Below are positions 1 through 64,000 of a stretch of 64,000 nt of DNA, in pieces. The notes under the pieces are model-generated. The model ran no database searches, had not been told where the DNA came from, and was given only the letters and a program-made list of their open reading frames with translations. Origin of the DNA: Bacteroidia bacterium (lineage in GTDB: Bacteria > Bacteroidota > Bacteroidia > UBA8524); contig JAMIFM010000029.1 in assembly GCA_035906255.1 (NCBI GenBank), positions 50,944-114,943 on the forward strand, given 5' to 3'. Both the position numbers and the translations under genes were made by a program. Each line of letters starts with the position of its first letter. Within the stretch, counting starts at the first letter, position 1.

Positions 1-2
1 TT

Positions 3-614
3 TCAAAAGGCAAGGCGGGCGAAGACATCCAACGCCAATACGGACAGGGCAATATCGAGTTTATTGATATGAGCTTTAAAGTACGCTACAAGCTGGGCGC
101 AATGGCCGCTTCTTCAAACGCTACGGTAAACATTATCGACACTACCATTGCCAAAACGGAAGGACGTACCGATTTGCATCAAGGCATTTTGCCCGGCAAG
201 ATGGCTTTTGCTATCGGAGCGATACGTTTGGCCTATGGCGAAACCGCAGGATTACCCGAAACAGCGCTGTACCGTAGTCGCAAGTACGGGTTTAACATCA
301 CCCCCGCAGCGGCAGAACAGGCGCAGTTTGTTCCTGCCTTGCTTCAAAACAGCCGATTTGAATTTTGGCAAGGGTCGCGCAGGCTGATAAACGAGCAGGT
401 AGAGACCTTTTTTGCCGACACGGACAGCATCGAAGAAGGCGGCCACCTGTTAGACTGTTTGACCCTCGATAACCCTAAATTATTGATGCCCGACGAAGTT
501 TTATCGGGGATAATCGTTCCCCCTATAACGGGAGCGTCACTGAGTGCGGATGCCTGTATCGAGCTGAAAGTTATCGGTACAGCCGCCCAATTACGCAAAA
601 CATCTGCTGTTTAA
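3..614 (+). CDS. Hypothetical structural-type protein, probably 5'-truncated by window
   Basis: The reading frame is open from nt 3 to the first ATG at 69. A strong intrinsic terminator follows. Product not recognisable. Confidence 0.6.
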   Translation, partial: SKGKAGEDIQRQYGQGNIEFIDMSFKVRYKLGAMAASSNATVNIIDTTIAKTEGRTDLHQGILPGKMAFAIGAIRLAYGETAGLPETALYRSRKYGFNITPAAAEQAQFVPALLQNSRFEFWQGSRRLINEQVETFFADTDSIEEGGHLLDCLTLDNPKLLMPDEVLSGIIVPPITGASLSADACIELKVIGTAAQLRKTSAV

Positions 615-630
615 CCTACCATAACCCAAC

Positions 631-661
631 GGGGGACGGTGTAAGCCGCCCCCCTTTTTTT
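631..661 (+). terminator. Intrinsic terminator
   Basis: GGGGGACGG / CCGCCCCCC hairpin (one mismatch) followed by a T7 run. Confidence 0.8.
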
Positions 662-668
662 AACACTC

Positions 669-1037
669 ATGAGACGATTAAAGACATTAAATATCAGTTT
701 GGCTGCTGCTACTGCGGCAGGTACTTACTCCTATACGTTTACAGCGGACAAGGATATGCAACTGGTAACTGCCATTGCCGTTGCGGAAAACAAACGCAAT
801 GCCTCGGACATCTACCGCATCGGTTTAAAACCGACCAACGGCGGTGATGTAGTGATTGACGTTTGCAACCGTGCCTTTTGGGTAGTGGATGCCGCTACGC
901 CCATTAATGAGCGAATGCTCTTTTTAGGTGAAGGCGGCATTATCGCGCAAGGCTACCAATATACCGTATCGGTGACCCTTGTAGAAAACCTTGTCGGCGC
1001 ACTGAATTTGGATATGGTATTTGACCAACGCAGCTAA
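669..1037 (+). CDS. Hypothetical protein (122 aa)
   Basis: ORF in a co-directional packed array with protein-like composition. No motif recognised. Confidence 0.55.
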   Translation: MRRLKTLNISLAAATAAGTYSYTFTADKDMQLVTAIAVAENKRNASDIYRIGLKPTNGGDVVIDVCNRAFWVVDAATPINERMLFLGEGGIIAQGYQYTVSVTLVENLVGALNLDMVFDQRS

Positions 1038-1042
1038 AGGCT

Positions 1043-1306
1043 ATGGTAAATTGGGAAGACTACAGATACACGGGCGATAACGACAGTTTTCCGCACGAAG
1101 GATATTCAGGGTACAGTGTCGAAAATACGGGAACGGTCAACGTAACCTTAAACGACAACACCCTGCTCACTCCCGGACAGGAACGGGTATTCCCTTATTT
1201 CCCCGACCACTATTACAAAGGGTCGGTACGCCTTTTATGGGCAACCGCAGCAGGCACTAAAAACATTACCGTCAGAGCCTTTCGGATAACAGACCACTGT
1301 CAGTAG
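1043..1306 (+). CDS. Hypothetical protein (87 aa)
   Basis: ORF 5 nt after the previous stop. No motif recognised. Confidence 0.5.
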   Translation: MVNWEDYRYTGDNDSFPHEGYSGYSVENTGTVNVTLNDNTLLTPGQERVFPYFPDHYYKGSVRLLWATAAGTKNITVRAFRITDHCQ

Positions 1307-1335
1307 TCGGTGGTCAGTTGACAAAAACACTAACC
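1306..1335 (+). promoter_or_regulatory. Conserved intergenic element, copy 1 (GTCGGTGGTCAGTTGACAAAAACACTAACC)
   Basis: About 30 nt, near-identical to 3685-3713. Both copies sit 25-30 nt upstream of an ATG (1364 and 3737). Confidence 0.45.
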
Positions 1336-1363
1336 CCAACCCCTAACAACTAACAACCAAAAG

Positions 1364-2326
1364 ATGCAAACCCCGTTCGGAAATACCCCCAATACGACCA
1401 ATTACAACACCTACGGAGCTGCCATCGGTTCGGGGGAAGGTTTTGTATTGGACAGGGTTGCGGGGGCTAAAATGGCGGTATCGGTGCGTAAGCTCTCACA
1501 AGGGTATTCGGGTAACTATGCCCGTATCAGAAGAGCATCGGACAATTTAGAATCTGATATTACTACCCCTTACGGGGGCTTTATCTCACCACAAGCAGCG
1601 GTATCGGACGGCAGCGGACTGCAAGGTTGGCTTTCAGGTGCAGACGGCGCAGGGGTAAGATGGTACGACCAAAGCGGGGCAGCGGCACATTTAACTCAAA
1701 ATACCGCAGCGAACCAGTTTTTGTTACGCTTTGGTTTTACGGGCAACCGTACCGCCTTTGCAGGCAAGCCCTTATCGGATTACCAATGGGTGTATCCTGC
1801 CTCTACGGGCAACTACCTCTTTGGGGCGAACAAACAGTTCTGTTTTCATTTTGTAGTAAAAACCAACGTAGTGGGCGGGTCGGATTTCGGTATGTTTTAC
1901 CACATCGCCTCGGTCAATGACCTTGTACGCGGAATGATACTAAGGGTGGTAGGTTCGGGTAGCGGTTACAAAGCAGGATTTGTGGGCGGGGATTTAAACG
2001 CTACGGTTAATATGTCAACGGTAAGTGTTTTTGACAATACCCGACCGCACCATATTCTTTTCTGCTACGATGGTACAGTAAACACCTCATGGACGGACAG
2101 GCTGACAGTGTATGTGGACGGTATCGCCAGCCCGATGGCGGCATCGTTCCAAACAGGGCCGTTCCCTGCACCGTTGACGCAACCCGTTACCATACCGAGG
2201 GTATGGGCACCCTATACCGCAATTACCAACAGCGGTTTATCCGAAGCTATCCTTTGGGATAGGTTACTCACCCAAACAGAAATTTCATTTCTCACCCAAA
2301 ACACCCGCAAAGCCTATGGACTATAA
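1364..2326 (+). CDS. LamG / concanavalin-A-like lectin-fold protein (possible receptor-binding or fibre component)
   Basis: The C-terminal half has a Laminin_G_3-like pattern: HHILFCYDG...LTVYVDG...GLSEAILWDRLLTQTEISFL. Confidence 0.6.
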   Translation: MQTPFGNTPNTTNYNTYGAAIGSGEGFVLDRVAGAKMAVSVRKLSQGYSGNYARIRRASDNLESDITTPYGGFISPQAAVSDGSGLQGWLSGADGAGVRWYDQSGAAAHLTQNTAANQFLLRFGFTGNRTAFAGKPLSDYQWVYPASTGNYLFGANKQFCFHFVVKTNVVGGSDFGMFYHIASVNDLVRGMILRVVGSGSGYKAGFVGGDLNATVNMSTVSVFDNTRPHHILFCYDGTVNTSWTDRLTVYVDGIASPMAASFQTGPFPAPLTQPVTIPRVWAPYTAITNSGLSEAILWDRLLTQTEISFLTQNTRKAYGL

Positions 2327-2558
2327 ATATTACACCGCCGTATGCTTTGACACGTTGAACGAAGCTGCCCAATTTTCACAAAGCTGCCTTTCCCCGCATA
2401 CAGGGGAAGATGCCGCCACACAGTATATGTACCCCGTCGGCTTTACCGATACAGAAAAATACGCCGTAGTGGTGTACGATTTAAACACCCTTTCGCAAGC
2501 AGACATTTTAAAAGTAACCATACAAAAAATAAGCACAGACTTTATACCCCTTCATTAG
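2316..2558 (+). CDS. Hypothetical protein (80 aa)
   Basis: ORF overlapping the previous stop by 11 nt. No motif. Confidence 0.45.
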   Translation: MDYKYYTAVCFDTLNEAAQFSQSCLSPHTGEDAATQYMYPVGFTDTEKYAVVVYDLNTLSQADILKVTIQKISTDFIPLH

Positions 2559-2560
2559 CC

Positions 2561-2821
2561 ATGTTTGACAAACAACTCACTTTAAAACAAGCCATCGGCA
2601 TTGTTGTATCAGCCGTTACCCTCTGTGGGGGAGCATGGGTGGACATGAAAATATCAGTGGCAAGGCAAGACAATGCCATATCAGAAACCGAACGCCGATT
2701 GGAAGAAACGCGGCGCACTGAAGAGGAACATTACCACGAGTTGAAAGTTTCCAACCAAGCCATCTATGACAAGCTGGTAGAAATACAGGTTTCACTACAA
2801 AACAAGCAAGACCGCCCATGA
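2561..2821 (+). CDS. Single-pass membrane protein with coiled-coil tail (86 aa)
   Basis: N-terminal hydrophobic helix AIGIVVSAVTLCGGAWV followed by a charged heptad-like region. Confidence 0.5.
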   Translation: MFDKQLTLKQAIGIVVSAVTLCGGAWVDMKISVARQDNAISETERRLEETRRTEEEHYHELKVSNQAIYDKLVEIQVSLQNKQDRP

Positions 2822-3636
2822 ATTTTAACCACATCATACAAGGGAGCGCACTGCGCGTAGCGGTCAACGGCAGGGCATTAACCATCTGCAAGCGGTACGA
2901 AGAGATAACAGAAGGGGGCAACACCCCTGAAAACTACGTCCGCGAAGTATTGCAGGGCATGGGCTTATCCCGCTGTACGGTCGAGGTATTCCGCTCCAAC
3001 GGCAACTCCTTTAAAAAAGACAGTCAGTTTGAATATTCCTTAAACGGTCATTCACACGCACAACGCACACCTTCGGGCATTCCGTTAAGCGGTGCGTTTG
3101 AGGGCATGGTTTATACAGGCCACGAAGCACTTTTGGCCAAACAGTACGAAAAATGGTACAACGAAGAAGCCGACAAAAACCGCAAGCTGCGCACTGAGCT
3201 GGACGAGGCGACCCGCGAACTGAACAAAACCAAAAACGATTTGCAGCTTTTGGAAATGCGCAAGGAACTGGAGGCAGAGCAAAAAGCCCTTGTGCTGGAA
3301 AAAGAAAACAAAAAGGGATTGAGCGGGATTGCCGACACGATTGAAAAGTACCCCTTCTTGCAAGGGCTATTGGACAAAATCATGGACAATTTCAGTTCAC
3401 AAGGAAAAACGGGCGGACTGGAAGGCATCGACGACCCTGAAATACAACAGGCCGTTACAGAGGCCACCCAACAGCTTATTAAGCTGGCAACGACCGACCG
3501 CGAGCATTTTGCCTACGTAACCCTTGCCGCCGACAAGCTGGCCGCCGACAAAGAAATGGCTAAGTATATCTACAACTGGATGAATACACCTACTGAGGGC
3601 AGTCAGCAGACGACGGCCAATACACCGCCGCTTTAA
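2818..3636 (+). CDS. Coiled-coil protein (272 aa; scaffold-like, function unknown)
   Basis: 4-nt overlap with the upstream ORF. Long K/E/L-rich coiled-coil segment (aa ~110-170). Confidence 0.55.
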   Translation: MNFNHIIQGSALRVAVNGRALTICKRYEEITEGGNTPENYVREVLQGMGLSRCTVEVFRSNGNSFKKDSQFEYSLNGHSHAQRTPSGIPLSGAFEGMVYTGHEALLAKQYEKWYNEEADKNRKLRTELDEATRELNKTKNDLQLLEMRKELEAEQKALVLEKENKKGLSGIADTIEKYPFLQGLLDKIMDNFSSQGKTGGLEGIDDPEIQQAVTEATQQLIKLATTDREHFAYVTLAADKLAADKEMAKYIYNWMNTPTEGSQQTTANTPPL

Positions 3637-3684
3637 TGGTCGATAGTCAGCAGACGACAGTCCTCAGCAAAACCGTTGACCGTC

Positions 3685-3713
3685 GTCCGTGGACAGTTGA
3701 CCAAACACTAACC
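3685..3713 (+). promoter_or_regulatory. Conserved intergenic element, copy 2 (GTCCGTGGACAGTTGACCAAACACTAACC)
   Basis: Matches 1306-1335. Preceded by two copies of AGTCAGCAGACGAC (3601-3614, 3645-3658). Confidence 0.45.
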
Positions 3714-3736
3714 ACTAATCCCCAATCACAAAAAAA

Positions 3737-3934
3737 ATGGCACAACTCATCATTAACACCACAGAAACCGACCTTTTGGCGCAGAAAAACCGCGCTGCCG
3801 CCCTGCAACGCCTTGCAGACAGCCCCTTTTCCAACTCCTTTTTGTCACTATTGGCCGAATGGTCAAAAATCAAAGGGGCGGAAGAAAAGATTGTACAAAA
3901 TAAAGGAGCGATAAAAGCCAAACTGATACTGTAA
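3737..3934 (+). CDS. Hypothetical protein (65 aa)
   Basis: Preferred over the overlapping ORF 3636-3914 because the conserved element lies just upstream and the composition is more protein-like. Confidence 0.45.
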   Translation: MAQLIINTTETDLLAQKNRAAALQRLADSPFSNSFLSLLAEWSKIKGAEEKIVQNKGAIKAKLIL

Positions 3935-3935
3935 G

Positions 3936-4877
3936 GTGGATTCTAAAGGGTATAAAGACATCGGCATCGGTGCAGGAGTATTCCTGCTCGCCTTCGGGGT
4001 GTACCGCTTTTTCCGTAAAAAGGATTTGGCAGAAACCCCCGGCACGGACGAGTATCAGGAAGCTGCCTTAAAGCAGATTACCGTGGACACTAAAAAACTG
4101 GCTCGCGATAGTTTTTTCTATAAAAGCACCGCCGACCAGTTGGAAAATGAACTCTCGCGCCGTGTTGCCATCTTTGACATCTTCACCTACGATACCAAAA
4201 AGGTATTTTCAGCAGTGGACGGCCTAAACACCGAGGAACTCAAGCAACTGTTAAAATCCTTCGGGGTGCGCAGCTTAAAGAGTTTCAACCTTGTAAAGCT
4301 GAAAGACGGGGGGACGCTTTTGGAGTGGTTCGACAACATCCTTTCCAAAACCGACCTTGACCGTATGCGGCAGGTATTTGCAGCCACAGGGCTGTGGGCG
4401 AAAGCCGACAGCACCAAAGCCAAAGAAAATTACCTCAACTACCTAACTGCGTGGATGGGTAACAACCTTAGCAAAGTGAAATACCCCAATGCCCGTTTAA
4501 CAGTGGGCAGACCCGTGTACTCCACCTATACAGGCAAGGAAAACATGAGCTACTTAGACAACGGGTGGTGGGATATTAACAGTTGGCGGGCTAAAAAAGG
4601 CCAAACGGGGGACTTTTACGTGCGCCCTTCGGATGCCGCCCGACCCATTGGGACAATATCGGATATAATGCGCCTTACCGAAGCTGATAAATTGGGGCAA
4701 GTGCCTTTAATCAAGGTAAAAATTACCCACCCCCAACTGTTCACCAACGCCCCAAACCCTTTGTTAAACCGTGAAGTGTGGCTTATCCCTTCGCGGCTCA
4801 CCGACACCCCGTATAAGCCGCCCTTGGAAGGGATAGGCTTTTCACAACACCCTCAAAAACTTACAGAACTACTTTAA
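3936..4877 (+). CDS. N-terminally membrane-anchored protein (313 aa)
   Basis: GTG start 1 nt after the previous stop. TM helix IGIGAGVFLLAFGVYRFF. Remainder not recognisable. Confidence 0.55.
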   Translation: MDSKGYKDIGIGAGVFLLAFGVYRFFRKKDLAETPGTDEYQEAALKQITVDTKKLARDSFFYKSTADQLENELSRRVAIFDIFTYDTKKVFSAVDGLNTEELKQLLKSFGVRSLKSFNLVKLKDGGTLLEWFDNILSKTDLDRMRQVFAATGLWAKADSTKAKENYLNYLTAWMGNNLSKVKYPNARLTVGRPVYSTYTGKENMSYLDNGWWDINSWRAKKGQTGDFYVRPSDAARPIGTISDIMRLTEADKLGQVPLIKVKITHPQLFTNAPNPLLNREVWLIPSRLTDTPYKPPLEGIGFSQHPQKLTELL

Positions 4878-5120
4878 ATGAAACGACTTAAAAACTTTTT
4901 TGCCATTGTCTATAAAAACCGCAGGACTTCGTTTGCGGGGCTGGTGTGCTTAATTGCCGCACGGCTGTTTTATACCGCCCAAATCTCCACCGAAGAATTT
5001 TTATCGGTAATGGGCTTTTGCTCTGCTTTGGGGTTCTTTCTTGCCAAAGACGGGCAAACCCAAACAGAATACGACAAAGAACATAAAACAGGGGCATACA
5101 CACGATGGGGGGGCAAGTGA
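4878..5120 (+). CDS. Small two-TM membrane protein (holin-like by size and topology only)
   Basis: 80 aa with two hydrophobic helices. Starts right after the upstream stop and lies upstream of the muramidase. Confidence 0.45.
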   Translation: MKRLKNFFAIVYKNRRTSFAGLVCLIAARLFYTAQISTEEFLSVMGFCSALGFFLAKDGQTQTEYDKEHKTGAYTRWGGK

Positions 5121-5671
5121 GGATAAAATACATTCTTATCTGCCTTTTACTGGCCGCTGTAATCGTATTTGTGTATTCCCTTAAATGCGATAGGTCGGAT
5201 AAGCCACCGACCGCAGCTTACCGACCGCCGACCGATACATGGGTTACTATCCCGCGCAGTGTCCATACTACCGACACGGTTACAAAAACCCTGTACGTTC
5301 CGATTGTGCAAACACCGCCCCACGATACGGTATTTATCGGAATAGATACCGCCCAAATCCTCCGTGAATATTTTACCAATAGCCTTTACAAAGAGGTGTA
5401 CTCGGACAGTGCTATGGAGATAGAAATTACCGACAGCATTGCCCACAACCGCCTTGTGTCCCAAAGTGTGCGCTACAAAACCAAAATCCCCCCTGTACCC
5501 CCTGCCGTTCAACTTTGGGCGGGGGTAATTGCCGATACCCGCAAAACAACAGGGGTGGCCTTGTACCTGAAAGACAAAAAACAACGGTTGTACGGGGTGG
5601 GGTTCTCTACCGATAAATCCGTTTGTTTCAGTGTGGCCGTGCCCCTTTTTAAAACAGGAGGCACACGCTGA
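5105..5671 (+). CDS. N-terminally anchored protein (188 aa)
   Basis: TM helix ILICLLLAAVIVFVY. 16-nt overlap with the upstream ORF across a G7 run (5107-5113). Confidence 0.5.
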   Translation: MGGQVRIKYILICLLLAAVIVFVYSLKCDRSDKPPTAAYRPPTDTWVTIPRSVHTTDTVTKTLYVPIVQTPPHDTVFIGIDTAQILREYFTNSLYKEVYSDSAMEIEITDSIAHNRLVSQSVRYKTKIPPVPPAVQLWAGVIADTRKTTGVALYLKDKKQRLYGVGFSTDKSVCFSVAVPLFKTGGTR

Positions 5672-6300
5672 TGGACGCTGTTTTTGAATTGTGGAACGAG
5701 TACATACTCAAAGAGTGGGAAGGGGGTATTGCCGACCGACCATTGCGCGATGACCCCGGTGGTTTAACAAACAAGGGGGTAACAATTGCCGTTTGGAAGG
5801 AATGGGCTCCCAAGTTATTTGGAATAACAGGCAACGAAACCACCCTGCGCCAACTCACCGAAGCCCAAGCCAAACGGGTGGCTTATGAAATCTACTGGAA
5901 GTTTTACGGCATTGACAAAGTAACCAATCCTGCCATTAAGCTGCTGCTTGCTGACTCAGTATGGGGCGGTGGCGGTTACAGCAGTTTGGGGTACAAAACA
6001 GGCAGTTACGCCCAACGTGCCGCACAAATCAACAAAGACAATCAAGCCAACTCCAACCTGTTTAATGTGCTTGTAAACCGCAGGCTGGCCTATTTGCGCA
6101 GCTTAAAGAACTATGAAGTAAACAAGAACGGTTGGGAAAACCGCGTGTGGAAGGGCGACCCTCAACGCCTTTCATTAACACAGGTGGTAGCCAAATACAA
6201 ACTTAACAACGCCGTAGTAGGTATTAGCTTGGTCAGTGCTATTGCATTGGCATTGGTAGCAAGGGCGGTGTACAAAAAGATTAAAAAGCCAAAGAAATGA
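5671..6300 (+). CDS. GH108-type muramidase / peptidoglycan hydrolase with C-terminal TM anchor
   Basis: N-terminus EWEGGIADRPLRDDPGGLTNKGVT fits the GH108 EGG...D.GG.T..G.T pattern. C-terminal helix VVGISLVSAIALALVARAV followed by a KK-rich tail. Confidence 0.7.
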   Translation: MDAVFELWNEYILKEWEGGIADRPLRDDPGGLTNKGVTIAVWKEWAPKLFGITGNETTLRQLTEAQAKRVAYEIYWKFYGIDKVTNPAIKLLLADSVWGGGGYSSLGYKTGSYAQRAAQINKDNQANSNLFNVLVNRRLAYLRSLKNYEVNKNGWENRVWKGDPQRLSLTQVVAKYKLNNAVVGISLVSAIALALVARAVYKKIKKPKK

Positions 6301-7073
6301 ACCTGCCAAAATTTAAGAACCAGCACGAAGTAAACCAGTATATCCAAACCTTTATCGCCCAAAAAGACGGTAAAGGGGAAGGATATACCACAGAAGACAA
6401 GGAACTGATAGCCCGTTATTCGGGTAGCGGCGGTCTTGCCTCCAAAGGGGCGAAAGCAGACGCAGGGCTACTGTATGAATTTTATACCCCTGATTGGCTT
6501 TGCGGATTAATGTGGAAACTTGCCCTGCATCACGGATATGACGGGGGAACGGTATTAGAACCTTCGTGTGCTACGGGTAATCTTTTTAAAGATGCCCCCG
6601 ATGAAAGTAAATGTGTGGGGTTCGAGACCAATCCCACCACTGCACGTATCGCCCAAATCCTTTATCCCAAAGCAACCATACATACTGGCTATTTTGAAAC
6701 GGCCTTTTTAGACCCCCCGCGTTTTGTCTCTAAACTCAAAGGCAAAACAACGTGGTTGAAAGAATACCCTTTTTCTTTGGTTATCGGCAACCCACCGTAT
6801 GGCCTTTACAAGAACCGTTACAGCAGCTACTTTGATAAAAGACTGTTTAAACAGGTAGAGATATTTTTCATTTACCAAGCCCTACAACTGCTCACTTCGG
6901 GCGGGCTATTGGTGTACTTGTTAAGCCAAAACTTTTTACGTACCGGCGATAAGTACAACAATGCAAAAGAGGCCATCGGAAAATATGCCGACCTGATAGA
7001 TGCTTACCGACTGCCCAAAGTATTTACACATTCGGATGTGCCTACCGATATACTGGTTTTGAAAAGGAAATAG
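6297..7073 (+). CDS. N6-adenine DNA methyltransferase (gamma-type motif order)
   Basis: EFYTP, then AdoMet motif LEPSCATGNLF, then catalytic VIGNPPYG. Confidence 0.8.
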   Translation: MNLPKFKNQHEVNQYIQTFIAQKDGKGEGYTTEDKELIARYSGSGGLASKGAKADAGLLYEFYTPDWLCGLMWKLALHHGYDGGTVLEPSCATGNLFKDAPDESKCVGFETNPTTARIAQILYPKATIHTGYFETAFLDPPRFVSKLKGKTTWLKEYPFSLVIGNPPYGLYKNRYSSYFDKRLFKQVEIFFIYQALQLLTSGGLLVYLLSQNFLRTGDKYNNAKEAIGKYADLIDAYRLPKVFTHSDVPTDILVLKRK

Positions 7074-7076
7074 CAG

Positions 7077-7298
7077 CTAATCGTCAAATATTGAAGTATA
7101 AGGCTTTATAAGGGTGAGGTTTTCTATTTCATCAACTTTTACATATTCCCTTTCCAGTGTAATGTGATTAAAAAACCGAAATGTCTGATTTGAATGGCTG
7201 AACTCTGAAAAGTAAGTCCCTTCGCAGTAAATGCCCTCCTTAGTAAAGAAGCTAATTTCATCAAGATAACTAAGTTCTTTCACTGAAACCTCTTTCAT
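7077..7298 (-). CDS. Hypothetical small protein on opposite strand (moron-like)
   Basis: The only reverse ORF inside the block. AT-rich. Start taken at MKEVSV. No motif. Confidence 0.4.
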   Translation of the reverse strand: MKEVSVKELSYLDEISFFTKEGIYCEGTYFSEFSHSNQTFRFFNHITLEREYVKVDEIENLTLIKPYTSIFDD

Positions 7299-7352
7299 AC
7301 CCCACAAAGATATAGCCTAAAGAAATAGGTAAAACATTTTAAGTTTTTAACA

Positions 7353-7565
7353 ATGACCGACAACCAAATACAACAACTAAGAACCGAAGTGCGCAAGGAG
7401 CTGCAAAACCTTGCCCCTTCCATATATCCATATTTTTCAAAGCTGGCAAAGGATGGCGACGGTTTAAACCAAGCAGAAGCAACGGTAATAGGATACATGG
7501 CAAAAAATGCCGTATCGGTGATGAGTGCCATTGCCCAATTGGAGGGGGAATATGAAGCGGGATAA
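7353..7565 (+). CDS. Hypothetical protein (70 aa)
   Basis: ORF whose end overlaps the helicase start. No motif. Confidence 0.45.
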   Translation: MTDNQIQQLRTEVRKELQNLAPSIYPYFSKLAKDGDGLNQAEATVIGYMAKNAVSVMSAIAQLEGEYEAG

Positions 7566-10500
7566 ACACCACGTATCACAGCATCCCAAGTTTGTAAGGG
7601 GCAGGCTCAAAGCATTTGCACACTTCATTGAGACGCTTCCAGATACCGAGGACAAGCACAGCCCCCGCGAACTTTTAAAAATGGGGTTTGTACACCCCGA
7701 TATTGAATACAACGTATCGGCCAAAACCGCACAGTTCGGGGTCAGCCAATCCGAAGCCCCCTTGACCTTTACAGAACTTACCAATTATTCGACGTGGTTT
7801 TATATACACCCCGAAAAAGTAGCAGGCCATGAAACGATAGTTACCTCGCGTGATTTTCCGATAAAAGTAAACGGCGACCGACAAACCATTACCAATACAA
7901 TTACACAAAACCTGCATATTTCATCCAATACCCCAAAGCTCCAACCCCAACATCCCGATTCTGATAAAATGAAACGACTAAGGTTAGCCACTGCCAAAGC
8001 AAAAGCACTTGCCCTGAAACTTAAACTGGATACCAACGCAATAAACGGGGTAGAAAGCGGTTCCCACATCGGCCAAAAATCGGCTCAAAATCGGCAAAAT
8101 ATCGGTGGTTTTCCGCCCTTAGACCCTGCCGTATATGAACTGCTAAAAACCCTGCCTTATGAAAAGGTATCGGGGTTATCGGGATTAGGTAAGCTAACCC
8201 CCGCCAAAGGCCAAAAACAACCCATGCTTTCCTTCAAAGAAGTGGATGAATTGTACAACGCAGGCATTACTACCGAAGAAAAGCAGGCGTGGGTGTATTA
8301 TCAAAAATCCAAAGGCAATAAAATGTTGGGGTGGGATAAGTACGATACCGGAAAACCCTCACCGCAAAAGATTACGGAATTGATGGAAAAAGGGGCGTTG
8401 TTTTACTTAGGCGGGGAATTATTGCCCTATCCTGTGTACTCCTACGGTAATATCTACGACCGACTGATAGACCTTGAAAAAGACAAAGCAGACATTGTAG
8501 ATACCTTTGGCCAAAAGGCATTTGAAGCCCATAAAAAGGCATTGGATACTGCCAAGCCCAAAGAAATAAGCGTACGTGCCCCCGATATTAAAGACCGTCC
8601 TAAAATCTCGGTGGTTTCAAAGTTTGCCTCAAATGAATTATCGTTTAAGATATACGGGTTAAACGAAGCATTGGTAGATGTTTCCTTACCCTCTGATGCT
8701 GCCAGTGAAGGAATATCCCTGCAACGGGCATTCTCGGCATGGATGAAGAAATTGGACGATACCCAATTTCAAAACGTAACTGCCTACGAAATCCAACGGT
8801 ACTACTTAGAAGCCCGCAATTACCCTCGTGGGATGGAAGAAGCCGAAAAGGAACTTATCGAGCAATACGCACCATTAGAGGGAGAACAACTCTTTTCGCG
8901 TTTCCTCTTTGAAGCCTTAACCGACGAAGACAAAGTAAAATTAGACTTTACGTGGAACCGCCAATACAACGGTCAAAGTTCGGTACAATACCAGCGCATC
9001 CCCGTAGGTTTTGAATGCTCCGCCATATTTAAAACCGCCCCCCTTTCCATTACCCCCATACAACGCGAAGGTATTGCCTTTATGACTGCCGTAGGCAGTG
9101 GCTTAATTGCTTACGATGTAGGGGTAGGTAAAACCATGACCGCCATTATCAATATTGCCAATGCCCTATACAGCGGTAAATGCAAACGTCCCCTAATTGT
9201 AGTTCCTAACCCCACCTATAACAAATGGTTAAAAGAACTTTTCGGGTACACCGATAAAGTTACAGGCCAAGAAATTTCAGGGGTGCTGACAGGAACGGGT
9301 TACCAGCTAAACGAATGGTACAATTTGGGAACGGACGTGCAAGGCAAAATTAACCTTAAAAACCCCGTTGCCGAAAAATCCGTTACCGTCCTTACCTACG
9401 AAGGGTTTATGCGTTTGGGGTTCTCTCAAAAACTAATGGAAGGGCTTTTTGAAGACCTTTCCCATATTATCCACCAAACTGACCCCGATAAAGGGGAAAC
9501 AAAACGGGACATTGCCAAACTCAATCAAAAGCTGGAGGAACTAATCGGCGGCTCTAACAAGGAAACGGTAGTCAATGTGGATGATTTGGGGTTTGACTTT
9601 ATCTGTGTGGACGAAGCCCACAACTACAAAAACGTTTTCAGTTATGTACCCCCCGATGAAGAAGGCAACAAACGCTTCAAATTCGACGGCGGCCAAAGCG
9701 CAAGGGCGCAAAAGATGTTCTTTATCACCAATTACATACAGCGCACCTATGGAGCGAATGTAATGATGCTGACGGCTACCCCTTTTACCAACAACCCGAT
9801 GGAAATCTATTCCATGCTCTCAATGGTGGGGTATGAAAACATGAAAAAGTACGGTGTTCGCAACCTGTACGATTTTATGGAAACCTTTATCAATCAGTCC
9901 TACGAGTATGTAATGACCTATCAGGGGGATATTGCCAAAAAGCACGTGGTAAAATCGTTTAACAACCGTTTGGTGTTGCAACGCTTGATATACAACCACA
10001 TTAACTACAAAACAGGCGAAGAGGCAGGGGTCAAACGACCTTGTAAAATCAACCTGCCCCGCACCACTAAAACGGACGAGAAAACAGGACTGCCCATAAA
10101 GCTACCCCCCAACGAGCAGGTAGTGACTTACCTGCAAATGACCGAAGAGCAGCAAACCAACCAAGCCTTTATTAACGACCATCCCAACAAAGTATCAAGG
10201 CTGGAAAAGCTAAAGGCCATTATGCGCTGTTTGGGCTGGAGCTTGGACAATGCGCTGTCCCCCTTCATCTTTACCAAAGAAACCCCTGCGGATTATAAAG
10301 AGTTTGTAGAGAAAAGCCCCAAAATCATGTACACCGTTGCGTGTATCCGTTCGGTAAAGCAATGGCACGAAAAGCGGAACGAACCCGTTTCAGGACAGGT
10401 TATCTATATGAACCGAGGCAAAGAGTACTTTAAGTACATTGTCGAATACCTTGAAAAAGAACTTGGCTTTAAGCCCTCTGTAAAATACAGGGGGGCAACG

Positions 10501-11751
10501 GTGAGCGAAGTGGAGGTAATCACTTCGGAAATTTCCCAATCCCGCCGTGAAATCATCAAAGATGCCTTTTTGGACGGGGTAGTAAAAGTAATTATCGGCA
10601 CGGCTACTATCCGCGAAGGGATTGATTTGCAGCGCAAGGGGACGGTGCTGTACAACTGCTACCCCGATTGGAACCCCACCGATGCTAAACAGTTGGAAGG
10701 ACGTATATGGCGGCAAGGAAATGAATACGGTTATGTAAGGGTGGTAATGCCCTTAGTTCAGGACTCTATGGACGTCTTTGTATTCCAAAAGCTGGAAGAG
10801 AAAACCCAACGGATTAACGATATATGGTACAGAAGCGACCGAGGCAATGTATTGGATTTGGATAGTTTGGATACCGAAGAGGTAAAATTTGCCCTTTATA
10901 CCAATATTGCGGAACTGGCCAAAATTGCCTTAGAGAAAGAACAGCGAGAACTGGACAACCAGCTCAAAATACTAAAATCCCAAATTGATACGGTCAATAA
11001 CGTTGCAGTTTACAAAGCAGGGCTATTAAAATACCGCGAGGAATGTAACAAATACCCGAATAACTGGCGGATTAGTTTAATGAACTTTTTAGCCAACTCT
11101 GCCGAAAACCAAGCTCCCCTGTGGAGCAAAACGGTAAAGGAAATGGAAGAAATTAGGGAACGTGCTTTTGAGCTTGCCAAAGAAATAGACGCTTACATGG
11201 TGCAGCCCCAACAAACCGACCGCGAACTATTGAACCTGTACCGTAAAGTATCCCCGACTGTTTTTGCCACCCGTTATATCCTAACTATACCGCATTCTAC
11301 TTTTGAAAGCCTTAAAATCTATATGGGTGCTATTGCAAAAGCGGAGAAAACCGTATTTGAGGCAAAAGGGTATTCAATGGATACAGATTTTGAGGTGGTG
11401 AAAGAACAACTGGTGCAAGAGCAGAACCGCATTGAAGAACTTTACGCCCAACTGAAAAGCCCCGAAAATTATTCCCGCATCACCGAGGATATTATCCGCA
11501 AAAAGCAAAAACTAAAAGTAAGCGGTCGTTTACCGCAAACAGCGGCAATGGACTTTGCAGGATTAAACCACCTGTTAGCCTATCAGTTTAATCCTACCGA
11601 CAATGGAAGTTGCATTATCCCGTTGCCCGGTGCTGCACCCAAACCCAAACCCCAAAACACCGAAGCTGATGACAGGGAACGTCGCAAACGCCTTGCGCTT
11701 GCAAAAGCAAAAGCCCTTGAACTTAAAATCAAATTATTAAACGTAGCTTAA
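7552..11751 (+). CDS. SNF2-family helicase-like protein, about 1400 aa, with long unassigned N- and C-terminal regions
   Basis: Walker A DVGVGKTMTAI, motif II CVDEAHNYKN, motif III LTATPFTNNPMEIYS, C-lobe GTATIREGIDLQ and WNPTDAKQLEGRIWRQGN. ATG at 7552 is preferred to the GTG at 7525. Confidence 0.85.
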   Translation: MKRDKHHVSQHPKFVRGRLKAFAHFIETLPDTEDKHSPRELLKMGFVHPDIEYNVSAKTAQFGVSQSEAPLTFTELTNYSTWFYIHPEKVAGHETIVTSRDFPIKVNGDRQTITNTITQNLHISSNTPKLQPQHPDSDKMKRLRLATAKAKALALKLKLDTNAINGVESGSHIGQKSAQNRQNIGGFPPLDPAVYELLKTLPYEKVSGLSGLGKLTPAKGQKQPMLSFKEVDELYNAGITTEEKQAWVYYQKSKGNKMLGWDKYDTGKPSPQKITELMEKGALFYLGGELLPYPVYSYGNIYDRLIDLEKDKADIVDTFGQKAFEAHKKALDTAKPKEISVRAPDIKDRPKISVVSKFASNELSFKIYGLNEALVDVSLPSDAASEGISLQRAFSAWMKKLDDTQFQNVTAYEIQRYYLEARNYPRGMEEAEKELIEQYAPLEGEQLFSRFLFEALTDEDKVKLDFTWNRQYNGQSSVQYQRIPVGFECSAIFKTAPLSITPIQREGIAFMTAVGSGLIAYDVGVGKTMTAIINIANALYSGKCKRPLIVVPNPTYNKWLKELFGYTDKVTGQEISGVLTGTGYQLNEWYNLGTDVQGKINLKNPVAEKSVTVLTYEGFMRLGFSQKLMEGLFEDLSHIIHQTDPDKGETKRDIAKLNQKLEELIGGSNKETVVNVDDLGFDFICVDEAHNYKNVFSYVPPDEEGNKRFKFDGGQSARAQKMFFITNYIQRTYGANVMMLTATPFTNNPMEIYSMLSMVGYENMKKYGVRNLYDFMETFINQSYEYVMTYQGDIAKKHVVKSFNNRLVLQRLIYNHINYKTGEEAGVKRPCKINLPRTTKTDEKTGLPIKLPPNEQVVTYLQMTEEQQTNQAFINDHPNKVSRLEKLKAIMRCLGWSLDNALSPFIFTKETPADYKEFVEKSPKIMYTVACIRSVKQWHEKRNEPVSGQVIYMNRGKEYFKYIVEYLEKELGFKPSVKYRGATVSEVEVITSEISQSRREIIKDAFLDGVVKVIIGTATIREGIDLQRKGTVLYNCYPDWNPTDAKQLEGRIWRQGNEYGYVRVVMPLVQDSMDVFVFQKLEEKTQRINDIWYRSDRGNVLDLDSLDTEEVKFALYTNIAELAKIALEKEQRELDNQLKILKSQIDTVNNVAVYKAGLLKYREECNKYPNNWRISLMNFLANSAENQAPLWSKTVKEMEEIRERAFELAKEIDAYMVQPQQTDRELLNLYRKVSPTVFATRYILTIPHSTFESLKIYMGAIAKAEKTVFEAKGYSMDTDFEVVKEQLVQEQNRIEELYAQLKSPENYSRITEDIIRKKQKLKVSGRLPQTAAMDFAGLNHLLAYQFNPTDNGSCIIPLPGAAPKPKPQNTEADDRERRKRLALAKAKALELKIKLLNVA

Positions 11752-11752
11752 T

Positions 11753-12469
11753 ATGATAGCCATTACCCCCAAAAACCTAACTACCGCCCCTATTAATTGG
11801 GCGTTATTACCCAAAGACCTGCAATCAGAAAAAGAGAACCTTGAACTCTACGAAGAATTTTACGACGAAGACACGTCTATCAAACAGAACGTGGATAAAC
11901 TGATAGATGTAATCAAGAAAACCCACAAAGAGGCAGGAAACAAGCCCGCCCCAAAAAAAGCAAGGGGAGTGAAAAAGCTACCTAAAGTTAAAGCCCCTGC
12001 TAAAACCAAACTGCCACGAAAAAAAAAGAGGACGGTAAAAAGGACTGCCGCCCCAAAGAAGAAAAAGGCAGCGGCCAAAAAGACGAAACGCAAAGCCATT
12101 GTAAAAACTAAAATCAAAGTGGTTAAAGAAAAAGCCCTTGTGAACGTTAAGAAATACAGCCTTGAATTACAACTGATAAAGTCTTTTATCGCCATGAAAG
12201 GCAAAGACCGCAAAGTAACCGCCATCCGTAACTTTTTAAAAAGGATAGAATCGGCTAAAAGCAATACCAACGTATCTTCTCAAAAATCCCTGCTTACCGT
12301 TATTGCCCAACGCATGAAAACAGCATTGGCAGGATTATCGGATAATGTGGAATTTGTGCGCAATATCAACATTGCTGAAGATTTGTTAAAGAAATGCAAG
12401 GAGGCTGTGAAAAATGCCAAGCCAAGATTACAAGTGCAATACTTATCGGGTTTGAAGCCAAAAAAGTAG
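11753..12469 (+). CDS. Lysine-rich, histone-H1-like probable DNA-binding protein (238 aa)
   Basis: Central roughly 70-aa tract KPAPKKARGVKKLPKVKAPAKTKLPRKKKRTVKRTAAPKKKKAAAKKTKRK. Starts 1 nt after the helicase stop. Confidence 0.55.
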   Translation: MIAITPKNLTTAPINWALLPKDLQSEKENLELYEEFYDEDTSIKQNVDKLIDVIKKTHKEAGNKPAPKKARGVKKLPKVKAPAKTKLPRKKKRTVKRTAAPKKKKAAAKKTKRKAIVKTKIKVVKEKALVNVKKYSLELQLIKSFIAMKGKDRKVTAIRNFLKRIESAKSNTNVSSQKSLLTVIAQRMKTALAGLSDNVEFVRNINIAEDLLKKCKEAVKNAKPRLQVQYLSGLKPKK

Positions 12470-13149
12470 GTAGGGCGGACAGTCCGCGGACACGTCCGAC
12501 GGGTAGTCCGTCCGTAAGAAAATTAGCTATATCGGGGTTTACTCCCATAAATGAAATACAGCCTGCAAAGGGCACTTTTAGCTTAAAAGGCGACCTGGGC
12601 AGGTTCTTAGGGAACTTGGAACGCTATAAGCTGGCCATCACCCTTGAGGGCGACCAAGGTTCAGGTAAAACCCAATTTGCGTTTCAGTTGGCCGACGGGT
12701 TTGCGGATTTGGGAATGAAAATCGGGTTTTACTCCTTAGAAATCGGAGCAAACTCCAATATCGTAATGACCAATCGCGATAAATACCTAAAACCTGCCAA
12801 CCGTGAACGTTTGTTTGTGAGTGAGGAAAACTCACTAAAAGACGTTCGGGAAAAGGCAAAGGTTTTTGATGTGATTATTATCGACAGTTGGACAAAGCTG
12901 GACGTGGATAGTTCAGAGTTTGATAAGCTGAGAAAGGATTTTCCGAACTGCATTTTTATTGTGATTTTTCAACGTACCTCACAAGGGAAAATACGCGGGG
13001 GAACTAAACCGTTGTACGATGCCGGAATAAATATCATGATTCACAAAGTGGACAATACTTTTACGAACAACTACGCCGATTGTACTAAAAACAGGTATGG
13101 GCAAACGGGTTTGCAGTATAATGTCAGCCAAAAACGGCTGGTAGGATAG
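12394..13149 (+). CDS. RecA/DnaB-like P-loop ATPase
   Basis: Walker A GDQGSGKT, FYSLEI (DnaB-like H1a), Walker B VIIIDSW. The only in-frame ATG lies 76 nt inside the upstream gene, so the true N-terminus is uncertain (see frameshift finding). Confidence 0.7.
   Translation: MQGGCEKCQAKITSAILIGFEAKKVGRADSPRTRPTGSPSVRKLAISGFTPINEIQPAKGTFSLKGDLGRFLGNLERYKLAITLEGDQGSGKTQFAFQLADGFADLGMKIGFYSLEIGANSNIVMTNRDKYLKPANRERLFVSEENSLKDVREKAKVFDVIIIDSWTKLDVDSSEFDKLRKDFPNCIFIVIFQRTSQGKIRGGTKPLYDAGINIMIHKVDNTFTNNYADCTKNRYGQTGLQYNVSQKRLVG
12460..12466 (+). other. Candidate -1 ribosomal frameshift slippery heptamer A_AAA_AAG
   Basis: In the zero frame of 11753-12469 the sequence reads cc[A AAA AAG] TAG. The -1 frame continues as KKVGRAD, which is the ATPase ORF. 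A GC-rich CGGAC/GTCCG cluster starts about 7-10 nt downstream. Confidence 0.45.
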
Positions 13150-13197
13150 AATTAAGTATATTTGCTTTCCTTGTTTAAGGAAAATTGCAATCGACAG

Positions 13198-13225
13198 GCC
13201 GCAGGGATGCGGCTTTTGCTTTTTT
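13198..13225. terminator. Bidirectional terminator hairpin
   Basis: GCCGCA-GGGA-TGCGGC followed by a T-run. Sits between convergent genes. Confidence 0.65.
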
Positions 13226-13841
13226 ATAAATTTTTTAACTTTTCTTTGAGTTCTATTGCTCTTTTCACAAGTGTCCTAATTCTTCCGATTGTTTTTTCCG
13301 GTTCCCCTTGTTTGTCATAAAAACGGTCTAAGGCATTACAGGCAGGGTTGCCTTTATTGCCAAAGTAATGAACAAACGTACTTTTATACAATTCATTTAA
13401 AGATTTGGCATATACAGGCTCAAAAAACTCTATGGTTTTAGAAGTGTTTGCCACCAACTTGCAAGCACAGTCGTATAACCTGAAGTCGTCTTTTTTCCAG
13501 TGCTTTTTATGAAAGAAGTATAAGTCCTCCAAAAGTTCTGCTTCAAATTCGTGAGAAACAATTCCACCTTTATAGAGGCGCTTTATTGAAAAATACAATT
13601 TGTCATTTTTATTATAACGCTTGCTGTAAGAAGAAATTTCTGTATCTGACTTGATTTGTTCTAACAATTCGGCACTGCTTAACGCCTCTACCTTATAATT
13701 CCCCGCAGGTGGTGCAGCATAAAAATCATTATCCAACGCACAGGTGATTGAAAAATCAATACCATCACGGATTTCCAAACGTTCCCCTGTTGTTTTATCG
13801 TAAAAATGGCCGTTTTTGTACGTTAATATTTTTGTTATCAT
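13224..13841 (-). CDS. Hypothetical protein (206 aa), orphan, AT-rich
   Basis: Long ORF. Start taken at MITKILTYKNG (ATG 13841). No motif recognised. Confidence 0.55.
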   Translation of the reverse strand: MITKILTYKNGHFYDKTTGERLEIRDGIDFSITCALDNDFYAAPPAGNYKVEALSSAELLEQIKSDTEISSYSKRYNKNDKLYFSIKRLYKGGIVSHEFEAELLEDLYFFHKKHWKKDDFRLYDCACKLVANTSKTIEFFEPVYAKSLNELYKSTFVHYFGNKGNPACNALDRFYDKQGEPEKTIGRIRTLVKRAIELKEKLKNL

Positions 13842-13959
13842 CTCGATTTCCGCAAATATAGATGAATTACCCCGCAGCATAGCTGTGAGAAATTCTTTAG
13901 ATTAAAACAGGTTGATGAATAAAAATGCTATTAATGTATAGAAAGAAAAGCACTAAACA

Positions 13960-14004
13960 GGGTGTTATCACCCTTGTTCTGAAAGCCCACCCCCGTTACC
14001 TTTG
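13960..14004 (+). promoter_or_regulatory. Operator-plus-promoter head 1
   Basis: GGGTGTTATCACCCTTG (inverted GGTG-N4-CACC overlapping a -33 TTG), a 20-nt spacer, then the -7 box TACCTTTG at 13997-14004. Confidence 0.45.
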
Positions 14005-14010
14005 GTTTCC

Positions 14011-14107
14011 TTTTGATTTTTAGTTGTGCACCTATGTATATACTATCAAATTGCACTTGTTGATGTGTCATCACAAGATTAAAACCGCTCCAATGGGCGG
14101 TTTTTTT
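14011..14107 (+). ncRNA. Candidate short hairpin-terminated transcript 1 (about 95 nt)
   Basis: Lies between promoter head 1 and intrinsic terminator ACCGCTC-CAAT-GGGCGGT plus T7 (14084-14107). Internal hairpin CTTGTTGATG/CATCACAAG. The 5' end is inferred. Confidence 0.3.
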
Positions 14108-14136
14108 GTTTTATTACCCTTGTTCCCTTGTATTTT

Positions 14137-14181
14137 GGGTGTTTTCACCCTTGATAACTCAGCCTTCGCCTTCTATTTTTG
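14137..14181 (+). promoter_or_regulatory. Operator-plus-promoter head 2
   Basis: GGGTGTTTTCACCCTTG, a 20-nt spacer, then -7 box TATTTTTG (14174-14181). Same geometry as head 1. Confidence 0.45.
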
Positions 14182-14187
14182 TCCCGT

Positions 14188-14280
14188 GTGTATTATTTTA
14201 AAACATTGATTTGATAAATTATCTATCCCAAGATATATAATCAAATTTCCACGAAGGCAGCAGGGATGCAGCCTTTTTTA
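14188..14280 (+). ncRNA. Candidate short hairpin-terminated transcript 2 (about 90 nt)
   Basis: Long AT hairpin ATTTGAT...ATCAAAT with inner TATCT/AGATA, then terminator GGCAGCA-GGGA-TGCAGCC plus T6 (14256-14279). The 5' end is inferred. Confidence 0.3.
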
Positions 14281-14310
14281 GTATCGTCTATTCTTTAGCA
14301 CTCAAAAAAT

Positions 14311-14355
14311 GGGTGTTTTCACTGTATTAATTTCTTTAGTATAAAAATACATTTG
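14311..14355 (+). promoter_or_regulatory. Operator-plus-promoter head 3 (degenerate)
   Basis: GGGTGTTTTCAC retains only the left half of the repeat. -7 box TACATTTG at 14348-14355. Confidence 0.3.
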
Positions 14356-14482
14356 CAATACTGCATTTTAATGGCTGTTTGTCTCTTTACCATAAAACGT
14401 TCTTTATACAGGCATAGTAGCAGTATGTTTCTAAAAACAACGTGTTGTTGAACCAGTGTTGGTGTTGTAATTGGTAGTTTAC

Positions 14483-14490
14483 TACCTTTG
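14483..14490 (+). promoter_or_regulatory. -7 promoter box TACCTTTG
   Basis: Exact match to the Bacteroidota TAnnTTTG consensus. TTG candidates lie 15-21 nt upstream. Positioned about 80 nt before the structured RNA. Confidence 0.4.
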
Positions 14491-14567
14491 TGTAAATGAT
14501 AAACTCTTTAGAAACATCAAAACTTAGTCAATAAGGATAACATATAACGTGTCCTGATGATAGTCCC

Positions 14568-14725
14568 TGTTAGGAAATCGGCGAAAATTTAATAACACGG
14601 CGGACTGGCATCCGAGGACATACCCTCAAAAAAGGGTATGTTGCTCAATGCTATTGCCGTGTTGGGTTCTTCGCCGAACCTCCTAACGCAATCAGCAAAG
14701 GGTGCATACCCTTTTTGAGTTTTTA
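14568..14725 (+). ncRNA. Candidate structured RNA / cis-regulatory leader with intrinsic terminator
   Basis: Nested helices: 14569-75/14681-87 (7 bp), 14578-85/14670-77 (8 bp), 14594-602/14655-63 (9 bp), 14606-10/14648-52 (5 bp), apical 14618-26/14633-41 (9 bp). Terminator AAAGGGT-GCAT-ACCCTTT plus T-run at 14697-14725. Class unknown. Confidence 0.45.
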
Positions 14726-15009
14726 AAAGTTTACCCAATAAAAAGTATCATTTTGCAGTTTTTCGTAAAATTAATAATAGCTGTTGCGATTTTTACCAAT
14801 TGCAGGAAAATACTATGAGATATTTTCGAAAACCATTTATACCTAAACAAAAAGAGCAACGATTATATAGCTATAACAATGATATTATAACTGTATAAAT
14901 TATTCAATCTAATCATATAGCATTGTGCTAAAGAAATTGCATGAAAAAGTTAAACCCAATTATTATATGTATTTCTATTATGAAAAAAGTAACTAAACAC
15001 AATTCATCT

Positions 15010-15822
15010 ATGAAAACCTTTGCAGGTAAAATCATCCTTGCTTCGGCATTCCTTCTATCTGTAATTTCAATCAAAGCACAACGTTGCGGGGTCAATGGCA
15101 TAACCTTTACCCAACAAGCAGGGTTTGGTAACAATAGCCAAATTATTATCGGCGGTTATGGCCAAAATGACGGTGCAATCAATTTTAACTGCTACAGCGA
15201 CAGTTCTGTTTATGGCCGTTCACGTATCTTCAACCGCCCTGTGGGTATGCTACCGCCTGCGGGTAGCCCCGTCCCCACATGGAGTTCACGGGTATTTCAG
15301 GACTTGCCTGCGGGCATCCTACGTATTCAAACCAGTGGGGTGAACAACGCTTGTTATGACTCTGTGAACTGGAACCGTGGGCTTACGATGCACACAAGTG
15401 GCAATGTAGGCATCGGTGCGAACCCCGTTTCGGGTTTTATGCTGGCGGTAAACGGCGGTATCGCCTGTAAAAACGATGTGTTTATCACCCTGACAGGCAT
15501 CACATGGCCTGACTATGTTTTTACACCTTCATACCGCTTAAAACCGCTTGCCCAATTAGAGCAAGAAATTGACAGCTTGGGACATTTACCTGAAATGCCA
15601 TCGGCGCAAACTGTGGAAGCCGAGGGAATGTCAGTAACAGACATTACAACTACCGTAGTTAAAAAGGTAGAAGAATTGACGCTCTACACCATCGACCAGC
15701 AGAAACAACTCGATGCGTTGGCGAAGGACAATGCCGACCTGAAAAAACAAACCGAGAAGTTGCTAAAGCGTAACGAAGAACTAAACGCTTTGGTTGAACG
15801 TCTTTTAAAAGAAAAAGAATAA
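15010..15822 (+). CDS. Secreted fibre-like protein with conserved C-terminal WPDYVF...HLPEMPS...EELTLY coiled-coil module
   Basis: Signal peptide MKTFAGKIILASAFLLSVISIKAQ (the ORF also opens at 14941 and 14980). The C-terminal 105 aa are homologous to the tail of 44038-45174. Confidence 0.7.
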   Translation: MKTFAGKIILASAFLLSVISIKAQRCGVNGITFTQQAGFGNNSQIIIGGYGQNDGAINFNCYSDSSVYGRSRIFNRPVGMLPPAGSPVPTWSSRVFQDLPAGILRIQTSGVNNACYDSVNWNRGLTMHTSGNVGIGANPVSGFMLAVNGGIACKNDVFITLTGITWPDYVFTPSYRLKPLAQLEQEIDSLGHLPEMPSAQTVEAEGMSVTDITTTVVKKVEELTLYTIDQQKQLDALAKDNADLKKQTEKLLKRNEELNALVERLLKEKE

Positions 15823-15844
15823 CTTTGAATAAATAACTTAATCA

Positions 15845-16639
15845 ATGCGTTTCCTTCTTTTTGTTTTGATTGTATTTTGGTTTATTTTAGGTTTAAGTAG
15901 TTGTAAAAAAGATTCTCCAGAAACAATACAGCCTGAACCTACCCCGAAACCGTATTATAATTGCAGGGTTTTGATAAATGACATCCGCGATGAGTTTGGA
16001 AATTTCGTAAAATTTGATACCCATATAAAAATGTTGGTAACAGACTCTATCGGAGATACTGTTTATACGGATTATTACTCAGCAAGTAAGACAGATATAA
16101 CTTTTCCGTTAACCATTGGCACATACACTATTGCAATATTTGATACAACTGAAAACTGGGCACCGTATTACATAAATCATAAGGTCTATCCACCAAGAGG
16201 TGGAGAGCCAAATATGTATACGATAGGGATGACAAAGCAACCAAAGTATAAGTTAAAAGTGGTTTCAACAATAGATACAACGGCAATAATCAATAGGTTT
16301 ACAAAAGAAAGGTATATTATTCTAAATTTAGTATCTACGGATACTGTGAATAAATCCTATTTTATTGCACATATATTTAAGAAACCGCAAAGTTATCCCA
16401 TAAATGACCCTTCAATTTTAACAGGCTTTTATAGTTATATTGAAAATGGCAAGGGTCATGTTTCGTTGAGTCTTTTAGATGCAAGCCATGAATTTATTGC
16501 CAAAGGTGATACATTTTACGTGGTTTTAGTTGAAGCTGCGAATAGTTGGTATTTCTGTTCAAAGACAGAAGGCTTTGGCAATAGGGTTTACTATAACGCT
16601 ACTGGTAAATCAGTACAAAACTTTCAATTCGTAAATTAG
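15845..16639 (+). CDS. Lipoprotein (264 aa), unknown function
   Basis: Lipobox LGLSSC. No counterpart in the paralogous operon. Confidence 0.65.
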   Translation: MRFLLFVLIVFWFILGLSSCKKDSPETIQPEPTPKPYYNCRVLINDIRDEFGNFVKFDTHIKMLVTDSIGDTVYTDYYSASKTDITFPLTIGTYTIAIFDTTENWAPYYINHKVYPPRGGEPNMYTIGMTKQPKYKLKVVSTIDTTAIINRFTKERYIILNLVSTDTVNKSYFIAHIFKKPQSYPINDPSILTGFYSYIENGKGHVSLSLLDASHEFIAKGDTFYVVLVEAANSWYFCSKTEGFGNRVYYNATGKSVQNFQFVN

Positions 16640-16641
16640 CC

Positions 16642-17436
16642 ATGAAAAGTTTAAAATTCTTATTTGTAGTAGTCTTAATAGGTTATTTAATTTTTTTCAA
16701 TACAAGTTGCAAAAAAGAAAAATGCCAAGACCCGACAAACCCTGAATGTGAGAACTACGACCCCTGCTACGGCGAAAAGCCCGTAATGGCAGAAATCGTT
16801 CTCTCGCAGCGGGCAGAACCCAGTTCAAGTGGAGTATTAGGAAAATTATACCTCAATGAAGGAGGAGATGTATTTCCTCGAATGCAAATCCGTTTCCATT
16901 GCCCGCTGGAAGGCGCAAAATATACATGGACATTGGGTGCGGAAACCATTACAGAGCAAACCTTTGAGCGGAATTTTTTTACTGTTCCATACGGCGTTTA
17001 TACAGTGAAACTCATTGTAGAGAAATCCCCCAACACCAATTGTTATCCGAGTGATGACGGCTTCGATACGGTGATAAAAACCTTCGAAATAGTTCCTGTA
17101 TGTGAATTAGAAACTATAGGGATTTTTAAGGGTAAATGGGACGGCGTCCCACAATTGGATAGTTCAGTTATTACATTTCGCTCATATAGAGATGCTTCAT
17201 ACTCAGATAGCTGTTCATTTGGACTTCCTGTATTTACAAACCTTCAGAACAAGGGGGACACATTGTATGGTGCTTATACCTACATATCGAATAAAGAGGT
17301 TGTTAATTACCACCCAGGCCATTTGGGGATAGGTAATCTAAATCTGAATGTAAATCCTCTAACAAAAGTTGTGGTACTTGATTACTACATTGGAACAACG
17401 CACTTTTTATTTAAGGGCAGGAAAATAGCTAATTAA
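16642..17436 (+). CDS. Lipoprotein (264 aa), paralogue of 43215-44030
   Basis: Lipobox FNTSC. Shares YTW..G, C.P.DD and a C-terminal F.G[KR][KR] pattern with the 271-aa lipoprotein. Confidence 0.65.
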   Translation: MKSLKFLFVVVLIGYLIFFNTSCKKEKCQDPTNPECENYDPCYGEKPVMAEIVLSQRAEPSSSGVLGKLYLNEGGDVFPRMQIRFHCPLEGAKYTWTLGAETITEQTFERNFFTVPYGVYTVKLIVEKSPNTNCYPSDDGFDTVIKTFEIVPVCELETIGIFKGKWDGVPQLDSSVITFRSYRDASYSDSCSFGLPVFTNLQNKGDTLYGAYTYISNKEVVNYHPGHLGIGNLNLNVNPLTKVVVLDYYIGTTHFLFKGRKIAN

Positions 17437-17452
17437 CAGAACCAATTACCTT

Positions 17453-20272
17453 ATGAAAAAAATTAAACAACGGCTGCTGTTAGCAGTAGCCTTGGTGTCA
17501 TACATCTGCTCATTCGGGCAAGATTGTGTACGCCTGATACGCACCAAATACGACAGTGCGCAAAACAATGAACTCTCTCCCTTTTTCCCGGGTAAAATCA
17601 ACCCGTGGTTAAACAGCTTTGACTTTGCACGTATAGACAACGGCACTGCATTTCATGACATCGACCTTAACCCGCTTGCAGGATGGATTATTCCCGGAAT
17701 GACGGGCAGCAATTACAAAATGAAAAGCCCGTTCAGCGTAGCTATGGCCTCTGAATACAATTATTTGAGCAGGCCATTTGGAGGAGGTAGCTCGGTGTAC
17801 GATGCAGATATTTGGTGGGAAGACGGATGGGAACTAATGTGGATGAACACAGGTTATTTTCCTAATGGAGACCCCGTTAACGTAGCTGATACAAACCGTA
17901 TTTTGAAGGGTAGTTATGGGTTAGCAAATCCAAGAACTCCATATATTATTTTATACAATCGTTATACGGGGAAGCTGAGAGTGTTTGCTAATTTATTTAC
18001 TGATTATAACAATTATAAAGACATCAGTATGGTATTAAAGCATACTCAGGGGTTAGATAAATCAGGTATATTCAGGCATTTGTTAAATTATGACTATTCT
18101 CTCGACCAACCAAGTAACATAATAGAGGTTCGCTCGTTTAATCACAACGAAAACAACAATACCTTGTGGTGGTCATCAGACTTTCAATTGGGTTATGACC
18201 CTTGTGTTTGTGAAAAGGAAAGCACAATCGATTTTTATTTTTGGGCACGTAAAAATCAAAATATTAATCTATATGGACGGATTGTTCAGCAGGATATGGA
18301 TTTATCGGTATTGGGCAATCCTGACTATAAAAACTTTCTTGCTAATGAAGCAGTAAATAGTGCTGCAAATGGAGCAGAAGGAGGAACACTGCTATTCAAA
18401 CGGTTTGATAGCTTGCTGGTGAAATACGACCGCGAGCTGGAATTATACAATACCCAACTCAACAGTTATAACCATCCGTTCAATTCGACCATGCGCACTA
18501 TCCTTAAATCCGCAAAAGATGGGGTAAGTGCCGCAGGGGGTGCGTTTGTTGCTAAACCATTGGGCGACTTCTTTTTACGCCAACTCGTAAAAATCGACGG
18601 TCCTACTAAGAAAGACACCACCACTGCATCAGGTTGGGCAGAAGAGGTGAACAAAGCTACCAAAGGTCAGTTAGGTAAAGCGTTTGACTTTTTGTCAATG
18701 GCGGCTTTGGGCGATGATTTTACCAAAGAACCGCAACGCCCCTCCATGCCGACCGCTACTTTCAGCGAAATGAAAATTGCTGGGGTAATCTCTGACTCAG
18801 GTTTTGTGAATGTATCGAATTTTTTAACACCCGGCTCATACAAATACCCGCAGCAATTAACTGCATATAATTACCCTGCCTACAATAATGCCGTGGGCTT
18901 ATACGCCCTATTGCGTAAGCCAGCAGTAAAAGGGCTGCGCGACCAGTTTCCAACCCGCACATTGGTATCCCTTGACACGGTGTTAGTCGATACCGTGGTT
19001 ACAGGCAGCATCAAGGTAATAAATATCCGTACCAACGAAGTAAATACCGTTGAGCATCATAACAAACTGTTTTTGAATGTTGCCGAGCCGTTGAAATACA
19101 AACTCAACAAAGCCCTCGATTTTGACATGGATAAAACCAAACTTTACGTGTCATTTTCCGTTGAGTTGGAAAACACCATCCCCAACGGTGACAACTGCTT
19201 TACGCTGCACCTGACCGAAGACAACGAAAACTTTTACCTACGGGACGTTATTCCTGTGCCAGCCACAACATCCTACCAGTTGTTTTATGAAACCCCGTGG
19301 AAAAATATCGAAGACATTGGCGACCATTTCTTCAAGATGGATTTCAAGAATAGCTACGAAGCATTTGGAGTGAGAAAAACATCATTGACGGTGTTTGAGG
19401 GCGACACAACCGTAAATGTGGGTGAACTGAAAGAATGCGTGGATGAAACCCAAGCCTCGTTCAAAATCAAAAAAATCAAAATGAAAGTGGCAGCCGATAT
19501 GTATTTTGACCAGTTGGGGTCGAACGGGTTGCAGAACAATAATTTCCAAACCTTCACCTATCTGTTGTTCGACCCTGCAAATGAAATTAACTGGATTACC
19601 GATGCGCCCGACTCGTCAGATGTAAAACGCAGGAAAGTAGATAATCTGTCATTGACCAACGAAGTGATTGAACCCACCGACCCGTTTGTATTTGAAACCA
19701 ACGGCAATACCTTAATCATCAATGCAAAAAATATCGACCTTAGCGGCACTATTAGTGTGCAATCGGGGTTTGATGCCGTATTGCAGGCTACCGGAAACAT
19801 CACGGGCATCAGCAGCAACACCAGCATTGGCCGTGACATCCGCCTGAAAAACGTCAGCGGATATTCACCTTTCGGTAAAAACTACGAAACCACCGAACAG
19901 GAATTGACCGACTATTGTAAAGACGGTGAAAACGGCTACCAAGCTCATAAAGCTGCTAATAAAATGGCAGAAGAGGCGACATCTGAATCACCAGCCGAAA
20001 CAGCAGAGGAAAAAGAAATAACGGTTTCCGTCTATCCAAACCCTACGCAAAACCGTTTGTTTGTTAGCACTTCGGCTGACGATGATAAAGAATATAGCTT
20101 TGCGGTAATTGATTTAATGGGACGCTCCCTTATTAATGAGACTGTTAGAGGCGCAAACCAACCGCAGTTTGAAATCACCACCGATGCACTGGCAGCAGGC
20201 ACATACCTGCTAATCATTAAAACGTCAGACGGTGAGGTAAACCAAGCACACCGAATAGTTATTCTGAAATAG
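17453..20272 (+). CDS. Large secreted protein with type-A T9SS C-terminal sorting domain (939 aa); N-terminal 850 aa unassigned
   Basis: Signal peptide. CTD VSVYPNPTQNRLFV...AAGTYLLIIKTSDGE...IVILK. Homologous to 40686-43202. Confidence 0.8.
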   Translation: MKKIKQRLLLAVALVSYICSFGQDCVRLIRTKYDSAQNNELSPFFPGKINPWLNSFDFARIDNGTAFHDIDLNPLAGWIIPGMTGSNYKMKSPFSVAMASEYNYLSRPFGGGSSVYDADIWWEDGWELMWMNTGYFPNGDPVNVADTNRILKGSYGLANPRTPYIILYNRYTGKLRVFANLFTDYNNYKDISMVLKHTQGLDKSGIFRHLLNYDYSLDQPSNIIEVRSFNHNENNNTLWWSSDFQLGYDPCVCEKESTIDFYFWARKNQNINLYGRIVQQDMDLSVLGNPDYKNFLANEAVNSAANGAEGGTLLFKRFDSLLVKYDRELELYNTQLNSYNHPFNSTMRTILKSAKDGVSAAGGAFVAKPLGDFFLRQLVKIDGPTKKDTTTASGWAEEVNKATKGQLGKAFDFLSMAALGDDFTKEPQRPSMPTATFSEMKIAGVISDSGFVNVSNFLTPGSYKYPQQLTAYNYPAYNNAVGLYALLRKPAVKGLRDQFPTRTLVSLDTVLVDTVVTGSIKVINIRTNEVNTVEHHNKLFLNVAEPLKYKLNKALDFDMDKTKLYVSFSVELENTIPNGDNCFTLHLTEDNENFYLRDVIPVPATTSYQLFYETPWKNIEDIGDHFFKMDFKNSYEAFGVRKTSLTVFEGDTTVNVGELKECVDETQASFKIKKIKMKVAADMYFDQLGSNGLQNNNFQTFTYLLFDPANEINWITDAPDSSDVKRRKVDNLSLTNEVIEPTDPFVFETNGNTLIINAKNIDLSGTISVQSGFDAVLQATGNITGISSNTSIGRDIRLKNVSGYSPFGKNYETTEQELTDYCKDGENGYQAHKAANKMAEEATSESPAETAEEKEITVSVYPNPTQNRLFVSTSADDDKEYSFAVIDLMGRSLINETVRGANQPQFEITTDALAAGTYLLIIKTSDGEVNQAHRIVILK

Positions 20273-20329
20273 CTACTACTCCTGTTTATAAATAGTCCCA
20301 CTCTGAAGGGATGCACAGTGTTTTACACC

Positions 20330-20365
20330 ATAGCCGCACCAAAATTGGTGCGGCTATATTTAAAT
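20330..20365 (+). terminator. Terminator hairpin after the cargo gene
   Basis: 11-bp stem ATAGCCGCACC / GGTGCGGCTAT followed by a weak AT-rich tail. Confidence 0.5.
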
Positions 20366-20382
20366 GTAAATTTACCAGTCTT

Positions 20383-20757
20383 ATGAAGCAACTAACTAAC
20401 CGATGGAATGACTTACAAGAACGTGCGAAATCCTTTCTTAATAGCACTGCGCACCAATACTACACAATCGACATCACCACGTTACCTAATCAGGGTGGGG
20501 TGTATTTAATCTGTCTTGTGGACGAAACTCTAAATGAAACCCCTCTTTATATCAACTTCACCAACAACCTCCGCAACGAAATCTTTACCAAGCAGCTTGC
20601 CTACATCTTAACTACCTCTGAAAGTTCCAACGGTACGGCCACCATTTTAAGAAGTAATTGTTACCTTCGTTATGTGGTCGAACCCGACCCAAAGGAGCAA
20701 ATGGCTCTCACCGTGGCCGTCTCTTTGGAGTTAAAACCCCTTTATCAAAACAACTAA
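20383..20757 (+). CDS. Hypothetical protein with weak GIY-YIG-like N-terminal pattern (124 aa)
   Basis: GGVYLICL...PLYINFTNNLRNEI resembles GIYxI...YIG.T.NLRxR. Start moved to 20383 because the longer ORF runs through the terminator hairpin. Confidence 0.35.
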   Translation: MKQLTNRWNDLQERAKSFLNSTAHQYYTIDITTLPNQGGVYLICLVDETLNETPLYINFTNNLRNEIFTKQLAYILTTSESSNGTATILRSNCYLRYVVEPDPKEQMALTVAVSLELKPLYQNN

Positions 20758-20861
20758 GGTGCTGCACCTATGTTGTACCTACATTTTAAAATCAATAAAA
20801 AAACACAGTATAAAGTATTGTAATAAAGATTTTTACAGGTATTTATATAAGTTTATATCAT

Positions 20862-20962
20862 TCTCCTTTAGAGGAAGACGACTTTGGGAACGTCGGGTTA
20901 AGTGATAATTGGGTAGGGGTAAATCAAACCTCCCTCAGTCCCTCCTTGCTTAAGGAGGGAAG
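20862..20962. repeat. Intergenic direct repeat, copy 1 (about 95 nt, hairpin mosaic)
   Basis: GACGACTTTGGGAACGTCGGGTTAAGTGATAATTGGGTAGGGGTAAATCAAACCTCCCTCAGTCCCTCC... is near-identical to copy 2. Confidence 0.75.
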
Positions 20963-21012
20963 CCACGCGCAAGGCCATTTACCCCGTCCTAATAATTGTT
21001 TTACTGGCAGTA

Positions 21013-21118
21013 TCCTTCCCCTGTAGGGAAGATGACTTTGTGAACGTCGGGTTAATTGATAATCGGGTAGGGGGTAAATCAAACCTCCCTCAGTCCCTCC
21101 TGTTTTAGGAGGGGCTAG
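21013..21118. repeat. Intergenic direct repeat, copy 2
   Basis: GATGACTTTGTGAACGTCGGGTTAATTGATAATCGGGTAGGGGGTAAATCAAACCTCCCTCAGTCCCTCC... Begins with hairpin CCTTCCCCTGTAGGGAAG. Confidence 0.75.
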
Positions 21119-21192
21119 GGGAGGTCGAAATATGTTATTCCCGCCTGCACGGGATGACGGGTAGGGGTCTTTCGACAGGCTCAAGACGGAAG

Positions 21193-22059
21193 CTATTTCA
21201 CATACTCTAACAACTTGCGTTTAACCGAATCGTATTGTGACCAAGGGATAAAGTGGTTTTCGTTTTCAAACGTAACTACTTCTTTTTTTGAGGCATTGGT
21301 AAGCATTTTTTCATAAAAGGGTACGTTGCCGTAGGGCACCAGCATATCCTTTTTGCCATGCATAATGGTACAGGATACGCGAATGTTTCGCCACAAAGGC
21401 ATCATCTTGTCTAACTCACCCTTTAAAGGCATTAGTTCAAGATTACTGGCCACCATTTCAGGGGGCATAATGGCTTGTATCACCCCTAATTTTAAGAAAT
21501 ATCGGTAATACTCCCGTTTCTCCATCGCAGGGTCGATAGATGGGGCTAAAAAAACCAGTGCACTCATAGCATCAGGAAAATCCATTGCCATGCGTGCAAT
21601 AATAGGGCCGCCAAGTGAGTGCCCCACTAATACAGGCTTTTGCGCCGCTTTGCTAGTGGCAAGTATAGGGGCTATCATTGCCGCTTGTGCCTGCATTGAT
21701 GGTTCTGCATCACCCGCGCCGCTGTTGCCGTAACCCGGCCGGTCAACCGAAACCAAACAAGCGTAATTGGTTAAGGCAGTATCTTTAAAATAATCCATGT
21801 AAGCACTCCAGCTACCGGGTGAGCCGTGCACAAACACAATCATAGGTTTGTTTACATCGCCAATTTGGGCATACCCGATAGTACGTCCGTGTGCTTCGTA
21901 GGTTAATAATTGAGGTTGAAGTTCCGAACCTTTAAACTCCTTTTTCAATTTTTTTTCAGATACTGTAAAGCTGGCGCATTGCGTAAATGCACCAAGAACC
22001 ACATACAGCCCAAACAGCACCAAAATTATTCTGTACAGTACAGGGCCTACCAGTTTCAT
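21193..22059 (-). CDS. Alpha/beta-fold hydrolase
   Basis: N-terminal TM/signal region. Nucleophile elbow VGHSLGG. HG oxyanion motif FVHGSPGS. Confidence 0.75.
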   Translation of the reverse strand: MKLVGPVLYRIILVLFGLYVVLGAFTQCASFTVSEKKLKKEFKGSELQPQLLTYEAHGRTIGYAQIGDVNKPMIVFVHGSPGSWSAYMDYFKDTALTNYACLVSVDRPGYGNSGAGDAEPSMQAQAAMIAPILATSKAAQKPVLVGHSLGGPIIARMAMDFPDAMSALVFLAPSIDPAMEKREYYRYFLKLGVIQAIMPPEMVASNLELMPLKGELDKMMPLWRNIRVSCTIMHGKKDMLVPYGNVPFYEKMLTNASKKEVVTFENENHFIPWSQYDSVKRKLLEYVK

Positions 22060-22061
22060 GC

Positions 22062-22760
22062 TTATAAGAGTTCTTTTAGTTGAAGCAAACTATGGATTTC
22101 AGTTTGCACCACATGGCTGTGAGGTATTTTTTCAGGATTAAAGAAAATGTGGTCAACCCCTGCTGCTTTGGCACCGCCAATATCAGTTTCAATATTATCT
22201 CCAACCATTATTGCTTCGTGGCTATTCGCCCCATGTGTATTTAGCAAATGCTCAAAAATTCGTGGGTCGGGCTTAGCAAAGCCAATTGATTCTGAAGTTA
22301 ATACGTGGCTGATGAAAGGAGCAATACCGCTATGGCTTAGTTTGCGGTGTTGTGTTTCTTCAAACCCGTTGGTAATGATTGAAAGCGTGTATTTGTTATA
22401 CAGATACTCTAATACTTCTAACGCGTGGGGGAAAACGTTGGTTTTTGTAGGGCAAATATCAAGGTATAACTGCCAGATGCCTTGGGGCATGTGAGCTTCA
22501 TCAACTCCAAGAGCGGCAAAACTATCGGTAAACCGTTTTTCGCGCAGGGTGGCTTTGTCTATTTCTCCTCTGCCATACTGTGCCCACATAGCATGGTTTA
22601 TTTTTTCGTACACCACTATAAAGTCATCAGGGTGCTGCACTCCAAAATTCTTTAAACCATAATGATGGTATAAATGCTCCAGTGTTTCTTGTGAATTCTT
22701 CTCAAAATCCCACAAGGTGTGGTCAAGGTCAAAAAAAATGTGTTTGTATTTCAGTTCCAT
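22062..22760 (-). CDS. HAD-superfamily hydrolase, YjjG-like nucleotidase
   Basis: FFDLDHTLWDF (DxDxT), ITNG, VGDNIETDIGGAKAAG. Confidence 0.75.
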   Translation of the reverse strand: MELKYKHIFFDLDHTLWDFEKNSQETLEHLYHHYGLKNFGVQHPDDFIVVYEKINHAMWAQYGRGEIDKATLREKRFTDSFAALGVDEAHMPQGIWQLYLDICPTKTNVFPHALEVLEYLYNKYTLSIITNGFEETQHRKLSHSGIAPFISHVLTSESIGFAKPDPRIFEHLLNTHGANSHEAIMVGDNIETDIGGAKAAGVDHIFFNPEKIPHSHVVQTEIHSLLQLKELL

Positions 22761-23416
22761 TACAATTTTGGGCCAAAAGCAAGGTCGCCTGCATCACCAA
22801 GCCCGGGTACAATATATCCGTGCGAATTTAACTCATCATCCACTGCCCCTACCCAAAAAATTGCATCGGGAAATTGCTCACTTAAAAAAGCAAGTCCTTG
22901 CCTGCTTGCAACAACAACCACAATATGTATTTGTTTTGGTTTGCCCCTGCTCATCAACGCATTCAAAGTAAACGCAATCGATTTGCCCGTAGCCAACATA
23001 GGGTCGGCAAAAATAAGAACCCTGTCATCAAGCGGCGGGGTGGCAACGTACTCAACCACCACCTCAAAAGAACTTTCATCAATGTATTTTCTATACGCTG
23101 ATATATAAGCCCTGTCAGCCTCGTCAAAAAAGTTTGCCAAGCCTTGCTGCACAGGCAGCGCAGCCCTTAGTACGCTGGCTATAACGGGAGAGTATGCCAG
23201 TACCTTGGTATGCGTTACTGCCAAAGGGGTAACTGTTTCAACCTCTTTATATTCTAACCATTTGCTCACTTCGTAGGCCATAATTTCACCTACCCGTTCC
23301 ATATTGCGGTTAAACCGCATGCGATCTTGCTGTACATTTTTGTCTCTTATCTGTGTAAGAAACTGCTGTATTATTGAGTTTTTCTCGCTTAAAACTGTAA
23401 TTTTGTTCATAGGCAC
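22760..23416 (-). CDS. upp: Uracil phosphoribosyltransferase
   Basis: PRPP-binding loop VLIFADPMLATGKS. Length of 218 aa fits. YIVPGLGDAGD near the C-terminus. Confidence 0.85.
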   Translation of the reverse strand: MPMNKITVLSEKNSIIQQFLTQIRDKNVQQDRMRFNRNMERVGEIMAYEVSKWLEYKEVETVTPLAVTHTKVLAYSPVIASVLRAALPVQQGLANFFDEADRAYISAYRKYIDESSFEVVVEYVATPPLDDRVLIFADPMLATGKSIAFTLNALMSRGKPKQIHIVVVVASRQGLAFLSEQFPDAIFWVGAVDDELNSHGYIVPGLGDAGDLAFGPKL

Positions 23417-23496
23417 AGTGTAGTTATTTGGTTAACTTGTTGTAAATCAATAACTTTTAATAGTTGGCACACTTTTGGTTTTATAACAATAAAGTT

Positions 23497-23901
23497 ATGA
23501 ATAGGATACAACAAAACATAGCAAAGATTTCAGTGGTGGTTTTGGTAACCGTTTTATCGGCGTTTACCTACCAAACTGACATTTTTGACAGTGTGGCTAC
23601 AGCAATACGCGGAAACAATGCAAAAGATGTGGCGGGATACTTTAACTCGAGTGTTGAATTAAACATTGATAACAGCGAAGGTGTGTACAGCAAAACCCAA
23701 GCTGAAATGGTACTTAAAAACTTTTTTACCCAGCACGCCTGCACCAAGTTTGATATTACCCACCGTGCCAAGTCTTATGGCAGCAACAGTTTTGCCATCG
23801 GCAGTTACAAATCGGCTTCGGGCAACTACCGTGTTACCGTTTATGTGAAAGAAATAAGCGGCAAAAACCTGATACACGAAATGAAATTTGAGAAGGAATA
23901 A
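23497..23901 (+). CDS. DUF4783-like secreted protein
   Basis: Signal-anchor, then IRGNNAKDVAGYF...VELNI...YSKTQAEMVLKNFF...YRVTVYVKE pattern. Start taken at MNRIQQ. Confidence 0.55.
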   Translation: MNRIQQNIAKISVVVLVTVLSAFTYQTDIFDSVATAIRGNNAKDVAGYFNSSVELNIDNSEGVYSKTQAEMVLKNFFTQHACTKFDITHRAKSYGSNSFAIGSYKSASGNYRVTVYVKEISGKNLIHEMKFEKE

Positions 23902-24031
23902 GCTCTTTTTCCTTCTGTCACAAAAATCAAAAACTCTTCTTTAACCTTCATTGCTTCGTAACAAATGGCGGCTGTATATGCGGTTTAGGCATAATAGTTG
24001 TACCTTGCGGTAATCACGTTTTATACAGCAG

Positions 24032-25693
24032 ATGGATACGATGAATGATTGGAAAAAGAACCTGCGATATGATATACCTGCGGGTTTGGTAGTGTTTTTA
24101 GTCGCACTCCCTTTGTGTTTGGGTATTGCCCTTGCATCAGGTGCCCCGCTTATGTCTGGCATTATTGCGGGCATTGTCGGGGGTATAGTAGTAGGCTCTC
24201 TTAGTCATTCAAATCTTAGTGTTAGTGGCCCGGCAGCAGGTCTTACTTCAATTGTACTTGCCTCTTTAGCCGAACTTAAAACGTATGAAGTTTTTTTAGT
24301 GGCAGTTGCCATAGCAGGCGTTTTGCAAATACTTTTCGGGTTGCTAAAAACAGGGGCTATTGGTAATTATGTTCCGTCGCCTGTAATTAAGGGTATGCTG
24401 GCAGCCATTGGTGTTATCCTGATACTAAAACAAATTCCGCACGCATTAGGCTATGATGCCGATTATGAGGGGGATGAGAGCTTTGAGCAACCTGATGGTA
24501 CCAACACCTTCAGCACCATTTGGTTTGCCATACGTACCTATCGTCCCGCGGCTATAATTATTACCGCAGTAACAGTGGCTATACTGATTGTATGGGAATT
24601 AAAACCGCTTAAAAAATTACTCTTTTTTCAACTGGTACCGGGTGCATTAATCGCTGTTTTGTCAGGGGTGATGATAAACAACCTTGTGTTTACGGGTATG
24701 GGTGATGGTTTTGTGCTTGACGGTAACCACTTGGCCAATATTCCTAAAAGCGCAGGTATTGGCGGATTTTTCAGCAGCCTTAGTTTTCCTGATTTTTCAG
24801 GGCTGGGCAATTTTGCTGTATGGAAAGTTGCCATAACTATTGCATTGGTAGCCAGTTTAGAATCGTTGCTGAGCGTTGAAGCAGTTGATAAAATAGACCC
24901 TGATAAAAAAATAACCTCTAAAGACCGTGAGTTGGTTGCCCAAGGAGTGGGTAATACTGTATCGGCATTTTTGGGCGGCTTGCCCATTACCGCAGTTATT
25001 GTGCGTAGTTCGGCCAATGTGAATGCAGGTGGAAAAACCCGCTTCTCAGCAATTTTTCATGGCGCACTATTATTGATAAGTGTTTTGTTTTTTGCTCCTT
25101 GGTTAAATATGATACCCCTTTCGGCATTGGCGGGTGTGTTGTTTTTTGTGGGATACAAGCTCACATCACCCACAGTGATAAAAAGTGTTACTCAAAAAGG
25201 GTATATGCAATACGTTCCGTTTTTTGTAACCATAGCGGCCATACTTTTCACCGACTTATTAGTAGGAATTTTGATTGGTATAGGCGTGGGTATGCTGTTT
25301 ACAATACGCACCAATATGCAGAAAGCGGTGGTTTTTACCCGTCATAACAACAACTACCTGCTGCGTTTTAGAAAGGATGTGTATTTTTTGAACATTAAGA
25401 ACGTAAAGGACATTTTGGCAAAGGTACCTAACAACAGTAATTTACTGATAGATACTTCGAGGGCTAACTTTATTGACCCTGATATTATTGAGTTGATTGA
25501 GGATTTTAGCTGCACGGCGGTGGCAAAAGGTATTGGTCTTGAGGTAGTGGGCAGTTTGAGTTACGTAGAGGAGAAGGCATCGTACCTGAAAATGTGCCGC
25601 GAACAGGAAAAGGGGAACAAAAATACCAAAAATACTACCGTAGGGCGCGGCACGCCTGTGCAAGAGGAACAACACATTGCGCAGAAAATTTAA
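24032..25693 (+). CDS. SulP-family anion (sulfate/bicarbonate) transporter with C-terminal STAS domain
   Basis: Multi-TM core of SulP type, with VPSPVIKGMLAAIG. Soluble tail of about 120 aa. Confidence 0.85.
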   Translation: MDTMNDWKKNLRYDIPAGLVVFLVALPLCLGIALASGAPLMSGIIAGIVGGIVVGSLSHSNLSVSGPAAGLTSIVLASLAELKTYEVFLVAVAIAGVLQILFGLLKTGAIGNYVPSPVIKGMLAAIGVILILKQIPHALGYDADYEGDESFEQPDGTNTFSTIWFAIRTYRPAAIIITAVTVAILIVWELKPLKKLLFFQLVPGALIAVLSGVMINNLVFTGMGDGFVLDGNHLANIPKSAGIGGFFSSLSFPDFSGLGNFAVWKVAITIALVASLESLLSVEAVDKIDPDKKITSKDRELVAQGVGNTVSAFLGGLPITAVIVRSSANVNAGGKTRFSAIFHGALLLISVLFFAPWLNMIPLSALAGVLFFVGYKLTSPTVIKSVTQKGYMQYVPFFVTIAAILFTDLLVGILIGIGVGMLFTIRTNMQKAVVFTRHNNNYLLRFRKDVYFLNIKNVKDILAKVPNNSNLLIDTSRANFIDPDIIELIEDFSCTAVAKGIGLEVVGSLSYVEEKASYLKMCREQEKGNKNTKNTTVGRGTPVQEEQHIAQKI

Positions 25694-25715
25694 CAAACAA
25701 AACACTGAAAACTAA

Positions 25716-26360
25716 ATGGATATAATTGATAAGATATTTTTACAAAACAAGGCGTGGGCAGAAGATAAACTGCACGATGACCCGAACTTTTTTAACACGC
25801 TGAAATCAGGCCAGCAACCCGATTTTTTTTGGATTGGATGTTCGGATAGCCGTGTGCCTGCCAATGAGATTACCAACACTGCTTCAGGACAAATATTTGT
25901 GCACCGCAATATTGCCAATATGGTGGTGAATACGGATATGAATTTAATGAGCGGGTTGCAATTTGCTATTGAAGAGCTAAAAGTGAAACACGTGATTGTT
26001 TGCGGTCACTATGGTTGTGGGGGCGTTAAAGCAGCCCTTTCGAACAAACATCACGGATTGATAAATAAATGGATACGCAACATAAAAGATGTGTACCGTT
26101 TGCACCGCGATGAGATTGACAGTGTACCCAACGATGAAAGAAGGGTGAATAAATTGGTTGACTTAAATGTGATTGAGCAAACCCATAACGTGTCAAAAAC
26201 CTCTATTGTGCAGCAAGCATGGCTAAACGGCGAAGGCCCGCATTTGCACGGGTGGGTATATGACCTTGGGGATGGTTTGCTAAAAAGCCTAATTCATATC
26301 AAACCGGGCGACCCCATTGACCCTATTTATAGATTTTCGGATTTAGAGGCTGACGATTAA
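25716..26360 (+). CDS. can: Beta-class carbonic anhydrase
   Basis: WIGCSDSRVP, FVHRNIANMV, VCGHYGCGGV. Collinear with the E. coli Can pattern. Confidence 0.9.
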   Translation: MDIIDKIFLQNKAWAEDKLHDDPNFFNTLKSGQQPDFFWIGCSDSRVPANEITNTASGQIFVHRNIANMVVNTDMNLMSGLQFAIEELKVKHVIVCGHYGCGGVKAALSNKHHGLINKWIRNIKDVYRLHRDEIDSVPNDERRVNKLVDLNVIEQTHNVSKTSIVQQAWLNGEGPHLHGWVYDLGDGLLKSLIHIKPGDPIDPIYRFSDLEADD

Positions 26361-26399
26361 TATTACATCTCGTCATAACTGATTAAAGCCATCATACCG

Positions 26400-26760
26400 A
26401 CAGGCATAAAGTCTGTTTTACCTTTCCCTACCCTTCTGCCCTTCGACAAGCTGTGTGCTGTGGCCACACGATTGCCCCTGAGCATTGAGGCTGTCATGCT
26501 GAACGATATGAAGCATTTTATCCATCTTTAACACATTTGCAATAAGGTTCTTCGCTATCGCTCGGAATGGCAGGGCAGGTACATCTCCCTTAGTCCCCCT
26601 TTGCGGGTAGAAATACTGAGCTTGTCAAAGTTGCGCGTGGGACAGGAGATTTACAGGAGGTTGAAAAGTGAGATTCCCGCCTGCGCGGGAATAACTTGCT
26701 CCCACCCATTTGCTTCGGCTCAAAAAGATTGCTTCGGGAGACCTCGCAATGACGATATAT
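26400..26760. repeat. Mosaic of short intergenic hairpin repeats
   Basis: Contains CTTCGACAAGCTG, GTCATGCTGAACGATATGAAGCAT, TTCGCTATCGCTCGGAATGGCA, CTCCCTTAGTCCCCC and ATTCCCGCCTGCGCGGGAAT. These modules recur at 21.1, 40.0 and 56.4 kb. Confidence 0.7.
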
Positions 26761-26766
26761 TGTGTA

Positions 26767-28323
26767 CTACCTCGGCGTTAGCGTAATCACAGGGCACATC
26801 ATTTCTTCAAGGCTTATACCGCCGTGCTGAAACGTGCCTTTGTAATAATTTACGTAGTAATTGTAGTTATTTGGGTAGGCAAAAAAGCTGTAATTATCAG
26901 CAAAGGCAAATGTTGAGCTAACGTGCAACTTTGGTAAAAAAGCATCGGCGGGGTTGCGCACCTCAAAAGCATCACCTTTATCGTAATTAAGGTTTTTACC
27001 TTGTTTGTAGCGCAGGTTGGTATTGGTATTGCGGTCGCCTATAATTTTCACGGGGTCTTTTACGCGCACACTGCCGTGGTCGGTAGTTATTACCAGTTTT
27101 ATCTTTTTCTCGGCAATTTTTTTCAATGCTTCCCAAAGCGGAGAATGCTCAAACCACGATTTGGTAACCGAACGGTAGGCCGCTTCGTCCTCGCTAAGTT
27201 CGCGCATCAGGCTCACATCGGTTCGGGCGTGGCTAAGGGCATCGACAAAGTTGTAAACTATTACGTTTAACCGGTTGCTCATCATATTCATGATGTTTTC
27301 AGCCATGTCTTTACCCCCCTCAAGGTTGGTAACTTTTGTGTAGCTGGTTTTTATGTTACGGCGCAGGCGTTGCAAATAATCGTTCAAAAATTCAAGTTCG
27401 TGCAGGTTTTTACCGCCCTCATCCTCGTCATTACTCCACAATTTGGGGAAACGCTTTTCCATATCGCTGGGCAATAACCCTGAGAAGATTGAATTGCGTG
27501 CATATTGTGTGGTAGTTGGTAAGATAGCCATGTACAGGTCTTCATCCTCCACCCTGAACATTTCGGCAATAATGGGCTGTATCACCTTCCATTGGTCGTA
27601 GCGCAGGTTATCAATCAATAAAAAGAAAACAGGCTCGTCGCTGCCGTCAAGCAACGGCAATACCTTTTTGCGCAATAAAGTGTTGCTCATCACAGGCTTG
27701 CTGTCATCGTCGCTTTTCAGAAACTTTAAGTAGTTATCTTTTATAAAGCGCGAGAAGTTGTGATTAGCATCCGTCCGTTGGGTTTCAAGCACCTCTTGCA
27801 TCCCCTCTTCGCCCGTTTGGCTCAGTTCCAAGTCCCAATACACCAACTTGCGGTATATATTCTTCCACTCCTCAAAATCCATACGATCCATAAACGCCAT
27901 ACTGATAGCCCTAAACTCCTGCTGGTAGCCCATTGCCGTTTTTTCGCTTACCAAACGTTTGTTGTCAATCAGCTTTTTAAGCGAAAGCAGTATTTGGTTG
28001 GGGTTAACGGGTTTTATCAGGTAATCGGCAATTTTACTGCCGATGGCATCCTCCATTATGTGTTCTTCTTCGCTTTTGGTAATCATTACCACCGGAATTA
28101 GCGGGAAATCGGCTTTTATGCGGCTAAGGGCTTCAAGGCCACTTATACCGGGCATATTTTCATCAAGAAAAATTACGTCAAAGTGTTGCTTTTGAGTTTC
28201 TTCAATGGCATCAATACCATTGGTAACGGTAACTACGTCGTAGCCTTTGCTTTTCAGGAACAAGATGTGGGGCTTCAGCACATCTATTTCATCATCGGCC
28301 CAAAGTATTTTTGCGTTACTCAT
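26767..28323 (-). CDS. porX: PorX-type T9SS response regulator (CheY receiver + PglZ/alkaline-phosphatase-like domain)
   Basis: ILWADDEIDVLKPHILFLKSKGY...FLDENMPGISGLE receiver. C-terminal PglZ-like region with TTDHGS. 518 aa. Confidence 0.8.
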   Translation of the reverse strand: MSNAKILWADDEIDVLKPHILFLKSKGYDVVTVTNGIDAIEETQKQHFDVIFLDENMPGISGLEALSRIKADFPLIPVVMITKSEEEHIMEDAIGSKIADYLIKPVNPNQILLSLKKLIDNKRLVSEKTAMGYQQEFRAISMAFMDRMDFEEWKNIYRKLVYWDLELSQTGEEGMQEVLETQRTDANHNFSRFIKDNYLKFLKSDDDSKPVMSNTLLRKKVLPLLDGSDEPVFFLLIDNLRYDQWKVIQPIIAEMFRVEDEDLYMAILPTTTQYARNSIFSGLLPSDMEKRFPKLWSNDEDEGGKNLHELEFLNDYLQRLRRNIKTSYTKVTNLEGGKDMAENIMNMMSNRLNVIVYNFVDALSHARTDVSLMRELSEDEAAYRSVTKSWFEHSPLWEALKKIAEKKIKLVITTDHGSVRVKDPVKIIGDRNTNTNLRYKQGKNLNYDKGDAFEVRNPADAFLPKLHVSSTFAFADNYSFFAYPNNYNYYVNYYKGTFQHGGISLEEMMCPVITLTPR

Positions 28324-28340
28324 AGTTTACTCGTTTGTTG

Positions 28341-28348
28341 CAAAGGTA
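28341..28348 (-). promoter_or_regulatory. -7 promoter box TACCTTTG (minus strand)
   Basis: CAAAGGTA on the plus strand, 18 nt upstream of the porX ATG. Confidence 0.45.
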
Positions 28349-28405
28349 ACGAAGAATCGGGCTTTTTATTTGAAGGTAAAGTGTGATAATCTGCAATTGC
28401 GTCAA

Positions 28406-28975
28406 TCACCGCCTGAAAAGAAAATCAAGCACATCGTTTAGCAACTCATTTAATAAGTAAAGGATATAGATAAGCAGTGCCAAGCCCAGAATAAATACCA
28501 ACCAAGCCAACCCGATTGAAATAAGCCACTCTACAAAAATGTAAATAAGAATTATAACAATAAAAACGACTATGTACAATACGAACTCACCCAAGCCGGT
28601 ATCCCAAAAATCTTCAAAAAATGAACTGCTGTTTTGAGTTTGATTTTCTTTTGTATTATTAATTGATTTTGCTTTGATTTTTGAGTTTTGTGTTGTTGTT
28701 TTTTTTGCTGATGAGACAGGTTGTTCGGCCTGTTTTTTAATTGCGGGTATTTGAGGCAAAGCAACGGTAGGGGCATTTATTATTTGCTTAGGTTGTATTA
28801 TAGGTAAGGTTGTTTTTACGAATAAGGTTATTTGTTTTTTGGCAGTTTTGCGTTTAGCCGTTTGTTCTTTTTTTGGCTGTGCTTTTACTTTGGGTATGCG
28901 GCCAAACCTCTTGCTGCTGCAACTGCTTGACAGTATTAAAACAGCAACCGATGTAATAAGTATATTGTTTTTCAT
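28406..28975 (-). CDS. Low-complexity K/Q/T-rich lipoprotein-like membrane protein
   Basis: Lipobox LSSSC. Long K/Q/T-rich linker. C-terminal pair of hydrophobic helices. Confidence 0.55.
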   Translation of the reverse strand: MKNNILITSVAVLILSSSCSSKRFGRIPKVKAQPKKEQTAKRKTAKKQITLFVKTTLPIIQPKQIINAPTVALPQIPAIKKQAEQPVSSAKKTTTQNSKIKAKSINNTKENQTQNSSSFFEDFWDTGLGEFVLYIVVFIVIILIYIFVEWLISIGLAWLVFILGLALLIYILYLLNELLNDVLDFLFRR

Positions 28976-28992
28976 AACTGTTGGTGGTTAAA

Positions 28993-29026
28993 GCCCCCTT
29001 TTCCGAAATATATCAAAAAAGGGGGC
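28993..29026. terminator. Strong hairpin terminator
   Basis: GCCCCCTTTT / AAAAGGGGGC 10-bp stem with T-runs on both strands. Confidence 0.7.
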
Positions 29027-29034
29027 GTATATTT

Positions 29035-30165
29035 TTACTTTGAATAATCTGTTCTTTTGGCATTGAAACCGAAGGTAATACCTGCACGCCAGTTATCGCG
29101 AGCGGGAACTACATAGATGTTTACAGGGATATTAACCCTGCCCGATTTAAATGATTTACCTACGGCAAACACAAAACCTGAGCTAAACTCGAGTTTACCA
29201 CGTGCATCCAGTTGTTTTTCGGTTTCTACAGGGATGGGTAGCAGTTTGCCGTTACTGTCTCTTTTGTCCCAATCCTGCACGCGTACCCACTTATTTTCGT
29301 AATAAAAACCTTCGGCTTTGGGTATAAGGCTGATGGTTGGACCAAAGGCAAACTCCCAACCGCTTTTATTGCTGCGGAAACCGTGCAAAAAAGTCATAGA
29401 GGGGCTAAACATCCCTTGGTCTAACCCGTTAATAGCCGGAATTAATTCAAACAATGCCTGAAAGTTACCCGAGTTTAGGTATTGAAATTCTTTTTGATAC
29501 CCGAACATGGTCATAAAAGGGTTGGCATTATAACCGCCTTGGTTGGTAGGGGCACTTAGCCTTCTTGCTGTGGGGCCTCCTAAGTATGTAATCCCTGTGC
29601 GTGGGCCGCTAAGTACCAGTTTGGTTACACCGGGGTTGTTCACTTCGCTTTCATAAGCCTCTTCTTTTGATAAGGTTCGATAGGTAAGTTCATTGTACGA
29701 TAAGCCCCAAAACTTGCGCACGCTCATGTGTATCATATTGGGTAATTCTTCGGGGATGTTTTGAAACTCCAATACCTGCGATTTTTCGAGTGTATTATCC
29801 TTTACGTTAAACAATCGCATAATTACTATGATATGCTTGCCGTAATTCTCAATACTGCCGCTAAGGGCTTTAGATGCGTTTAAATAATGTGCTGCCTGCA
29901 TAATGCAGCTTTTGCCGAAGCAAGTATCTAATTTTAAGCGTTGGGCTGAAAGAATGCCTTTCAAATCTTGGCGGTTAATCACCTCAAACTGGTCGGTTTT
30001 TTCAACTTCAAGCCTAAACAGGTTTCCGCAATCATCAGAGCTGTAGGTTACATTAAGGGCTTCAAAGTTTAGTACCGCTATTACGGGTTTTTGAGCGAAG
30101 GTGGTGTTGGCAGTAAAAACTGCTACTGCAAATGCTATCAGGGTAAAAAGGTTTTTTGCTTTCAT
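29035..30165 (-). CDS. Secreted / outer-membrane-associated protein (376 aa), unknown function
   Basis: Signal peptide ending TFAQ. N-terminal domain of the IAVLNFE type. Beta-rich C-terminal half. Confidence 0.55.
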   Translation of the reverse strand: MKAKNLFTLIAFAVAVFTANTTFAQKPVIAVLNFEALNVTYSSDDCGNLFRLEVEKTDQFEVINRQDLKGILSAQRLKLDTCFGKSCIMQAAHYLNASKALSGSIENYGKHIIVIMRLFNVKDNTLEKSQVLEFQNIPEELPNMIHMSVRKFWGLSYNELTYRTLSKEEAYESEVNNPGVTKLVLSGPRTGITYLGGPTARRLSAPTNQGGYNANPFMTMFGYQKEFQYLNSGNFQALFELIPAINGLDQGMFSPSMTFLHGFRSNKSGWEFAFGPTISLIPKAEGFYYENKWVRVQDWDKRDSNGKLLPIPVETEKQLDARGKLEFSSGFVFAVGKSFKSGRVNIPVNIYVVPARDNWRAGITFGFNAKRTDYSK

Positions 30166-30442
30166 GGTATTTGTTTTTTTGATGAAGCAAAGTTGACTCT
30201 TACCAACCCCTTATTTAAAAGGCTTACTGCAAGCTGTGTATTTTGTTTTAGTGTTTTTTGCGGGTACGCGATAAGAACTCAATAAGTAGTTGCAAAAATT
30301 GCAAATCAACATTTCTACGAGGGTGTTTTTGGCGTTTAGTCGTATTTTGGGGATGCTCTCGGCGCGTATTAAGCCTACATTTTTTAGAGAGGGTGTTGCA
30401 AAAGTCTATTTTCACCTAAACGGCGAATGAACATACTCATGC

Positions 30443-30501
30443 TGCCACAAAGGCACGAAGACGCAAAGCATTTGTATTACGAACTTATTGACTTTGTGGC
30501 A
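30443..30501. repeat. Inverted repeat TGCCACAAAG...CTTTGTGGCA
   Basis: 10-bp arms with a 39-nt spacer inside a 470-bp ORF-free gap. Confidence 0.55.
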
Positions 30502-30635
30502 AAATAAGCAGCAAGCATTTTCAGTTCAACAAAACGCGAAAGAAATGTAGTTTTAACTTTTGAGACCATCCTACACGACTTAATGGAGCAGGATTTTATA
30601 TTCTGCATTACAACGGGTTTTATCCGTTATTGCTA

Positions 30636-31025
30636 TTAAACCAAATAGGGAAAAAAGACTAATACGCCGATAACTGCGGCAGTTATAGCGGCTATTAAAA
30701 CAGCTCCGGCGGCAACATCTTTTACCCAGCCTGCCTTTGGGTTTTGTTGGGGCGAAACTAAATCTACCAGTTTTTCAATGGCACTGTTTATTGCTTCGGC
30801 CACTAATACAATGCCGATGGCAAGGATTATAAACAACCACTCGGTGCGGGTAATATCAAAAACAAAGCCTGCTATTATAACTGCGATGGCCGCAAACGAA
30901 TGAAAGCGGAAATTAAACTCTGATGAGAGTACTTTGGCAATGCCCGAAAAGGCATACTTAAAAGAGGTAAGAAACTTTGTGGGGGTTGTATGGCTACCCT
31001 GCTTACGCATTTTTTTGCAAGGCAA
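30636..31025 (-). CDS. dgkA: Prokaryotic diacylglycerol/undecaprenol kinase family protein
   Basis: FKYAFSGI, three TM helices, EAINSAIEKLVD. The start may be the ATG at 31010. Confidence 0.75.
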   Translation of the reverse strand: MPCKKMRKQGSHTTPTKFLTSFKYAFSGIAKVLSSEFNFRFHSFAAIAVIIAGFVFDITRTEWLFIILAIGIVLVAEAINSAIEKLVDLVSPQQNPKAGWVKDVAAGAVLIAAITAAVIGVLVFFPYLV

Positions 31026-31491
31026 TCATTTGCAAGGCAGTAGCAGCAGCTTCAACTCCTTTATTGCCATGCTTACCTCCTGAACGGTCTAATGCCTGTT
31101 GTTGGTTATCAGTAGTTAATACTCCAAAAATTACAGGTTTATTATGGTTTAGTCCCACGTTCATAATGCCGTTGGCGGCTGCATCGCAAATAAAATCAAA
31201 GTGGCGGGTTTCGCCCTGTATCACACAACCGATAGTAATAACGGCATCAATGCCTTCTTTTTTTGCCAGTAGTTGTGCGCCCAAGGCCAACTCAAAAGTA
31301 CCGGGCACATATACCGTAGTAATGTTTTTGGCCTTTACACCGTTTTCGGTAAGGCATTCAACCGCACCTTTCAGCAAGGCACCCGTAACTTCTTCGTTCC
31401 ATTTAGAAACAACAATGCCCACGCGGTATTTGATTCCGTTGGGCAGTTGTGCGGCATCAATAGCCGATAAATTTTTGAGGCTGGTAGCCAT
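31003..31491 (-). CDS. ribH: 6,7-dimethyl-8-ribityllumazine synthase
   Basis: RVGIVVSKWNEEVT, VPGTFELA, GCVIQGETRHFDF, GNKGVEAA. Confidence 0.9.
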   Translation of the reverse strand: MATSLKNLSAIDAAQLPNGIKYRVGIVVSKWNEEVTGALLKGAVECLTENGVKAKNITTVYVPGTFELALGAQLLAKKEGIDAVITIGCVIQGETRHFDFICDAAANGIMNVGLNHNKPVIFGVLTTDNQQQALDRSGGKHGNKGVEAAATALQMIALQKNA

Positions 31492-31499
31492 CGTATGTC

Positions 31500-32201
31500 T
31501 TAAAAATCAAAGCTGTTAACGCCTGCTTTTGCACTGGCACGTGCAATGTATTTTTCAATATCGCGGGCGGTTTCGCTTTCGTTAAACTCTTTCTTAATGC
31601 GGGTGTAAGTAGCTGCTGCCTCTTTGTGTTTACCAAGGTTTTCTTGTACCAGTCCCAGTTTTTTCAGCATCACAGGGGTTGAATATGGGTTGGCAGAAAA
31701 GTTGGCCGCTTTTTGGTAGCTGCTTTCTGCTTCATCCATATTACCCAATTCGCTTTGGCAATCGCCAACAAGACCGATAACCATCGGGCGAATTAGCTCA
31801 TCATCTAATTTAAATTTTTCAAGGTAAGTAAGGGCTGTGGTATAATCACCTTTAACCATATAGGCTTTGCCGGCCATCAATGCTGCTTTTTGTGCAGCTT
31901 TTGTACCGCTGTACTCTTCTACAAATTCAATAGCTCCAATAGGCTCTTCAGCTTTTGGGTTGCCATTCAATACCAAATCAAAAGAGTCTTTTGAAAAATA
32001 ATACTCCATCATCCAAAGCCTCGAGTTGGCTTCGGCCTCTTTAGTATCATTCATATAGGTAAGACCAAAAAAACCGACAATAGCCAGCACCAACACACCG
32101 GCTCCAATTTGCACGGCACGTTTATTTTTTTGGTAAAACTGTTCAACCTTGCTTACGCCGCCGCCCAGTTGTTCATCAATAGTTTCTTTTATTTCGCTCA
32201 T
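31500..32201 (-). CDS. Membrane-anchored TPR-repeat protein (YfgM-like architecture)
   Basis: One N-terminal TM helix, then TPR-like helical repeats. Confidence 0.6.
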   Translation of the reverse strand: MSEIKETIDEQLGGGVSKVEQFYQKNKRAVQIGAGVLVLAIVGFFGLTYMNDTKEAEANSRLWMMEYYFSKDSFDLVLNGNPKAEEPIGAIEFVEEYSGTKAAQKAALMAGKAYMVKGDYTTALTYLEKFKLDDELIRPMVIGLVGDCQSELGNMDEAESSYQKAANFSANPYSTPVMLKKLGLVQENLGKHKEAAATYTRIKKEFNESETARDIEKYIARASAKAGVNSFDF

Positions 32202-32226
32202 TGTGTTGTTTCTCTACGGTTTGGGG

Positions 32227-33231
32227 TTAGTCCATTATAAAAGGATAGTTTGCCTCTTGGTACACATCGCTGTATATTTCAGAAGCATCAGGATAGGGTG
32301 AGTTTTCAGCAAACTCAACGCTATCGTTCACAATTTTCTCAATTTTTTCTTCAAGTTCTTCCAATTGTTTTTCGTTCAGCCATTTATTTGACAGTATTGT
32401 GGCTTTTACTTTCTCAATCGGGTCTTGGTTTTTATAGTCTTCTACTTCTTCTTTGGTGCGGTATTTAGCGGGGTCGCTCATACTATGACCACGGTAGCGG
32501 TAGGTACGTATTTCTAAAAATGTAGGGCCGTCGCCTTTGCGTGCGCGTTGCACAGCTTCGTCCATTGCCTCGTGCACAGCTTCAACGGTCATCCCGTCAA
32601 CAGCAGCATTCGGCATCTCAAACGCATCGCCTATTTTGTGTATATCCAGCATATTGGTAGTACGTTGTACTGAGGTACCCATAGCATATCCGTTGTTTTC
32701 ACACACAAATATCACAGGCAACTTCCACAACATAGCCATGTTAAATGCTTCGTTTAATGCTCCTTGACGCACAGCACCATCGCCCATAAAACACACACAC
32801 ACGTTTTTAGTGCCGTTGTATTGCTCAGCAAAGGCAATACCTGCACCCAAAGGTATTTGGCCGCCCACAATACCGTGACCGCCAAAAAAGTTGTGCTCTT
32901 TGCTAAACATGTGCATACTGCCGCCCTTGCCCTTGCTGCAACCATCTATCTTTCCGTATAGTTCGGCCATTATAGCATTGGCACTAATGCCGCAACCCAA
33001 CGCGTGGGCGTGGTCGCGGTATGCAGTAATAATTTTATCGTCTTTGGTAACGGCACTCATAGTACCGGCCACCACAGCTTCCTGCCCTATGTATAAGTGG
33101 CAAAAACCTTTAATCTTTTGCTGTCCGTATAGCTGTGCCGATTTCTCTTCAAAACGGCGCATCAACAGCATCTCATCGTACCACTTCACGTAGGTTTCTT
33201 TACCAAACTTTGCTTGCGCTTTCTTAGCCAT
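32227..33231 (-). CDS. pdhA: Pyruvate dehydrogenase E1 alpha subunit
   Basis: GFCHLYIGQEA, GDGA...QG, YRYRGHSMSDP. Start at 33231 (MAKKAQ) because a -7 box lies inside the longer ORF. Confidence 0.85.
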   Translation of the reverse strand: MAKKAQAKFGKETYVKWYDEMLLMRRFEEKSAQLYGQQKIKGFCHLYIGQEAVVAGTMSAVTKDDKIITAYRDHAHALGCGISANAIMAELYGKIDGCSKGKGGSMHMFSKEHNFFGGHGIVGGQIPLGAGIAFAEQYNGTKNVCVCFMGDGAVRQGALNEAFNMAMLWKLPVIFVCENNGYAMGTSVQRTTNMLDIHKIGDAFEMPNAAVDGMTVEAVHEAMDEAVQRARKGDGPTFLEIRTYRYRGHSMSDPAKYRTKEEVEDYKNQDPIEKVKATILSNKWLNEKQLEELEEKIEKIVNDSVEFAENSPYPDASEIYSDVYQEANYPFIMD

Positions 33232-33250
33232 GTTATTTTTTAAAGAATTG

Positions 33251-33258
33251 CAAAAATA
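33251..33258 (-). promoter_or_regulatory. -7 promoter box TATTTTTG (minus strand)
   Basis: CAAAAATA on the plus strand, 20 nt upstream of the pdhA ATG at 33231. Confidence 0.4.
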
Positions 33259-33453
33259 GACTTTTTTACACATTTCAAAAACTCATATTAGGCTTGGCGA
33301 CTATATTATACTTAGCCCCCCCTTTAGTAAGCCTCTGATTGTGTCGGTTTAATTTGTAACAGATTGATTATAAAATAATAATACTGCTACTGCGACTAAT
33401 ATTTTGTAACTTTACTACTACTATTTAACTAACCACTAAACCGAACTACCGTT

Positions 33454-34182
33454 ATGAAAAACTTTTTACTCCTTTTTCTTTGGGCTACGTTTTCCGTCGT
33501 TCAAACTGCGTATGGCCAAAAAACCAATACGCTTCCTAATAAGCAACAAGACCAACAGGTACAGCAACAGCAGCAAAAGAAACCGCCGCCTTATGTTTTT
33601 AAAACAGATTATGATGTGAAGATGAAAGAGGTGGATACAAAGGTGAACAACGCTGTGGGCACTGCACTTACGTTGAAAAAAGAACTTGGCGGCAAGCTTG
33701 ATAAAGTGGACGAACTTGACAGCAAGATGCAACAGGTGGAAGAAATTTTGAATTCGGCAAATTTTAAAATCAGTTTAACATCGGACTCACTAAAAAAAAC
33801 CCGTTTTTCAGTAGAAGAAATAAAAGCCGAAACCGATAAAAAAATTGGAGAACTAAATGCCAATGCAAGCAAGCAACAAACTTTTATTTGGGGGGCAATG
33901 GCATTGGCACTATTGCTAAGTTTAGGCTTGGTGTTGCTGATGAATAACAGGCTACGCAAACAAAGAAACGCTATGTTTCGCCAATCAGAAGAGTTTAACA
34001 GCCGCTTGGTTACTGAGCTTGAAAAACAAAGCAAGACAACAGGCGATGAATTGGTGCAGTTTAAAATGCGGATGCAAGACGATGTGAACCGCATACGCAC
34101 TGAAATCCGCTCGAACAATGAGGCGGCAACGGCGCAATTAAATGCAATAATTGAGCGGTTGGATGCGCCTAAGGAGGTATAG
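33454..34182 (+). CDS. Secreted coiled-coil protein with one internal TM helix
   Basis: Signal peptide, Q-rich tract, coiled coil, TM WGAMALALLLSLGLVLLM, second coiled coil. Confidence 0.6.
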   Translation: MKNFLLLFLWATFSVVQTAYGQKTNTLPNKQQDQQVQQQQQKKPPPYVFKTDYDVKMKEVDTKVNNAVGTALTLKKELGGKLDKVDELDSKMQQVEEILNSANFKISLTSDSLKKTRFSVEEIKAETDKKIGELNANASKQQTFIWGAMALALLLSLGLVLLMNNRLRKQRNAMFRQSEEFNSRLVTELEKQSKTTGDELVQFKMRMQDDVNRIRTEIRSNNEAATAQLNAIIERLDAPKEV

Positions 34183-34215
34183 TCTGAATATAAAATTCAG
34201 GCCTTTTGCAGGTAA

Positions 34216-34253
34216 CGTTCCGAATGGTTTTAAACCATTCGGAACGAATTTTT
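34216..34253. terminator. Perfect palindromic terminator
   Basis: CGTTCCGAATGGTTT / AAACCATTCGGAACG followed by a T5 run. Sits between convergent genes. Confidence 0.75.
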
Positions 34254-34285
34254 GCAATGAAGGCAGGCTTTATGTCCGGCGATAG

Positions 34286-34927
34286 CTAATCCAAAAAAGC
34301 AATCTTTCTTGTTGCTATCAGTTTCCTTCTATCCGATTTTTTTAAATCGCTGTTATTGAGAATTATAGCTGTTATACTTGGTGATTTAGCCAGCCTAGTA
34401 ATATCATTTATTAATTTTTTATCAGTAATCCCTTCCATATTAATTGTTAAAAATTTTAACTTCTTTAATCCCAATACCCCTTCTGGTATTTTAGTAATTG
34501 TGTTTCTTTCTCCAGAAAGGTCTATGATCTCCAAGTTTTCACAAAATTTAAGACTATCAGGAATTGACAAATCATCTATTGAACCTTCGATTTCCAAACA
34601 TCTAAGTTTGGTTAAAAAACCAATGTGATTAGACATTCTTAACACCCCTTTACCTGTGATTTCCAATTCAATAACATTATTAAAAAGAGCAATGTTATCG
34701 CTGATATTGATGTATTTACTTTTAAGACTATCTTGAAGCAAAAGCGAACATATTGAGTCGGGAGGCACGCGAAAGGATTTATGGTTATCGATATCATACT
34801 CTTGGTAACAGAACACAATTTCATTCATATAATTCTGCACCCAGTTGTGTTTTAACCTAAGCAACGAGTCTTGCCCTCTTACAATTCCAAATAATGGTAT
34901 AACAACTATTAGTAAAAATATTCTCAT
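34286..34927 (-). CDS. Leucine-rich-repeat protein, secreted
   Basis: Signal peptide. LRR-like units (LxxLxLxxN/I..IP). AT-rich gene. Confidence 0.6.
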   Translation of the reverse strand: MRIFLLIVVIPLFGIVRGQDSLLRLKHNWVQNYMNEIVFCYQEYDIDNHKSFRVPPDSICSLLLQDSLKSKYINISDNIALFNNVIELEITGKGVLRMSNHIGFLTKLRCLEIEGSIDDLSIPDSLKFCENLEIIDLSGERNTITKIPEGVLGLKKLKFLTINMEGITDKKLINDITRLAKSPSITAIILNNSDLKKSDRRKLIATRKIAFLD

Positions 34928-35016
34928 TGTACGAAGTAGAACAGAGATAAGAAATAAAAATGGCTCTACGTTTAACGTCGAGCCACAATATAAATTTATA
35001 GTAAATTCAGTATGGA

Positions 35017-35985
35017 TTAGCTATTGGCCATCATACGCTTCAAATTCTCAAGCATATCTTTGGTCATAGCATCAAGGTCGTACTTAGGTTGCCAGCCCCA
35101 ATCAGCGCGCGCTACACTATCATCAATACTATCGGGCCAACTGGCAGCTATTGCCTTGCGTACTTGGTCAATATCATAACTCATCGTAAAACCGGGCATT
35201 ACCTTAGCAATGCTGGCTGCAATTTCTTCAGGGTTAAAGCTCATACCTGCCACATTGTAGCTGCTGCGTATGGTAAGTTTATCCGCAGGGGCTTCCATCA
35301 GGCTGATAGTGGCATTCAGCGCATCAGGCATATACAACATGGGCAATGTTGAATCTTGTGGCAAGAAGCACGAAAATTTATTGTGTTTCAACGCCTCGTG
35401 GTAAATATCAACGGCATAATCCGTAGTGCCGCCACCGGGGGCTGATTTATAGCCTATTAAACCGGGGTAGCGTATGCTGCGCACATCCACACCGTATTTT
35501 TTAAAATAATACTCGCAATAACGCTCGCCTGCCTGCTTGCTGATACCGTAAATAGTATTAGGATCCATCACGCAATGTTGCGGGGTATTTACAGCAGGAG
35601 TATTTGGGCCAAAAACGGCAATACTGCTGGGCCAGTATATTTTACCCGTTTTGTATTCAATAGCAGCGTCTAACACATTAAACAAGCCATCCATGTTCAG
35701 TTCCCATGCAAACTTGGGGTGCTTTTCAGCCGTAGCCGAAAGTAATGCTGCCAAGTGGTACACTTGTTTGGGTTTGTATTTGGTAAACAATTCGGCAAGG
35801 CGGGGTTTATCCAGCACATCCAGCACCTCGTAGGGGCCTGTTTGGGTAAGTACTGCATTCACATCAGCAGCGGGCTTCACGTCACTGGCTACCACGTTAC
35901 TGCCGCCGTGCAATGCGCGCAGTGCTTCTACCAGTTCAGTTCCCAATTGGCCTGCTGAGCCTATTACCAAAATTGTGTCGTTCAT
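35017..35985 (-). CDS. NAD-dependent epimerase/dehydratase (extended SDR; L-threonine-3-dehydrogenase-like)
   Basis: ILVIGSAGQLGTEL Rossmann motif. YGISK catalytic YxxxK. Confidence 0.75.
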   Translation of the reverse strand: MNDTILVIGSAGQLGTELVEALRALHGGSNVVASDVKPAADVNAVLTQTGPYEVLDVLDKPRLAELFTKYKPKQVYHLAALLSATAEKHPKFAWELNMDGLFNVLDAAIEYKTGKIYWPSSIAVFGPNTPAVNTPQHCVMDPNTIYGISKQAGERYCEYYFKKYGVDVRSIRYPGLIGYKSAPGGGTTDYAVDIYHEALKHNKFSCFLPQDSTLPMLYMPDALNATISLMEAPADKLTIRSSYNVAGMSFNPEEIAASIAKVMPGFTMSYDIDQVRKAIAASWPDSIDDSVARADWGWQPKYDLDAMTKDMLENLKRMMANS

Positions 35986-36027
35986 TGTTGTATTGATTTT
36001 GAGGATGCGAATTTAAACGGTAGCGGC

Positions 36028-36801
36028 TTACTTCAAATAATAAAAATGCACATACTTTATAAACTTACTGTAGGCATTGCCGCAACTGATTATAAAGCCT
36101 GTTTTACCCTGAAGGATGCCCAAGCGCATAAAAAACGACTGAAAAAATGACCATAACGGATTGAATACCAATTTTATAAACGCGACTTTTTTGCCCTTTC
36201 GTTTAAGCTCATCCGCACCCAGTTTTCCATAGGTGTTCATTTTTAAAAAGTATTTATCGATGCTTTGAAACGAATAATGCAGTATGTCGCACTTTAATGC
36301 AGCAACAACGCCACCTGCCGTCAGCTCCACATCTTCGTGAACGGCTGAAGTATTGAAGCGTGCATACTTGCGGTTAAACAATCGTTTCTGCCTATCGGGA
36401 TACCAGCCGCAATAACGTATCCATTCACCCATAAAAAAGGTTTTGCGGGGCATAGTATATACAGGCTTAGCAGCCCAGCCTGCGTTTAGCTGCTCCCATT
36501 TGGTTTCAACCTCTTTGCGCAATTCGGCACTTATTTCTTCATCGGCATCCACCCAAAAAATCACATCGTGTTTGGCTTTGCCTACCCCCAGTTGCTTGGT
36601 AGCAGCATAGCCCTGCCATTCAACTTTAATAAATTTTGTATTATGATAGCTTTGAGCTACCTGCGGGGTGCGGTCGGTACTGCCTGAATCCAACACCAAT
36701 ACCTCATCTATCCATTGCAACGATTCGAGACAACGGGCAATGTTGGTTTCTTCATTATTGGCCAGTACAACGGCGCTTATCGGCAAAAGGTTTTGTGCCA
36801 C
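36028..36801 (-). CDS. Family-2 glycosyltransferase
   Basis: ISAVVLANNEE...VLDSGSTDRT...VDADE (DxD). CAAAACTA (a minus-strand TAGTTTTG -7 box) at 36809-36816. Confidence 0.8.
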   Translation of the reverse strand: MAQNLLPISAVVLANNEETNIARCLESLQWIDEVLVLDSGSTDRTPQVAQSYHNTKFIKVEWQGYAATKQLGVGKAKHDVIFWVDADEEISAELRKEVETKWEQLNAGWAAKPVYTMPRKTFFMGEWIRYCGWYPDRQKRLFNRKYARFNTSAVHEDVELTAGGVVAALKCDILHYSFQSIDKYFLKMNTYGKLGADELKRKGKKVAFIKLVFNPLWSFFQSFFMRLGILQGKTGFIISCGNAYSKFIKYVHFYYLK

Positions 36802-36932
36802 AGTGCCGCAAAACTACGTATTTTGACGGGCATTGGCACATCTCCTCAATTTTTAGCGTAAACGTATTTTTTTAACTACACCCAAACGTTATTTCTTTGT
36901 AAAGTGTCTATACACAAAACACCTTACAGCCA

Positions 36933-38342
36933 ATGAATAAGATTTTTACATACATTTTCTGCTTGCTGTTGCTGGCTACCAACCAACTTACGGCACAAAC
37001 CAACGGCCATTGCGGCACCACCCTTACCGATGAGGTAAAACAGCAACTGCTTGATTACGCCCAAAACGGTCGTGGATTTACCACCAAAAGTGCTGCCCAA
37101 TATTACGTGCCTATTTATTTTCATTTTGTGGGTGATGATGCAGGCAAAGGGTTCTACAACAGTCATCAGTTGATGCAGGATTTGTGTGAGTTGAACCGCC
37201 AATATGCAGCCGTAGGCTTTTATTATTACTTAGCGGGAATAAGCTATATAAAGAACTACTCTTATTTCGACCATGATTATAACAAAGGCTACGATATGAT
37301 GCGTCAAAACAATAAGCCCAACGTAGCCAACGTGTATATTGTACTAAATCCAGCGGGCAACTGCGGTTACTTTTCACCCGGACGAAATGGTGTAGCTGTG
37401 GGTAAAAACTGCATGGGAACGGGAGCAACTACTTTGGCTCACGAAATGGGGCACTTTTTCTCGCTTCCTCACCCCTTTGATAATGTTACAGGTGTTAAGG
37501 AGTACGTAAACGGAACTAACTGTGCAGTAGCAGGAGATTTGTTTTGTGATACCCGCGCTGATTTTTTAAATACCCGTTGGAATTGCCCATACACAGGCGG
37601 TCAGCTTGACCCTTTGGGTGACCCTTACGATCCGGATGAAACTTTGTTTATGAGTTATGCTTCAGACCATTGCGCTCACCGTTTTTCGGACGAGCAAATT
37701 GATGCGATGAAATATAATATAAACACCAGCCGCACCAACCTTAAAGGCCCGTTGCAAGACACAATGCCCGTGCAGCAAGTTGCTACCCGTATTTGGCCTC
37801 CGGATAATGCGGCACAAAAACCCACCGAATCTAAATTTATGTGGAACAGTGTCCCCGGCGCTTCGTATTATATATTCCAAATTTCTCAAATCACTGTATT
37901 CCCCGGCAACTTACCCGTTGATGTTATGACAACGGATACCAGTTATATAGCTACGGGACTTGTTAACGACCGTACCTACCGCTGGAGGGTACGCCCTGTA
38001 TATGCAGGACGTACTTGCACCGATTTTCCATCTGACGTGGGCGTGTTCGTTACATCGCTAACCACAGGTGTTGAAGCCGCTGTAAATGGCACAAATGTGT
38101 TGATATATCCTAATCCTGCTGCTAAAAACTCTACACTTACTGTTGCTTTCCAAACAGAGCAAGCAGAAGGAGTAAATGCTTCGGTTACTACCGTAGAAGG
38201 CAAAAAAATCAGCAACATTATGTTAGAAAAACAAAGTGCCTTGCAATACAGCCTTCCGATTGATGAGTTACCCGCAGGGGTTTATTTTATTGAGCTTACT
38301 AATGGAAGCACAATTACCCGCCACAAACTAATGGTGGAGTAA
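36933..38342 (+). CDS. Secreted zinc metalloprotease (metzincin / M43-like) with type-A T9SS C-terminal domain
   Basis: Signal peptide. LAHEMGHFFSLPHPF (HExxHxxxxxH). CTD VLIYPNPAAKNSTL...GVYFIELTNG. Confidence 0.7.
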   Translation: MNKIFTYIFCLLLLATNQLTAQTNGHCGTTLTDEVKQQLLDYAQNGRGFTTKSAAQYYVPIYFHFVGDDAGKGFYNSHQLMQDLCELNRQYAAVGFYYYLAGISYIKNYSYFDHDYNKGYDMMRQNNKPNVANVYIVLNPAGNCGYFSPGRNGVAVGKNCMGTGATTLAHEMGHFFSLPHPFDNVTGVKEYVNGTNCAVAGDLFCDTRADFLNTRWNCPYTGGQLDPLGDPYDPDETLFMSYASDHCAHRFSDEQIDAMKYNINTSRTNLKGPLQDTMPVQQVATRIWPPDNAAQKPTESKFMWNSVPGASYYIFQISQITVFPGNLPVDVMTTDTSYIATGLVNDRTYRWRVRPVYAGRTCTDFPSDVGVFVTSLTTGVEAAVNGTNVLIYPNPAAKNSTLTVAFQTEQAEGVNASVTTVEGKKISNIMLEKQSALQYSLPIDELPAGVYFIELTNGSTITRHKLMVE

Positions 38343-38470
38343 AATGCCTGTCTTTTGCGAATAATTACACCTAAAAAGCATTTTTATCGTTTACCTTTTG
38401 TTATAGGCGATGTATTAATACCAAAATTGGAACAGATATTGGATTAATAAAAAAAGAAACTGACACGACT

Positions 38471-39283
38471 ATGAAAAAGGTAATTGTATTAATGAGTGTT
38501 TTTGGGGCTTTGGCTACTTTGCCGGCCTTTATCGATAAAGATAAAGTGGAACCGGAATACCGCACTTTTGAGATGCGGAAAATAACCAACAAAGCCTTTA
38601 CCTATGGTGAAAAATTAAATTACCGTGTTCACTACGGATTTGTGAATGCAGGTGATATTGAATTGCAGGTGAAACCAAACCCTGTAAATATAAACGGCAG
38701 GTATGCCTACCATATAGATGGTTTTGGTAAGTCTCGCTCTGGTTTTGACTGGATGTTTAAAGTACGCGACCGCTTTGAAACGTATATTGATACCCAAGCC
38801 ATTTTACCCCTTCAGTTTGTTAAAAACCAAAAAGAAGGTGGCTATGAGGATACCGACTTTGTAATTTTTGACCACAAGCTGAAAAAGTATTTCAGTAAAA
38901 AAGGTAGCAAAACCACCCCTATTGATATACAAGATGTATTATCAGTAGCGTACTACGCCCGCACATTGGATGTAAGAAACTCGCCCATAGGCACTGAGTT
39001 TACTCTGAATGTGTATTTGGACAATGAAATTTATCCGCTGGTATTTAAGATTGACGGACGCGAAGTATTAAATACCGACGTGGGTAAAATAAACTCAATA
39101 CGTGTTATCCCTCAAGTAATCAATGGCCGCGTGTTTAAAGATAAAAACGCCATGAAAGTATGGGTAAGTGATGATGAGAACAAACTGCCCTTGCGCATAC
39201 AGGCTGATATTTTGGTAGGCTCAATAAAAGCTGACATTACAGGCCACTCAGGATTGAGAGGCGAATTGAACGTTAAGAAATAA
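38471..39283 (+). CDS. DUF3108-like secreted protein
   Basis: Signal peptide. YRVHYGFVNAGDIEL and KVWVSDDENKLPLRI patterns. Confidence 0.55.
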   Translation: MKKVIVLMSVFGALATLPAFIDKDKVEPEYRTFEMRKITNKAFTYGEKLNYRVHYGFVNAGDIELQVKPNPVNINGRYAYHIDGFGKSRSGFDWMFKVRDRFETYIDTQAILPLQFVKNQKEGGYEDTDFVIFDHKLKKYFSKKGSKTTPIDIQDVLSVAYYARTLDVRNSPIGTEFTLNVYLDNEIYPLVFKIDGREVLNTDVGKINSIRVIPQVINGRVFKDKNAMKVWVSDDENKLPLRIQADILVGSIKADITGHSGLRGELNVKK

Positions 39284-39302
39284 CAATTACAATTACCTTT
39301 GA

Positions 39303-39340
39303 CCCCGCTTGCCCCTTTTTTGGCGCAGCGGGGTTTTTTA
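39303..39340 (+). terminator. Intrinsic terminator
   Basis: CCCCGCT...AGCGGGG stem followed by a T6 run. A TACCTTTG box at 39294-39301 just upstream may serve pnuC. Confidence 0.65.
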
Positions 39341-39352
39341 TTTTAACACGCT

Positions 39353-40009
39353 TTGGATTTTTTTAGCACCCACAATATTGCATTTACATGGCTGGGGTAT
39401 AACATGAGTTATACCGAGCTGATAGCTACCGTTTTTGGTATAGCAGCCACAATTCTTTCAGCCATGCGTATCACTTATACATGGCTGGTAAATATGGTAG
39501 CCGTTGTACTGTTTGCTACCATATCATACCAACTGAAGTTATACAGCGATTTAATTTTACAGGCATATTATTTTAGCATGGGGGTACTGGGTTGGTTGTG
39601 GTGGAACAAAAAAGCCAGTAACCACTTTGTGCACGTAGGATATTGGTCGCCGGGTTTAAATATCTATTTGTTAACCGTTGCGGGCATACTAACAGCCGCA
39701 GCCATCGTGGGCTATTGCACCTCTAACTTCCATATTTGGATGCCGCAATGGTTCCCGCACCAAGCCTCGTTGCCCTACCTTAGTTCATTAGTATTAATAA
39801 TGAGTTTAGTAGGCACCTACCTGATGGGTCGCCGTTATATCGAAAACTGGTGGTTGTGGGCAGTAAGTAATCTTATCTCGGCAGGAATTTACCTTTCATT
39901 AGGCAGCCTGTTTATTTTTATTTCTTACCTTATTTTTTGGGTAATAGGTCTTAGCGGTTGGTACAATTGGCAAAAAGAATACCGCACGGCAAAAACCGAC
40001 CTCGCTTGA
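39353..40009 (+). CDS. pnuC: Nicotinamide riboside transporter PnuC family
   Basis: Seven-TM profile. LGYNMSYTELIATVFGI and WWLWAVSN patterns. TTG start is uncertain. Confidence 0.7.
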   Translation: MDFFSTHNIAFTWLGYNMSYTELIATVFGIAATILSAMRITYTWLVNMVAVVLFATISYQLKLYSDLILQAYYFSMGVLGWLWWNKKASNHFVHVGYWSPGLNIYLLTVAGILTAAAIVGYCTSNFHIWMPQWFPHQASLPYLSSLVLIMSLVGTYLMGRRYIENWWLWAVSNLISAGIYLSLGSLFIFISYLIFWVIGLSGWYNWQKEYRTAKTDLA

Positions 40010-40075
40010 GCCTCATGTCTTGAGCTTGCCGTCTTGAGCTTGCCGAAAGACCCCTTCCCCTACAGGGGAAGGAAA
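40010..40075. repeat. Intergenic repeat modules (tandem GTCTTGAGCTTGCC x2 plus CCTTCCCC/GGGGAAGG hairpin)
   Basis: Reverse-complement match to TCTTTCGACAGGCTCAAGAC at 21168-21187. Its hairpin matches the one at 21014-21033. Confidence 0.7.
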
Positions 40076-40129
40076 AGTTAAGGCGCTGACTATATAAAGA
40101 TTCAGGATTGGGTAAACATAAGGGGAGTT

Positions 40130-40516
40130 TTATGCCCTTGAGGGTTCCCAAAGCTCTATCTTATTACCTTCGGGGTCTATAATCCAGCCAAATTTACCTA
40201 CGCCGTCCATACTCTCAGTGTGCTCCATTACCTGTACGCCTTCATCGCGCAAGGTTTGCAACAGCCAATCAAGGTTTTCAACCCGCAGATTAAACATAAA
40301 AGCGTTGTTTGACGGTTCAAAATACTTGGTTTCTTGCTTAAACATTGAAAACACTGTGGTGCCTCTTTTATCGGGTTTGGGATCTTCGTCCCAAAAAAAT
40401 ACGTGGTAACCGTTTTCGCCGAACGATAAGCCAAGGTGCTTATCATACCATGCTGCTAATGCTTTTGTGTCGCGGGCTTTAAAAAAAGCACCGCCAATGC
40501 CTGTTACTCGTTTCAT
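40130..40516 (-). CDS. VOC / glyoxalase-family protein
   Basis: MKRVTGIGGAFFKARD...GWIIDPEGNKIELWEP. Start at 40516. Confidence 0.8.
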   Translation of the reverse strand: MKRVTGIGGAFFKARDTKALAAWYDKHLGLSFGENGYHVFFWDEDPKPDKRGTTVFSMFKQETKYFEPSNNAFMFNLRVENLDWLLQTLRDEGVQVMEHTESMDGVGKFGWIIDPEGNKIELWEPSRA

Positions 40517-40636
40517 AGTAAATAAAAAATTATAGGGCAATAAAAACCAAAGATAGCCGTATGGCGCATCACCCGAAAGGATGATTTTGGAAAAATAGGA
40601 GAGATTCCGATTAATTAATGTTTGGTCTACAAACAA

Positions 40637-40664
40637 CTGAAGCCGGTCTTTTGACCGGCTTCAG
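40637..40664. terminator. Terminator hairpin after the 838-aa cargo gene
   Basis: CTGAAGCCGGTC-TTTT-GACCGGCTTCAG 12-bp stem. Confidence 0.65.
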
Positions 40665-40685
40665 GATAATAATTACTAAATGCTG

Positions 40686-43202
40686 TTATTTTAACAGCAC
40701 CAGCCTGTTTGTTTCGTAGATGGTATTGTTTTCGGTAGTTACTGCTATATAATACACCCCTGATGAAACTCCCTCAAGGTCAATATCAATCTTATTTCCG
40801 TACATTGATAACTGAACGGGTATTAATTTAATTACTTGACCTGTTACGTTGGTTATTGTAATTTCAGCAGATTGTATGCTTGGGCTTAAGAGTTCAAGAA
40901 TTGTTGTTTTTGCAGTCGGGTTGGGATAAACTTCTGAAAAATATGCCAAATTATTCTTCGCTTTGTTTTCGGCTTTTTTCAAATTCCACAAACTGTCTAT
41001 AACATCCTCGCTTTTAGCAGCATGCTGATTTCCTCGGTAAGTCATTCCCGAAATCTGGTTACTACAAAATTGTTTAACATAGGTATGGGTTTTAGGATCC
41101 ATAGGGTTATTACACACCATGGGTAAGGCACTTATTATTAAGTCAACCCCCGGTCCTATATTAACATTGCTTTGAACTTCTATCAAGTTGCGAGCAATAA
41201 GTTTTGCAGGGTTATTAGGATCACCCGTTAGTGTTGTGCCTGAGGTAATAACAATTTTATCGGTAGCAAAAACTATCTTGTTTGCAGGAAAATTAATGGT
41301 GCCGCTTAAAGTAACGATACCTCCTGCGCCGGTGCCGTTTAATACTTGGTAGCTACCCATAGGTTTTGGGTTTGCAGTACCCGGGGTTATTGTTTGGCTG
41401 ATATTTACTGGATAAGTAAAAACATGGGTTGCCCTGTTGTTAATACCATTACTGCCAAGGTCGGTTGAAACCAATTCAATATAAAACTTTAAGCGTACTT
41501 TTTGAAGGTCGCTTACCAAATCCCCCCTTATGGAAGCATGGTAACGCGATACTAATTCTTTGAAACAACTTATGGGGACCAACGGACTCATATACCTTAC
41601 GGTATTAGCCGTAGGTTCTAAATTTGTTAATTCATCCATTGCGTGGATATTAGACGAAGAGCCAGGTGGCAATTGTATAGTATTAACTATCTCAAAAGCC
41701 ACTTTTATTACCGTTTTGCTCATATCTACATTAGCGATGGGGTTAAACGCATATTCTAAATCTTCATCAAGCCATAATGTCCGTTTTAAGTGTGCCTCAG
41801 GCAAGGTTCCCCATACGGGGTCAGTCACCATTATTGAATATACACTGTCGTGGGCACGCACTGTTGGTTTTTTTAATAAGGCAAAAGTTCCTAAAATTTC
41901 ATTGTAGGTTGGGTATTCGGGCAAAATGTTATTGTTTGCATCTCTTGTGTTATTGATATTTTCCTCAAGATTATTCTCCCCGTCTTTAGAACCCGGTGTG
42001 GAAAAAGAGAATGCCCCGCCGCCATACTCGTCAACTTTTGTCCATGTACCTTGAAGTTTTGCAAGGGCAGTAATTGTATTTACAGACTTGGGCGAACCTG
42101 CCCCAAGTCCAATACCCATAGCACCCGTAGTAAAATCGCTATATGAAGTCAGTAACTTTTTAAAGGCCTCCGCCTGTGCTTTAGGGTCGTTGCTTGTGCT
42201 GGCTTTTTCCCATGTTTTATCATATTCATATATACCGTCTGCAAGTTTACCCGTTAGCTTAAAGAAACTGATAGCATCCTTTTGCGATTGGGATAAATTT
42301 CCTTTTAATTCAAAAAGCGATAAAAGGTTTACAATACTGCCAAAATTCCAAACACCTGTTGACGCACCAACTGCAATACTAACGATTGCGGGAGCCACCG
42401 TTTTTGCTACCGTCAGTACTCCGTTTGAAGGGTCGGTTTGGGTAATTGTTTGCCAAGTGCCATTAATTATTCCTTCCATGTTTATATCGGCTTGGCTGTA
42501 GAACTCAAAATTAACATCTACTTGGCCTTGATACTTGCACACACAGGGGTCATAGGCAACAGGCAAATCAATCCAAAAGAAATAATTTTCGTTATTGGGG
42601 AAATAGGTAGGCATTCGAATAGAAGTTACCTCCGTTTGTTGGTCAAGAGCCTGTGCCGTTTCGCCTCCCAAACTAAGCAAACTGCTGGCATTTAATGATG
42701 CTTGACCTGAAACTAAAGCCCCTTTGGGGTGCGAAAACTTTACTACAACTGTTTTGTATGTATAGTCGGGGTTTCTTAGACTGGCAAACATCCTTATCAA
42801 ACCTTGGTGTTTGTTGTAAAGAATAATATATGGAATCTTTACTGTTCGTTGACGTGAGGTAGTGTTGTCATTAAATTTTCCAAGATTAGCTTTTAAAAGC
42901 TCCCAACCATCAGCATACTCATAGTCACTATTAGTTCCGTTGGCAAGGTCGATATAATTAAAGTTCGGGTCAGCAGTATGCCAAGGTGATAATATTGGAT
43001 AACTTGGATAACCGTTGGGGTAGCATGTGAAATTGGGACTTGCGGCAGGCAATTCCCAACTAATAAAGTTTGCTGCGCTTGATTTTTCAAGATTTACCGG
43101 GCTTACCGGATTTGTTACAATACCCTTTTCGTCACACGTAGTTTGTGCATAAACCAAAAAGGATATCAGTGTATTAAACAATACAAAAACAATTTTTTTC
43201 AT
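40686..43202 (-). CDS. Large secreted protein with type-A T9SS C-terminal sorting domain (838 aa), paralogue of 17453-20272
   Basis: Signal peptide ending YAQ. CTD VYPNPTAKTTILEL...GVYYIAVTTEN...LVLLK. Shared blocks: ADGWELL, PYIILYNKHQGLIRMFASL, YDPCVC. Confidence 0.8.
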   Translation of the reverse strand: MKKIVFVLFNTLISFLVYAQTTCDEKGIVTNPVSPVNLEKSSAANFISWELPAASPNFTCYPNGYPSYPILSPWHTADPNFNYIDLANGTNSDYEYADGWELLKANLGKFNDNTTSRQRTVKIPYIILYNKHQGLIRMFASLRNPDYTYKTVVVKFSHPKGALVSGQASLNASSLLSLGGETAQALDQQTEVTSIRMPTYFPNNENYFFWIDLPVAYDPCVCKYQGQVDVNFEFYSQADINMEGIINGTWQTITQTDPSNGVLTVAKTVAPAIVSIAVGASTGVWNFGSIVNLLSLFELKGNLSQSQKDAISFFKLTGKLADGIYEYDKTWEKASTSNDPKAQAEAFKKLLTSYSDFTTGAMGIGLGAGSPKSVNTITALAKLQGTWTKVDEYGGGAFSFSTPGSKDGENNLEENINNTRDANNNILPEYPTYNEILGTFALLKKPTVRAHDSVYSIMVTDPVWGTLPEAHLKRTLWLDEDLEYAFNPIANVDMSKTVIKVAFEIVNTIQLPPGSSSNIHAMDELTNLEPTANTVRYMSPLVPISCFKELVSRYHASIRGDLVSDLQKVRLKFYIELVSTDLGSNGINNRATHVFTYPVNISQTITPGTANPKPMGSYQVLNGTGAGGIVTLSGTINFPANKIVFATDKIVITSGTTLTGDPNNPAKLIARNLIEVQSNVNIGPGVDLIISALPMVCNNPMDPKTHTYVKQFCSNQISGMTYRGNQHAAKSEDVIDSLWNLKKAENKAKNNLAYFSEVYPNPTAKTTILELLSPSIQSAEITITNVTGQVIKLIPVQLSMYGNKIDIDLEGVSSGVYYIAVTTENNTIYETNRLVLLK

Positions 43203-43214
43203 GATAGTCTGTTT

Positions 43215-44030
43215 TTAATTTACTCGTTTACCTGTAAACCAGTATCTCGTTTTAATAATAGGGTCGCCAACTTTCCAATCTGCATATTTTCTATCTAAGG
43301 CTTCGGTCTCGATATGTAAAGTTTGGTTATCATTCTCCAAACTGAAGTTTATCCAAAAATGCCCCTTTTCCCCGTTGCTTGAAGATGACGATCCCGCTTT
43401 AACATTTAGTCTTCTCAACCGCAAAATCCTTTCAAAATCAGTGTTTTTTGGGGTAATAGGTGAGAAAACCGGGAGGCCATCCAAATAAAGACCTGTGTAT
43501 GGAAATCCGCTTAAAGAATCTGTAACCATTGTGTCGGGGTTAATATAAACACGCCTTAATGTGTTAGGATCATGTTTAAAAAACCCTTCATAAGTACCTT
43601 TAATGTATGTGCCGGCTTTAAAATGTAGCTTTCTCACGAAGGTTGCTATGGTGTCATCAGGAAAACACTCACTTGGGGGTTTCCTTACAGTTAACCAGAT
43701 ATCTATACTTCTTCCACCTTGATTATAAAAATCGCCGAAAAGTAGCGTAACACTTCTTGTTGTCCTCCGTTGAGGGTCAGTACCAGTTTTCCACGAATAG
43801 GTGACCCCGTCATCGGGGGCTTGTTTTGCCGTAAACTTTACAGTTAACCAACCTGCCGTATCCGTATCATATAGCTCAATATCTTTAAAATAGGTATCCT
43901 GCGGGTCTTCCTGCATATAAAAATCAGCCGATAGCGGGTTCGCATTGTCGCATATATCCTGCTTATCGGGCTTGCAGCTTACAAGGGTTACTATAAGTGG
44001 TACTAATACTATTAACAAAAAGGGTTTCAT
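43215..44030 (-). CDS. Lipoprotein (271 aa), paralogue of 16642-17436
   Basis: Lipobox TLVSC. YSW..G, C.P.DD and FTGKR patterns. Confidence 0.65.
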   Translation of the reverse strand: MKPFLLIVLVPLIVTLVSCKPDKQDICDNANPLSADFYMQEDPQDTYFKDIELYDTDTAGWLTVKFTAKQAPDDGVTYSWKTGTDPQRRTTRSVTLLFGDFYNQGGRSIDIWLTVRKPPSECFPDDTIATFVRKLHFKAGTYIKGTYEGFFKHDPNTLRRVYINPDTMVTDSLSGFPYTGLYLDGLPVFSPITPKNTDFERILRLRRLNVKAGSSSSSNGEKGHFWINFSLENDNQTLHIETEALDRKYADWKVGDPIIKTRYWFTGKRVN

Positions 44031-44037
44031 GTCACCT

Positions 44038-45174
44038 CTATTTATTAATTAATTTTTCGGCTTGTTTTTTCAAAAGTTCAACTTCATCAGTCAATACCTT
44101 TATTTGTTTTTCTTGTGCAATACTATACAAAGTTAACTCCTCAATCTTCTGCATTTGCAGGGGTACAATTTCATTAACGCTTAAGCCGTTTTCAAGCATT
44201 TGTTCTTCACTGGGGATATTGGGAAGGTGTGAATTGAGGGCAATAAATTTCTCAACATCAGATAAAAGCATTAAATCATACCCCGCTTTAAAAACAGTAT
44301 CAGGCCACCAAATAGCTCTGGTTTTAACATTAAGAACTTGTATTTCTCCCCTAAGCTCTACATTACCATCTTTATCCATACGCAACCCCCCTGTTTGTCC
44401 GCTTGTGCTCCAAGGCGCAATTACAAGTGAGCCATTTAGGTTTGAGCCGTTTGCTCCTTTTCCGTCAGTAAAAAACATCCCTTGGTCATACTGTTGCGAA
44501 ATAGAGTTATATCCGTCATTAGCTAATAAGGGAATAAACATAACGTGTTGCGTTCTGTTATTTGAGCCAAATTGTTGGCGACCTACTATGAAGCCCGGAT
44601 AATTATATGCTCCCAAACTCTTTACATCAAAAGTAGCGCGGGGAGCTTCAATATTAACCCCTGCAACTCCGTTGGGGCAAACCATAAACCTGCTGGTGTA
44701 TGCTCCTGATGTTTGACTTACAACAAGCGAGTTATTTTGTGTTCGAGCCCAAATCATTGGCTTGCTGTTGTTTAAATATGTGCCGTATTGGCGTAATGTG
44801 AAATCAGCAGTGGGGTATGTTTGTGAAACAGGAGGGCCTATTCCGGGTTCTGGGTTTGTTATTAAAACGGGTTCTGCTATGCCATCAAAAGACACCGGGT
44901 AATACTTTGCCGGAACAAAGGGACATGCGGTGTTTGAGATAACCAAACCAAGCTGGCTGTCGTCACAATATTGAATTTCCTGCCAGCCTACCGGAGCCAT
45001 CACACCAATGCCAACTGCATTGATGGTGGTTGTTTGATTTGGTGGAGGATTCCAAGAACCTGGTACCTGTGCTGATATTGTTGCTGAGAGAACCATAATA
45101 GCTAAAGAAGCAAAGGTTTTTGTGCAATTAGCCTTAAGTAAAGATTTAATAAATAATGAGTCTAGTTTTTTCAT
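44038..45174 (-). CDS. Secreted fibre-like protein with C-terminal WPDTVF...HLPNIPS...EELTLY coiled-coil module
   Basis: Signal peptide ending SAQ. The last 89 aa are homologous to the tail of 15010-15822. Confidence 0.7.
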   Translation of the reverse strand: MKKLDSLFIKSLLKANCTKTFASLAIMVLSATISAQVPGSWNPPPNQTTTINAVGIGVMAPVGWQEIQYCDDSQLGLVISNTACPFVPAKYYPVSFDGIAEPVLITNPEPGIGPPVSQTYPTADFTLRQYGTYLNNSKPMIWARTQNNSLVVSQTSGAYTSRFMVCPNGVAGVNIEAPRATFDVKSLGAYNYPGFIVGRQQFGSNNRTQHVMFIPLLANDGYNSISQQYDQGMFFTDGKGANGSNLNGSLVIAPWSTSGQTGGLRMDKDGNVELRGEIQVLNVKTRAIWWPDTVFKAGYDLMLLSDVEKFIALNSHLPNIPSEEQMLENGLSVNEIVPLQMQKIEELTLYSIAQEKQIKVLTDEVELLKKQAEKLINK

Positions 45175-45384
45175 AGAATGAAATTGATTAGTTATACAAT
45201 AATATAATGCCTTCTAGGAGTTTAGATAGCCGAAGGTACTAAATAGGAAGAAACTGCCAAAATAGCAAAGACTTGTAGAGGTATCCTTTCGTCGAAAAAC
45301 GATAGAAGTGGCTAAAACAGGGGTGTCGTTTTAGCAGAGAGAAATAGAAAATGACAAAAAAAAGACAAAACGCCGTTTAGAGTA

Positions 45385-46614
45385 TTACTCAATATCCGTG
45401 CTCAGTTTGTAACGGCAAATTCGTCCGTTGCCTTTATCAGCCACATACACAATTTCTTTAAAATAACTGATACCGCTGGGTTGGTTAAACTGGAACGGAC
45501 CTGCACCTTTACCGCCGAATGAGGCTATAATTTGTTTGCGGGTGGGGAAGTTGGCGGGTGGGTTCACACCTTCAATACCTGCACGGGTAAATTGGTATAT
45601 TGAATCTTTTTTGCTGTCGGCTACAAAAATGTAGCCCGTAGCATCCGTTGCAATGTAAACATCGGCAGGGTTGCCAAAACGGAACGATTGGTATAAGAAA
45701 CGGTTGCTTTTTGAGGTATCAAAACTTAGCAATGCCGTGTTTTCGCCATAGCTGCGTGAACCCAAATCAGGGTCGAAAGTTTCTTTAATCCATAACACCC
45801 TAAACTCTACTGATGGATTAGTATCGGCTTGACAAAGTATGAAATCGCGGCTTTTATCCATGCCGAAAAGGCGTTGTGGCGGAGCTGCAAACCCTGCAAT
45901 GGCAGATACACCCAAACAAGAGCGAAGGCTGGATGTTTGAGGGTTCAAACCGTTGGTATAGCCTGTGTTTGCGCCGTTGGAGTTAAAAATAAGTACAGTA
46001 TTATCAGGCCTTGCCGCCGTATTAAAATCGTTTTTAGGCCCTGTACGTGATACATACAAGGTATTATCTTCTAAAGTAGTTAGCCCTGTAAATTTAACTG
46101 CTACATCATCAGCCCCGCGAAAAGCTACCTGCTGACGCGATAAATCAGCCGATGGATGTATCAATGTATCCGTAAACACAGGGTTTCCTGCCCCCGATGG
46201 GTTAATAATATGATAAACTGCTGCTAAATCATAATCCTGCCCACCGATGTTTTGGGTAATCCTTCCGGCCACATACAAATGCAAGCGGCGATCCATTACC
46301 ACGTCTGTTGCTCCGGGTATAGGTATAGTGCGGTAGCGCGTTCCTTTTTGGTCAAGTATGTGCACACCCATATCATCTACCACATATACCATTTCATCGT
46401 ACCCCACATACACATCAACAGGGTTTACAAAACCGTTGAAAAACGGAAGAACAGGCACATAGCCCACATTTTGGGGCACCAGTTCAGGGTCAATTTTCCC
46501 TTGCTCAAAAATCTCATTAGTAGTGTCGTTCTCTTTCTTGCCGAAAAAGAAATTACACGACGAACTTACCATCACGCCGCACAAAAGGGCTATATATAAA
46601 GGCTTTTTCACCAT
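45385..46614 (-). CDS. NHL / beta-propeller-repeat lipoprotein
   Basis: Lipobox VSSSC. NHL-like unit FNQPSGISYFKEIVYVADKGNGRICRY. The ATG abuts the stop of the upstream barrel gene. Confidence 0.6.
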   Translation of the reverse strand: MVKKPLYIALLCGVMVSSSCNFFFGKKENDTTNEIFEQGKIDPELVPQNVGYVPVLPFFNGFVNPVDVYVGYDEMVYVVDDMGVHILDQKGTRYRTIPIPGATDVVMDRRLHLYVAGRITQNIGGQDYDLAAVYHIINPSGAGNPVFTDTLIHPSADLSRQQVAFRGADDVAVKFTGLTTLEDNTLYVSRTGPKNDFNTAARPDNTVLIFNSNGANTGYTNGLNPQTSSLRSCLGVSAIAGFAAPPQRLFGMDKSRDFILCQADTNPSVEFRVLWIKETFDPDLGSRSYGENTALLSFDTSKSNRFLYQSFRFGNPADVYIATDATGYIFVADSKKDSIYQFTRAGIEGVNPPANFPTRKQIIASFGGKGAGPFQFNQPSGISYFKEIVYVADKGNGRICRYKLSTDIE

Positions 46615-47613
46615 TTATTTCAATCGTATTCCCAACGTCAGGCGATGCACATTGCCCAAACGGGTTTTATTGTTTAAGCTGTAATCAATGCTAAATTTCC
46701 CGAAACGGCGGGGCAGCATATACCCCACACCAATAGGCGGAAATCCGTCTTCATCTTGTCCTATTTCATACCCTGTGCGGATAAACAGCATATTTTTTAT
46801 GCCATACTCTAATCCCAACGCAAGGGTTTCATTATTATCAGCAGGGTGATTTAGCTGCAATGATGTGCGCAGCACTTGGTTTCTTGTCTTTACGGCATCT
46901 ATCGAAGCCCCTAACCTAAAAGTTGTAGGCACTGAAAGGGTTTCAAAATTTGTTATTTCCTGCTCGCCTGTATTTTTTAATACACTCACCTTACCGCTGG
47001 GTTGCACGTTAATACCAAAGTTGGTAAGGGTAACGGCAAAGCGAAGGTTGCGTACTTCACGTATCAAATAATCAAGCCCCAAATCAAACATTACGTTGTT
47101 AACTGCCACTCCGGCCATTCCTTCACGAGCATATTTACCTGTCATACCAAACGTAAAGTTACTGGTAAGTATGCGGGCATACGATGCACTTAGTACAAAA
47201 CTTGAGGGTGAAAATTTACGACCAGTCCCAAGCGGCTGGTACTCGGTGGTTTCATCCATTTCGCCTGTATTCAGCGACATTACATTAACACCCCAAAATG
47301 CCTGTTGGCCGCTACGCATGGCAAAAGCCCCCCATGCCATGTTTATCCCTGCATAGTACAGTGTGTTACCTGCCTGTACATGGTATTTTGCAGTATCAAT
47401 GCGTGAAAGTGCTGCGGGGTTCCAATACAGGGCACTTAAATCATCCGACACTGAAATAAAACTTCCGGCCATGCCGGTACTGCGGGCATCGGGGGCAATT
47501 TTTAAAAATTGCATTCCTGTGGTGCCCGTGCGAGAATTACCGAACGAGGGTAGTACCTGTGCGTTTAACGTGCAGGTAGCTAATGTTGCAAGTATGAGTA
47601 ATGTAAACCTCAT
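46615..47613 (-). CDS. PorV/PorQ-family T9SS outer-membrane beta-barrel (length favours PorQ)
   Basis: Signal peptide. GMQFLKIAPDARSTGMAGSF...YWNPAAL N-terminal signature. 332 aa of beta-strand-rich sequence. Confidence 0.6.
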   Translation of the reverse strand: MRFTLLILATLATCTLNAQVLPSFGNSRTGTTGMQFLKIAPDARSTGMAGSFISVSDDLSALYWNPAALSRIDTAKYHVQAGNTLYYAGINMAWGAFAMRSGQQAFWGVNVMSLNTGEMDETTEYQPLGTGRKFSPSSFVLSASYARILTSNFTFGMTGKYAREGMAGVAVNNVMFDLGLDYLIREVRNLRFAVTLTNFGINVQPSGKVSVLKNTGEQEITNFETLSVPTTFRLGASIDAVKTRNQVLRTSLQLNHPADNNETLALGLEYGIKNMLFIRTGYEIGQDEDGFPPIGVGYMLPRRFGKFSIDYSLNNKTRLGNVHRLTLGIRLK

Positions 47614-47787
47614 ATAAAAAGTGTCGCAAATTACTACCTTTTACCCTGTTTGTGATTATGCGGGGGTTAAATTTGATGTTGTGATAACACGAGCGCGCCT
47701 TGTAAAGCAAGATTTATCCTCTTTTCCCGATTACGCTATTTATATTTTACCTGAGGTATATCATTTCAAATAAACTAACGCTTGTTG

Positions 47788-47795
47788 TACCTTTG
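47788..47795 (+). promoter_or_regulatory. -7 promoter box TACCTTTG
   Basis: Exact consensus 25 nt before the ATG at 47820. It overlaps the TTG start proposed by the ORF track. Confidence 0.45.
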
Positions 47796-47819
47796 CGGCG
47801 TTATTTAGAACGATTACAA

Positions 47820-48824
47820 ATGATAAGTACTGATATATGTATAATTGGCGCGGGTCCTGTGGGTTTGTTTGCGGTTTTTGAAGCAGGGCTGCTAAAATTG
47901 CGCTGCCACGTAATGGATGTTTTGCCTCAGGTGGGCGGCCAGTTGAGCGAGATTTATCCCAAAAAACCTATTTACGATATTCCCGGTTACCCAAGTATTT
48001 TGGCGCAAGACCTTATTGATAACCTGATGGAGCAAATTGCCCCTTTTCATCCTACTTTTACGTTGGGCGAAAGGGTGGAGGGACTTGAAAAACAAGAAGA
48101 CGGCTCTTTTATTATAACTACTAAAGAGGGCACTCAAGTTCATGCCAAAACGGTTTGCATAGCAGGCGGTTTAGGTTGTTTTGAGCCTCGTAAACCTGCG
48201 CTTGCCAATATTGACCAATTTGAAGGCAAAGGAATCACCTATATGATTAAAGACCCTGAAACTTACAGGGGGAAAAAGGTGGTGCTGGCAGGCGGTGGCG
48301 ATAGTGCGCTTGACTGGGCTATTTACCTTGCCGATGTGGCTTCTGAGTTATCGCTGGTGCACCGCAACGAGAGTTTTAGGGGTGCGCCCGACAGTGCCGG
48401 AAAGGTAGTTCAATTGGCTCAAGACGGTAAAATTAAGCTGTATTTGAGTAGTAATATTACTGAACTGAATGGTAACGGGGTACTAAAGAGCCTCACCATT
48501 CAAGACAAGGATAAAACCAGCCATCCTGTGGACATTGACTATTTCATTCCTTTGTTTGGGCTTAGCCCTAAACTGGGGCCTATTGAGGCATGGGGACTGA
48601 ATATTGATAAACAAGCTATTGAGGTGGACACTGAAAAGTTTGAGACCAACGTACCCGGAGTGTTTGCCATTGGTGATATTAATACCTATCCCGGTAAATT
48701 AAAACTGATACTAAGCGGTTTTCACGAGGCAGCACTAATGTCGCACGGGGTGTATCGGTACATTAACCCCGGTAAGGTGCTTAACCTGAAGTACACAACG
48801 GTTAACGGGATTCAAGCGTTTTAA
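47820..48824 (+). CDS. Ferredoxin-NADP+ reductase, thioredoxin-reductase-like (YumC type)
   Basis: ICIIGAGPVGLFA, GGQLSEIYPKKPIYDIPGYP, LAGGGDSALDWA, FAIGDI. Confidence 0.8.
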   Translation: MISTDICIIGAGPVGLFAVFEAGLLKLRCHVMDVLPQVGGQLSEIYPKKPIYDIPGYPSILAQDLIDNLMEQIAPFHPTFTLGERVEGLEKQEDGSFIITTKEGTQVHAKTVCIAGGLGCFEPRKPALANIDQFEGKGITYMIKDPETYRGKKVVLAGGGDSALDWAIYLADVASELSLVHRNESFRGAPDSAGKVVQLAQDGKIKLYLSSNITELNGNGVLKSLTIQDKDKTSHPVDIDYFIPLFGLSPKLGPIEAWGLNIDKQAIEVDTEKFETNVPGVFAIGDINTYPGKLKLILSGFHEAALMSHGVYRYINPGKVLNLKYTTVNGIQAF

Positions 48825-48924
48825 ATTTTTGATTTTATGATTTATAGATTAGTTGATTGAACAAAGTAGCTTTGTGGCTTATAATCGATAAATCAACCAG
48901 TCAAAAAATCTGTAAATTCAATAA

Positions 48925-49248
48925 ATGACAAATGAAATAACAGTGTACGTGCTGAACGATAACGGGGATAAAGAACCCGTTATTGCCCCTACGGACATGG
49001 CTCTTAGTTTGATGGAGGTTTTAAAGGGCAGCGGTTATCCCATTGAAGCCCGTTGCGGAGGTATGGCTCTTTGCGCCACTTGCCACGTGGAGGTATTGAA
49101 CGATGTGCCCCTTACACCCCAAACCGACGACGAAATGGATATGCTTGATACTGTGCCAAACATTACTCCTACCAGCCGTTTGAGTTGCCAAATAAAAATT
49201 ACCGACGAAATGGATGGCTTGGAAGTCCGCATTTTGGGTGAGCAATAG
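48925..49248 (+). CDS. 2Fe-2S ferredoxin (adrenodoxin/putidaredoxin type)
   Basis: CGGMALCATCHV...LSCQI cysteine pattern. TAGCTTTG -7 box at 48867-48874. Confidence 0.8.
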   Translation: MTNEITVYVLNDNGDKEPVIAPTDMALSLMEVLKGSGYPIEARCGGMALCATCHVEVLNDVPLTPQTDDEMDMLDTVPNITPTSRLSCQIKITDEMDGLEVRILGEQ

Positions 49249-49289
49249 CCGCCGTCATTAATATTTTTCCCTGTTCGAATTTAAAATGT

Positions 49290-49337
49290 GTGTTACGGTG
49301 TTATGTTGTTACACTGTTATTGTGTTACAAATGTTAC
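49290..49337. repeat. Six tandem degenerate 8-nt units (N)TGTTAY(N)
   Basis: gtgttacg gtgttatg ttgttaca ctgttatt gtgttaca aatgttac. Confidence 0.7.
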
Positions 49338-49501
49338 GCGCCGCACAAGGGGTTCATTGCAATGAGTAAAAGCACACCGTTCGAGTTTCAAAGAGCTTGA
49401 TTGTTTCGTGTTAATTGGAAAATTGTGTCAATGGACTGCTGACAAACCAACTTGTTCATAGTATCACCCAAAAGTGGCACCGTATGCTTGCCGGAAACGT
49501 C

Positions 49502-49801
49502 CTATCCCCAGCTGCCTCCAAAAAATGGTTCAGTACATAATATATAAATTGTATATATTAAAAATGCCCATGCCAATAGCCCCATAAAATATATAAGATT
49601 AAGCATTTCTTCCTTAATTTTTGAGGTAATATAAATAAGTAGAACAAGAGGGAACGTAAAGATAAAAGCGATTGCTACAAATGCCCCAAAAGCAAGTACA
49701 TTGCCTTTGCTTCCTGTTATTGCCCCTGCTAAAGCGGGTATAATTAGCATAGCAATTATCACCGCCGGAAAATAATATTTGGCCAGTTTCAGTTTCCACA
49801 T
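49502..49801 (-). CDS. Small three-TM membrane protein (99 aa), tandem paralogue B
   Basis: Starts MWKLKLAKYY. Shares a 24-nt identical 5' DNA segment with the paralogue at 49840-50139. Confidence 0.6.
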   Translation of the reverse strand: MWKLKLAKYYFPAVIIAMLIIPALAGAITGSKGNVLAFGAFVAIAFIFTFPLVLLIYITSKIKEEMLNLIYFMGLLAWAFLIYTIYILCTEPFFGGSWG

Positions 49802-49839
49802 AACTCGTGTATTATCTATCATTATTAAAAAAAACAGAC

Positions 49840-50139
49840 TTAATCAAAACCGTCTATAAGTAAAGAACCAGTGTATAACTTATAGGCTATAAATGAGAGG
49901 AATATCCATGCTAACAACATACCAAAATATACAAGGCTGAGTGATTGTTGTTTTTTACCTGATGTGATATATATAACGCCTACAATAGGAAAAGTGGCTA
50001 AATACACCAATAACATTACTATCATCCATTTAACCATTACTGCGGTTTCATTACTTATAGAGCCACCTATGAGTGGTATAAGCACAACCCCGATTATAAT
50101 TGCAGGCACATAATACCTTGCCAGTTTCAGTTTCCACAT
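49840..50139 (-). CDS. Small three-TM membrane protein (99 aa), tandem paralogue A
   Basis: Starts MWKLKLARYY. Same length and topology as paralogue B. Confidence 0.6.
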   Translation of the reverse strand: MWKLKLARYYVPAIIIGVVLIPLIGGSISNETAVMVKWMIVMLLVYLATFPIVGVIYITSGKKQQSLSLVYFGMLLAWIFLSFIAYKLYTGSLLIDGFD

Positions 50140-50150
50140 AACTTTTATAG

Positions 50151-50870
50151 TTAATGCAATACTATGTTTGCTTTGCGTATCCTTTGCCAATAAATGGCGA
50201 TTGCTGCTAAAATTAAGCAAAAACCAATAATAAAAAGAGGCCAGTTATAGTGCACGGGTATAAATGTTAAACCTGCCTTCATTAGTTCTTCTGCTCCCGG
50301 CCACTGCCAACTGCCATACTTTCTGCCCGCATACTCAACAAAAGGCCACATAAAAGTTATTAAAATTATGCCGCAACCAATCAGCATAGTGCCCCACTCA
50401 CGCTTGCGTAAACGTCTCACAGCTCCCTTATGCTCATGCCCGATAATAATTGCCGCTAACCCTATCATGCTTAATGAAACTAAGCACGGTGTAATAACAG
50501 GCCCGTACCACGCCACAGGAATTAAAAATAATAAATCCCACTCAAAAAGGTTTTGCGGCCAGCCCAGCAGAACGTATAAGAAAACGTAATAAAAAATATC
50601 CCACACGGCAAAGCAAAACATAAACCAAGCAAACCTTGATAATCTGGTTTTTGCCAGCATCATACCTGCTGCTACCAGCATTACTACGGTAGCAGCCTCC
50701 CGTCCCAGTTCGGTTATTAAAATTATCGGAGCCATGCCGCGCATGGGGAATACAAACCCGTCAGGGTATAGCATATACCGCAGGTACACCACCACCGCAC
50801 TCTCTAAAAATGCCATTGCTATTGCAAACGCCAATGCAATAACATATTTGTTTTTAATTTCTGCTTCCAT
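50151..50870 (-). CDS. Polytopic membrane protein (239 aa)
   Basis: About 7 hydrophobic helices. Start at MEAEIKNKY. 17-nt overlap with the upstream gene. Confidence 0.6.
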   Translation of the reverse strand: MEAEIKNKYVIALAFAIAMAFLESAVVVYLRYMLYPDGFVFPMRGMAPIILITELGREAATVVMLVAAGMMLAKTRLSRFAWFMFCFAVWDIFYYVFLYVLLGWPQNLFEWDLLFLIPVAWYGPVITPCLVSLSMIGLAAIIIGHEHKGAVRRLRKREWGTMLIGCGIILITFMWPFVEYAGRKYGSWQWPGAEELMKAGLTFIPVHYNWPLFIIGFCLILAAIAIYWQRIRKANIVLH

Positions 50871-52407
50871 TTTCTTCAGGGGTTTGGATGGTTGCAGGTG
50901 CCAAAGTATCAGGGATGGCGATGTGGTACTTATCATAATTTAATGAGTTTAGGTACAGGTAATTAGTATGTCCCGTAAAATTCCACGATTGCCAGCCCTC
51001 ATTCCTGTGTTTCTCGGTAAACCTCACTGCTTTGTGTGTAAACTTCTCTGCCAGATTGTTATACTCCCATTCTTTATAGTGTCGTAGTGTCTTGGGGTCT
51101 GTGGTTGCTTCGTTCATCCATTCTTCAAGCAATGGCAGGTTGCGGTTTGATAGGCTTAACAGGTACTCAATATCAGGGTCTTCATTTATTATGTTCGCTT
51201 GTTTAAGATTATAACGGGTGATAATAATATCCCAGTCGATAGGACTGTTTGCCACAAGCACAACAAAAAAGGCAATAAAATTAATACGCACTAAATACCA
51301 GTTAGGTTTTTTTGCATATATTTTTATTGCTGTAAAAAAAAGTCCAAAAGAGGCAAGCAACAAGTAGAAAAATACCCCTACGCGTTTGTAGGTAAGCCCG
51401 TCTTCAATATCAATGTATAACAAATTTTTATAAGCTCCTGTGGCGGTAAGCAAAAGGTTTTGAATTATCCAAACAAGAGCAAGTAATTGCAGCGTTTTAG
51501 CCTTTTCTTCAAAATTTAAGTTACCTCTAAAGAAATACAGAATAATGCCTACTGCTATAATTATTGAGAAAATTAGTGCGCCAACCCCTTGGTGTACCAT
51601 TTGCGAGTAATCAAGACTGGGGTTAGCACTTACTCCTCCGGCTAAAAAGGCAACATCAGAAGCATTTACTATTAACAACAAAGCATTTAACAGTCCTAAT
51701 AATAAAACGCCGGCCTTATTTTCGAGCGTAGTTTTAATAGATTCTTCTCCGTCTGTCACACTAAGTTTGGCAATAAGAGGTTGACCCAGTTTTTGTTCCT
51801 CACGGTCAATAAACTTAATACGGCGGTTTTTTAGCAATGCAAACGAAACAAAAACACCCAACACTGTACACATTATCCAGCCGAAAGAAATAAAACTGAA
51901 ATTAATCTGTTGTAGTAATTGATTAAAAGCACTGCTGGTTGCACTATACAGTAATACAAATAATATAAATACGCTGAATATTATTATATATACAAACCAA
52001 TTGTTTCTTGGTTTTTTCTCCGTGTCTCTTTTTTTGTTTTCGCCCGCCACATGACCCTGCCTAAATGAGTTGGGCAAGGATAGCGGAAAAGCCAAACCGG
52101 TTTGTATAAAGTTAAGAATTGCCGAGGCACGGGGCTGGTGACTGTACCCTGCCACCAACACTAATGAGAAAAAGGAAGCCACCAATGAAACAAAGCTGCC
52201 ATACAGTATCATTCCGCTTAGCGAAACCAGCAAGGCAACAACACTAAACCACCAGTTCTTGCTTTTAATAATTTGTGAAGATTGCAATACTAAGCCTGCT
52301 ACGATAAAAAAGCTATACAGCGCATAGTTAATGCCTGCGGCTTGGTTATAAAACAAATAGGCAAATAAAATTCCGCCTATCAATATGAGCCAATCTTTTG
52401 TTTTCAT
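50854..52407 (-). CDS. Large polytopic membrane protein (517 aa; DUF4153/DUF4173-like guess)
   Basis: More than 10 TM helices and a soluble C-terminal region of about 110 aa. Family assignment is tentative. Confidence 0.55.
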   Translation of the reverse strand: MKTKDWLILIGGILFAYLFYNQAAGINYALYSFFIVAGLVLQSSQIIKSKNWWFSVVALLVSLSGMILYGSFVSLVASFFSLVLVAGYSHQPRASAILNFIQTGLAFPLSLPNSFRQGHVAGENKKRDTEKKPRNNWFVYIIIFSVFILFVLLYSATSSAFNQLLQQINFSFISFGWIMCTVLGVFVSFALLKNRRIKFIDREEQKLGQPLIAKLSVTDGEESIKTTLENKAGVLLLGLLNALLLIVNASDVAFLAGGVSANPSLDYSQMVHQGVGALIFSIIIAVGIILYFFRGNLNFEEKAKTLQLLALVWIIQNLLLTATGAYKNLLYIDIEDGLTYKRVGVFFYLLLASFGLFFTAIKIYAKKPNWYLVRINFIAFFVVLVANSPIDWDIIITRYNLKQANIINEDPDIEYLLSLSNRNLPLLEEWMNEATTDPKTLRHYKEWEYNNLAEKFTHKAVRFTEKHRNEGWQSWNFTGHTNYLYLNSLNYDKYHIAIPDTLAPATIQTPEENGSRN

Positions 52408-52424
52408 GCTATTTAAGGGTTTAA

Positions 52425-53150
52425 TTATTTTATGTTTCTTATCGTTTCTCTTACATCCAAAAAGAAATTACTACCCCCGTCGTTTATAAGAATGAAGGTT
52501 TTAGAGGGGTCGCCAAAAAACGGACTTAGTGTATAGGATAGCTGTGCCCCGATGAAAGCAAACATTATTGCCCATGCAAACAAAAACCAGAGGGCTTTTT
52601 GCCCGTTGCTGTTTGCCGGAGTTAGTAGTTGCCCTGAGTTATCGGTAGTGTATTGGGGTTTAGGCCAAGCTGTAGTTATAATTTCGCCCATTTGTGCATA
52701 AAACAGACGGATGCCTATAAACCCTGCAATACTGAAAACCACAATGTTTATGAATTTATAAAACTCATAACCGTTAGTAGTTATCAGAAAAAAGAAGGTA
52801 ACAGGGGCAAACGCTGCCAGCACCAAGCTAATGTAGGTGAGGCTTAGTAGCATTAATCCCAGTAGTTGTTTTAACCCCTGCTGAATGCCTAAGTAGGAAA
52901 GGAACATATACAGCGTTGGAAAACAAATTGCGGTAGTAAGCAAAAACAGTATAGGCAGTTTAACTGCTGATACTGTGGCTTGCAACGCATCGTAGCGGGC
53001 ACCTATTAAAAGGCCGTAGCTCATAAGCAGGCCAAGGCATAACGCAAACAGGGCGGTAAATTCTTTAACCGTTAAACCTTCGCCCAAGGTGCGGTTTAGT
53101 ACTGCTTGTTTGTTTCGGAGCAGTTGCTGTAAAGTGGCTGAGATACTCAT
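52425..53150 (-). CDS. Polytopic membrane protein (241 aa)
   Basis: 5-6 TM helices. Preceded by the palindromic operator motif. Confidence 0.6.
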   Translation of the reverse strand: MSISATLQQLLRNKQAVLNRTLGEGLTVKEFTALFALCLGLLMSYGLLIGARYDALQATVSAVKLPILFLLTTAICFPTLYMFLSYLGIQQGLKQLLGLMLLSLTYISLVLAAFAPVTFFFLITTNGYEFYKFINIVVFSIAGFIGIRLFYAQMGEIITTAWPKPQYTTDNSGQLLTPANSNGQKALWFLFAWAIMFAFIGAQLSYTLSPFFGDPSKTFILINDGGSNFFLDVRETIRNIK

Positions 53151-53164
53151 AATTATTATTTTGT

Positions 53165-53195
53165 TTTAAAAAGCACTTTGTGTTGCAAAGTGTAT
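53165..53195 (-). promoter_or_regulatory. Palindromic operator/promoter motif, copy 1
   Basis: TTAAAAAGCACTTTGTGTTGCAAAGTGTATG (plus-strand reading). 7-bp inverted repeat CACTTTG/CAAAGTG. Confidence 0.55.
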
Positions 53196-53208
53196 GCGCA
53201 AAAAAAAT

Positions 53209-53508
53209 TTAGTCGATGTTTTTTATAAAATTTTCAAGGCTGTCAATGTGGTTTCTAAACGCTTTCTGTCCTTCTTGTGTAGCCGTATAAGTAGTGTTGG
53301 TTTTTTTGCCTATAAATCCCTTTCGCACACTCACATACCCTGTCTTTTCAAGCGCAGTTATGTGGCTGGCAAGGTTGCCGTCGGTAACATCCAGCATTTC
53401 TTTAAGCGTATTAAAGTCAATGCTGTTATTCACCATCAGCACACTCATTATTGCCAGCCGTGTGCGGTTCTCAAATGCCTTATCAAATCCGTTAAGTAGT
53501 GGTTTCAT
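53209..53508 (-). CDS. Small winged-helix transcriptional regulator (99 aa)
   Basis: NRTRLAIMSVL...FNTLKEMLDVTDGNLASHITALEKTGYVSVRK is typical of ArsR/MarR-like wHTH proteins. Confidence 0.7.
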   Translation of the reverse strand: MKPLLNGFDKAFENRTRLAIMSVLMVNNSIDFNTLKEMLDVTDGNLASHITALEKTGYVSVRKGFIGKKTNTTYTATQEGQKAFRNHIDSLENFIKNID

Positions 53509-54146
53509 CCTTTCCGGTCATACTTATACCACATCACCCCGCCATATACAATGTGCATCAGGCCAAATCCTACCGCCCAAAACTCAAGCCCGTAGCCTAC
53601 ATTAAACATTGCTATCAGTCCCAAAACAATTTCGGTAATACCCAAATAGCGTATATCGTCAAAAGTGTATTTGCTTGCATTTAATAATGCAAATCCATAA
53701 AATACAAGCGTAGCAGGGGCAATCAATCCATACTCTTGGTGGTGTAGCAACGCCAAACAAAATATGCCCCCGGCACCCAACGGCAACAGCATATTAATAA
53801 ACAGCCGTTTTGTAGTATTGTCCCAAATTTTTTGCTTCACTTTGTTTGCCTTACGCAAAGTGAAGAATGTTGCTGACGCAAGTGCCAGCAGTAATGTTAC
53901 TGCCCCAATCAGCAAAAGGTTTGTTATAACCCGTTTTTCAAGCTCAATGTCAATAAAAGCATACGACTCAAAGGTGTTACGTAATCCTTCTTTGCTAAGG
54001 TAGAAATGCGTAAATACCGCCGCAGCTATGCCGCACACACCCGCCGCTACCCCTGATATACCGCTAAGTGATAAGAACCTCGAAGAACGGTCCATCAGCT
54101 GCCGTATCTCTTTTAGGTCGTTTAACTGGTTTTCTTTATTGCTCAT
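53505..54146 (-). CDS. Membrane protein (213 aa, about 5 TM)
   Basis: 4-nt ATGA overlap with the regulator gene. Operator motif abuts its ATG. Confidence 0.6.
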   Translation of the reverse strand: MSNKENQLNDLKEIRQLMDRSSRFLSLSGISGVAAGVCGIAAAVFTHFYLSKEGLRNTFESYAFIDIELEKRVITNLLLIGAVTLLLALASATFFTLRKANKVKQKIWDNTTKRLFINMLLPLGAGGIFCLALLHHQEYGLIAPATLVFYGFALLNASKYTFDDIRYLGITEIVLGLIAMFNVGYGLEFWAVGFGLMHIVYGGVMWYKYDRKG

Positions 54147-54176
54147 TTAAAAAGCACTTTGTATTGCAAAGTAATG
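54147..54176 (-). promoter_or_regulatory. Palindromic operator/promoter motif, copy 2
   Basis: TTAAAAAGCACTTTGTATTGCAAAGTAATG. 27 of the 30 aligned positions are identical to copy 1. Confidence 0.55.
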
Positions 54177-54268
54177 AACGATTGATGAAATATCCAAACA
54201 ATTTTTTTATCGAAATACAAACCTAAACTGTAAAAGCAGATGGTTAACTTTGGTAAAACCTTTCGGGT

Positions 54269-54802
54269 ATGGAGTTTAATCTTGAAAAATCGTTACAGCT
54301 GTTAGCGCGCACGCCAACAGTTATAAAACTACTATTGAACGGGTTGGACGACGAATGGATAAGGAATAATGAGGGAGGAGAAACATGGAGTCCGTTTGAT
54401 GTGGTCGGGCATTTGTTACACGGAGAAATTACCGATTGGATACCTCGCTTAGAAAAGATACTAAACGAGGATGGCGACAAGAATTTTGTTCCGTTTGACA
54501 GGTTTGCACAGTTTAATGAGAGCAAAGGCAAAACCCTTGAACAATTGCTGGATGAATTTATTGGGGCAAGAGCGCACAACCTCGCCATTTTAAAGGCAAA
54601 AAACATAACCCCTGCTGATTATAAAAAAACGGGCATTCACCCCGTCTTCGGTACTGTTACCCTTGAGCAACTGCTAAGTACATGGACGGTGCACGATTTG
54701 GCGCACATAAACCAAATTACAAGAGTAATGGCCAAACAATACAGGGAGGCAACCGGCCCTTGGCTTGAATATTTAAGTGTATTAAATGACCGAATGGCCT
54801 GA
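54269..54802 (+). CDS. DinB-family (DinB_2-like) metal-dependent four-helix-bundle protein
   Basis: WSPFDVVGHLLHGE and VHDLAHINQI histidine motifs. TAACTTTG -7 box at 54245-54252. Confidence 0.65.
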   Translation: MEFNLEKSLQLLARTPTVIKLLLNGLDDEWIRNNEGGETWSPFDVVGHLLHGEITDWIPRLEKILNEDGDKNFVPFDRFAQFNESKGKTLEQLLDEFIGARAHNLAILKAKNITPADYKKTGIHPVFGTVTLEQLLSTWTVHDLAHINQITRVMAKQYREATGPWLEYLSVLNDRMA

Positions 54803-54892
54803 TTTTAACTTTTGGGTTGTTTTTTTTAATATTTTATTTTATTATTTTCGTAATAGGAAGGTTGCTGCCTTTCTAACCACAGTTGCTATTAT

Positions 54893-56308
54893 ATGAATAC
54901 TGAACCTGCTAATACTGACGGCTTGGGAGAAGCCCCACCAAACAGTTTACTCACAGCGCTTTTAAATTCTTTTTCGGGAATAGTGTTTTTGGTTGATGCA
55001 GATACAGGGAAAATGATTTATAGCAGCAGGCTACCTTCTGAATGGTTAGGATACGCCGATAGTAAAGGAACGGGTGAGGAAATTTTTGTTGCCGAAAGCT
55101 TGCTTCACCCCGATGATTTACCGGCTTATAGAACACGGATAAACGAACTAAGGAAGCTACAGCCCAACCAAATACACGAAGCAAAAGAAAGGTATAAACA
55201 TACACAGGGTGGCTACAGGTGGTTTGCTACCCGCTACATAGTGTATGAAACAACAACCGCGGGTGAGGCCAAAACCTTAATGGGGTTGGCCTACGATATT
55301 AGTGAACAGGAAATACAGCAGAAAGAGGTTGAAAAGCTGGCTTTGATAGCCCAAAAAACAACCAATGCCATTATAATTACCAACCGCAACCTAAAAATTA
55401 CTTGGATAAACGACGGCTATACCCACCTGACGGGCTATACCTTAGCAGAAGTAAAGGGAAAACGAGCCACCGATTTGCTGGCAGAGCATACGAGCAATGC
55501 AGAGACCATACTACGGATTAATGAATGTGTGGAGCAAGGAACAAGTTTTGTGGAAGAGTTGGGCGGATATACAAAAGCCGGCGACGAATATTGGATGCGG
55601 ATAAATGCCGACCCTATACCCGACCTTAGCGGGAAAACGGATAGTTTTATTGCCATAGGCCAAAATATTACCGAGCTGAAAAAAAACAGCGAGGAATTAA
55701 TAAAATCGAACGAACGGCTAAGGCATTATGCCTTCTTTACCTCACATCAGCTTCGTTCGCCTGTTGCCGATATACTTTCAATATTGGATGTGGTTGATTA
55801 CGACCACCCTGAAAACCCTGATAACAGACGCTTATTAAACGATTTAAAAACGGTATCTGTTAAGCTGGATGGGGTTATACACGATTTAAACAAAATTGTA
55901 TCGGCTGATAGGGTTCGTTATGCAGATGAAAACCGCGAAAACCATCCCCTGCAAAGTATTATGCTGGTGGACGACGACCGCGTGTTTAATAATATCACCA
56001 CTATGATTTTGCGGAAACTAAGCCCGCAACTTGCCATTTTAAGCTATACACATGCTGCCAATGCACTTGAAACCCTAAAAAGCTCTAAAGTACCCGACGC
56101 TGTTTTTTTAGATATTAATATGCCCGATATGAACGGGTGGGAGTTTTTAAGCCAGCTTGAAACAACGGGGATTAATGTGCCCGTTTATATGTTAACCTCC
56201 TCTATTGACCCTGAGGACATTAAAAGGGCAAAGGCATACGGGCACGTAAAAGGCTATTTTACCAAACCGCTCACCAAAAGCGTACTCACAAAGTATTTTA
56301 TTTTTTAG
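54893..56308 (+). CDS. PAS-PAS-DHp(HisKA)-receiver protein lacking an ATP-binding catalytic domain
   Basis: Two PAS-like segments. H-box FFTSHQLRSPVADI. About 70 aa later, the receiver IMLVDDD...FLDINMPDMNGWE...YFTKP. No N/G1/G2 boxes. Confidence 0.7.
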   Translation: MNTEPANTDGLGEAPPNSLLTALLNSFSGIVFLVDADTGKMIYSSRLPSEWLGYADSKGTGEEIFVAESLLHPDDLPAYRTRINELRKLQPNQIHEAKERYKHTQGGYRWFATRYIVYETTTAGEAKTLMGLAYDISEQEIQQKEVEKLALIAQKTTNAIIITNRNLKITWINDGYTHLTGYTLAEVKGKRATDLLAEHTSNAETILRINECVEQGTSFVEELGGYTKAGDEYWMRINADPIPDLSGKTDSFIAIGQNITELKKNSEELIKSNERLRHYAFFTSHQLRSPVADILSILDVVDYDHPENPDNRRLLNDLKTVSVKLDGVIHDLNKIVSADRVRYADENRENHPLQSIMLVDDDRVFNNITTMILRKLSPQLAILSYTHAANALETLKSSKVPDAVFLDINMPDMNGWEFLSQLETTGINVPVYMLTSSIDPEDIKRAKAYGHVKGYFTKPLTKSVLTKYFIF

Positions 56309-56335
56309 CCCAAGATGAATTTTGTGTTAACTGCA

Positions 56336-56375
56336 AAGGGACAGTCGCAAAAGTTGAGACTGTCCCTTTTTTGTT
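56336..56375 (+). terminator. Intrinsic terminator
   Basis: AAGGGACAGTC / GACTGTCCCTT 11-bp stem followed by a T6 run. Confidence 0.8.
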
Positions 56376-56400
56376 TGTATGTTCAGAGCTTTGCTCCCCT

Positions 56401-56480
56401 GTCATTCCGAAGCGCAGCGAGGAAACTTATTGCAAGTGTGTTAACAAAGCGCGATAAGTTGCTTCCTACGTCAGCATGAC
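56401..56480. repeat. Imperfect inverted repeat of the GTCATTCCGAAGCGCAGCGAGGAA type
   Basis: GTCATTCCGAAGCGCAGCGAGGAAACTTAT ... ATAAGTTGCTTCCTACGTCAGCATGAC. Related to modules at 26.4-26.6 kb. Confidence 0.65.
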
Positions 56481-56502
56481 AGCAATTATCCGGTAAACAA
56501 AG

Positions 56503-56552
56503 CCACAATAACAAAGAGGCTGCCTCAAAAGACACCCTCTTTGTTATTGTGG
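56503..56552 (-). terminator. 17-bp perfect hairpin downstream of the adaptor gene
   Basis: CCACAATAACAAAGAGG / CCTCTTTGTTATTGTGG. Confidence 0.6.
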
Positions 56553-56569
56553 GCACATTGCCTTAAAAA

Positions 56570-57991
56570 TTAGTCTGTTTTCTTGCGGTTAAACAACTGG
56601 TTCTTGTCCACCACTTCTACTATATCACCGTTTTTCAACGTTTTTGATACCGCACTGTAAGGCCCTGTAATAATCTTGTCTCCCGGTTTCACGCCCTCCA
56701 ATATTTGTATGTGCTTACTGTCTTGTATGCCTGTTTTCACTTCCACCATCACCACTTTTCCGTTTTCAATTTTAAACACCACCTCTTTTTTCTCATCCTT
56801 CACATCGTCATCTTTTTTGCCCTTAGCATTTGTATTGCCTGTTGAGTTATCTTCTTCACCCGGTGGCGGGGGTTCTTCTCCTCCCTCATCCTCTTTATCG
56901 GCCTCCTTCTCTTCCTTGCCTTTTTTATCGTTAGAGCGTGTAGTAACCGATTCGATAGGAATACTCAATACTTTACGCTGAATATCGGTTTGAATATCAG
57001 CCGTGCCCGACATACCCGGGCGGAAGGGCGATAATTTATTGCTCATTCCTTTCATCAAATCGGTGTATGATTCGCGTAAAATGCGCACCTTCACTTCAAA
57101 ATTGGTTACTTGGTCGGTACTGGTAGTAGTGGTTGATGAAGTAGCCGAGTTGGCCACTTCTTTTACAATGCCTTTAAATTTCTTACCGGGGTAAGCGTCC
57201 ACCTCAACAATAGCAGTATCGCCCAGCGATACACGGATAATATCATTCTCGCTCACATCCACCTTCATCTCCATCTGCGTTAAATCGGCAATGCGTAGCA
57301 ACTCTGTACCCGCCATTGTTGCCGTTCCTACCACGCGCTCGCCCCTTTTCACATTCAGCTTAGATATTACACCGTCCATAGTTGCAAAAATCTCTGTACG
57401 CAACAGGTTTTTGCTGCTTTGGTTTAGCAACGCTTCCGAAGCATCAACATTAAACTTGGCTGCCTCAACACTCGCTTTTGCGGCTTCTATTTCACGCACG
57501 GCAGCTTGGTAGGTGCTTTGGCTGGTTTCAAACTCAGCATCCGAAATCACATTATCATCGTGCAGTTTTTTGTTACGTTTATAGGCAGGTTCTATTTCCG
57601 ATTTCATCCTTGCCTCTTGTTGCGCCAAACGGGCTTTGGCGTTTTCATAATTTGCCCGTGCATTGTTTAAGTTTGCACGGCTGCGCGATTCATCACTTTG
57701 CAAAAGGTCGGGGTTAATACGCACCAACAATTGTCCTTTTTTCACACTGTCGCCCTCGTTCACAAACAAATCCACAATCTCGCCCGATACCTCGGGGGCA
57801 ATTTTCACCTCTATTTCGGGTTGTATTTTTCCGTTAGAGCTAACTATTTCAGTAATGTCACGATTTTCGGCAGCTTCAACAGAAACCTTTTGGTGGCTTT
57901 CTTTATTACCGAAAGCAACCATTAAAATACCTATGACTACTACAAAAATCAGTAGCCAGTAGTACCATGCCAGTTTAAATTTCTTTTTCAT
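56570..57991 (-). CDS. Efflux periplasmic adaptor (HlyD/MacA-like MFP) with acidic/lysine low-complexity insert
   Basis: N-terminal TM, coiled-coil hairpin and barrel-sandwich pattern. Insert NDKKGKEEKEADKEDEGGEEPPPPGEEDN...KKDDDVKDEKKE. Confidence 0.75.
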   Translation of the reverse strand: MKKKFKLAWYYWLLIFVVVIGILMVAFGNKESHQKVSVEAAENRDITEIVSSNGKIQPEIEVKIAPEVSGEIVDLFVNEGDSVKKGQLLVRINPDLLQSDESRSRANLNNARANYENAKARLAQQEARMKSEIEPAYKRNKKLHDDNVISDAEFETSQSTYQAAVREIEAAKASVEAAKFNVDASEALLNQSSKNLLRTEIFATMDGVISKLNVKRGERVVGTATMAGTELLRIADLTQMEMKVDVSENDIIRVSLGDTAIVEVDAYPGKKFKGIVKEVANSATSSTTTTSTDQVTNFEVKVRILRESYTDLMKGMSNKLSPFRPGMSGTADIQTDIQRKVLSIPIESVTTRSNDKKGKEEKEADKEDEGGEEPPPPGEEDNSTGNTNAKGKKDDDVKDEKKEVVFKIENGKVVMVEVKTGIQDSKHIQILEGVKPGDKIITGPYSAVSKTLKNGDIVEVVDKNQLFNRKKTD

Positions 57992-58010
57992 GTATTGCTA
58001 AGTGTGTAGG

Positions 58011-59435
58011 TTATTGGTTGGTAATCTTTCCGGTGTTGTAAAACTCAATGGTTTTCATACGGAACAACAATTCATATTTAGCCTGTACCATATTAGTTTC
58101 GGCACGGGCAAGGTTATTTTTTATCAATGCAAACTCGGCATAGTTCATCAATCCTGCATCGTTGCGGGCGTTGGCAAACTCATAGCTTTTTTGTTGCGCC
58201 TCAATGTTTTCTTTTGATGAGGTATATTTTGCTTTTGCAGCCTCGTATTGTGTAACAGCGGTGGTCACATCCCTGTACACAGTATTTTCGGCCTGTTTTT
58301 TATTCAAATCAGCAATCTGTATGCTGTTTTTGGCATTGCTGATAGAGTTATTTACCTGCCATCCGTTAAATATCGGAATACTCATACTAACTCCAACAAA
58401 CTTACCCAAGTTGTCATTTAACTGCTGGCCAAAAGGAGTAACCGAAGCAGTAGTAGGAATGGCATAAGGTGCTATCACGGGGTTACCGTTAAGGTCGGTA
58501 TAAAGTTCACGGGTACCTATGGTGGTATAACCGCCGTAGTTCTTAAACGACTCTGAATATACCGAACTGATTGAGCCGCTTAATGAAATACGGGGACTGC
58601 GGCCGCCCAACGCGACTTTGTGTGCATACAACGAACTGTTTACACGGTATTGCGCGGCTCTTATTTCAGGGGCAGTTTGTGAAAAATTGGAATAAATAGT
58701 TTGCGGACTGTACACAGGCAGGTTTTCAAAATCTTGGGTGATGGTGGGTTTCACCACTTTATCGTCTCCAGTGGGCTGGTACATCATCAGTTGCCACAAG
58801 GTAAGGTACGATAGTTCCAGTTGGTTTTGTGCATTTACCAGCGTAAGGTTCTCGCTACTCAACTGGGCTTTTAGGTCAAGTACGGTATTAACCGGTTGTC
58901 GTCCCGCATCAACCAGCTTTTGTGCCCTGTCAAGCTGTTGTTGTGTGGTTTGCATTTGAACGCGGCTCACTTCTGCAATTTCTTCGTTCAATACTACTTG
59001 CAAAAAAGCAGCGGCAATGTTAAGTGCTACCGTGTTTCGGGTGGCATCCAAATCTTGCTTGGCAGCCTTTAGTGTGGCATCGTTTTGTTTAATGGTATTT
59101 TGGTTTTGCAACCCGCTGAAAAGCGTAACATTACCGCTAATGCTAAAGTTATTACTGCGTATTTGCTGCACTGCAAACGCGTTTGTAAAAGGGTCGATAG
59201 AGCGACCGAAGTTATAGTTGTTTGATGCGTTTGCATTGATGCTGGGCAACAACGATAATTTGCTTTGCAGCAGGTTATTGGTAGCCGTGCTCAATTGGGC
59301 TTGGCTTTGCTGCACGGTAATGTTGTTCTTCAGCGCGTGGTTAATGCAGTCTTCAAGCGTCCAATTGGTTTGGGCTCCTGTTTGCAATGTTGCACTAATG
59401 ATGAGCGCAACTATTAAGTACAGTTTGTTTTTCAT
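58011..59435 (-). CDS. TolC-family outer-membrane efflux protein
   Basis: Signal peptide. Two tandem OEP-type repeats (LTLEDCINHALKNN..., coiled-coil segments). Start at MKNKLYL. Confidence 0.8.
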   Translation of the reverse strand: MKNKLYLIVALIISATLQTGAQTNWTLEDCINHALKNNITVQQSQAQLSTATNNLLQSKLSLLPSINANASNNYNFGRSIDPFTNAFAVQQIRSNNFSISGNVTLFSGLQNQNTIKQNDATLKAAKQDLDATRNTVALNIAAAFLQVVLNEEIAEVSRVQMQTTQQQLDRAQKLVDAGRQPVNTVLDLKAQLSSENLTLVNAQNQLELSYLTLWQLMMYQPTGDDKVVKPTITQDFENLPVYSPQTIYSNFSQTAPEIRAAQYRVNSSLYAHKVALGGRSPRISLSGSISSVYSESFKNYGGYTTIGTRELYTDLNGNPVIAPYAIPTTASVTPFGQQLNDNLGKFVGVSMSIPIFNGWQVNNSISNAKNSIQIADLNKKQAENTVYRDVTTAVTQYEAAKAKYTSSKENIEAQQKSYEFANARNDAGLMNYAEFALIKNNLARAETNMVQAKYELLFRMKTIEFYNTGKITNQ

Positions 59436-59510
59436 GGTACTGATTAAAAAACAAAACAATATTATTGTGTAAAATTAAGGCCAACAGGTTTTTCTCGATA
59501 AATAAGACAA

Positions 59511-60119
59511 ATGTTTCGGTATAATACCCCACAACTGATGCCTTGGCTTATGCCTGCGATTACTTGGAGAATGCCGCAGGAGGGTAAAAGCATATACCTG
59601 ACGTTTGATGACGGCCCGCACCCCGAGATAACCGAGTGGGTGATGGATGAACTGGAAAAGTACAACGCTAAAGCTACCTTTTTTTGTGTGGGCGATAACG
59701 TGCGCAAATTTCCCAAAACATTCAGTAACCTTTTACAGCGGGGCCATCGTATAGGCAATCATACCTATAACCACCTGAACGGCTGGGCTACTGATAACCC
59801 CACCTATTTAAGCAATATTGAGCAGTGTGATGAATACACGCGCAGTAACCTTTTTAGACCACCTTACGGTAAGATAGGATTGCGCCAGTTTAGGGCGGTG
59901 CGCAAAAAGTATCAAATTATTTACTGGTCTATCCTGTCGCGCGATTTTGAAACAGCATTGAATGTTGAGGAGAGCTTGGCTTATATGCTTGAGCATACTA
60001 CCGACGGTTCTATCGTACTTTTTCACGATAGTGAGAAAGCTGAAAAAAACATGAAGGAACTTTTACCCCGATTTTTACAGCACTTCTCGCAACAGGGGTA
60101 TCAGTTTGTTACTCTGTAA
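59511..60119 (+). CDS. Polysaccharide deacetylase (NodB homology domain)
   Basis: YLTFDDGPHPE, GNHTYNH, LFHDS. Confidence 0.85.
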   Translation: MFRYNTPQLMPWLMPAITWRMPQEGKSIYLTFDDGPHPEITEWVMDELEKYNAKATFFCVGDNVRKFPKTFSNLLQRGHRIGNHTYNHLNGWATDNPTYLSNIEQCDEYTRSNLFRPPYGKIGLRQFRAVRKKYQIIYWSILSRDFETALNVEESLAYMLEHTTDGSIVLFHDSEKAEKNMKELLPRFLQHFSQQGYQFVTL

Positions 60120-60387
60120 CGATTAAATTTTTAACAGAAAAGACTTCGCCAACTGAGACAGCATTCGGTTTAACTGAAATTACTCTGCAAGTAAAAACAG
60201 TCTTTATCAAAGGGCGTATTGCGGTTGGTTTATATTTTACATGTACTTCAATCCCCACAATTTTCCATATACTCTTATCATTAACCAAATATTGTCCTAT
60301 AATGGGTTTATAGTCGTGAGGGAACTTTAGGGTCAAAAAATCACCTAATGGGTCTATTTTATGAACAAAAACAACCTCTACTTCCAC
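60109..60387 (-). CDS. Hypothetical protein (92 aa)
   Basis: ORF immediately downstream of the methyltransferase gene. No motif. Confidence 0.4.
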   Translation of the reverse strand: MEVEVVFVHKIDPLGDFLTLKFPHDYKPIIGQYLVNDKSIWKIVGIEVHVKYKPTAIRPLIKTVFTCRVISVKPNAVSVGEVFSVKNLIVTE

Positions 60388-60390
60388 AAT

Positions 60391-61032
60391 TCACCTCTTT
60401 CTTCGTGCTATAATTACTAAATGAACGGATGTGTTGCCGTTGGCCGCTACATAATTTATCCGCTCAACCGTTGTTACGGCAAACCCGTTTTGTTTTAATA
60501 CACCCGTCAAATAGTCCTCGTTGTAGTAATATACGAACATCCGATTATTGCCCTTGCTATCCGTTCCCCAATCTGATGTTGCGTAGTCTCCCTCAATAGT
60601 GCTTAAATACAAAACACCGTCAGGAAGTAATAAGTTAAAACAGTTTTTAATTAGCCGTTCGCATTCCGTTTTCTCCAAATACGGCAAGCAAAAGCCGCAC
60701 ATCACTCCGTTGTACTTAGCGGTAATGCTGCTAATTTGCCTGCAATCCATTATACTCACAGTTGCCCGCGGGTTGTTTTGTTTTGCCAATGCTGCCATAG
60801 CGGGCGAAACATCAATAGCCTCAATTGTATAATCGGGTCTTTTCGCAAGTAAGTACTTTGTAATGTTTCCCGGGCCGCAACCAATCTCAAAAATCCGGGC
60901 ATCGGGTTGCTCTGCCAAATCGCAAAACACATCATACGTGTTGTTATACAAATCCAAGTCCATAAACTTATCATTGTAAGCATCCGCCAGCTTGTTCCAG
61001 CTTTCAAACGTAGTTGTATATCTGTCGGTCAT
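60391..61032 (-). CDS. Class I SAM-dependent methyltransferase
   Basis: Motif I IFEIGCGPGNIT, post-I IEAIDVSP. Confidence 0.75.
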   Translation of the reverse strand: MTDRYTTTFESWNKLADAYNDKFMDLDLYNNTYDVFCDLAEQPDARIFEIGCGPGNITKYLLAKRPDYTIEAIDVSPAMAALAKQNNPRATVSIMDCRQISSITAKYNGVMCGFCLPYLEKTECERLIKNCFNLLLPDGVLYLSTIEGDYATSDWGTDSKGNNRMFVYYYNEDYLTGVLKQNGFAVTTVERINYVAANGNTSVHLVIIARRKR

Positions 61033-61107
61033 TCAGCGTAAATGTACAGCAAACCATTTTACAATGCTTTCTTATTTTATACCTTGCACAAGCAAAAATC
61101 CTAACGA

Positions 61108-61923
61108 ATGCAGAACGAAACGGTTTCTTTTAAGATTTATCCGCTTGAACCCTCGGCTCAAGTAATATCCATAGGCATTGTACAACTAACAAGAGACGAT
61201 TTTGCGGCTCAGTTTTCAGTAGCTGTAAGTGGTGAAACAAATTTTGAACCGCCGTTATTATACAGCATAGATACTCCTATATACATGGAGGTGGGATATG
61301 ATGACAACTTGCGCGGATTATTTGAGGGCAAAATAACCGAAGTGGAATTACACAGCAGCGAGTCGCTTGGGTTTTATTACACCTATAAATGCGAGAGTGA
61401 TAGGAGGAAACGTTTAATGCAATCTGCCGCCAATGTGGAATACAGGCCTGTATTGGGTGAAAATGTGTTAGCACTTGGTTTAACTAATAACGGGGCTAAA
61501 ACAATAGGAAGCGTAAAAGTGCAAGGCACAACAGACGTTTGGTGCGATTATGAGATTGATTTTAGCGGAATAGGGAGCATGTTTGGAAAAGGGAAAGTGA
61601 GCCGTGTACGCCATATTGTGACCGATGCGAATTGGACTACCGAAGTGTTTGTGGATGTTGAAATACCCACAGAAGACACAAGCAAAGTTGTTTTGCAAAC
61701 ACCTAAAGGCAACAGCATAATACTTGATGACGGTACAAATAGCATTGTATTGAAAGACGCAGCAGGAAATAGTATAAAAATGGGATACGGTGGTATTGAA
61801 ATAACGTCAGAAAGCAGTATCAACACCAACGCAGAGTATATTAAGCAAGTTTCTAAAGGCAGACAGATAATTAAGGCCGGAGAAGAGCTTAGATTAGAGG
61901 GAAATATTATAAATATTAATTAA
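61108..61923 (+). CDS. Short spike-like protein (gpV / gp5 / VgrG-C-terminal-like beta-helix), 271 aa
   Basis: C-terminal repeats KGNSIILDDGTNSIVLKDAAGNSIKMGYGGIEITSESSI. Followed 8 nt later by a PAAR gene. Confidence 0.5.
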   Translation: MQNETVSFKIYPLEPSAQVISIGIVQLTRDDFAAQFSVAVSGETNFEPPLLYSIDTPIYMEVGYDDNLRGLFEGKITEVELHSSESLGFYYTYKCESDRRKRLMQSAANVEYRPVLGENVLALGLTNNGAKTIGSVKVQGTTDVWCDYEIDFSGIGSMFGKGKVSRVRHIVTDANWTTEVFVDVEIPTEDTSKVVLQTPKGNSIILDDGTNSIVLKDAAGNSIKMGYGGIEITSESSINTNAEYIKQVSKGRQIIKAGEELRLEGNIININ

Positions 61924-61931
61924 ACATTGGT

Positions 61932-62234
61932 ATGCGCCCAGCTGCACGAGAAGACGACAGGCAGGTTTGCCCGATGACTGAGAAAACGTCTAAAGGCGAT
62001 TTTCCACACCACGGGGGTATTATTTTAGCCCCATGCTCACCCAATGTTTTTATTTGTGGGAAACCTGCTGCACGGATTGGCGATAAATTGTTTTGCATGG
62101 GAACTGAAAACAAGATTGAGAGTGGATCGCCTACTGTGAGGATAAATGGCCTTTCCGCCGCACGAGCAGGTGACTCAACTTCGCACGGCGGACGGATAGA
62201 CAGTGGTGCACCTACGGTGAATATTGGAGGCTAA
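61932..62234 (+). CDS. PAAR-domain protein (100 aa, no extension domain)
   Basis: RPAARED, GKPAARIGD and GLSAARAGD motifs with interspersed CP/GSPTV/GAPTVNIGG segments. Confidence 0.8.
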   Translation: MRPAAREDDRQVCPMTEKTSKGDFPHHGGIILAPCSPNVFICGKPAARIGDKLFCMGTENKIESGSPTVRINGLSAARAGDSTSHGGRIDSGAPTVNIGG

Positions 62235-62237
62235 ACA

Positions 62238-63656
62238 TCAGGCTTTTGCCCGTTCCCTTACCCTTTCAAACGTATCATCTACCAACAACTGCCCGTTTTC
62301 AAAAACCGTTACCAATTGGTCTTGCAGGTGTGGTAGTTCTTCTTGGCGCACTGTTTTGTAGTTGCCTTCAGTTTTCACCAACTTCAACCTACCCGCCTTT
62401 GATTTTTTAAAAGATAGGGTAATGTTGCCCTGAGCGTCTAACTCCATAGGGCGTTTTTGCACATCTGCTGCCTTTCCGCCCACCTCAGCATACGAGCATT
62501 TAAACGCAAATTTTTGGGTGTCGCGGTCAACCTTTTGCAACAATGCCCCGCCCATACCTAACACAAGGTTTTCAGCACTTATGCCGTGTTGTTTCAAGGC
62601 TTCGTATATCTCTTTTATCGAGTCGTAATTAATCCCGTCGCCTTGTATCACGCGCACTTGTGGAGGCAGCACTTTATACCCTTTACTGTTTACCGTGTAC
62701 CCGAATTTGTCCATCAAAATATCAAACACACGGTTAAGCGTAGCCACAGGGTCGCCACTATCGGGGCGTATTACTAACGTGCCTTCGCGCGCTAACACCA
62801 TCTCTTTCAGCTCAGTACCCCAATACTCAGCACAAGCTCTGAAAATATCAAAAGAGTCGGAAACACAGGCAATAACACCCGTAGGAAAGGTTGTTAGAAT
62901 GTGTTTAAAGATGTCCAACTCGCCCTCTTCTCCCAACAAGGTACATATAGAGTGCTCTGTGGCAGGTATCGACATTCCGTACACTTTTTGGGTATTGTAA
63001 TACCGTTGGGCAAACACACTACCCATTAGCGTATCACTTCCCATAAAATTTAACAAATGGGCAGCACCGCCCAATCCGGCACTTTCTACCGAACTCACCC
63101 CGCGAAAACCAAAATCATTCAGCACAAAGTCAATCCCTGCTTTGGCTTCATCGTTGGCAGTTTCAGCATAATAGTGTTCTATCACCTTGCGTATTTGGTG
63201 TGATAAAGAGGCTACCGTGCAGGGATACCATACCTGCACCAGCAGGGTTTCTAAAAAGTTGGGTAGCCAAAAACACTCAGGGTCGGTGTTTTCAATTGTC
63301 ATCATCACATTGCTCACAGGCACATTTGTACCTTCGGGCACGGCCTTTATGCGCACAGGCAAACGGCCGTTGTGTTGTTTAACAATGTAATCAAACTTGC
63401 TGCGGTCAAACACATCATTACGGCCAAAAACGCTTTGCAATACTTTTTCGGCAGCATCAATTTTTTCAGTGGTAATTACTTCCCCCTCAAGGTATTGTTT
63501 GATAAAATATTGCAGGCCGAAGAACACCGTTTGGGGAAATAATCCGCCCCTGCTTTCAAAATAAGAATAAACCTTTTGTGTGCCGGGATAATATAGTTTG
63601 TGGTGCGAGTATTTATAGGCATCAGCCAGTAGTACTAAATTTTCTTGTGTTGTCAT
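62238..63656 (-). CDS. nadV: Nicotinamide phosphoribosyltransferase
   Basis: NLVLLADAYKYSHHKLYYPGT, FGFRGVSS. 472 aa, NAMPT-like overall. Confidence 0.8.
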   Translation of the reverse strand: MTTQENLVLLADAYKYSHHKLYYPGTQKVYSYFESRGGLFPQTVFFGLQYFIKQYLEGEVITTEKIDAAEKVLQSVFGRNDVFDRSKFDYIVKQHNGRLPVRIKAVPEGTNVPVSNVMMTIENTDPECFWLPNFLETLLVQVWYPCTVASLSHQIRKVIEHYYAETANDEAKAGIDFVLNDFGFRGVSSVESAGLGGAAHLLNFMGSDTLMGSVFAQRYYNTQKVYGMSIPATEHSICTLLGEEGELDIFKHILTTFPTGVIACVSDSFDIFRACAEYWGTELKEMVLAREGTLVIRPDSGDPVATLNRVFDILMDKFGYTVNSKGYKVLPPQVRVIQGDGINYDSIKEIYEALKQHGISAENLVLGMGGALLQKVDRDTQKFAFKCSYAEVGGKAADVQKRPMELDAQGNITLSFKKSKAGRLKLVKTEGNYKTVRQEELPHLQDQLVTVFENGQLLVDDTFERVRERAKA

Positions 63657-63743
63657 AATGTTGTTTCTTAACTTTTTTAATCGTTGGGTGAACTCCCCTC
63701 CTTGTGGGGTTTGTGAGTTGAAAAGGAGGGGTTGGGGGAGGTG

Positions 63744-64000
63744 TCAAACCGCCAAATTGTGCAAGAGCATAGTTACCAAAACGGTGTGTTCGGCGGTTAT
63801 TTCCTTGCGGGTTATCATTGCTTGCAAGTCTTTAACCGCAAACCATTGCACGGCTTCAATATCATCGGCTGCTTGCGGTTGGCCATACACGTGATTGGTT
63901 TTATATAGCAGGGTAATGATTTTGTCTTCCTCACTGCGGTACCGCCAATCGTCAATTTTAGCTGAACCTACATATTCCATTGTCCCTGTTTCAATGCTTC
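63744..64000 (-). CDS. Probable Nudix-family hydrolase, C-terminal part (5' end outside window)
   Basis: Frame is open to the window edge. Position upstream of nadV fits the common nadM/Nudix-nadV pairing. The Nudix box itself is not in the window. Confidence 0.4.
   Translation of the reverse strand, partial: SIETGTMEYVGSAKIDDWRYRSEEDKIITLLYKTNHVYGQPQAADDIEAVQWFAVKDLQAMITRKEITAEHTVLVTMLLHNLAV

Follow-up and report, generated by a model that had tools for sequence, protein, structure and literature searches.

Two adjacent open reading frames in the stretch of DNA analysed here (64 kb; the window), one for a lysine-rich protein (ORF-A) and one for a RecA-superfamily ATPase, are, at a probability that we put at roughly 85% from the sequence comparisons, a single gene decoded in two ways by programmed −1 ribosomal frameshifting. 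According to the proposed decoding, most ribosomes would read ...CCA AAA AAG and end at the TAG that follows (12467), giving a lysine-rich protein of 238 aa that probably binds nucleic acid. A stem-loop 6 nt downstream would hold a fraction of the ribosomes over A_AAA_AAG, where the P- and A-site tRNAs would slip back by one base and reading would go on in the −1 frame from 12466. The trans-frame product would be a protein of 465 aa comprising the N-terminal module, a disordered linker and the RecA-superfamily ATPase. We infer that the slippage is ribosomal and that both products are functional. The mechanism is canonical (dnaX- or IS3-like), and the signal is unannotated in this N-domain/ATPase family; a literature search of incomplete coverage found no report of frameshifting in the family.

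The junction and its stem-loop

The features of the locus are listed in Table 1. A check of the sequence agreed with the sequence-only reading that the lysine-rich ORF ends in CCA AAA AAG TAG (stop at 12467–12469), and the A AAA AAG at 12460–12466, which that reading had named as a dnaX-type slippery site, is present in phase with ORF-A. Translation resumed at 12466 reads V G R A D..., the frame of the 12394–13149 ORF, as had been claimed for a −1 slip, with ...GLKPKK/VGRADSP... as the junction of the predicted 465-aa product. The open stretch of the −1 frame extends from 12379 to 13149. The ATPase frame had been described as nearly startless after 12469, and the interval from the stop to Walker A indeed holds a single TTG at 12616, 11 codons before Walker A, and no other start; the sole ATG of this frame, at 12394, lies 76 nt inside ORF-A, also as described.

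Table 1. Coordinates of the features of the locus within the window
Feature	Position	Strand	Remark
N6-adenine DNA methyltransferase	6297..7073	+	
SNF2-family helicase, 1408 aa	7525..11751	+	ends 1 nt before ORF-A
ORF-A, lysine-rich N-only protein, 238 aa	11753..12469	+	ends ...CCA AAA AAG TAG
Slippery heptamer A_AAA_AAG	12460..12466	+	X_XXY_YYZ phase of ORF-A
−1 frame coding segment: disordered linker and RecA-superfamily ATPase, 227 codons plus stop	12466..13149	+	
0-frame stop TAG	12467..12469	+	abuts 3' end of heptamer
Branched GC-rich stem-loop, putative frameshift stimulator	12473..12513	+	41 nt, 6-nt spacer from heptamer
Walker A GDQGSGKT	12649..12672	+	invariant in homologue alignment
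Walker B-like strand VIIIDSW	12871..12891	+	D378, S379 and W380 invariant in homologue alignment
Terminator-like hairpin and T-run, after the ATPase ORF	13196..13215	+	

In the AF2 model, the 0-frame product of ORF-A is laid out as a helical domain, a disordered K-rich stretch and a second helical domain ending in YLSGL. The assignment of the downstream half as a RecA/DnaB-like ATPase, as proposed earlier, is supported by the Walker motifs GDQGSGKT and VIIID on a RecA-like alpha/beta core and by Foldseek matches to RadA (5lkm), RecA and DnaB/Twinkle with an E value of about 2e-9 and a probability of 1.0. Its best Pfam match, AAA_24, scores 19 bits against a cut-off of 27 and is below the gathering score; NCBIfam gave no match above cut-off, and a sequence-profile search of the PDB gave nothing significant, for either half.

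The stem-loop downstream of the heptamer has a minimum free energy of −26.1 kcal/mol (z = −3.2 versus dinucleotide shuffles), corresponding to 0.60 kcal/mol/nt, and a GC content of 0.73 compared with 0.41 in its flanks. The six CGGAC/GTCCG pentamers pointed out in the sequence-only reading are present at 12476–12510 and form the only such cluster among the 42 pentamers in the 64-kb window, but the spacer is 6 nt, with the stem-loop beginning at 12473, and not 7–10 nt as given there. The window contains 120 A6R heptamers, counting both strands, and of these the site at 12460 has by far the most stable downstream fold (−26.1, with a runner-up of −17.4, a mean of −6.9 and an s.d. of 4.2); of 1000 random 50-nt windows, not one was as low as −24. 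As the structural criterion for frameshifting, a stable RNA structure starting 4–10 nt after the motif was applied (PMC4066793), and the hairpin fits the empirical criteria of that work. A search of Rfam at the junction matched no family. The stem-loop was also considered as a terminator, which was ruled out because no T-run follows the hairpin, and as an inserted repeat or MITE, which was ruled out because the palindrome is unique in the window and the relatives carry different hairpins at the same spacing.

Split, fused and N-only relatives

The interpretation as −1 frameshifting is supported by comparison with related loci, in which the heptamer, hairpin and −1 frame recur among split relatives and the two halves are fused in other homologues. 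Twelve distinct related loci of the hairpin type carry an in-phase X_XXA_AAR heptamer, and the ATPase is in the −1 frame in 12/12. The heptamer in phase is A_AAA_AAG in L070, L082, L084, L086, L087, L072, L088, L077 and L089, with the variants A_AAA_AAA in L005 and G_GGA_AAG in L075. The stop directly follows the heptamer in 11 of the 12 lineages, and a hairpin of 33–57 nt starts 4–6 nt downstream of it in all of them, so that the conservation of heptamer, spacer and structure, which had been proposed as a check, is seen across 12 lineages. These hairpins conform to the empirical criteria in PMC4066793, and at least four unrelated stem sequences occur among them (by lineage, GGGCGG.../...CCGCCC; GGGACGGCUGC.../...GCAGGCCGUCC; GCCGAUAU.../...AUAUCGGC; GGCAG-UCGCA.../...UGCGA-CUGCC). 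Within the clade of the window, the outer stem is retained in 9/9 sequences, with compensatory changes at three of its seven pairs. L005 and L077 have hairpins of modest stability, for which folding in isolation gives −11 to −14 kcal/mol, with z between −1.5 and −2.4.

Unbiased scans at the DNA level placed the ATPase in the −1 frame in every split relative found (L005, L007/L022, L069, L070, L072, L075, L077, L082–L088, L089 and L093), and from the heptamer on, this frame stays open in each lineage. The same frame relation is seen in the P0022 locus, for which the gene geometry only was considered (stop at 714, next gene at 726). The junction is 100% identical in two further assemblies, and that of L069 is identical to that of the window. 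The dN/dS of the ATPase ORF is 0.12–0.13 (versus L070 and L072), and other split lineages are saturated for dS when compared with each other; the split arrangement is therefore ancient and the ATPase has been maintained. The value of about 0.12 indicates purifying selection on the ATPase. A BLASTN comparison of the locus with plasmid and phage collections gave no match, and a scan of viral contigs found no relatives.

Contiguous homologues of 390–480 aa carry both halves in a single ORF, and the predicted 465-aa fusion aligns with them end to end over both halves, in keeping with the fusion of about 465 aa anticipated from the sequence alone. As judged from the alignment and the AF2 model, the linker that holds the break is variable and disordered. 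Homologues encoding the ATPase with a separate start and lacking the heptamer had been named as the finding that would speak against frameshifting; what was found is the opposite, the homologues being either fused or split at exactly the same linker. The N-terminal half also occurs on its own: 16 clusters of N-only homologues all end in ...YLSG-x(2-6)-(K)K-stop, and a K-rich tail and then a stop directly follow the YL[AS]G motif in 37 of the 70 representative clusters with a match to the N-domain end, a count that for most of the 37 is based on protein C-termini. Disrupted copies look different, L028 having an internal TGA and L061, L064, L066 and L068 being truncated.

Long A-tracts and alternative explanations

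A sister clade has an A9–A11 tract at the same linker and no hairpin, and transcriptional slippage is therefore suggested for it, by analogy with Thermus dnaX. Such tracts are found in the split relatives L007 (A9) and L093 (A11) and, as A9 or A10, in all nine of the unsplit clade-II genes examined (L003, L004, L071, L073, L074, L076, L090, L091 and L092), which have early stops in both shifted frames. The structure downstream of the A9/A10 loci is not significant (z of about 0), and the downstream folds of L090–L092 and L093 are weak. The hairpin thus occurs in exactly those lineages with a short tract. Efficient transcriptional slippage needs about 8–9 or more nucleotides of homopolymer, and the A6 tract of the window is below this length.

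Three other explanations of the junction in the window were weighed. If the ATPase were a separate gene, initiated at the ATG at 12394, at the TTG at 12616 or by termination–reinitiation at the stop of ORF-A, the heptamer and hairpin would either have no bearing on its translation or act in coupling. The ATG does lie in the ATPase frame, so that some independent initiation may occur, and gene-calling software lists the ATPase as a gene of its own in all split relatives inspected; however, the starts called for the relatives scatter, giving products of 154 to 219 aa, and no ATPase start codon is conserved across the lineages. In L072 the first ATPase-frame start is a GTG that already lies within the conserved domain, and L077 has only a TTG at +28 codons; neither has a start upstream of that domain. 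Moreover, the −1 frame stays open from the heptamer in every lineage, homologues are fused, and a separate gene leaves an in-phase heptamer and a hairpin at a fixed spacing of 4–6 nt unexplained. We regard this explanation as unlikely.

A slip of RNA polymerase instead of the ribosome, adding one A in the A-run (programmed transcriptional realignment), would be in line with the hairpin-free A9–A11 tracts at the same site in L007, L093 and the nine unsplit clade-II genes, and has a parallel in the A9 tract of Thermus dnaX (PMC3711429). It is nevertheless very unlikely in the window, whose run is only A6. A downstream RNA hairpin at the distance used by ribosomal signals and a stop right after the heptamer both belong to ribosomal frameshifting, and the lineages with the hairpin are exactly those with a short tract. 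Least probable of all, and hardly credible, is a frameshift mutation, a pseudogene or a homopolymer sequencing error in an originally single ORF. Although homologues are single ORFs and the break is at an A-run, the junction is the same in two further assemblies and in L069, the same split recurs across lineages with saturated dS with the ATPase ORF intact at a dN/dS of 0.12, the shift is −1 in each case and coincides each time with a slippery heptamer, and the ordinary disrupted copies of the family (L028, L061, L064, L066 and L068) differ from this pattern.

Taken together with programmed −1 frameshifting in the window, the A-tract relatives allow a broader reading, which we offer tentatively and at slightly less than even odds: the whole family may be selected for N-only and N-ATPase isoforms of one gene, obtained through interchangeable recoding designs at the linker. 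In one design, with heptamer, stop and hairpin, a ribosomal −1 shift would make the fusion; in another, a split gene with an A9–A11 tract, transcriptional slippage would make it; and in an unsplit gene with an A9/A10 tract, slippage would make the short form. In that case, a DarB-like module of Bacteroidota mobile elements, for antirestriction or establishment, would be tuned by the proportion of the two isoforms.

Genomic context and known systems

Both the methylase and the SNF2 helicase of the window match phrog_10089 and phrog_1685; phrog_10089, given for the helicase, is DarB-like antirestriction. By these matches, the window holds adjacent N6-methylase and SNF2/helicase genes related to DarB, that is, a DarB-like module. 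In all related loci for which the gene immediately upstream was looked at, it encodes SNF2/helicase domains. The 'antirestriction' label rests on the NCBI name of homologues, and PADLOC gave no match for either half. The terminator-like hairpin after the ATPase ORF closes the operon, and ORF-A and the ATPase segment would therefore be on one transcript. The products are presumed to act alongside the adjacent methylase/SNF2 (DarB-like) module of a mobile element. A tRNA-Lys(CUU) is expected to reduce slippage on AAG (PMC4066793); a search of the window for tRNA genes found none.

For each split relative inspected, annotation pipelines give a pair of hypothetical genes, unrelated to each other and with arbitrarily chosen starts. 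The true long product is predicted to be one protein of 465 aa, with a DNA-binding-like module in front of a RecA-fold ATPase. A fixed short:long ratio would be built into a gene that, in Bacteroidota mobile elements, comes after an SNF2 helicase in every locus inspected and, in the window, after a methylase as well. Such a built-in ratio suggests that it serves stoichiometry or regulation, as it does for dnaX and the transposases of IS3. The family also offers a natural series of diverse stimulatory hairpins with A-tract alternatives, useful for studying the evolutionary interconversion of ribosomal and transcriptional slippage. Bacteroidota translation makes little use of Shine–Dalgarno pairing, and the family would therefore be useful for testing −1 frameshifting that is independent of it.

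Among known systems, dnaX of Escherichia coli (tau/gamma) has the same A_AAA_AAG, followed after about 6 nt by a hairpin, and yields two products with a common N-terminus. Across phyla, dnaX alternates between heptamer-plus-hairpin and long A-tract designs, with A9 in Thermus (PMC3711429), and the gene family of the window likewise alternates between the two. The polarity is reversed, however, since here the longer protein would come from the shift and the shorter one from standard decoding; an informal look at the window site showed no obvious Shine–Dalgarno-like stimulator upstream of it; and dnaX encodes an AAA+ clamp loader, whereas the protein in the window is an unrelated RecA-fold ATPase.

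The OrfA–OrfAB arrangement of IS3 and IS1 elements uses the same A_AAA_AAG with a downstream hairpin or pseudoknot in a mobile-element setting, and the shift likewise adds a catalytic domain to a small N-terminal protein that probably binds DNA. The hairpin of the window passes the IS3-derived criteria, its 0.60 kcal/mol/nt being at or above the IS3 mean of 0.45, and similar predicted signals are present in IS elements of Bacteroidota (PMC3196728). In contrast to these elements, the locus has no DDE transposase domain or IS ends, its downstream domain is an ATPase, and its 0-frame stop abuts the heptamer, whereas the IS stop lies further downstream.

A third comparison is with the fused 'antirestriction protein' of Aquimarina, Marivirga and Fulvivirga, which has a homologous N-domain and RecA-like ATPase (38–63% identity over the aligned part). 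These proteins differ in being encoded by single ORFs with no slippery tract at the linker, and their genes adjoin DarB-like methylase/helicase genes, just as the upstream neighbours in the window are a methylase and an SNF2 helicase.

Signal at the ORF-A/ATPase junction and its neighbourhood

The slippery heptamer, the entry into the ATPase frame after a −1 slip (VGRADSP... from 12466 onwards) and the sole ATG of that frame, 76 nt within the lysine-rich ORF-A, with one TTG besides, were all found as the sequence-only reading had described them. The GC-rich structure that it placed 3′ of the heptamer is present as a branched stem-loop, in which its six CGGAC/GTCCG pentamers form the sole such cluster within the window; the spacer, however, measures 6 nt and not the proposed 7–10 nt. 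Among the 120 heptamers of six A and a purine in the window, the junction has the strongest downstream fold (−26.1; runner-up −17.4), and none of 1000 random 50-nt windows folded to −24. No T-run was found 3′ of the stem-loop.

Features of the window (nt) and of the AlphaFold model of the trans-frame protein (residues)
Feature	Position	Remark
GH108 lysozyme-like gene	5671–6300	upstream of ORF-A
N6-methyltransferase	6297–7073	upstream of ORF-A
70-aa ORF	7353–7565	overlaps listed GTG start of helicase
SNF2 helicase, 1408 aa	7525–11751	stop 1 nt before ORF-A start
ORF-A, 238 aa	11753–12469	last codons CCA AAA AAG TAG
Tract CC[A_AAA_AAA]GCA	11953–11959	lysine-rich region, in phase
A9 run CG[A_AAA_AAA]_AAG	12019–12027	lysine-rich region, in phase
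ORF in ATPase frame	12394–13149	sole ATG at 12394
Heptamer A_AAA_AAG	12460–12466	X_XXY_YYZ phase
Stem-loop	12473–12513	−26.1 kcal/mol, z = −3.2
TTG	12616	only other possible start upstream of Walker A
Walker A GDQGSGKT	12649–12672	ATPase ORF
Terminator-like element of operon	13196–13215	3′ of ATPase ORF
Helical region	residues 1–61	
K-rich disordered stretch	residues 62–129	
Second helical domain	residues 130–229	
Disordered linker	residues 226–259	includes shift site at residue 238
Alpha/beta domain	residues about 265–465	

On sequence grounds, canonical tandem −1 slippage has the best support as the mechanism: the P- and A-site tRNAs would slip together on A_AAA_AAG, with the hairpin 3′ of it promoting the shift; slippage would yield the 465-aa fusion and termination the 238-aa protein. 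A stop codon adjoining the heptamer may add to slippage. The two further slippery tracts in ORF-A, neither of which is in the window's top eight downstream folds, could be a source of background slippage, or of transcriptional slippage at the A9 run.

The methyltransferase and the helicase match PHROG families including 'DarB-like antirestriction'; they are separate ORFs, both matching long fused phage proteins (phrog_1685, phrog_11801, phrog_10089 'DarB-like antirestriction'), and the 70-aa ORF is all that occupies the 450 nt separating them. SNF2/helicase domains are also encoded directly upstream in those relatives whose upstream gene was inspected, an integrase is close by at the related locus L092, and the NCBI name for the fused Aquimarina and Marivirga homologues is, as a name only, 'antirestriction protein'. 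T9SS-type sorting domains near the locus indicate a Bacteroidota host.

Protein architecture and recurrence of the split

When the hypothetical 465-aa trans-frame protein was used as the query, proteins of approximately 390–480 aa spanning both halves contiguously were matched. In the alignment, the window junction falls in a variable linker after the conserved ...KPK.K.EYL[AS]G motif and before the start of the ATPase (...LF.NI..ID...). Pfam and NCBIfam gave no above-threshold match to the trans-frame protein; in the model built from the homologue alignment, the alpha/beta domain resembles RadA/Sms, RecA and DnaB/Twinkle (Foldseek, E about 2e-9). The YL[AS]G N-terminal domain is also joined to C-terminal regions of highly variable length (60–300 aa; e.g. 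P0144, P0148, P0158, P0169 and P0249), and its partner domains may be of different kinds.

Gene-call-independent DNA-level scans of GTDB genomes (66 loci) and metagenomes (13 loci), followed by tblastn with each half, revealed a single ORF in most distant homologues (Aquimarina, Marivirga, Fulvivirga and others) and the N-domain and ATPase in different frames at L005, L007/L022, L069 (the window), L070, L072, L075 and L077, with the ATPase in the −1 frame in every one. Searching with ORF-A only gave 16 more clusters of N-only ORFs (227–249 aa, identity 41–70%), all ending in ...YLSG-x(2-6)-(K)K-stop, and all five for which DNA was retrieved (L082/83, L084/85, L086, L087 and L088) have the same split. 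When the N-only profile HMM was searched exhaustively, 226 representative clusters were matched at E <= 1e-3; among the best 150 of these, 70 match the end of the N-domain, of which 37 terminate no more than 17 residues from YL[AS]G (final K in 25/37, KK in the last five residues in 26/37) and 14 continue for at least 150 aa.

The junction is 100% identical to the window in the Logan assemblies SRR18360465 and SRR18360466. Both also contain a second module copy (L082/L083), with an N-ORF 69% identical and its own A_AAA_AAG_TAG and hairpin, representing either two related elements in one sample or two in one genome. An NCBI record labelled Oscillatoria amoena NRMC-F 0135 (P0131), a 132-aa fragment with 93% identity to the end of ORF-A and terminating in ...YLSGLKPKK, is probably from a Bacteroidota contaminant contig in the cyanobacterial assembly.

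Conservation of the signal and alternatives to frameshifting

In a tree built from the ATPase domain by neighbour joining, the Lys-rich subfamily divides into two clades. Clade I, including the window, is entirely of the heptamer, stop and hairpin type.

Slippery sites (0-frame codons) and stems across lineages
Locus	Site	Spacer (nt)	Stem
Window (L069)	CCA_AAA_AAG_TAG	6	GGGCGGAC.../...GUCCGUCC
L070, L082, L084	CCA_AAA_AAG_TAG	5–6	GGGCGG.../...CCGCCC
L086	AGA_AAA_AAG_TAA	5	GGGGCGG.../...CCGCCCC
L087, L072	GGA_AAA_AAG_TAA / TAG	6	GGGCGG.../...CCGCCC, inner helix different
L088	GGA_AAA_AAG_TAG	4	ACAGGCGGCUGC.../...GCAGACCGUCUGU
L075	TCG_GGA_AAG_TAA (G_GGA_AAG)	5	GGGACGGCUGC.../...GCAGGCCGUCC
L077	GGA_AAA_AAG_TAG	5	GCCGAUAUUCU.../...AGAAUAUUCGGC
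L005	GGA_AAA_AAA_TAG	4	UGCCGAUAUA.../...UAUAUCGGCA
L089 (distant)	CCA_AAA_AAG	5	GGCAG-UCGCA.../...UGCGA-CUGCC, 0-frame stop within loop

The conservation in homologues that had been suggested as a check was observed: an in-phase heptamer with a hairpin 4–6 nt downstream recurs across the tabulated lineages. The hairpins (33–57 nt, 0.27–0.67 kcal/mol/nt) fall within the empirical limits for IS3-type stimulators, which are 17–140 nt long and start 4–10 nt past the motif (PMC4066793), and their GC content in the window's clade is 0.56–0.79 versus 0.37–0.45 in the flanks. A common 7-bp outer stem is retained in 9/9 clade-I signals (RNAalifold), with double compensatory changes at three pairs (e.g. 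G-C / G-U / A-U at one pair), and the three most similar sequences differ at an inner pair, which is U-A in L082 and G-C in L070 and has its partner bulged in the window. From the heptamer into a full ATPase (225–254 codons), the −1 frame stays open in all lineages except L086, and there only because the contig ends.

A pseudogene origin of the split was rejected on the dN/dS of the downstream ORF (0.128 for the window versus L070 and 0.120 versus L072) and the persistence of the split across long divergence. In the other split-lineage pairs the synonymous sites are saturated, with protein identity of 55–73%, and the split state is therefore long-lived under purifying selection. Separate initiation of the ATPase is likewise unlikely, since the candidate −1-frame starts lack conservation: at −24 codons there is ATG in the window and GTG in L070, the first start in L072 is a GTG that already lies within the conserved FTPV motif, a TTG at +28 is the sole candidate in L077, and gene-caller starts are scattered, giving downstream products of anywhere from 154 to 219 aa. 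The −1 frameshift reading is thus supported, at the level of sequence comparison, by conservation, covariation, selection and gene fusion, a strong comparative case with consequences for annotation.

Ordinary decay, found in some Aquimarina-type copies, takes another form: in L028 a Trp codon is replaced by an in-frame TGA (4256–4258), and L061, L064, L066 and L068 are fragments with truncated ATPase domains. In contrast to the programmed cases, none of these copies has a slippery site.

A-tract designs and known systems

Most clade II genes carry, in the linker at which clade I is split, an A9 or A10 tract. It follows YLAG in all nine unsplit genes examined (L003, L004, L071, L073, L074, L076, L090, L091 and L092), which have stops in both shifted frames within 3–13 codons; L007/L022 are A-tract genes of this clade that are split. 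Downstream folds of tract-bearing genes are unremarkable, with z about 0 against shuffles at seven loci and no more than weak structures in L090–L092. The unsplit tracts may be programmed slippage sites yielding a short isoform. L005 and L077, also placed inside clade II, carry an unrelated GCCGAUAU stem. In the much more divergent L093, the N-ORF ends in GAA_AAA_AAA_AAA_TAA (A11; L093:2253–2265), no hairpin was found downstream of the tract, and the −1 ORF of 281 codons includes the homologous RecA-like ATPase. By analogy with dnaX, the family's pattern suggests that production of a short isoform alongside a long one may be the selected trait.

The window's gene family is absent from the GeneTack survey and the 2016 recoding review, and full-text searches of the available literature found nothing on it. 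A Bacteroidota symbiont has IS elements for which an A_AAA_AAG followed after 5 nt by a stem-loop was likewise predicted (PMC3196728). The proposed system would work like IS3-family OrfA/OrfAB and, with the polarity reversed, like dnaX; the protein belongs to neither family, as it lacks both a DDE domain and an AAA+ clamp-loader domain. In dnaX, A9 transcriptional slippage is used in Thermus and A_AAA_AAG with a hairpin in E. coli (PMC3711429); both designs, heptamer with hairpin and long A-tract, also occur within the window's gene family, a single family that apparently swaps ribosomal and transcriptional slippage designs.

Follow-up and report, generated by a model that had tools for sequence, protein, structure and literature searches.

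Three copies of a short direct repeat lie within 360 bp of each other in the 64-kb stretch of DNA analysed here (the window), each a short distance upstream of a promoter-like box, and the question raised by this locus is what these repeats, or heads, do. The original prediction offered two answers: that the heads control a set of small RNA genes, or that they form a phage-type immunity or operator region at the junction between a phage-like block and the genes of cassette A. The explanation that we favour, with moderate confidence, is that the heads are co-regulated promoters from which two small RNAs (sRNAs) and cassette A would be transcribed.

A repeated element at a fixed distance from the promoter box

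The sequence GGGTGTTWTCAC has three matches in the window, at 13960, 14137 and 14311 as originally predicted, and all are on the + strand. With up to one mismatch allowed, 0.67 matches are expected in the window and three were reached by only one of 100 shuffles. The array is identical in three independent assemblies (L001-L003) and is therefore not an assembly artefact. Head 1 (13960-13976, +) consists of GGGTGTTATCAC plus CCTTG, the latter contributing a -33 TTG, and spans approximately -49 to -33 of its promoter, P1. Head 2 (14137-14153, +) consists of GGGTGTTTTCAC plus CCTTG, and head 3 (14311-14322, +) of GGGTGTTTTCAC, with the -33 TTG missing. Palindromy of the element is partial, GGGTG-N4-CACCC being present in heads 1 and 2, and an A-tract is found 5' of every head in both the window and the related loci. 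A degenerate fourth head (GTTTTATTACCCTTGTTC; 14108-14125, +), directly 3' of the first terminator, matches head 1 at 16 of 18 positions and is without GGGTG and CAC; it is probably what remains of the event, a duplication or recombination, from which the unit-1 module arose.

In all three heads the first base of TAnnTTTG lies exactly 37 nt beyond the first G, giving the -7 boxes of P1 (TACCTTTG; 13997-14004, +), P2 (TATTTTTG; 14174-14181, +) and P3 (TACATTTG, or TAATTTTG in L082, a related locus of the metagenome-assembled genome (MAG) GCA_008933805.1; 14348-14355, +). Given the base composition of the region, a box at an identical offset in two more heads has a chance probability of about 9e-7. 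The arrangement TTG-N20-TAnnTTTG is present in heads 1 and 2, and this, together with the box at 14348, agrees with the original description. Transcription start sites (TSSs) were predicted from box position alone, following Flavobacterium TSS maps in which the -7 box occupies -12 to -5 (PMC9723704). They fall at about 14009 for P1, 14186 for P2 (G) and 14360 for P3 (A), and the TTG of heads 1 and 2 is then placed at -35 to -33. A further box without a head, P4 (TACCTTTG; 14483-14490, +), retains TAnnTTTG in L082 and in a second related locus, L010, and is the promoter of a structured leader. The predicted start is a purine at P2, P3 and P4 and a pyrimidine at P1.

The consensus of the Bacteroidota primary sigma factor (sigma-ABfr/sigma-A) is TTTG at -33 and TAnnTTTG at -7 (PMC7366714, PMC9723704), and the -33 motif is weak or missing in some Bacteroidota (PMC7366714). 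The perfect -7 boxes of the three heads with their orthologues in L082, the TTG located 20 nt upstream in heads 1 and 2, and the purines at +1 of P2 to P4 all conform to promoters of this type. The heads differ from them in adding a 12-bp G+C-rich element immediately upstream of -33, which is outside the described consensus, and, in head 3, in having no -33 TTG. Judged by sequence, the heads act as promoter modules that have an upstream cis element in common. At class-II activator promoters the activator site is centred near -41.5, as for CRP or FNR, and repressor operators may overlap the -35 region. The head is similarly short, partly palindromic, centred at about -43, abutting or overlapping -33, and repeated at co-oriented promoters. 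Its half-site spacing, GTG-N4-CAC, is different from that of CRP/FNR sites, and the palindrome is complete in some heads only.

It might instead be proposed that the head is an intrinsic promoter-strengthening element touched by RNA polymerase or a general nucleoid protein, in which case the locus would contain three constitutive promoters with the same RNA products. The A-tract before every head, the location of the element at -49 to -38, just upstream of -33 where UP-like elements act, and the failure to find a regulator gene near the heads would all be in keeping with this. However, the element was not found at any other promoter in the 64-kb window, including approximately 43 kb of chromosomal or housekeeping DNA, which argues that it is not a general UP-type element of RNA polymerase. 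In addition, the core of the head is G+C-rich and partly palindromic, unlike the A/T-rich UP elements, and we regard constitutive strengthening as rather unlikely.

Heads in related loci and their association with cassette A

A search of other genomes, suggested as a check on the original prediction, showed that the repeat does recur: the core GGTGnTnTCAC has 11 matches in 237 kb of related loci. Ten of these are heads, being intergenic, co-oriented with cassette A and accompanied by a -7-like box at +36 to +38. The ten heads, from seven contigs, keep the distance from 12-mer to box and their spacer sequences are unrelated, so only the two boxes and the distance between them have been retained. 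TTG-N20 is found in heads 1 and 2, in head 2 of L082 and in L080, and TTG-N21 in L005; the -33 TTG is missing in head 3, L010, L197 and L198. The boxes of L005, L010, L080, L197 and L198 deviate from TAnnTTTG by one base or a 1-nt shift.

Cassette A (15010-20272, +), the operon that the head promoter is predicted to serve, encodes a signal-peptide protein with a tail-fibre-like C-terminus, two paralogues of about 264 aa and a 939-aa protein bearing a T9SS C-terminal sorting domain. In relatives it is a three-gene secreted-protein cassette. It is the only gene content common to all head-bearing loci that extend downstream of the head (the L005 contig stops about 60 nt past its head). In L080, L197 and L198 the first cassette-A gene follows a single head at a distance of 78-110 nt, nothing intervening, and the presence of a lone head directly upstream of the cassette in three simpler relatives suggests that the head is the native promoter element of the cassette. 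Head 3 appears to be this ancestral promoter. Lone heads of this kind sit on ICE-like elements with ArdC, one of them also with a serine recombinase, and no head was found in two cassette-A loci, L081 and L199.

Wider searches produced no further relatives. A metagenome scan for two heads 145-175 nt apart returned 114 loci, none of them related; most represent one G+C-rich human-gut locus having GGGTGGTATCAC twice about 158-161 nt apart, and several others with many tightly spaced copies (e.g. L102, L113) are probably coding tandem repeats. A scan of viral contigs for the 16-mer gave 59 single matches in unrelated coding DNA, at the chance rate and none with a -7 box, and a viral scan for an 18-mer of the leader gave nothing.

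Transcripts predicted downstream of the heads

The original prediction was that each head launches a short non-coding unit ending in a hairpin terminator. In sequence this holds for heads 1 and 2, each of which is followed by a predicted unit, within the 50-300 nt expected of a trans-acting sRNA gene, with its own promoter and Rho-independent terminator, but not for head 3, which is followed by no terminator and is better described as a promoter of cassette A. Unit 1 (U1; 14009-14111, +) is a candidate sRNA of approximately 100 nt (about 103 nt) with two stem-loops and a strong intrinsic terminator, located by a terminator scan at 14081-14104 plus a U run. Unit 2 (U2; 14186-14284, +) is a candidate sRNA of about 99 nt, comprising a 5' single strand, a stem-loop (14208-14247), the linker UUUCCACGA and a terminator at 14253-14276 plus U6. 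The scan missed this second terminator because of an internal A-A mismatch, but minimum-free-energy folding recovers it in the window and in L082 alike. Its hairpin is a diverged copy (86% over 22 nt) of T0, a terminator hairpin at 13196-13217 which lies between a convergent ATPase gene (+) and a gene for a 205-aa protein (-) and which is kept in L082. The internal hairpins noted at the outset are also present, with fold z scores of -3.6 for unit 1 and -2.4 for unit 2. The two units are weakly paralogous. The fold of U2 recurs in L082, where the two stem-loop substitutions either lie in the loop or create a G-U pair; no homologue of U1 was found in related loci, and it was seen only in the window's own strain.

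Unit 3 (U3; 14360-14450, +) is of a different kind. It is 92% conserved, has no terminator and no significant fold (z = +0.8), and is probably the 5' end of a long UTR running into P4, the leader and cassette A. Its ORF shows six non-synonymous changes and one synonymous change relative to L082, and the stop moves. As originally stated, the units contain no convincingly conserved ORF, and no plausible antisense small toxin ORFs were found in them. By their form units 1 and 2 resemble small non-coding RNAs that end in a hairpin terminator, and a set of co-regulated small RNA genes is a plausible reading of this part of the array.

Rfam, to which the original prediction had looked for support, gave no matches in the window at gathering scores, and between 13700 and 15000 there were only terminator-driven, sub-threshold matches (E <= 10). 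No tRNA or tmRNA was found in the region. Duplexes between the sRNAs and the leader, the 5' UTR or the mRNA of the 205-aa protein did not score beyond shuffles, and sequence inspection showed no co-variation for a pairing of the U2 loop with the leader. The closest precedent is RteR of CTnDOT, an element-encoded sRNA of about 90 nt in Bacteroides (PMC7366714), which is likewise a non-coding RNA gene of roughly 100 nt on a Bacteroidota mobile element. The units described here differ from it in having no sequence or Rfam similarity, in being two paralogous units with a common promoter element, and in belonging to an element from an environmental (Chitinophaga-like) lineage.

Downstream of P4 lies the structured leader RNA (14509-14725, +), in which a hairpin plus terminator and a 12-bp alternative helix are mutually exclusive. 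The leader covaries among the window, L082 and L010, with compensatory changes at 11 pairs; the alternative helix is 97% paired and includes three compensatory pairs. It belongs to no Rfam family, and its sequence suggests a riboswitch-like element or attenuator.

Conservation and origin of the array

Comparison with L082 proved informative, as the conservation follows the outline of the units. Identity is 96% in U2, 100% in head 3, 96% (24/25) in the spacer of head 3 and 92% in U3 (head 3 and unit 3 together about 93%), in contrast to the inter-unit spacers at 69, 31, 15 and 11% and the four-fold degenerate sites of flanking genes at 47-64%. For this contrast the binomial p is about 1e-14, and for U2 against the four-fold-site level p is about 3e-14. 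This difference between the units on the one hand, and the spacers and four-fold sites on the other, indicates that the units are under selection, and for U2 it strengthens the suggestion of small RNA genes. The comparison depends on one homologue each of U2 and U3, both in L082, and as U1 has none, covariation support for the sRNA folds is minimal. Some of the high identity of U2 and U3 could come from recent recombination in a mosaic element; another segment, 20420-20792, is likewise 92% identical to L082.

The only indel between the window and L082 consists of 943 nt as opposed to 40 nt, and ends exactly at the boundary between head 2 and its -7 box. The 943-nt segment, present in the window and missing in L082 with sharp boundaries, holds the 205-aa gene, head 1, unit 1 and its terminator. 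L082 has GGGTGGTTTCACCCTTG as head 2 at the corresponding place, followed by an entirely different 20-nt spacer, and homology resumes exactly at 14174, the first position of the P2 -7 box. In prophages and ICEs, moron-type modules are genes or RNAs with their own promoter and terminator inserted between conserved modules, and the 943-nt segment has this appearance. It departs from the type in that the promoter element it brings is a copy of the one already resident, and in that its payload is partly non-coding.

Such an arrangement raises the possibility that the heads are simply recombination or module-junction linkers of a mosaic mobile-element family, with the small units as by-products and not functional RNAs. 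The indel boundary and the swapped spacer of head 2 are what would be expected, and so are the 18-nt direct repeats (head 1 and its degenerate copy) that flank unit 1, the copying of the U2 terminator from T0, and the location of heads between unrelated upstream genes and cassette A, beside the 205-aa gene in three contexts. Yet recombination alone leaves unexplained both the +37 spacing of the box in ten heads and the constant orientation relative to cassette A. Furthermore, U2, head 3 and U3 are much better conserved than synonymous sites, in contrast to the decaying spacers, and no recombinase is consistently adjacent. As an account of what the heads do we consider it improbable; as an account of how the array originated it is compatible with the promoter explanation that we prefer.

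Candidate regulators and other explanations

If the heads are regulated promoters a factor that acts on them would be expected, and the gene divergent from head 1 is an obvious place to look. This gene (13224-13841, -), the divergent position of which was correctly noted in the original prediction, encodes a 205-aa protein; its start is taken as the ATG at 13841 because the family alignment begins at that Met, and its -7 box is TATATTTG (13853-13860, -). All heads are co-oriented, and the distance to the promoter of the divergent 205-aa gene varies between about 50 and 100 nt. The protein has no Pfam, PHROG or NCBIfam match and none to a helix-turn-helix (HTH) family; its AF2 model is confident (pLDDT 91), with no significant match in a PDB fold search. 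It is also missing from four head-bearing loci, and so is not an obligatory partner of the heads. On these grounds it was rejected as the head regulator. Conversely, none of the loci found in a genome scan for the family (10 with identities of 37-54%, and a fragment of 54 residues at 76%) has a head, which shows that members of the family are not generally accompanied by one. No repressor, Cro-like or HTH gene occurs among the neighbouring genes or small ORFs, and in most head-bearing loci there is no HTH gene within 5 kb. Part of the element extends beyond the 64-kb window, and the regulator search covered the window and the related loci.

A regulator of another kind has been described by Hoffmann et al. 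(2026), in which an RNA-guided pair of nuclease-dead Cas12f and sigma-E (dCas12f-sigma-E) of Bacteroidota hosts requires only a 5'-G TAM and a match of at least 10 nt (optimum 14 nt), transcription starts 46 bp downstream of the TAM, and one guide serves up to seven loci (PMC13472631). The heads could be targets of such a system encoded elsewhere in the genome or element, with a guide pairing to GGTGTTTTCAC beside the 5'-G and RNA polymerase starting a set distance further on. Every head does have a conserved block of 11-14 nt, with G first, 46-49 nt upstream of the predicted TSS, and several copies occur per genome in Bacteroidota. On the other hand, no sigma-E, Cas12f-like or guide-like gene was found in the 64-kb window or related loci, and nowhere else in the window does the head sequence recur as a possible guide. 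The targets described for that system adjoin hth genes and coincide with an ncRNA, and they lack a conserved promoter motif (PMC13472631). The heads, by contrast, have a canonical -7 box kept at +37, and no hth gene or ncRNA overlapping them was found. Matching geometry would also be expected of a class-II activator site, and we think RNA guidance very unlikely. Were it true, two element-borne small RNAs and a T9SS-secreted tail-fibre-like cassette would be activated together, and RNA-guided transcription would extend from susCD and two-component loci to the cargo genes of mobile elements.

The conserved 12-mer might also be coding, if the heads encoded the N-termini of small hydrophobic peptides (M-G-V-F-T-L...). 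An ATG or TTG directly precedes GGT GTT TTC AC in head 2, head 3, head 2 of L082 and L010, and the frame and C-terminus (YFCPVCIILKH) of the head-2 ORF are kept in L082, where two substitutions are synonymous. Against this, L080 and L198 have no in-frame start, the only ORF of the L197 head is in another frame, the ORF lengths vary from 11 to 32 aa, and each ORF begins before the TSS predicted for its own promoter. Promoter spacing would demand conservation of frame equally, which leaves the peptides scarcely credible.

The short direct repeats, beside a block with a GH108 lysozyme and a DarB-like helicase, and the junction perceived in the original prediction suggested a prophage attachment or immunity region, with the repeats serving at the boundary of phage and chromosome as arm-type sites for an integrase or as operators for a repressor. 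The probability of this is negligible: L082 and L010 keep the SNF2 block, array and cassette A in synteny, and on ICE-like elements cassette A has a single head in front of it. The three parts travel together as far as about 20,792, where homology to L082 ends and the flanks differ; the heads thus lie some 6.5 kb inside the element and are not att or arm sites. No integrase was found in the part of the element within the window, a BLAST of the region against phages and plasmids gave no match, and viral and phage collections contained no relatives of cassette A or the ATPase. The alternative of an immunity or operator region fares no better, as there is neither an adjacent repressor gene nor, in the 205-aa protein, a recognisable HTH family or PDB fold. 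In such a region the operators would also overlap divergent promoters, one for the repressor and one for lytic genes, whereas the heads all point one way and stand at varying distances from the promoter of the divergent gene.

A model for the array and its significance

The region may be best understood as a tandem array of three paralogous primary-sigma promoters of the Bacteroidota -33/-7 type, with a conserved 12-bp element, composed of an A-tract and then GGGTGTTTTCAC, at about -49 to -38 of each. One trans-acting factor, particular to this mobile-element family and most likely an activator acting at a class-II-like position, would bind there. In simpler relatives a lone head would drive the three-gene secreted-protein operon, cassette A. 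In the window the module seems to have been multiplied, so that heads 1 and 2 would each drive expression of a stem-loop RNA of approximately 100 nt with an intrinsic terminator. U1 and U2 are candidate trans-acting sRNAs. Head 3 would go on serving cassette A in the ancestral manner, as a distal promoter, its transcript passing through the conserved 5' region U3 and then a second promoter and the riboswitch-like attenuator leader. One signal would govern all three outputs. Of this model, the repeats, their set geometry, the recurrence in relatives, the conservation that follows the units and the folds are observed, and the transcription starts, expression, protein binding at the head, the sign of regulation and any target of the sRNAs are inferred.

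Very little has been mapped of the regulatory RNAs, or of the sites for transcription factors, in environmental Bacteroidota and the mobile elements they carry. Should the prediction be confirmed, the array would provide a compact, transferable promoter module, composed of a 12-bp element and a -7 box at a set distance, together with two new sRNAs, borne by the element and under common control with an operon for secreted proteins, and, adjoining them, an uncharacterised attenuator or riboswitch-like leader. The conserved 12-mer offers a handle for capturing the putative regulator, and the whole would constitute a tractable, multi-layer control circuit for T9SS cargo on mobile elements.

Promoter geometry of the array

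Every string quoted in the original prediction is found where it was placed, including the three direct repeats of GGGTGTTWTCAC at 13960, 14137 and 14311, all on the + strand. These three copies (heads 1-3) compare with 0.67 expected in the 64-kb window even with one mismatch allowed, and a decayed fourth copy, GTTTTATTACCCTTGTTC (14108-14125), lies immediately 3' of the first terminator. Exactly 37 nt past the first G of every intact head there is a perfect Bacteroidota -7 box, TAnnTTTG (13997, 14174 and 14348, +), and the chance that the offset of the first head would be repeated in two further heads is about 9e-7, given the local base composition. The TTG reported 20 nt ahead of this box is present in heads 1 and 2 and missing from head 3. 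In flavobacterial TSS maps the -7 box covers -12 to -5 (PMC9723704), which predicts starts at 14009, 14186 and 14360 and would put the 12-mer at about -49 to -38. These promoters, P1-P3, fit the Bacteroidota -33/-7 family (PMC7366714, PMC9723704) but have an extra upstream element that has not been described previously. The array is identical in three independent assemblies and is therefore no artefact.

The surrounding mobile element

The window, which encodes a PorX-like regulator and proteins with T9SS sorting domains, belongs to a Bacteroidota genome; local genes have homologues in Chitinophaga, Niastella and Spirosoma. A left block (GH108 lysozyme, N6 methylase, DarB-like SNF2 helicase and ATPase genes), the array and the secreted-protein operon, cassette A (15010-20272, +), are syntenic in L082, a MAG relative, and in L010, and homology with L082 stops only at ~20,792, beyond which the flanks differ. 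On this synteny the array is placed ~6.5 kb inside one mobile element and not at a phage/chromosome junction. To the right of ~21 kb the window is housekeeping DNA throughout. Just beyond the right element end, two ~90-nt direct repeats (20873-20959 and 21027-21114), which are 154 nt apart and 86-91% identical, resemble intergenic repeats of the REP/MITE type; the motif TTCCCGCCTGCACGGGATGACGG occurs near them and also beside the L082 element. Within the left block, an N6-adenine methylase ORF (6297-7073, +) is followed by a 450-nt gap and a 1408-aa SNF2 helicase (7525-11751, +) with PHROG matches to DarB-like antirestriction proteins, and 6297-11751 may represent one methylase-helicase fusion that has been split or frameshifted. 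The PorX-like T9SS regulator (26767-28323, -) is a PglZ-domain response regulator encoded on the chromosome ~6 kb from the element, and no evidence ties it to the heads.

Heads in related loci

The core GGTGnTnTCAC was found 11 times in 237 kb of related loci. Ten of these matches are intergenic heads that keep the box spacing (a -7-like box at +36 to +38), and all ten point towards cassette A. Three ICE-like loci (L080, L197, L198) have one head apiece, which follows the stop codon of the upstream gene by ~20 nt and lies 78-110 nt ahead of the first cassette-A gene, with no RNA between head and cassette; L197 and L198 carry ArdC, L197 additionally a serine recombinase, and the neighbourhood in L080 has Xre-type HTH genes only. 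In L010 a single head is followed by a second promoter and a structured leader, while L082 has heads 2 and 3. Cassette A occurs without a head in L081 and L199. In L005 one head adjoins a version of the 205-aa gene discussed below, at 75% identity; this contig stops ~60 nt beyond the head and so falls outside the shared-gene comparison, in which the three cassette-A genes are the only ones common to all head-bearing loci that extend downstream of the head. Head-to-box spacers are unrelated in sequence among loci, yet the boxes are kept and an A-tract precedes every head, and for this reason we regard head and -7 box as a conserved promoter module, the ancestral job of which appears to be driving cassette A.

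The cassette-A module of three genes is conserved, and five of the seven other loci have mobile-element genes (SNF2/DarB-like helicase, ArdC, serine recombinase, TrwB-like) on its flanks. It encodes proteins of ~279 aa (signal peptide; C-terminal part resembling tail-fibre and endosialidase-chaperone proteins), ~260 aa and ~925 aa (T9SS sorting domain), to which the window adds a further paralogue of ~264 aa (15845-16639).

Through chance resemblance, the metagenome scan also matched a G+C-rich locus from the gut that is unrelated (L083, 790-959, and ~70 similar human-gut metagenome contigs). In this locus GGGGGTGGTATCACTACCC stands at two places ~158-161 nt apart, in both cases with TTTTTCGGC-TT-CTGC ahead of it, and the two copies may represent another repeated operator-like pair.

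Predicted transcribed units and their conservation

Unit 1 (14009-14111, +; z = -3.6) and unit 2 (14186-14284, +; z = -2.4) each fold into stem-loop structure with an intrinsic terminator; on folding, unit 3 has neither a significant fold nor a terminator. The proposal of co-regulated small RNA genes is thus supported in part, with two hairpin-terminated candidates and no terminated unit at head 3. An Rfam search, also proposed at that stage, gave no match in the window, and a tRNA search found none. Units 1 and 2 are probably diverged paralogues, since both contain the 21-nt motif ATATAnTAnTCAAATTnCAC in the 3' arm of the first stem. The terminator hairpins after the ATPase gene (13196-13217) and in unit 2 (14255-14276) are copies, AGGCCGCAGGGATGCGGC versus AGGCAGCAGGGATGCAGC, which suggests that unit 2 was put together from a gene end that had been duplicated. 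The closest functional precedent is RteR of CTnDOT, a ~90-nt sRNA carried by a Bacteroides conjugative transposon (PMC7366714), with no sequence relationship to the units.

Identity between the window and L082 was computed per segment across the array: head 2, 94%; its spacer, 15%; unit 2, 96%; the interval from unit 2 to head 3, 69%; head 3, 100%; its spacer, 96%; unit 3, 92%; 14451-14482, 31%; the box of the head-less promoter P4, 88%; 14491-14508, 11%; and the leader, 78-93%. At four-fold degenerate sites in the flanking genes, identity reaches only 47-64%, and against the highest of these figures the binomial p is ~1e-14 both for unit 2 and for head 3 with unit 3. Conservation so unit-shaped, on the scale of 30 nt, points to selection acting on both the promoter boxes and the transcribed units. 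Recent exchange alone would not be expected to give this shape, although the element is mosaic and another segment is 92% identical. Of the two substitutions inside the unit-2 stem-loop, one lies in the loop and the other turns an A-U pair into G-U.

Alternative explanations

It is possible to see the heads as recombination linkers between modules. Positions 13231-14173 of the window take the place of 40 nt in L082 and comprise the 205-aa gene, heads 1 and 2 (the latter with its spacer), unit 1 and the decayed head; on the right, the breakpoint coincides exactly with base 1 of the P2 -7 box. Together with the 18-nt repeats on either side of unit 1 and the ATPase-gene terminator copied in unit 2, this boundary shows that heads mark module boundaries, and these features plausibly explain the origin of the array; however, they leave the fixed promoter geometry and the conservation unaccounted for.

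There is a low probability that the heads are targets of RNA-guided transcription of the dCas12f-sigma-E type, in which a 5'-G and a guide match of at least 10-14 nt set the TSS 46 bp downstream (PMC13472631). Heads begin at a similar distance, 46-49 nt upstream of the predicted TSS, but the window and the related loci lack dCas12f, sigma-E and a guide, the array has neither an hth gene nor an ncRNA overlapping it, and the heads conserve a canonical -7 box, unlike the reported targets.

We reject a peptide-coding role for the heads, as frames, starts and lengths are inconsistent among loci. Start codons do precede some heads and the head-2 ORF frame is kept in L082; against this, L080 and L198 have no in-frame start, the L197 head is crossed by a single ORF, which uses another frame, ORF lengths range from 11 to 32 aa, the ORFs start upstream of their own predicted TSS, and of the seven changes in the unit-3 ORF six are non-synonymous, with the stop shifted as well. 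The phage immunity/operator reading originally offered finds no support, and att or arm sites are very unlikely, the array being internal, with neither repressor nor integrase nearby and nothing related in viral and phage collections.

The 205-aa protein, encoded divergently from head 1 (13224-13841, -), was considered as regulator of the heads and rejected, having no family or PDB fold match and its gene being missing from four head-bearing loci. Members of its family share invariant H12, C125, C127 and H158 and occur on mobile elements, where the SNF2 block, integrases or type I R-M genes adjoin them. Pfam, PHROG and NCBIfam models gave no hit, and the confident AF2 model of the protein (pLDDT 91, pTM 0.82) has no match at E < 0.1 in a PDB fold search; it may represent a new fold, or else an accessory gene of the anti-defence type.

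Proposed regulation and the structured leader

Returning to the promoter module, we infer that the three primary-sigma promoters are regulated, in one sense or the other, by one factor recognising the A-tract-GGGTGTTTTCAC element centred near -43, most likely a protein from the host or from part of the element outside the window. P1 and P2 would give ~100-nt terminated RNAs, candidate sRNAs, while the P3 transcript would run through conserved unit 3 and past the head-less promoter at 14483 into a ~215-nt leader, downstream of which lies the secreted-protein operon.

This leader (window 14509-14725, +; L082 4541-4755, +; L010 412-622, -) sits between the head array and cassette A, has its own conserved TAnnTTTG promoter at 14483, and is found only in loci that also carry the SNF2 block. 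It has no Rfam match. Compensatory changes occur at 11 base pairs across the three sequences. Pairing of a 12-bp alternative helix (14629-14640/14705-14716) would exclude both the hairpin at 14619-14640 and the terminator at 14697-14714, and all three helices covary among the window, L082 and L010. The leader is a candidate for a new riboswitch or attenuator, and this riboswitch-like element may be more novel than the head array.

Follow-up and report, generated by a model that had tools for sequence, protein, structure and literature searches.

In the window, by which we mean the whole 64-kb stretch of DNA that was analyzed, a module encoding a DarB-like helicase, a ~240-aa protein, and a Sak4-like NTPase is followed on its 3' side by an intergenic region predicted to encode a rod-like structured RNA of ~230 nt (hereafter the rod RNA). 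Judging from its sequence, this region is the edge of a phage-, plasmid-, or ICE-like element in an uncultured Bacteroidota bacterium. The genes that the RNA adjoins are of anti-restriction type (DarB-like methylase/helicase), and the intergenic region resembles an sRNA island, with additional promoter-plus-terminator units. On the plus strand, the first ORF 3' of the RNA begins at 14941 and opens a co-oriented operon (cassette A), exactly where a first-pass annotation of this DNA had put the next gene. The features listed in that annotation are all present in the sequence, at the same positions or within 1 nt of them, and are collected in Table 1 together with those that we added.

Table 1. 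Coordinates of the features at the rod RNA locus (positions in the window; MFE, minimum free energy fold)
Feature	Position	Strand	Remarks
Promoter-like unit 3: GGGTGTTTTCAC, with TACATTTG 37 nt further	14311..14355	+	terminator absent between unit and rod RNA
Inverted repeat AACAAC-GT-GTTGTT	14436..14449	.	~33 nt 5' of -7 box; read from sequence
Bacteroidota-type -7 box TACCTTTG, promoter P4	14483..14490	+	motif match
5' leader	14496..14548	+	carries local hairpin H0
H0 hairpin (14534-55), AGGAUA / GUGUCCU	14534-39 / 14549-55	+	in prefix and full-length MFEs
Segment 1 (L), GUGUCCUGAUGAUAGUCC	14549..14566	+	putative 5' strand of anti-antiterminator hairpin; partner 14602-14621
Segment 2, rod 5' strand (P1-P5)	14568..14626	+	14602-21 (upper part) can instead pair with segment 1
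Rod helix P1	14568-75 / 14681-88	+	
Rod helix P2	14578-85 / 14670-77	+	extension 14586-89 / 14665-68
Rod helix P3	14593-603 / 14654-64	+	
Rod helix P4	14606-11 / 14648-53	+	
Rod helix GAG/CUC	14614-16 / 14644-46	+	
Rod helix P5	14617-26 / 14633-42	+	loop CAAAAA
Rod apical loop CAAAAA	14627..14632	+	pairs with first U-run in alternative fold
Segment 3, rod 3' strand	14633..14688	+	alternatively 5' strand and apex of 3'-domain hairpin
3'-domain hairpin, segment 3 parts	GCUC 14643-46; UGCU 14649-52; AUUGC 14653-57; apical hairpin 14664-69 / 14676-81	+	
Segment 4, 3' strand of 3'-domain hairpin	14688..14716	+	also holds small local hairpin 14697-14714
Segment 4 parts	GCAAU 14688-92; AGCA 14694-97; GGGU 14700-03; GCAUACCCUUUUU 14704-16	+	
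Small hairpin AAAGGGT-GCAT-ACCCTTT	14697-14714	+	detected with T-run by terminator scan
U-tract UUUUUGAGUUUUU	14712..14725	+	putative 3' end of terminated ~230-nt RNA
Spacer, U-tract to first cargo ORF	14726..14940	+	presumed read-through 5' UTR

Three more homologues of the RNA were found, at loci L087, L127 (identical to L094 in this region), and L132. Among 36 metagenome loci of the NTPase the RNA was present in L094 only, further locus look-ups added L127 and L132, and it was not found in L128, L131, and L133. DNA pattern scans of viral contigs and blastn searches against phage and plasmid collections returned no homologue of the RNA, and no relatives of the NTPase were found in viral contigs. 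The family appears to be small and confined to uncultured lineages. At every locus the RNA lies 3' of the same three-gene module, and at four of four a co-oriented operon starts 160–290 nt further 3'. These operons are of three unrelated kinds, consisting of neither metabolic nor transport genes; as their sequences suggest, they are interchangeable cargo encoding secreted or surface proteins, and the RNA probably ends the conserved backbone of the mobile element just before this variable part. Neither RNA binding nor regulation was suggested by Pfam, NCBIfam, and PDB searches with the 238-aa neighbor, the NTPase, and the cargo proteins. A position upstream of cassette A, reported in the first-pass annotation, is thus true of the window but does not tie the RNA to that operon. 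In four cassette-A orthologues (P0002, P0004, P0007, and P0010) the upstream region differs and lacks the RNA, so that the RNA cannot be regarded as a leader of cassette A as such, and two of the homologues precede operons unrelated to cassette A. A scan of genome contigs with the cassette-A protein alignment yielded only distant loci sharing a C-terminal tail-fibre-chaperone-like domain, none with the RNA.

Transcription of the RNA from the plus strand is suggested by its promoter motif. The -7 box, recognized at 14483 from the outset, has its counterpart TACNTTTG at the same position in all four homologous sequences, and the published TAnnTTTG geometry would place the transcription start ~6 nt 3' of the TACNTTTG box, near 14496. 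The inverted repeat further upstream is a candidate operator for this promoter; it is kept in L087 and L132 and missing in L127. Unit 3, a motif conserved 5' of the rod in L087, L127, and L132, is possibly a second promoter of the same transcript. No clear antisense promoter was found at the RNA.

The rod itself is an exceptionally stable fold. The MFE of 14560–14730 on the plus strand consists of the rod and a small hairpin and amounts to -71.2 kcal/mol, compared to -41.1 ± 4.1 kcal/mol for 200 dinucleotide shuffles (z = -7.4), none of which folded as well. Refolding returned the helices of the first-pass annotation, in a rod of ~45 bp that spans 14568–14688 and is then followed by the U-tract, and it is the MFE of each sequence in four of four (the window and three independent homologues), with internal loops of 1–3 nt throughout. 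The reverse strand folds almost equally well (z = -7.1) and fold energy alone therefore leaves the strand unassigned, although the plus-strand rod is the more stable of the two in all four sequences.

Comparison of the four sequences indicates that the rod is conserved. Compensatory changes occur in every rod helix. P3, for example, changes from ACACGGC/GCCGUGU to GUGUAGC/GCUACAC to AUCCAAA/UUUGGAU. On the MAFFT alignment, 84.5% of the cells are paired, versus 41–50% when the partners are slid, and there are 14 doubly changed pairs versus 2–6 in the slid controls; the observed values were reached by none of 500 shuffles. These counts rest on four distinct sequences from three assemblies, which makes the statistics thin and short of R-scape-type significance. 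They were taken on a structure-blind MAFFT alignment and per-sequence MFEs because alignment based on a covariance model (CM) shifts L127 by one column in P2/P3. A coding role is ruled out by indels of 1–2 nt that break the frame. The first-pass annotation had not recognized the fold as any known riboswitch class, and Rfam agrees with it: there was no match to Rfam 15 at the gathering score in the 64-kb window, only chance-level hits (E 2.6–7.3, 11–16 bits) at a permissive E-value in 14200–15000, and no match at E ≤ 0.1 in L087, L127, and L132.

The same sequences also conserve a second global fold. Segment 1 can pair with the upper part of the rod's 5' strand, and the whole 3' half of the RNA can fold on itself, which results in an architecture of two hairpins that share strands with the rod and are mutually exclusive with it. 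The 5' strands of P1–P3 (14568–14603) take little part in this two-hairpin fold. The pairing of segment 1 (14549–66 with 14602–21) is absent from the first-pass annotation. Its helix shows compensatory changes, from GAUG/CAUC to GAUA/UAUC in L087 and to CUUUUGU/GCAGAAG in L132. In the 3' half, the near-perfect complementarity described in the first-pass annotation is borne out, 14629–40 being complementary to 14705–16 at 12 of 12 positions, and the pairing of 14626–41 with 14705–19 forms the basal helix of a 3'-domain hairpin of ~40 bp, whose enclosed 64 nt are pre-organized as conserved sub-helices into a continuous stem. This basal pairing too is maintained by substitution: CAUACCC is replaced by CACGCCC in L087, and in L132 A = CACGCCC and T3' = CGCACCC each pair with A' = GGGUGUG via different G·U pairs. 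Folded in isolation, the two halves adopt the same architecture in all four sequences (z = -2.8 to -4.0 for the 5' half; z = -5.1 to -6.8 and -39 to -47 kcal/mol for the 3' half). RNAalifold picked this fold unprompted. On the MAFFT alignment, it has 87.8% of its cells paired (37–50% in slid controls) and 14 doubly changed pairs (2–6 when slid), and hence both folds stand above slid and shuffled controls. Without the leader they are close in energy (-64 to -71 versus -71 to -77 kcal/mol), and a heuristic estimate of the direct-path barrier between them is 42–58 kcal/mol.

Which of the two folds would terminate transcription is suggested by what each places before the U-tract, which is conserved in four of four sequences. 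The first-pass annotation had assigned this role to the small hairpin, such that the rod plus the small hairpin would be the OFF state and the pairing of 14626–41 with 14705–19 an antiterminator that turns the genes ON when the rod opens. The two pairings are indeed mutually exclusive and conserved with compensatory changes, the competing pairing (12–15 bp) is real, in the window the small hairpin with its T-run fits the terminator consensus, and a long-range helix around ~64 nt might form too slowly for termination. Nevertheless, we find this polarity quite doubtful. The 64 nt in question are pre-organized, as described above, and pairing of 14626–41 with 14705–19 leaves a much stronger hairpin directly before the U-tract and therefore keeps the geometry of a terminator, which is not what an antiterminator would do. 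The small hairpin, for its part, is poorly conserved and degenerate in L087 and L132, its cores reach only -3.7, -4.0, -3.8, and -1.0 kcal/mol (-4.0 in L087 and -1.0 in L132), and it shows no compensatory change on the MAFFT alignment of the four sequences. Since the 3'-domain hairpin ends at the same CCC and UUUUUGAGUUUUU as the small hairpin in all four sequences, it looks like the stronger terminator, and the rod thus fits better as antiterminator. One reservation comes from the A:U extension of the small hairpin, which brings it to -7.5 to -8.7 kcal/mol in the window and L127; appreciable termination may therefore persist in the rod state, and there would then be no regulation. In the rod state of L132 and L087, this hairpin is worth -1.0 to -5.2 kcal/mol.

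The reading that we favor, and in which we place about half of our confidence, is that the RNA is a trp-style three-tier transcription attenuator whose polarity is the reverse of that first proposed. The RNA combines what would be expected of an attenuator: a hairpin followed by a U-tract, a conserved exclusive pairing, a promoter motif upstream, and co-oriented genes downstream. It would most likely be an expression platform that gates read-through into the cargo genes. In this model, four consecutive segments would pair either as 1:2 plus 3:4, or as 2:3, with very long helices. The rod (2:3) would be the antiterminator, locking the entire 5' strand of the terminator, and since only a feeble local hairpin would then remain before the U-tract, polymerase would mostly enter the cargo genes. 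Conversely, segment 1 would act as an anti-antiterminator by capturing the upper part of segment 2, which would free segment 3 to zip with segment 4 into a ~40-bp terminator that ends exactly at the U-tract, where the ~230-nt RNA would be released. The choice would probably be made co-transcriptionally and set by the availability of segment 1. MFEs computed for the growing transcript show that the 1:2 hairpin comes first and that the rod displaces it only once segment 3 is present. The rod is the thermodynamic ground state, favored at equilibrium at every length after segment 3 is made, so that the terminator fold would depend on kinetic trapping or on a factor that stabilizes it.

The trigger would probably not be a small molecule but a factor acting in trans, most likely a protein or an RNA with its binding site in the leader or in H0. 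The leader with its H0 hairpin is thus a candidate site of binding. Leader and segment 1 together share 75–86% identity among the window, L087, and L132, compared to 56–75% for the switching region, but only 43–47% with L127. The idea of a common leader-binding factor is weakened by this lack of conservation in L127. No conserved leader peptide was found in the aligned homologues: the ATG at 14556 opens an ORF of 11 codons in the window and of 13 codons in L127, L087 has ATA in its place, and L132 lacks it. Ribosome-mediated attenuation through a leader peptide was accordingly rejected, the short ORF over segment 1 not being conserved. Likewise discarded was a hammerhead-like CUGAUGA in segment 1, since hammerhead models gave no match and the homologues read CUGAUAA (L087) and CUUUUGU (L132) at this place.

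Between the window and L087 the spacer is 73–92% identical (in 100-nt bins), the start-codon region (14933–15032) 98%, and the coding sequence 46–68%, i.e., the non-coding block is better conserved than the adjoining cargo gene. The spacer motif AAAAGTATCAKTTTGCA recurs in L132 but not in L127, and TTYCGTAAA recurs in both. No exact TAnnTTTG box occurs in the spacer (14726–14940), which is uninformative because just 5 of the window's 27 genes carry such a box upstream; the promoterless spacer was therefore dropped as an argument for read-through.

The long closed form of the RNA suits a different explanation, possible in our view yet on the unlikely side, in which it would be a stand-alone, stable sRNA of ~230 nt, invariably terminated at the U-tract, and would act in trans as a protein sponge, an anti-defence decoy, or a base-pairing regulator. 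The two-hairpin fold would then be a co-transcriptional intermediate whose 3' hairpin secures termination, and the released RNA would refold into the rod, closed by leader/tail pairing. Pairing of the A-rich 5' leader with the U-rich 3' tail does close the full-length MFE in four of four sequences, as expected of a stable released sRNA. The status of the rod as ground state, the hairpin found directly before the U-tract in both folds (in the window and L127), the sRNA island-like surroundings, and the adjoining anti-restriction-type genes all point the same way. The refolding barrier, by the heuristic estimate above, would however make refolding after release very slow, and constant termination is hard to square with the rod state of L132 and L087, which is nearly devoid of a terminator hairpin. 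The same-strand operon downstream in four of four loci and the spacer conserved between the window and L087 would also be left unexplained, and no target or protein partner is identifiable. In RNAduplex comparisons of the rod RNA with three upstream candidate sRNAs, units 1 and 2 did no better than shuffles and unit 3 was ~1.8 sd better, which is not significant.

A small-molecule riboswitch, with an aptamer in one fold and a ligand that selects between terminator and antiterminator, would account for a bistable architecture ending in a terminator and for a long 5' UTR before an operon. We nonetheless rate this riboswitch-like logic, which the first-pass annotation had entertained, as very improbable, since the switching region does not conserve its unpaired positions. 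Loops and junctions are small, P1–P3 are replaced wholesale, the switching region is 51–75% identical, no Rfam riboswitch family matched, and the downstream operons are mutually unrelated and devoid of metabolic or transport genes.

More remote still is the notion that selection acts on DNA, for instance on a single-stranded hairpin used in transfer or packaging (single-strand promoter or origin), a recombination site, or a MITE-like palindromic insertion. The near-equal folding of both strands would fit, as would the mobile-element setting with its anti-restriction-type genes and the fact that short-read contigs end on either side of the RNA. Yet the two exclusive folds are kept by compensatory changes that include G·U solutions, which are A·C mismatches on the other strand, the plus-strand rod is the more stable in four of four sequences, and both promoter box and U-tract, upstream and downstream, have the plus orientation in all of them. 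The stem interior contains no promoter-like hexamer arrangement. Moreover, each locus has one copy of the RNA, at a constant place in the gene order, and neither the 64-kb window nor the 133 fetched loci contained, besides these syntenic homologues, any dispersed copies of the kind expected of a MITE.

The attenuator that we propose has well-characterized counterparts. In Bacillus subtilis, the infC-rpmI-rplT leader is a protein-dependent three-tier attenuator controlled by L20 (PMC1865079), and the rplJL leader is one that depends on L10(L12)4 (PMC4538822). Like these and the trp attenuator, the rod RNA would pair its segments as 1:2 plus 3:4 or 2:3, place its terminator before a U-tract in a ~200-nt leader preceding an operon, and presumably leave the decision to a trans-acting factor during transcription. 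Unlike them, it has far longer helices (~45 bp in the antiterminator, ~40 bp in the terminator) and no leader peptide or identifiable protein-binding mimic, and it sits on a Bacteroidota mobile element before interchangeable cargo, where regulation is predicted. With riboswitch expression platforms it shares exclusive terminator and antiterminator folds that are both evolutionarily preserved, but it lacks a conserved ligand-binding core and an Rfam class, and its downstream genes are unrelated. A second parallel is with the immunity region of phage P4, where seqB is complementary to both seqA and seqC in one leader, and the processed ~69-nt CI RNA acts in trans on nascent transcripts. There as here, the setting is a mobile element, one stretch (14626–41 in the rod RNA) is complementary to a sequence upstream (14617–26) and another downstream (14704–19), and pairing goes together with premature termination (presumed for the rod RNA). 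The two RNAs are not homologous in sequence or structure, however, and the pairings of the rod RNA are plausibly intramolecular. In hok-type mRNAs, conserved metastable folds form co-transcriptionally and the 5' and 3' ends pair. The rod RNA resembles them in forming a metastable 5' hairpin before a more stable long-range fold, and possibly in its end pairing, but has no toxin ORF or antisense partner. Finally, the rod-like shape, comparable size, and possible closing stem recall 6S and 6S-Flavo RNA, an alternative raised in the first-pass annotation that is not supported: the large central bubble is missing (internal loops are ≤ ~3 nt), the locus is not a housekeeping one, and the 6S and 6S-Flavo models had no match in 14200–15000 at E up to 10.

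A bolder version of the model, which we consider unlikely, is that the RNA represents a new class of factor-responsive gate that is part of the backbone of a phage- or ICE-like element from Bacteroidota and makes expression of a captured cargo operon depend on the stage that the element is in (entry, induction, or immunity). A protein or RNA encoded by the element or the host would bind the leader and pick between two kinetically isolated folds of ~40 bp, and the released rod RNA may additionally act in trans, e.g., as double-stranded RNA that decoys host defence.

To our knowledge, few of the regulatory RNAs that Bacteroidota and their mobile elements encode have been charted, and most known cases of transcription attenuation in these bacteria involve riboswitches. 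The immediate reach of our findings is limited because the family appears to be small and confined to uncultured lineages. The rod RNA would nonetheless show cleanly how selection can maintain two complete global folds in one molecule, and the competing models predict opposite effects of simple mutants, which makes them directly testable. It lies at the junction between the conserved backbone of a mobile element and its interchangeable cargo operons. If read-through is gated there, this would be a compact and portable switch, and it would account for the way in which cargo genes, once captured, are brought under the control of the element.

The structured RNA analysed here, hereafter rod RNA, spans ~230 nt from a putative start near 14496 to a U-tract at 14712-14725 (window coordinates). 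The minimum free energy (MFE) structure of 14560-14730 on the + strand is a long imperfect hairpin, the rod, followed by a small hairpin (-71.2 kcal/mol, against -41.1 +/- 4.1 kcal/mol for dinucleotide shuffles; z = -7.4, 0/200 as good). Much of what the first-pass annotation had read by eye was recovered: its five rod helices coincide with the MFE helices to within 1 nt, its small hairpin with T-run was found by a terminator scan (14697-14714), and the complementarity between apical strand and terminator strand by a repeat finder, as a 12/12 inverted repeat (14629-40 versus 14705-16). The -7 box TACCTTTG is present at 14483, and the next + strand gene has its ORF start at 14941. Since the reverse strand folds almost as strongly (z = -7.1), energy alone does not settle the strand. 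In the proposed Rfam search no family reached the gathering score anywhere in the 64-kb window, and the rod region gave only chance-level matches at E up to 10; rod RNA is outside every curated RNA family.

Coordinates of RNA helices and backbone genes in the window
Feature	Position	Strand	Basis or remark
Rod helix P1	14568-75 / 14681-88	+	MFE
Rod helix P2	14578-85 / 14670-77	+	MFE
Rod helix P3	14593-603 / 14654-64	+	MFE
Rod helix P4	14606-11 / 14648-53	+	MFE
Rod helix P5	14617-26 / 14633-42	+	MFE; loop CAAAAA
5' hairpin helices	14549-55 : 14615-21; 14556-59 : 14609-12; 14561-66 : 14602-07	+	
3' hairpin helices	14629-41 : 14704-16; 14643-46 : 14700-03; 14649-52 : 14694-97; 14653-57 : 14688-92	+	
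3' hairpin apical helix	14664-69 : 14676-81	+	
LamG / virion-protein-like ORF	1364-2326	+	weak match
GH108 endolysin	5671-6300	+	
N6-methylase fragment	6297-7073	+	DarB-like matches; beside SNF2 helicase
SNF2 helicase	7525-11751	+	1408 aa

The source organism is rare and uncultured, and few contigs identical to the window were found. The first handle for homologues was the downstream protein of cassette A, the variable cargo operon; orthologues of this protein are 43-88% identical. One such locus, L087 (MAG GCA_008933805.1; cassette protein 67% identical), contains rod RNA, shares the entire intergenic block from 14174 onward (82% identity) and has matching upstream genes, namely the SNF2 helicase, a 238/239-aa protein and a P-loop protein. 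The P-loop protein, used as a second handle, led to two further homologues. The four sequences compared below are the window, L087, L127 (to which L094 is identical in this region) and L132, a second element copy within the MAG of L087, recognised at 85 bits by a covariance model of the first three. No rod RNA match came from the remaining 129 loci that were fetched, from the collections of phages and plasmids searched, or from pattern scans of viral contigs. The original placement upstream of cassette A holds in the window and L087, but four cassette A loci (L085, L086, L088 and L089) have unrelated upstream regions from which rod RNA is absent. In all four homologues, a TACNTTTG box precedes rod RNA at constant distance, the helicase/240-aa protein/NTPase module lies 0.5-1.7 kb upstream, and a same-strand operon starts 160-290 nt downstream. 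These operons are mutually unrelated: the window and L087 have cassette A there, L127 encodes two lipoprotein paralogues and a secreted protein, and L132 encodes proteins of 229 and 1435 aa. Window 1-13149, which carries the endolysin, methylase, helicase and virion-protein-like genes of the table, looks phage- or ICE-like, with every gene on the + strand and a G+C content of 44-50% (38-45% elsewhere in the window). Rod RNA is thus placed where a conserved mobile-element backbone meets variable cargo. The P-loop (NTPase) product (188 aa, 92% identical to that of L087) matches a PHROGs ATPase family and, weakly, AAA_24 (E = 0.0016, below the Pfam cutoff), and we take it to be Sak4-like; its ORF start at 12394 is probably wrong, the true one lying near 12583.

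Several other features of this region were observed. Relative to L087, 13226-14133 is an insertion containing a 218-aa - strand ORF (no family match), promoter unit 1 and a bidirectional-looking terminator (14081-14104); in L087, the post-NTPase terminator abuts promoter unit 2 directly. The terminator hairpin following the NTPase gene (13197-13220, conserved in L087 and L092) and that at 14255-14276 share an AGGGAT loop and related stems, and are 86% identical. Unit 2 (14187-14282), bounded by a promoter-like unit and the terminator GGCAGCAGGGATGCAGCCTTTTTT (14255-80), is a candidate sRNA of ~95 nt with a long AU-rich hairpin; here the window and L087 hardly differ, their identity being far above that of the neighbouring protein (67%). 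The GGGTGTTWTCAC motif has three copies (13960-14004, 14137-14181 and 14311-14355) and none elsewhere in the 64-kb window, each with a TAnnTTTG -7 box exactly 37 nt further on. It lies upstream of rod RNA in every homologue (L087:2184 and 2356, L127:4890, L132:8110) and, directly 5' of cassette-A orthologues without rod RNA, occurs as GGGTGTTTTCAC in L085 (2891) and GGTGTTTTCACC in L088 (about 3424); a promoter or operator element specific to the clade seems likely. The rod is bracketed by the ends of independent Logan short-read contigs, which stop at 14448 and resume at 14694, and a contig of another assembly ends about 13150; the breaks around the rod appear to be caused by the hairpin or by strain variation at the junction.

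Comparison of the homologues indicates selection on the rod structure. All four, folded singly, give the same five-helix rod from different helix sequences, and the covariation check suggested at first pass, run on these four, revealed compensatory changes in P1 (UGUUAGGA/UCCUAACG, GUACAGA/UCUGUAC, UGCACAGAGA/UCUCUGUGCA, CGUUA/UAACG), P2 (UCGGCGAA/UUCGCCGA, UCGCGAG/UUCGCGA, ACGGCCA/UGGCCGU), P3 (ACACGGC/GCCGUGU, CACAGCG/UGCUGUG, GUGUAGC/GCUACAC, AUCCAAA/UUUGGAU) and P5 (CAUACCC/GGGUAUG, CACGCCC/GGGCGUG, CACGCCC/GGGUGUG). On a structure-blind MAFFT alignment, 84.5% of cells are paired (41-50% with slid partners) and 14 pairs are altered on both sides (2-6 in slid controls), values reached by 0/500 shuffles. 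A protein-coding explanation is excluded by the 1-2-nt indels that distinguish the window from L087.

A second, mutually exclusive fold is conserved as well as the rod is. RNAalifold on the first three sequences returned not the rod but two hairpins, and when each sequence was split at the apical loop and its halves folded separately, the same architecture emerged in 4/4: a 5' hairpin (z = -2.8 to -4.0; -22 to -29 kcal/mol) and a 3' hairpin of five stacked helices (z = -5.1 to -6.8; -39 to -47 kcal/mol). The helices of this fold also show compensation: GAUG/CAUC becomes GAUA/UAUC in L087 and CUUUUGU/GCAGAAG in L132; UAGUCC/GGACUG becomes UAGUUC/GAACUG; AUUGC/GCAAU becomes UUGUG/CACAA and UUCCGU/GCGGGA; GGGUUC/GAACCU becomes GGGUAC/GUACCU; and, at the base of the 3' hairpin, GGGUAUG/CAUACCC becomes GGGCGUG/CACGCCC. 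On the same alignment, 87.8% of cells are paired (37-50% with slid partners), with 14 doubly changed pairs (2-6), and 0/500 shuffles match either the pairing or the double-change count. Most telling is L132, in which the apical 5' strand CACGCCC and the terminator 3' strand CGCACCC both pair with GGGUGUG using different G.U pairs. This favours the view that GGGUGUG pairs as RNA with each of the two strands, over the view that these are just copies of one protein-binding site. The two-hairpin fold also accounts for the conservation of the rod's ACC internal loop and of the GGG opposite. A DNA-level element (ssDNA hairpin or MITE) is argued against by these two sets of compensatory changes with strand-specific G.U solutions, by a + strand slightly more stable than the - strand in 4/4, and by the single syntenic copy per locus. 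Both conserved folds are well supported on four sequences; with an energy gap of about 6-12 kcal/mol without the leader (the RNA 5' of segment 1, below) and a heuristic direct-path barrier of 42-58 kcal/mol, they are predicted to behave as two kinetically isolated states.

As to which fold terminates, the proposed antiterminator (14626-41 : 14705-19) is the base of the long 3' hairpin. This hairpin and the small one share their end, a CCC with UUUUUGAGUUUUU after it, so that the pairing places a much stronger hairpin before the U-tract instead of taking one away. The latter, first taken for the terminator, has a weak core (-3.7, -4.0, -3.8 and -1.0 kcal/mol in the four sequences; -8.7, -5.2, -7.5 and -1.7 with its A:U extension) and no compensatory change on the four-sequence alignment, and its 5' strand even pairs elsewhere in the MFE of L132. 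A trp-style arrangement of opposite polarity is the reading consistent with the evidence. Segments 1 (14549-66) and 2 (rod 5' strand) would form an anti-antiterminator together with a 3:4 terminator (rod 3' strand with 14688-14716), and 2:3, the rod, would be the antiterminator. In a local leader hairpin, H0, AGGAUA (14534-39) pairs with 14549-55, competing for segment 1. In growing-transcript MFEs, 1:2 comes first; after synthesis of segment 3 the rod invades, starting at the apical hairpin. Because the rod is favoured at equilibrium, termination would need 1:2 to be stabilised kinetically or by a factor. The main alternative is a stand-alone stable sRNA, with which it fits that 4/4 full-length MFEs pair the U-rich tail to the A-rich leader and that a usable small hairpin remains in the rod state of the window and L127. 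Against it, the rod state of L087 and L132 is almost without a terminator, the refolding barrier is large, co-oriented operons lie downstream and the spacer to the cargo is conserved more than coding sequence. On four sequences, we give the attenuator reading about even chances.

As to what might set such an attenuator, leader-peptide attenuation was rejected for want of a conserved peptide; L087 and L132 have lost the ATG at 14556. A metabolite aptamer is unlikely, because no core of unpaired positions is conserved in the switching region. Leader plus segment 1 are 86% identical between the paralogous copies L087 and L132, against 57% for their switching regions, which suggests a common trans-acting factor, a case weakened by the divergent L127 leader (identity to the other leaders, 43-47%). 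Upstream of the -7 box, 3/4 loci have the inverted repeat AACAAC-GT-GTTGTT (14436-49), and neighbouring candidate sRNAs showed no significant complementarity to rod RNA.

Downstream, identity to L087 reaches 98% over 14933-15032, where the first cassette-A gene begins with three in-frame ATGs, and is 46-68% over the rest of that gene, which suggests a regulatory or recombination constraint on this 5' end. Cassette A (14941-20272) has a paralogue, cassette B (40686-45174, - strand), with no rod RNA in its upstream region. Their first proteins share a C-terminal domain for which other proteins carry the annotation tail fibre / endosialidase chaperone. A T9SS sorting domain is present in the last cassette A protein, whose cassette B counterpart is a paralogue. 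A 264-aa gene is tandemly duplicated in cassette A, a duplication absent from L087. G+C-rich intergenic repeats (20873-21189, 26656-26690 and 40029-40059), comprising two tandem ~155-nt copies (86-91% identical) and related pieces 5.5 kb and 19 kb off, one inverted, look like a REP/MITE-like family.

In kind, rod RNA would be an attenuation leader with terminator, antiterminator and anti-antiterminator, a proposed three-tier logic that it shares with the protein-dependent leaders of Bacillus subtilis infC (PMC1865079) and rplJL (PMC4538822). It is unusual in the length of its competing helices and in having no recognisable sensor, and also, we infer, in its placement as a portable gate before the interchangeable cargo of a Bacteroidota mobile element.
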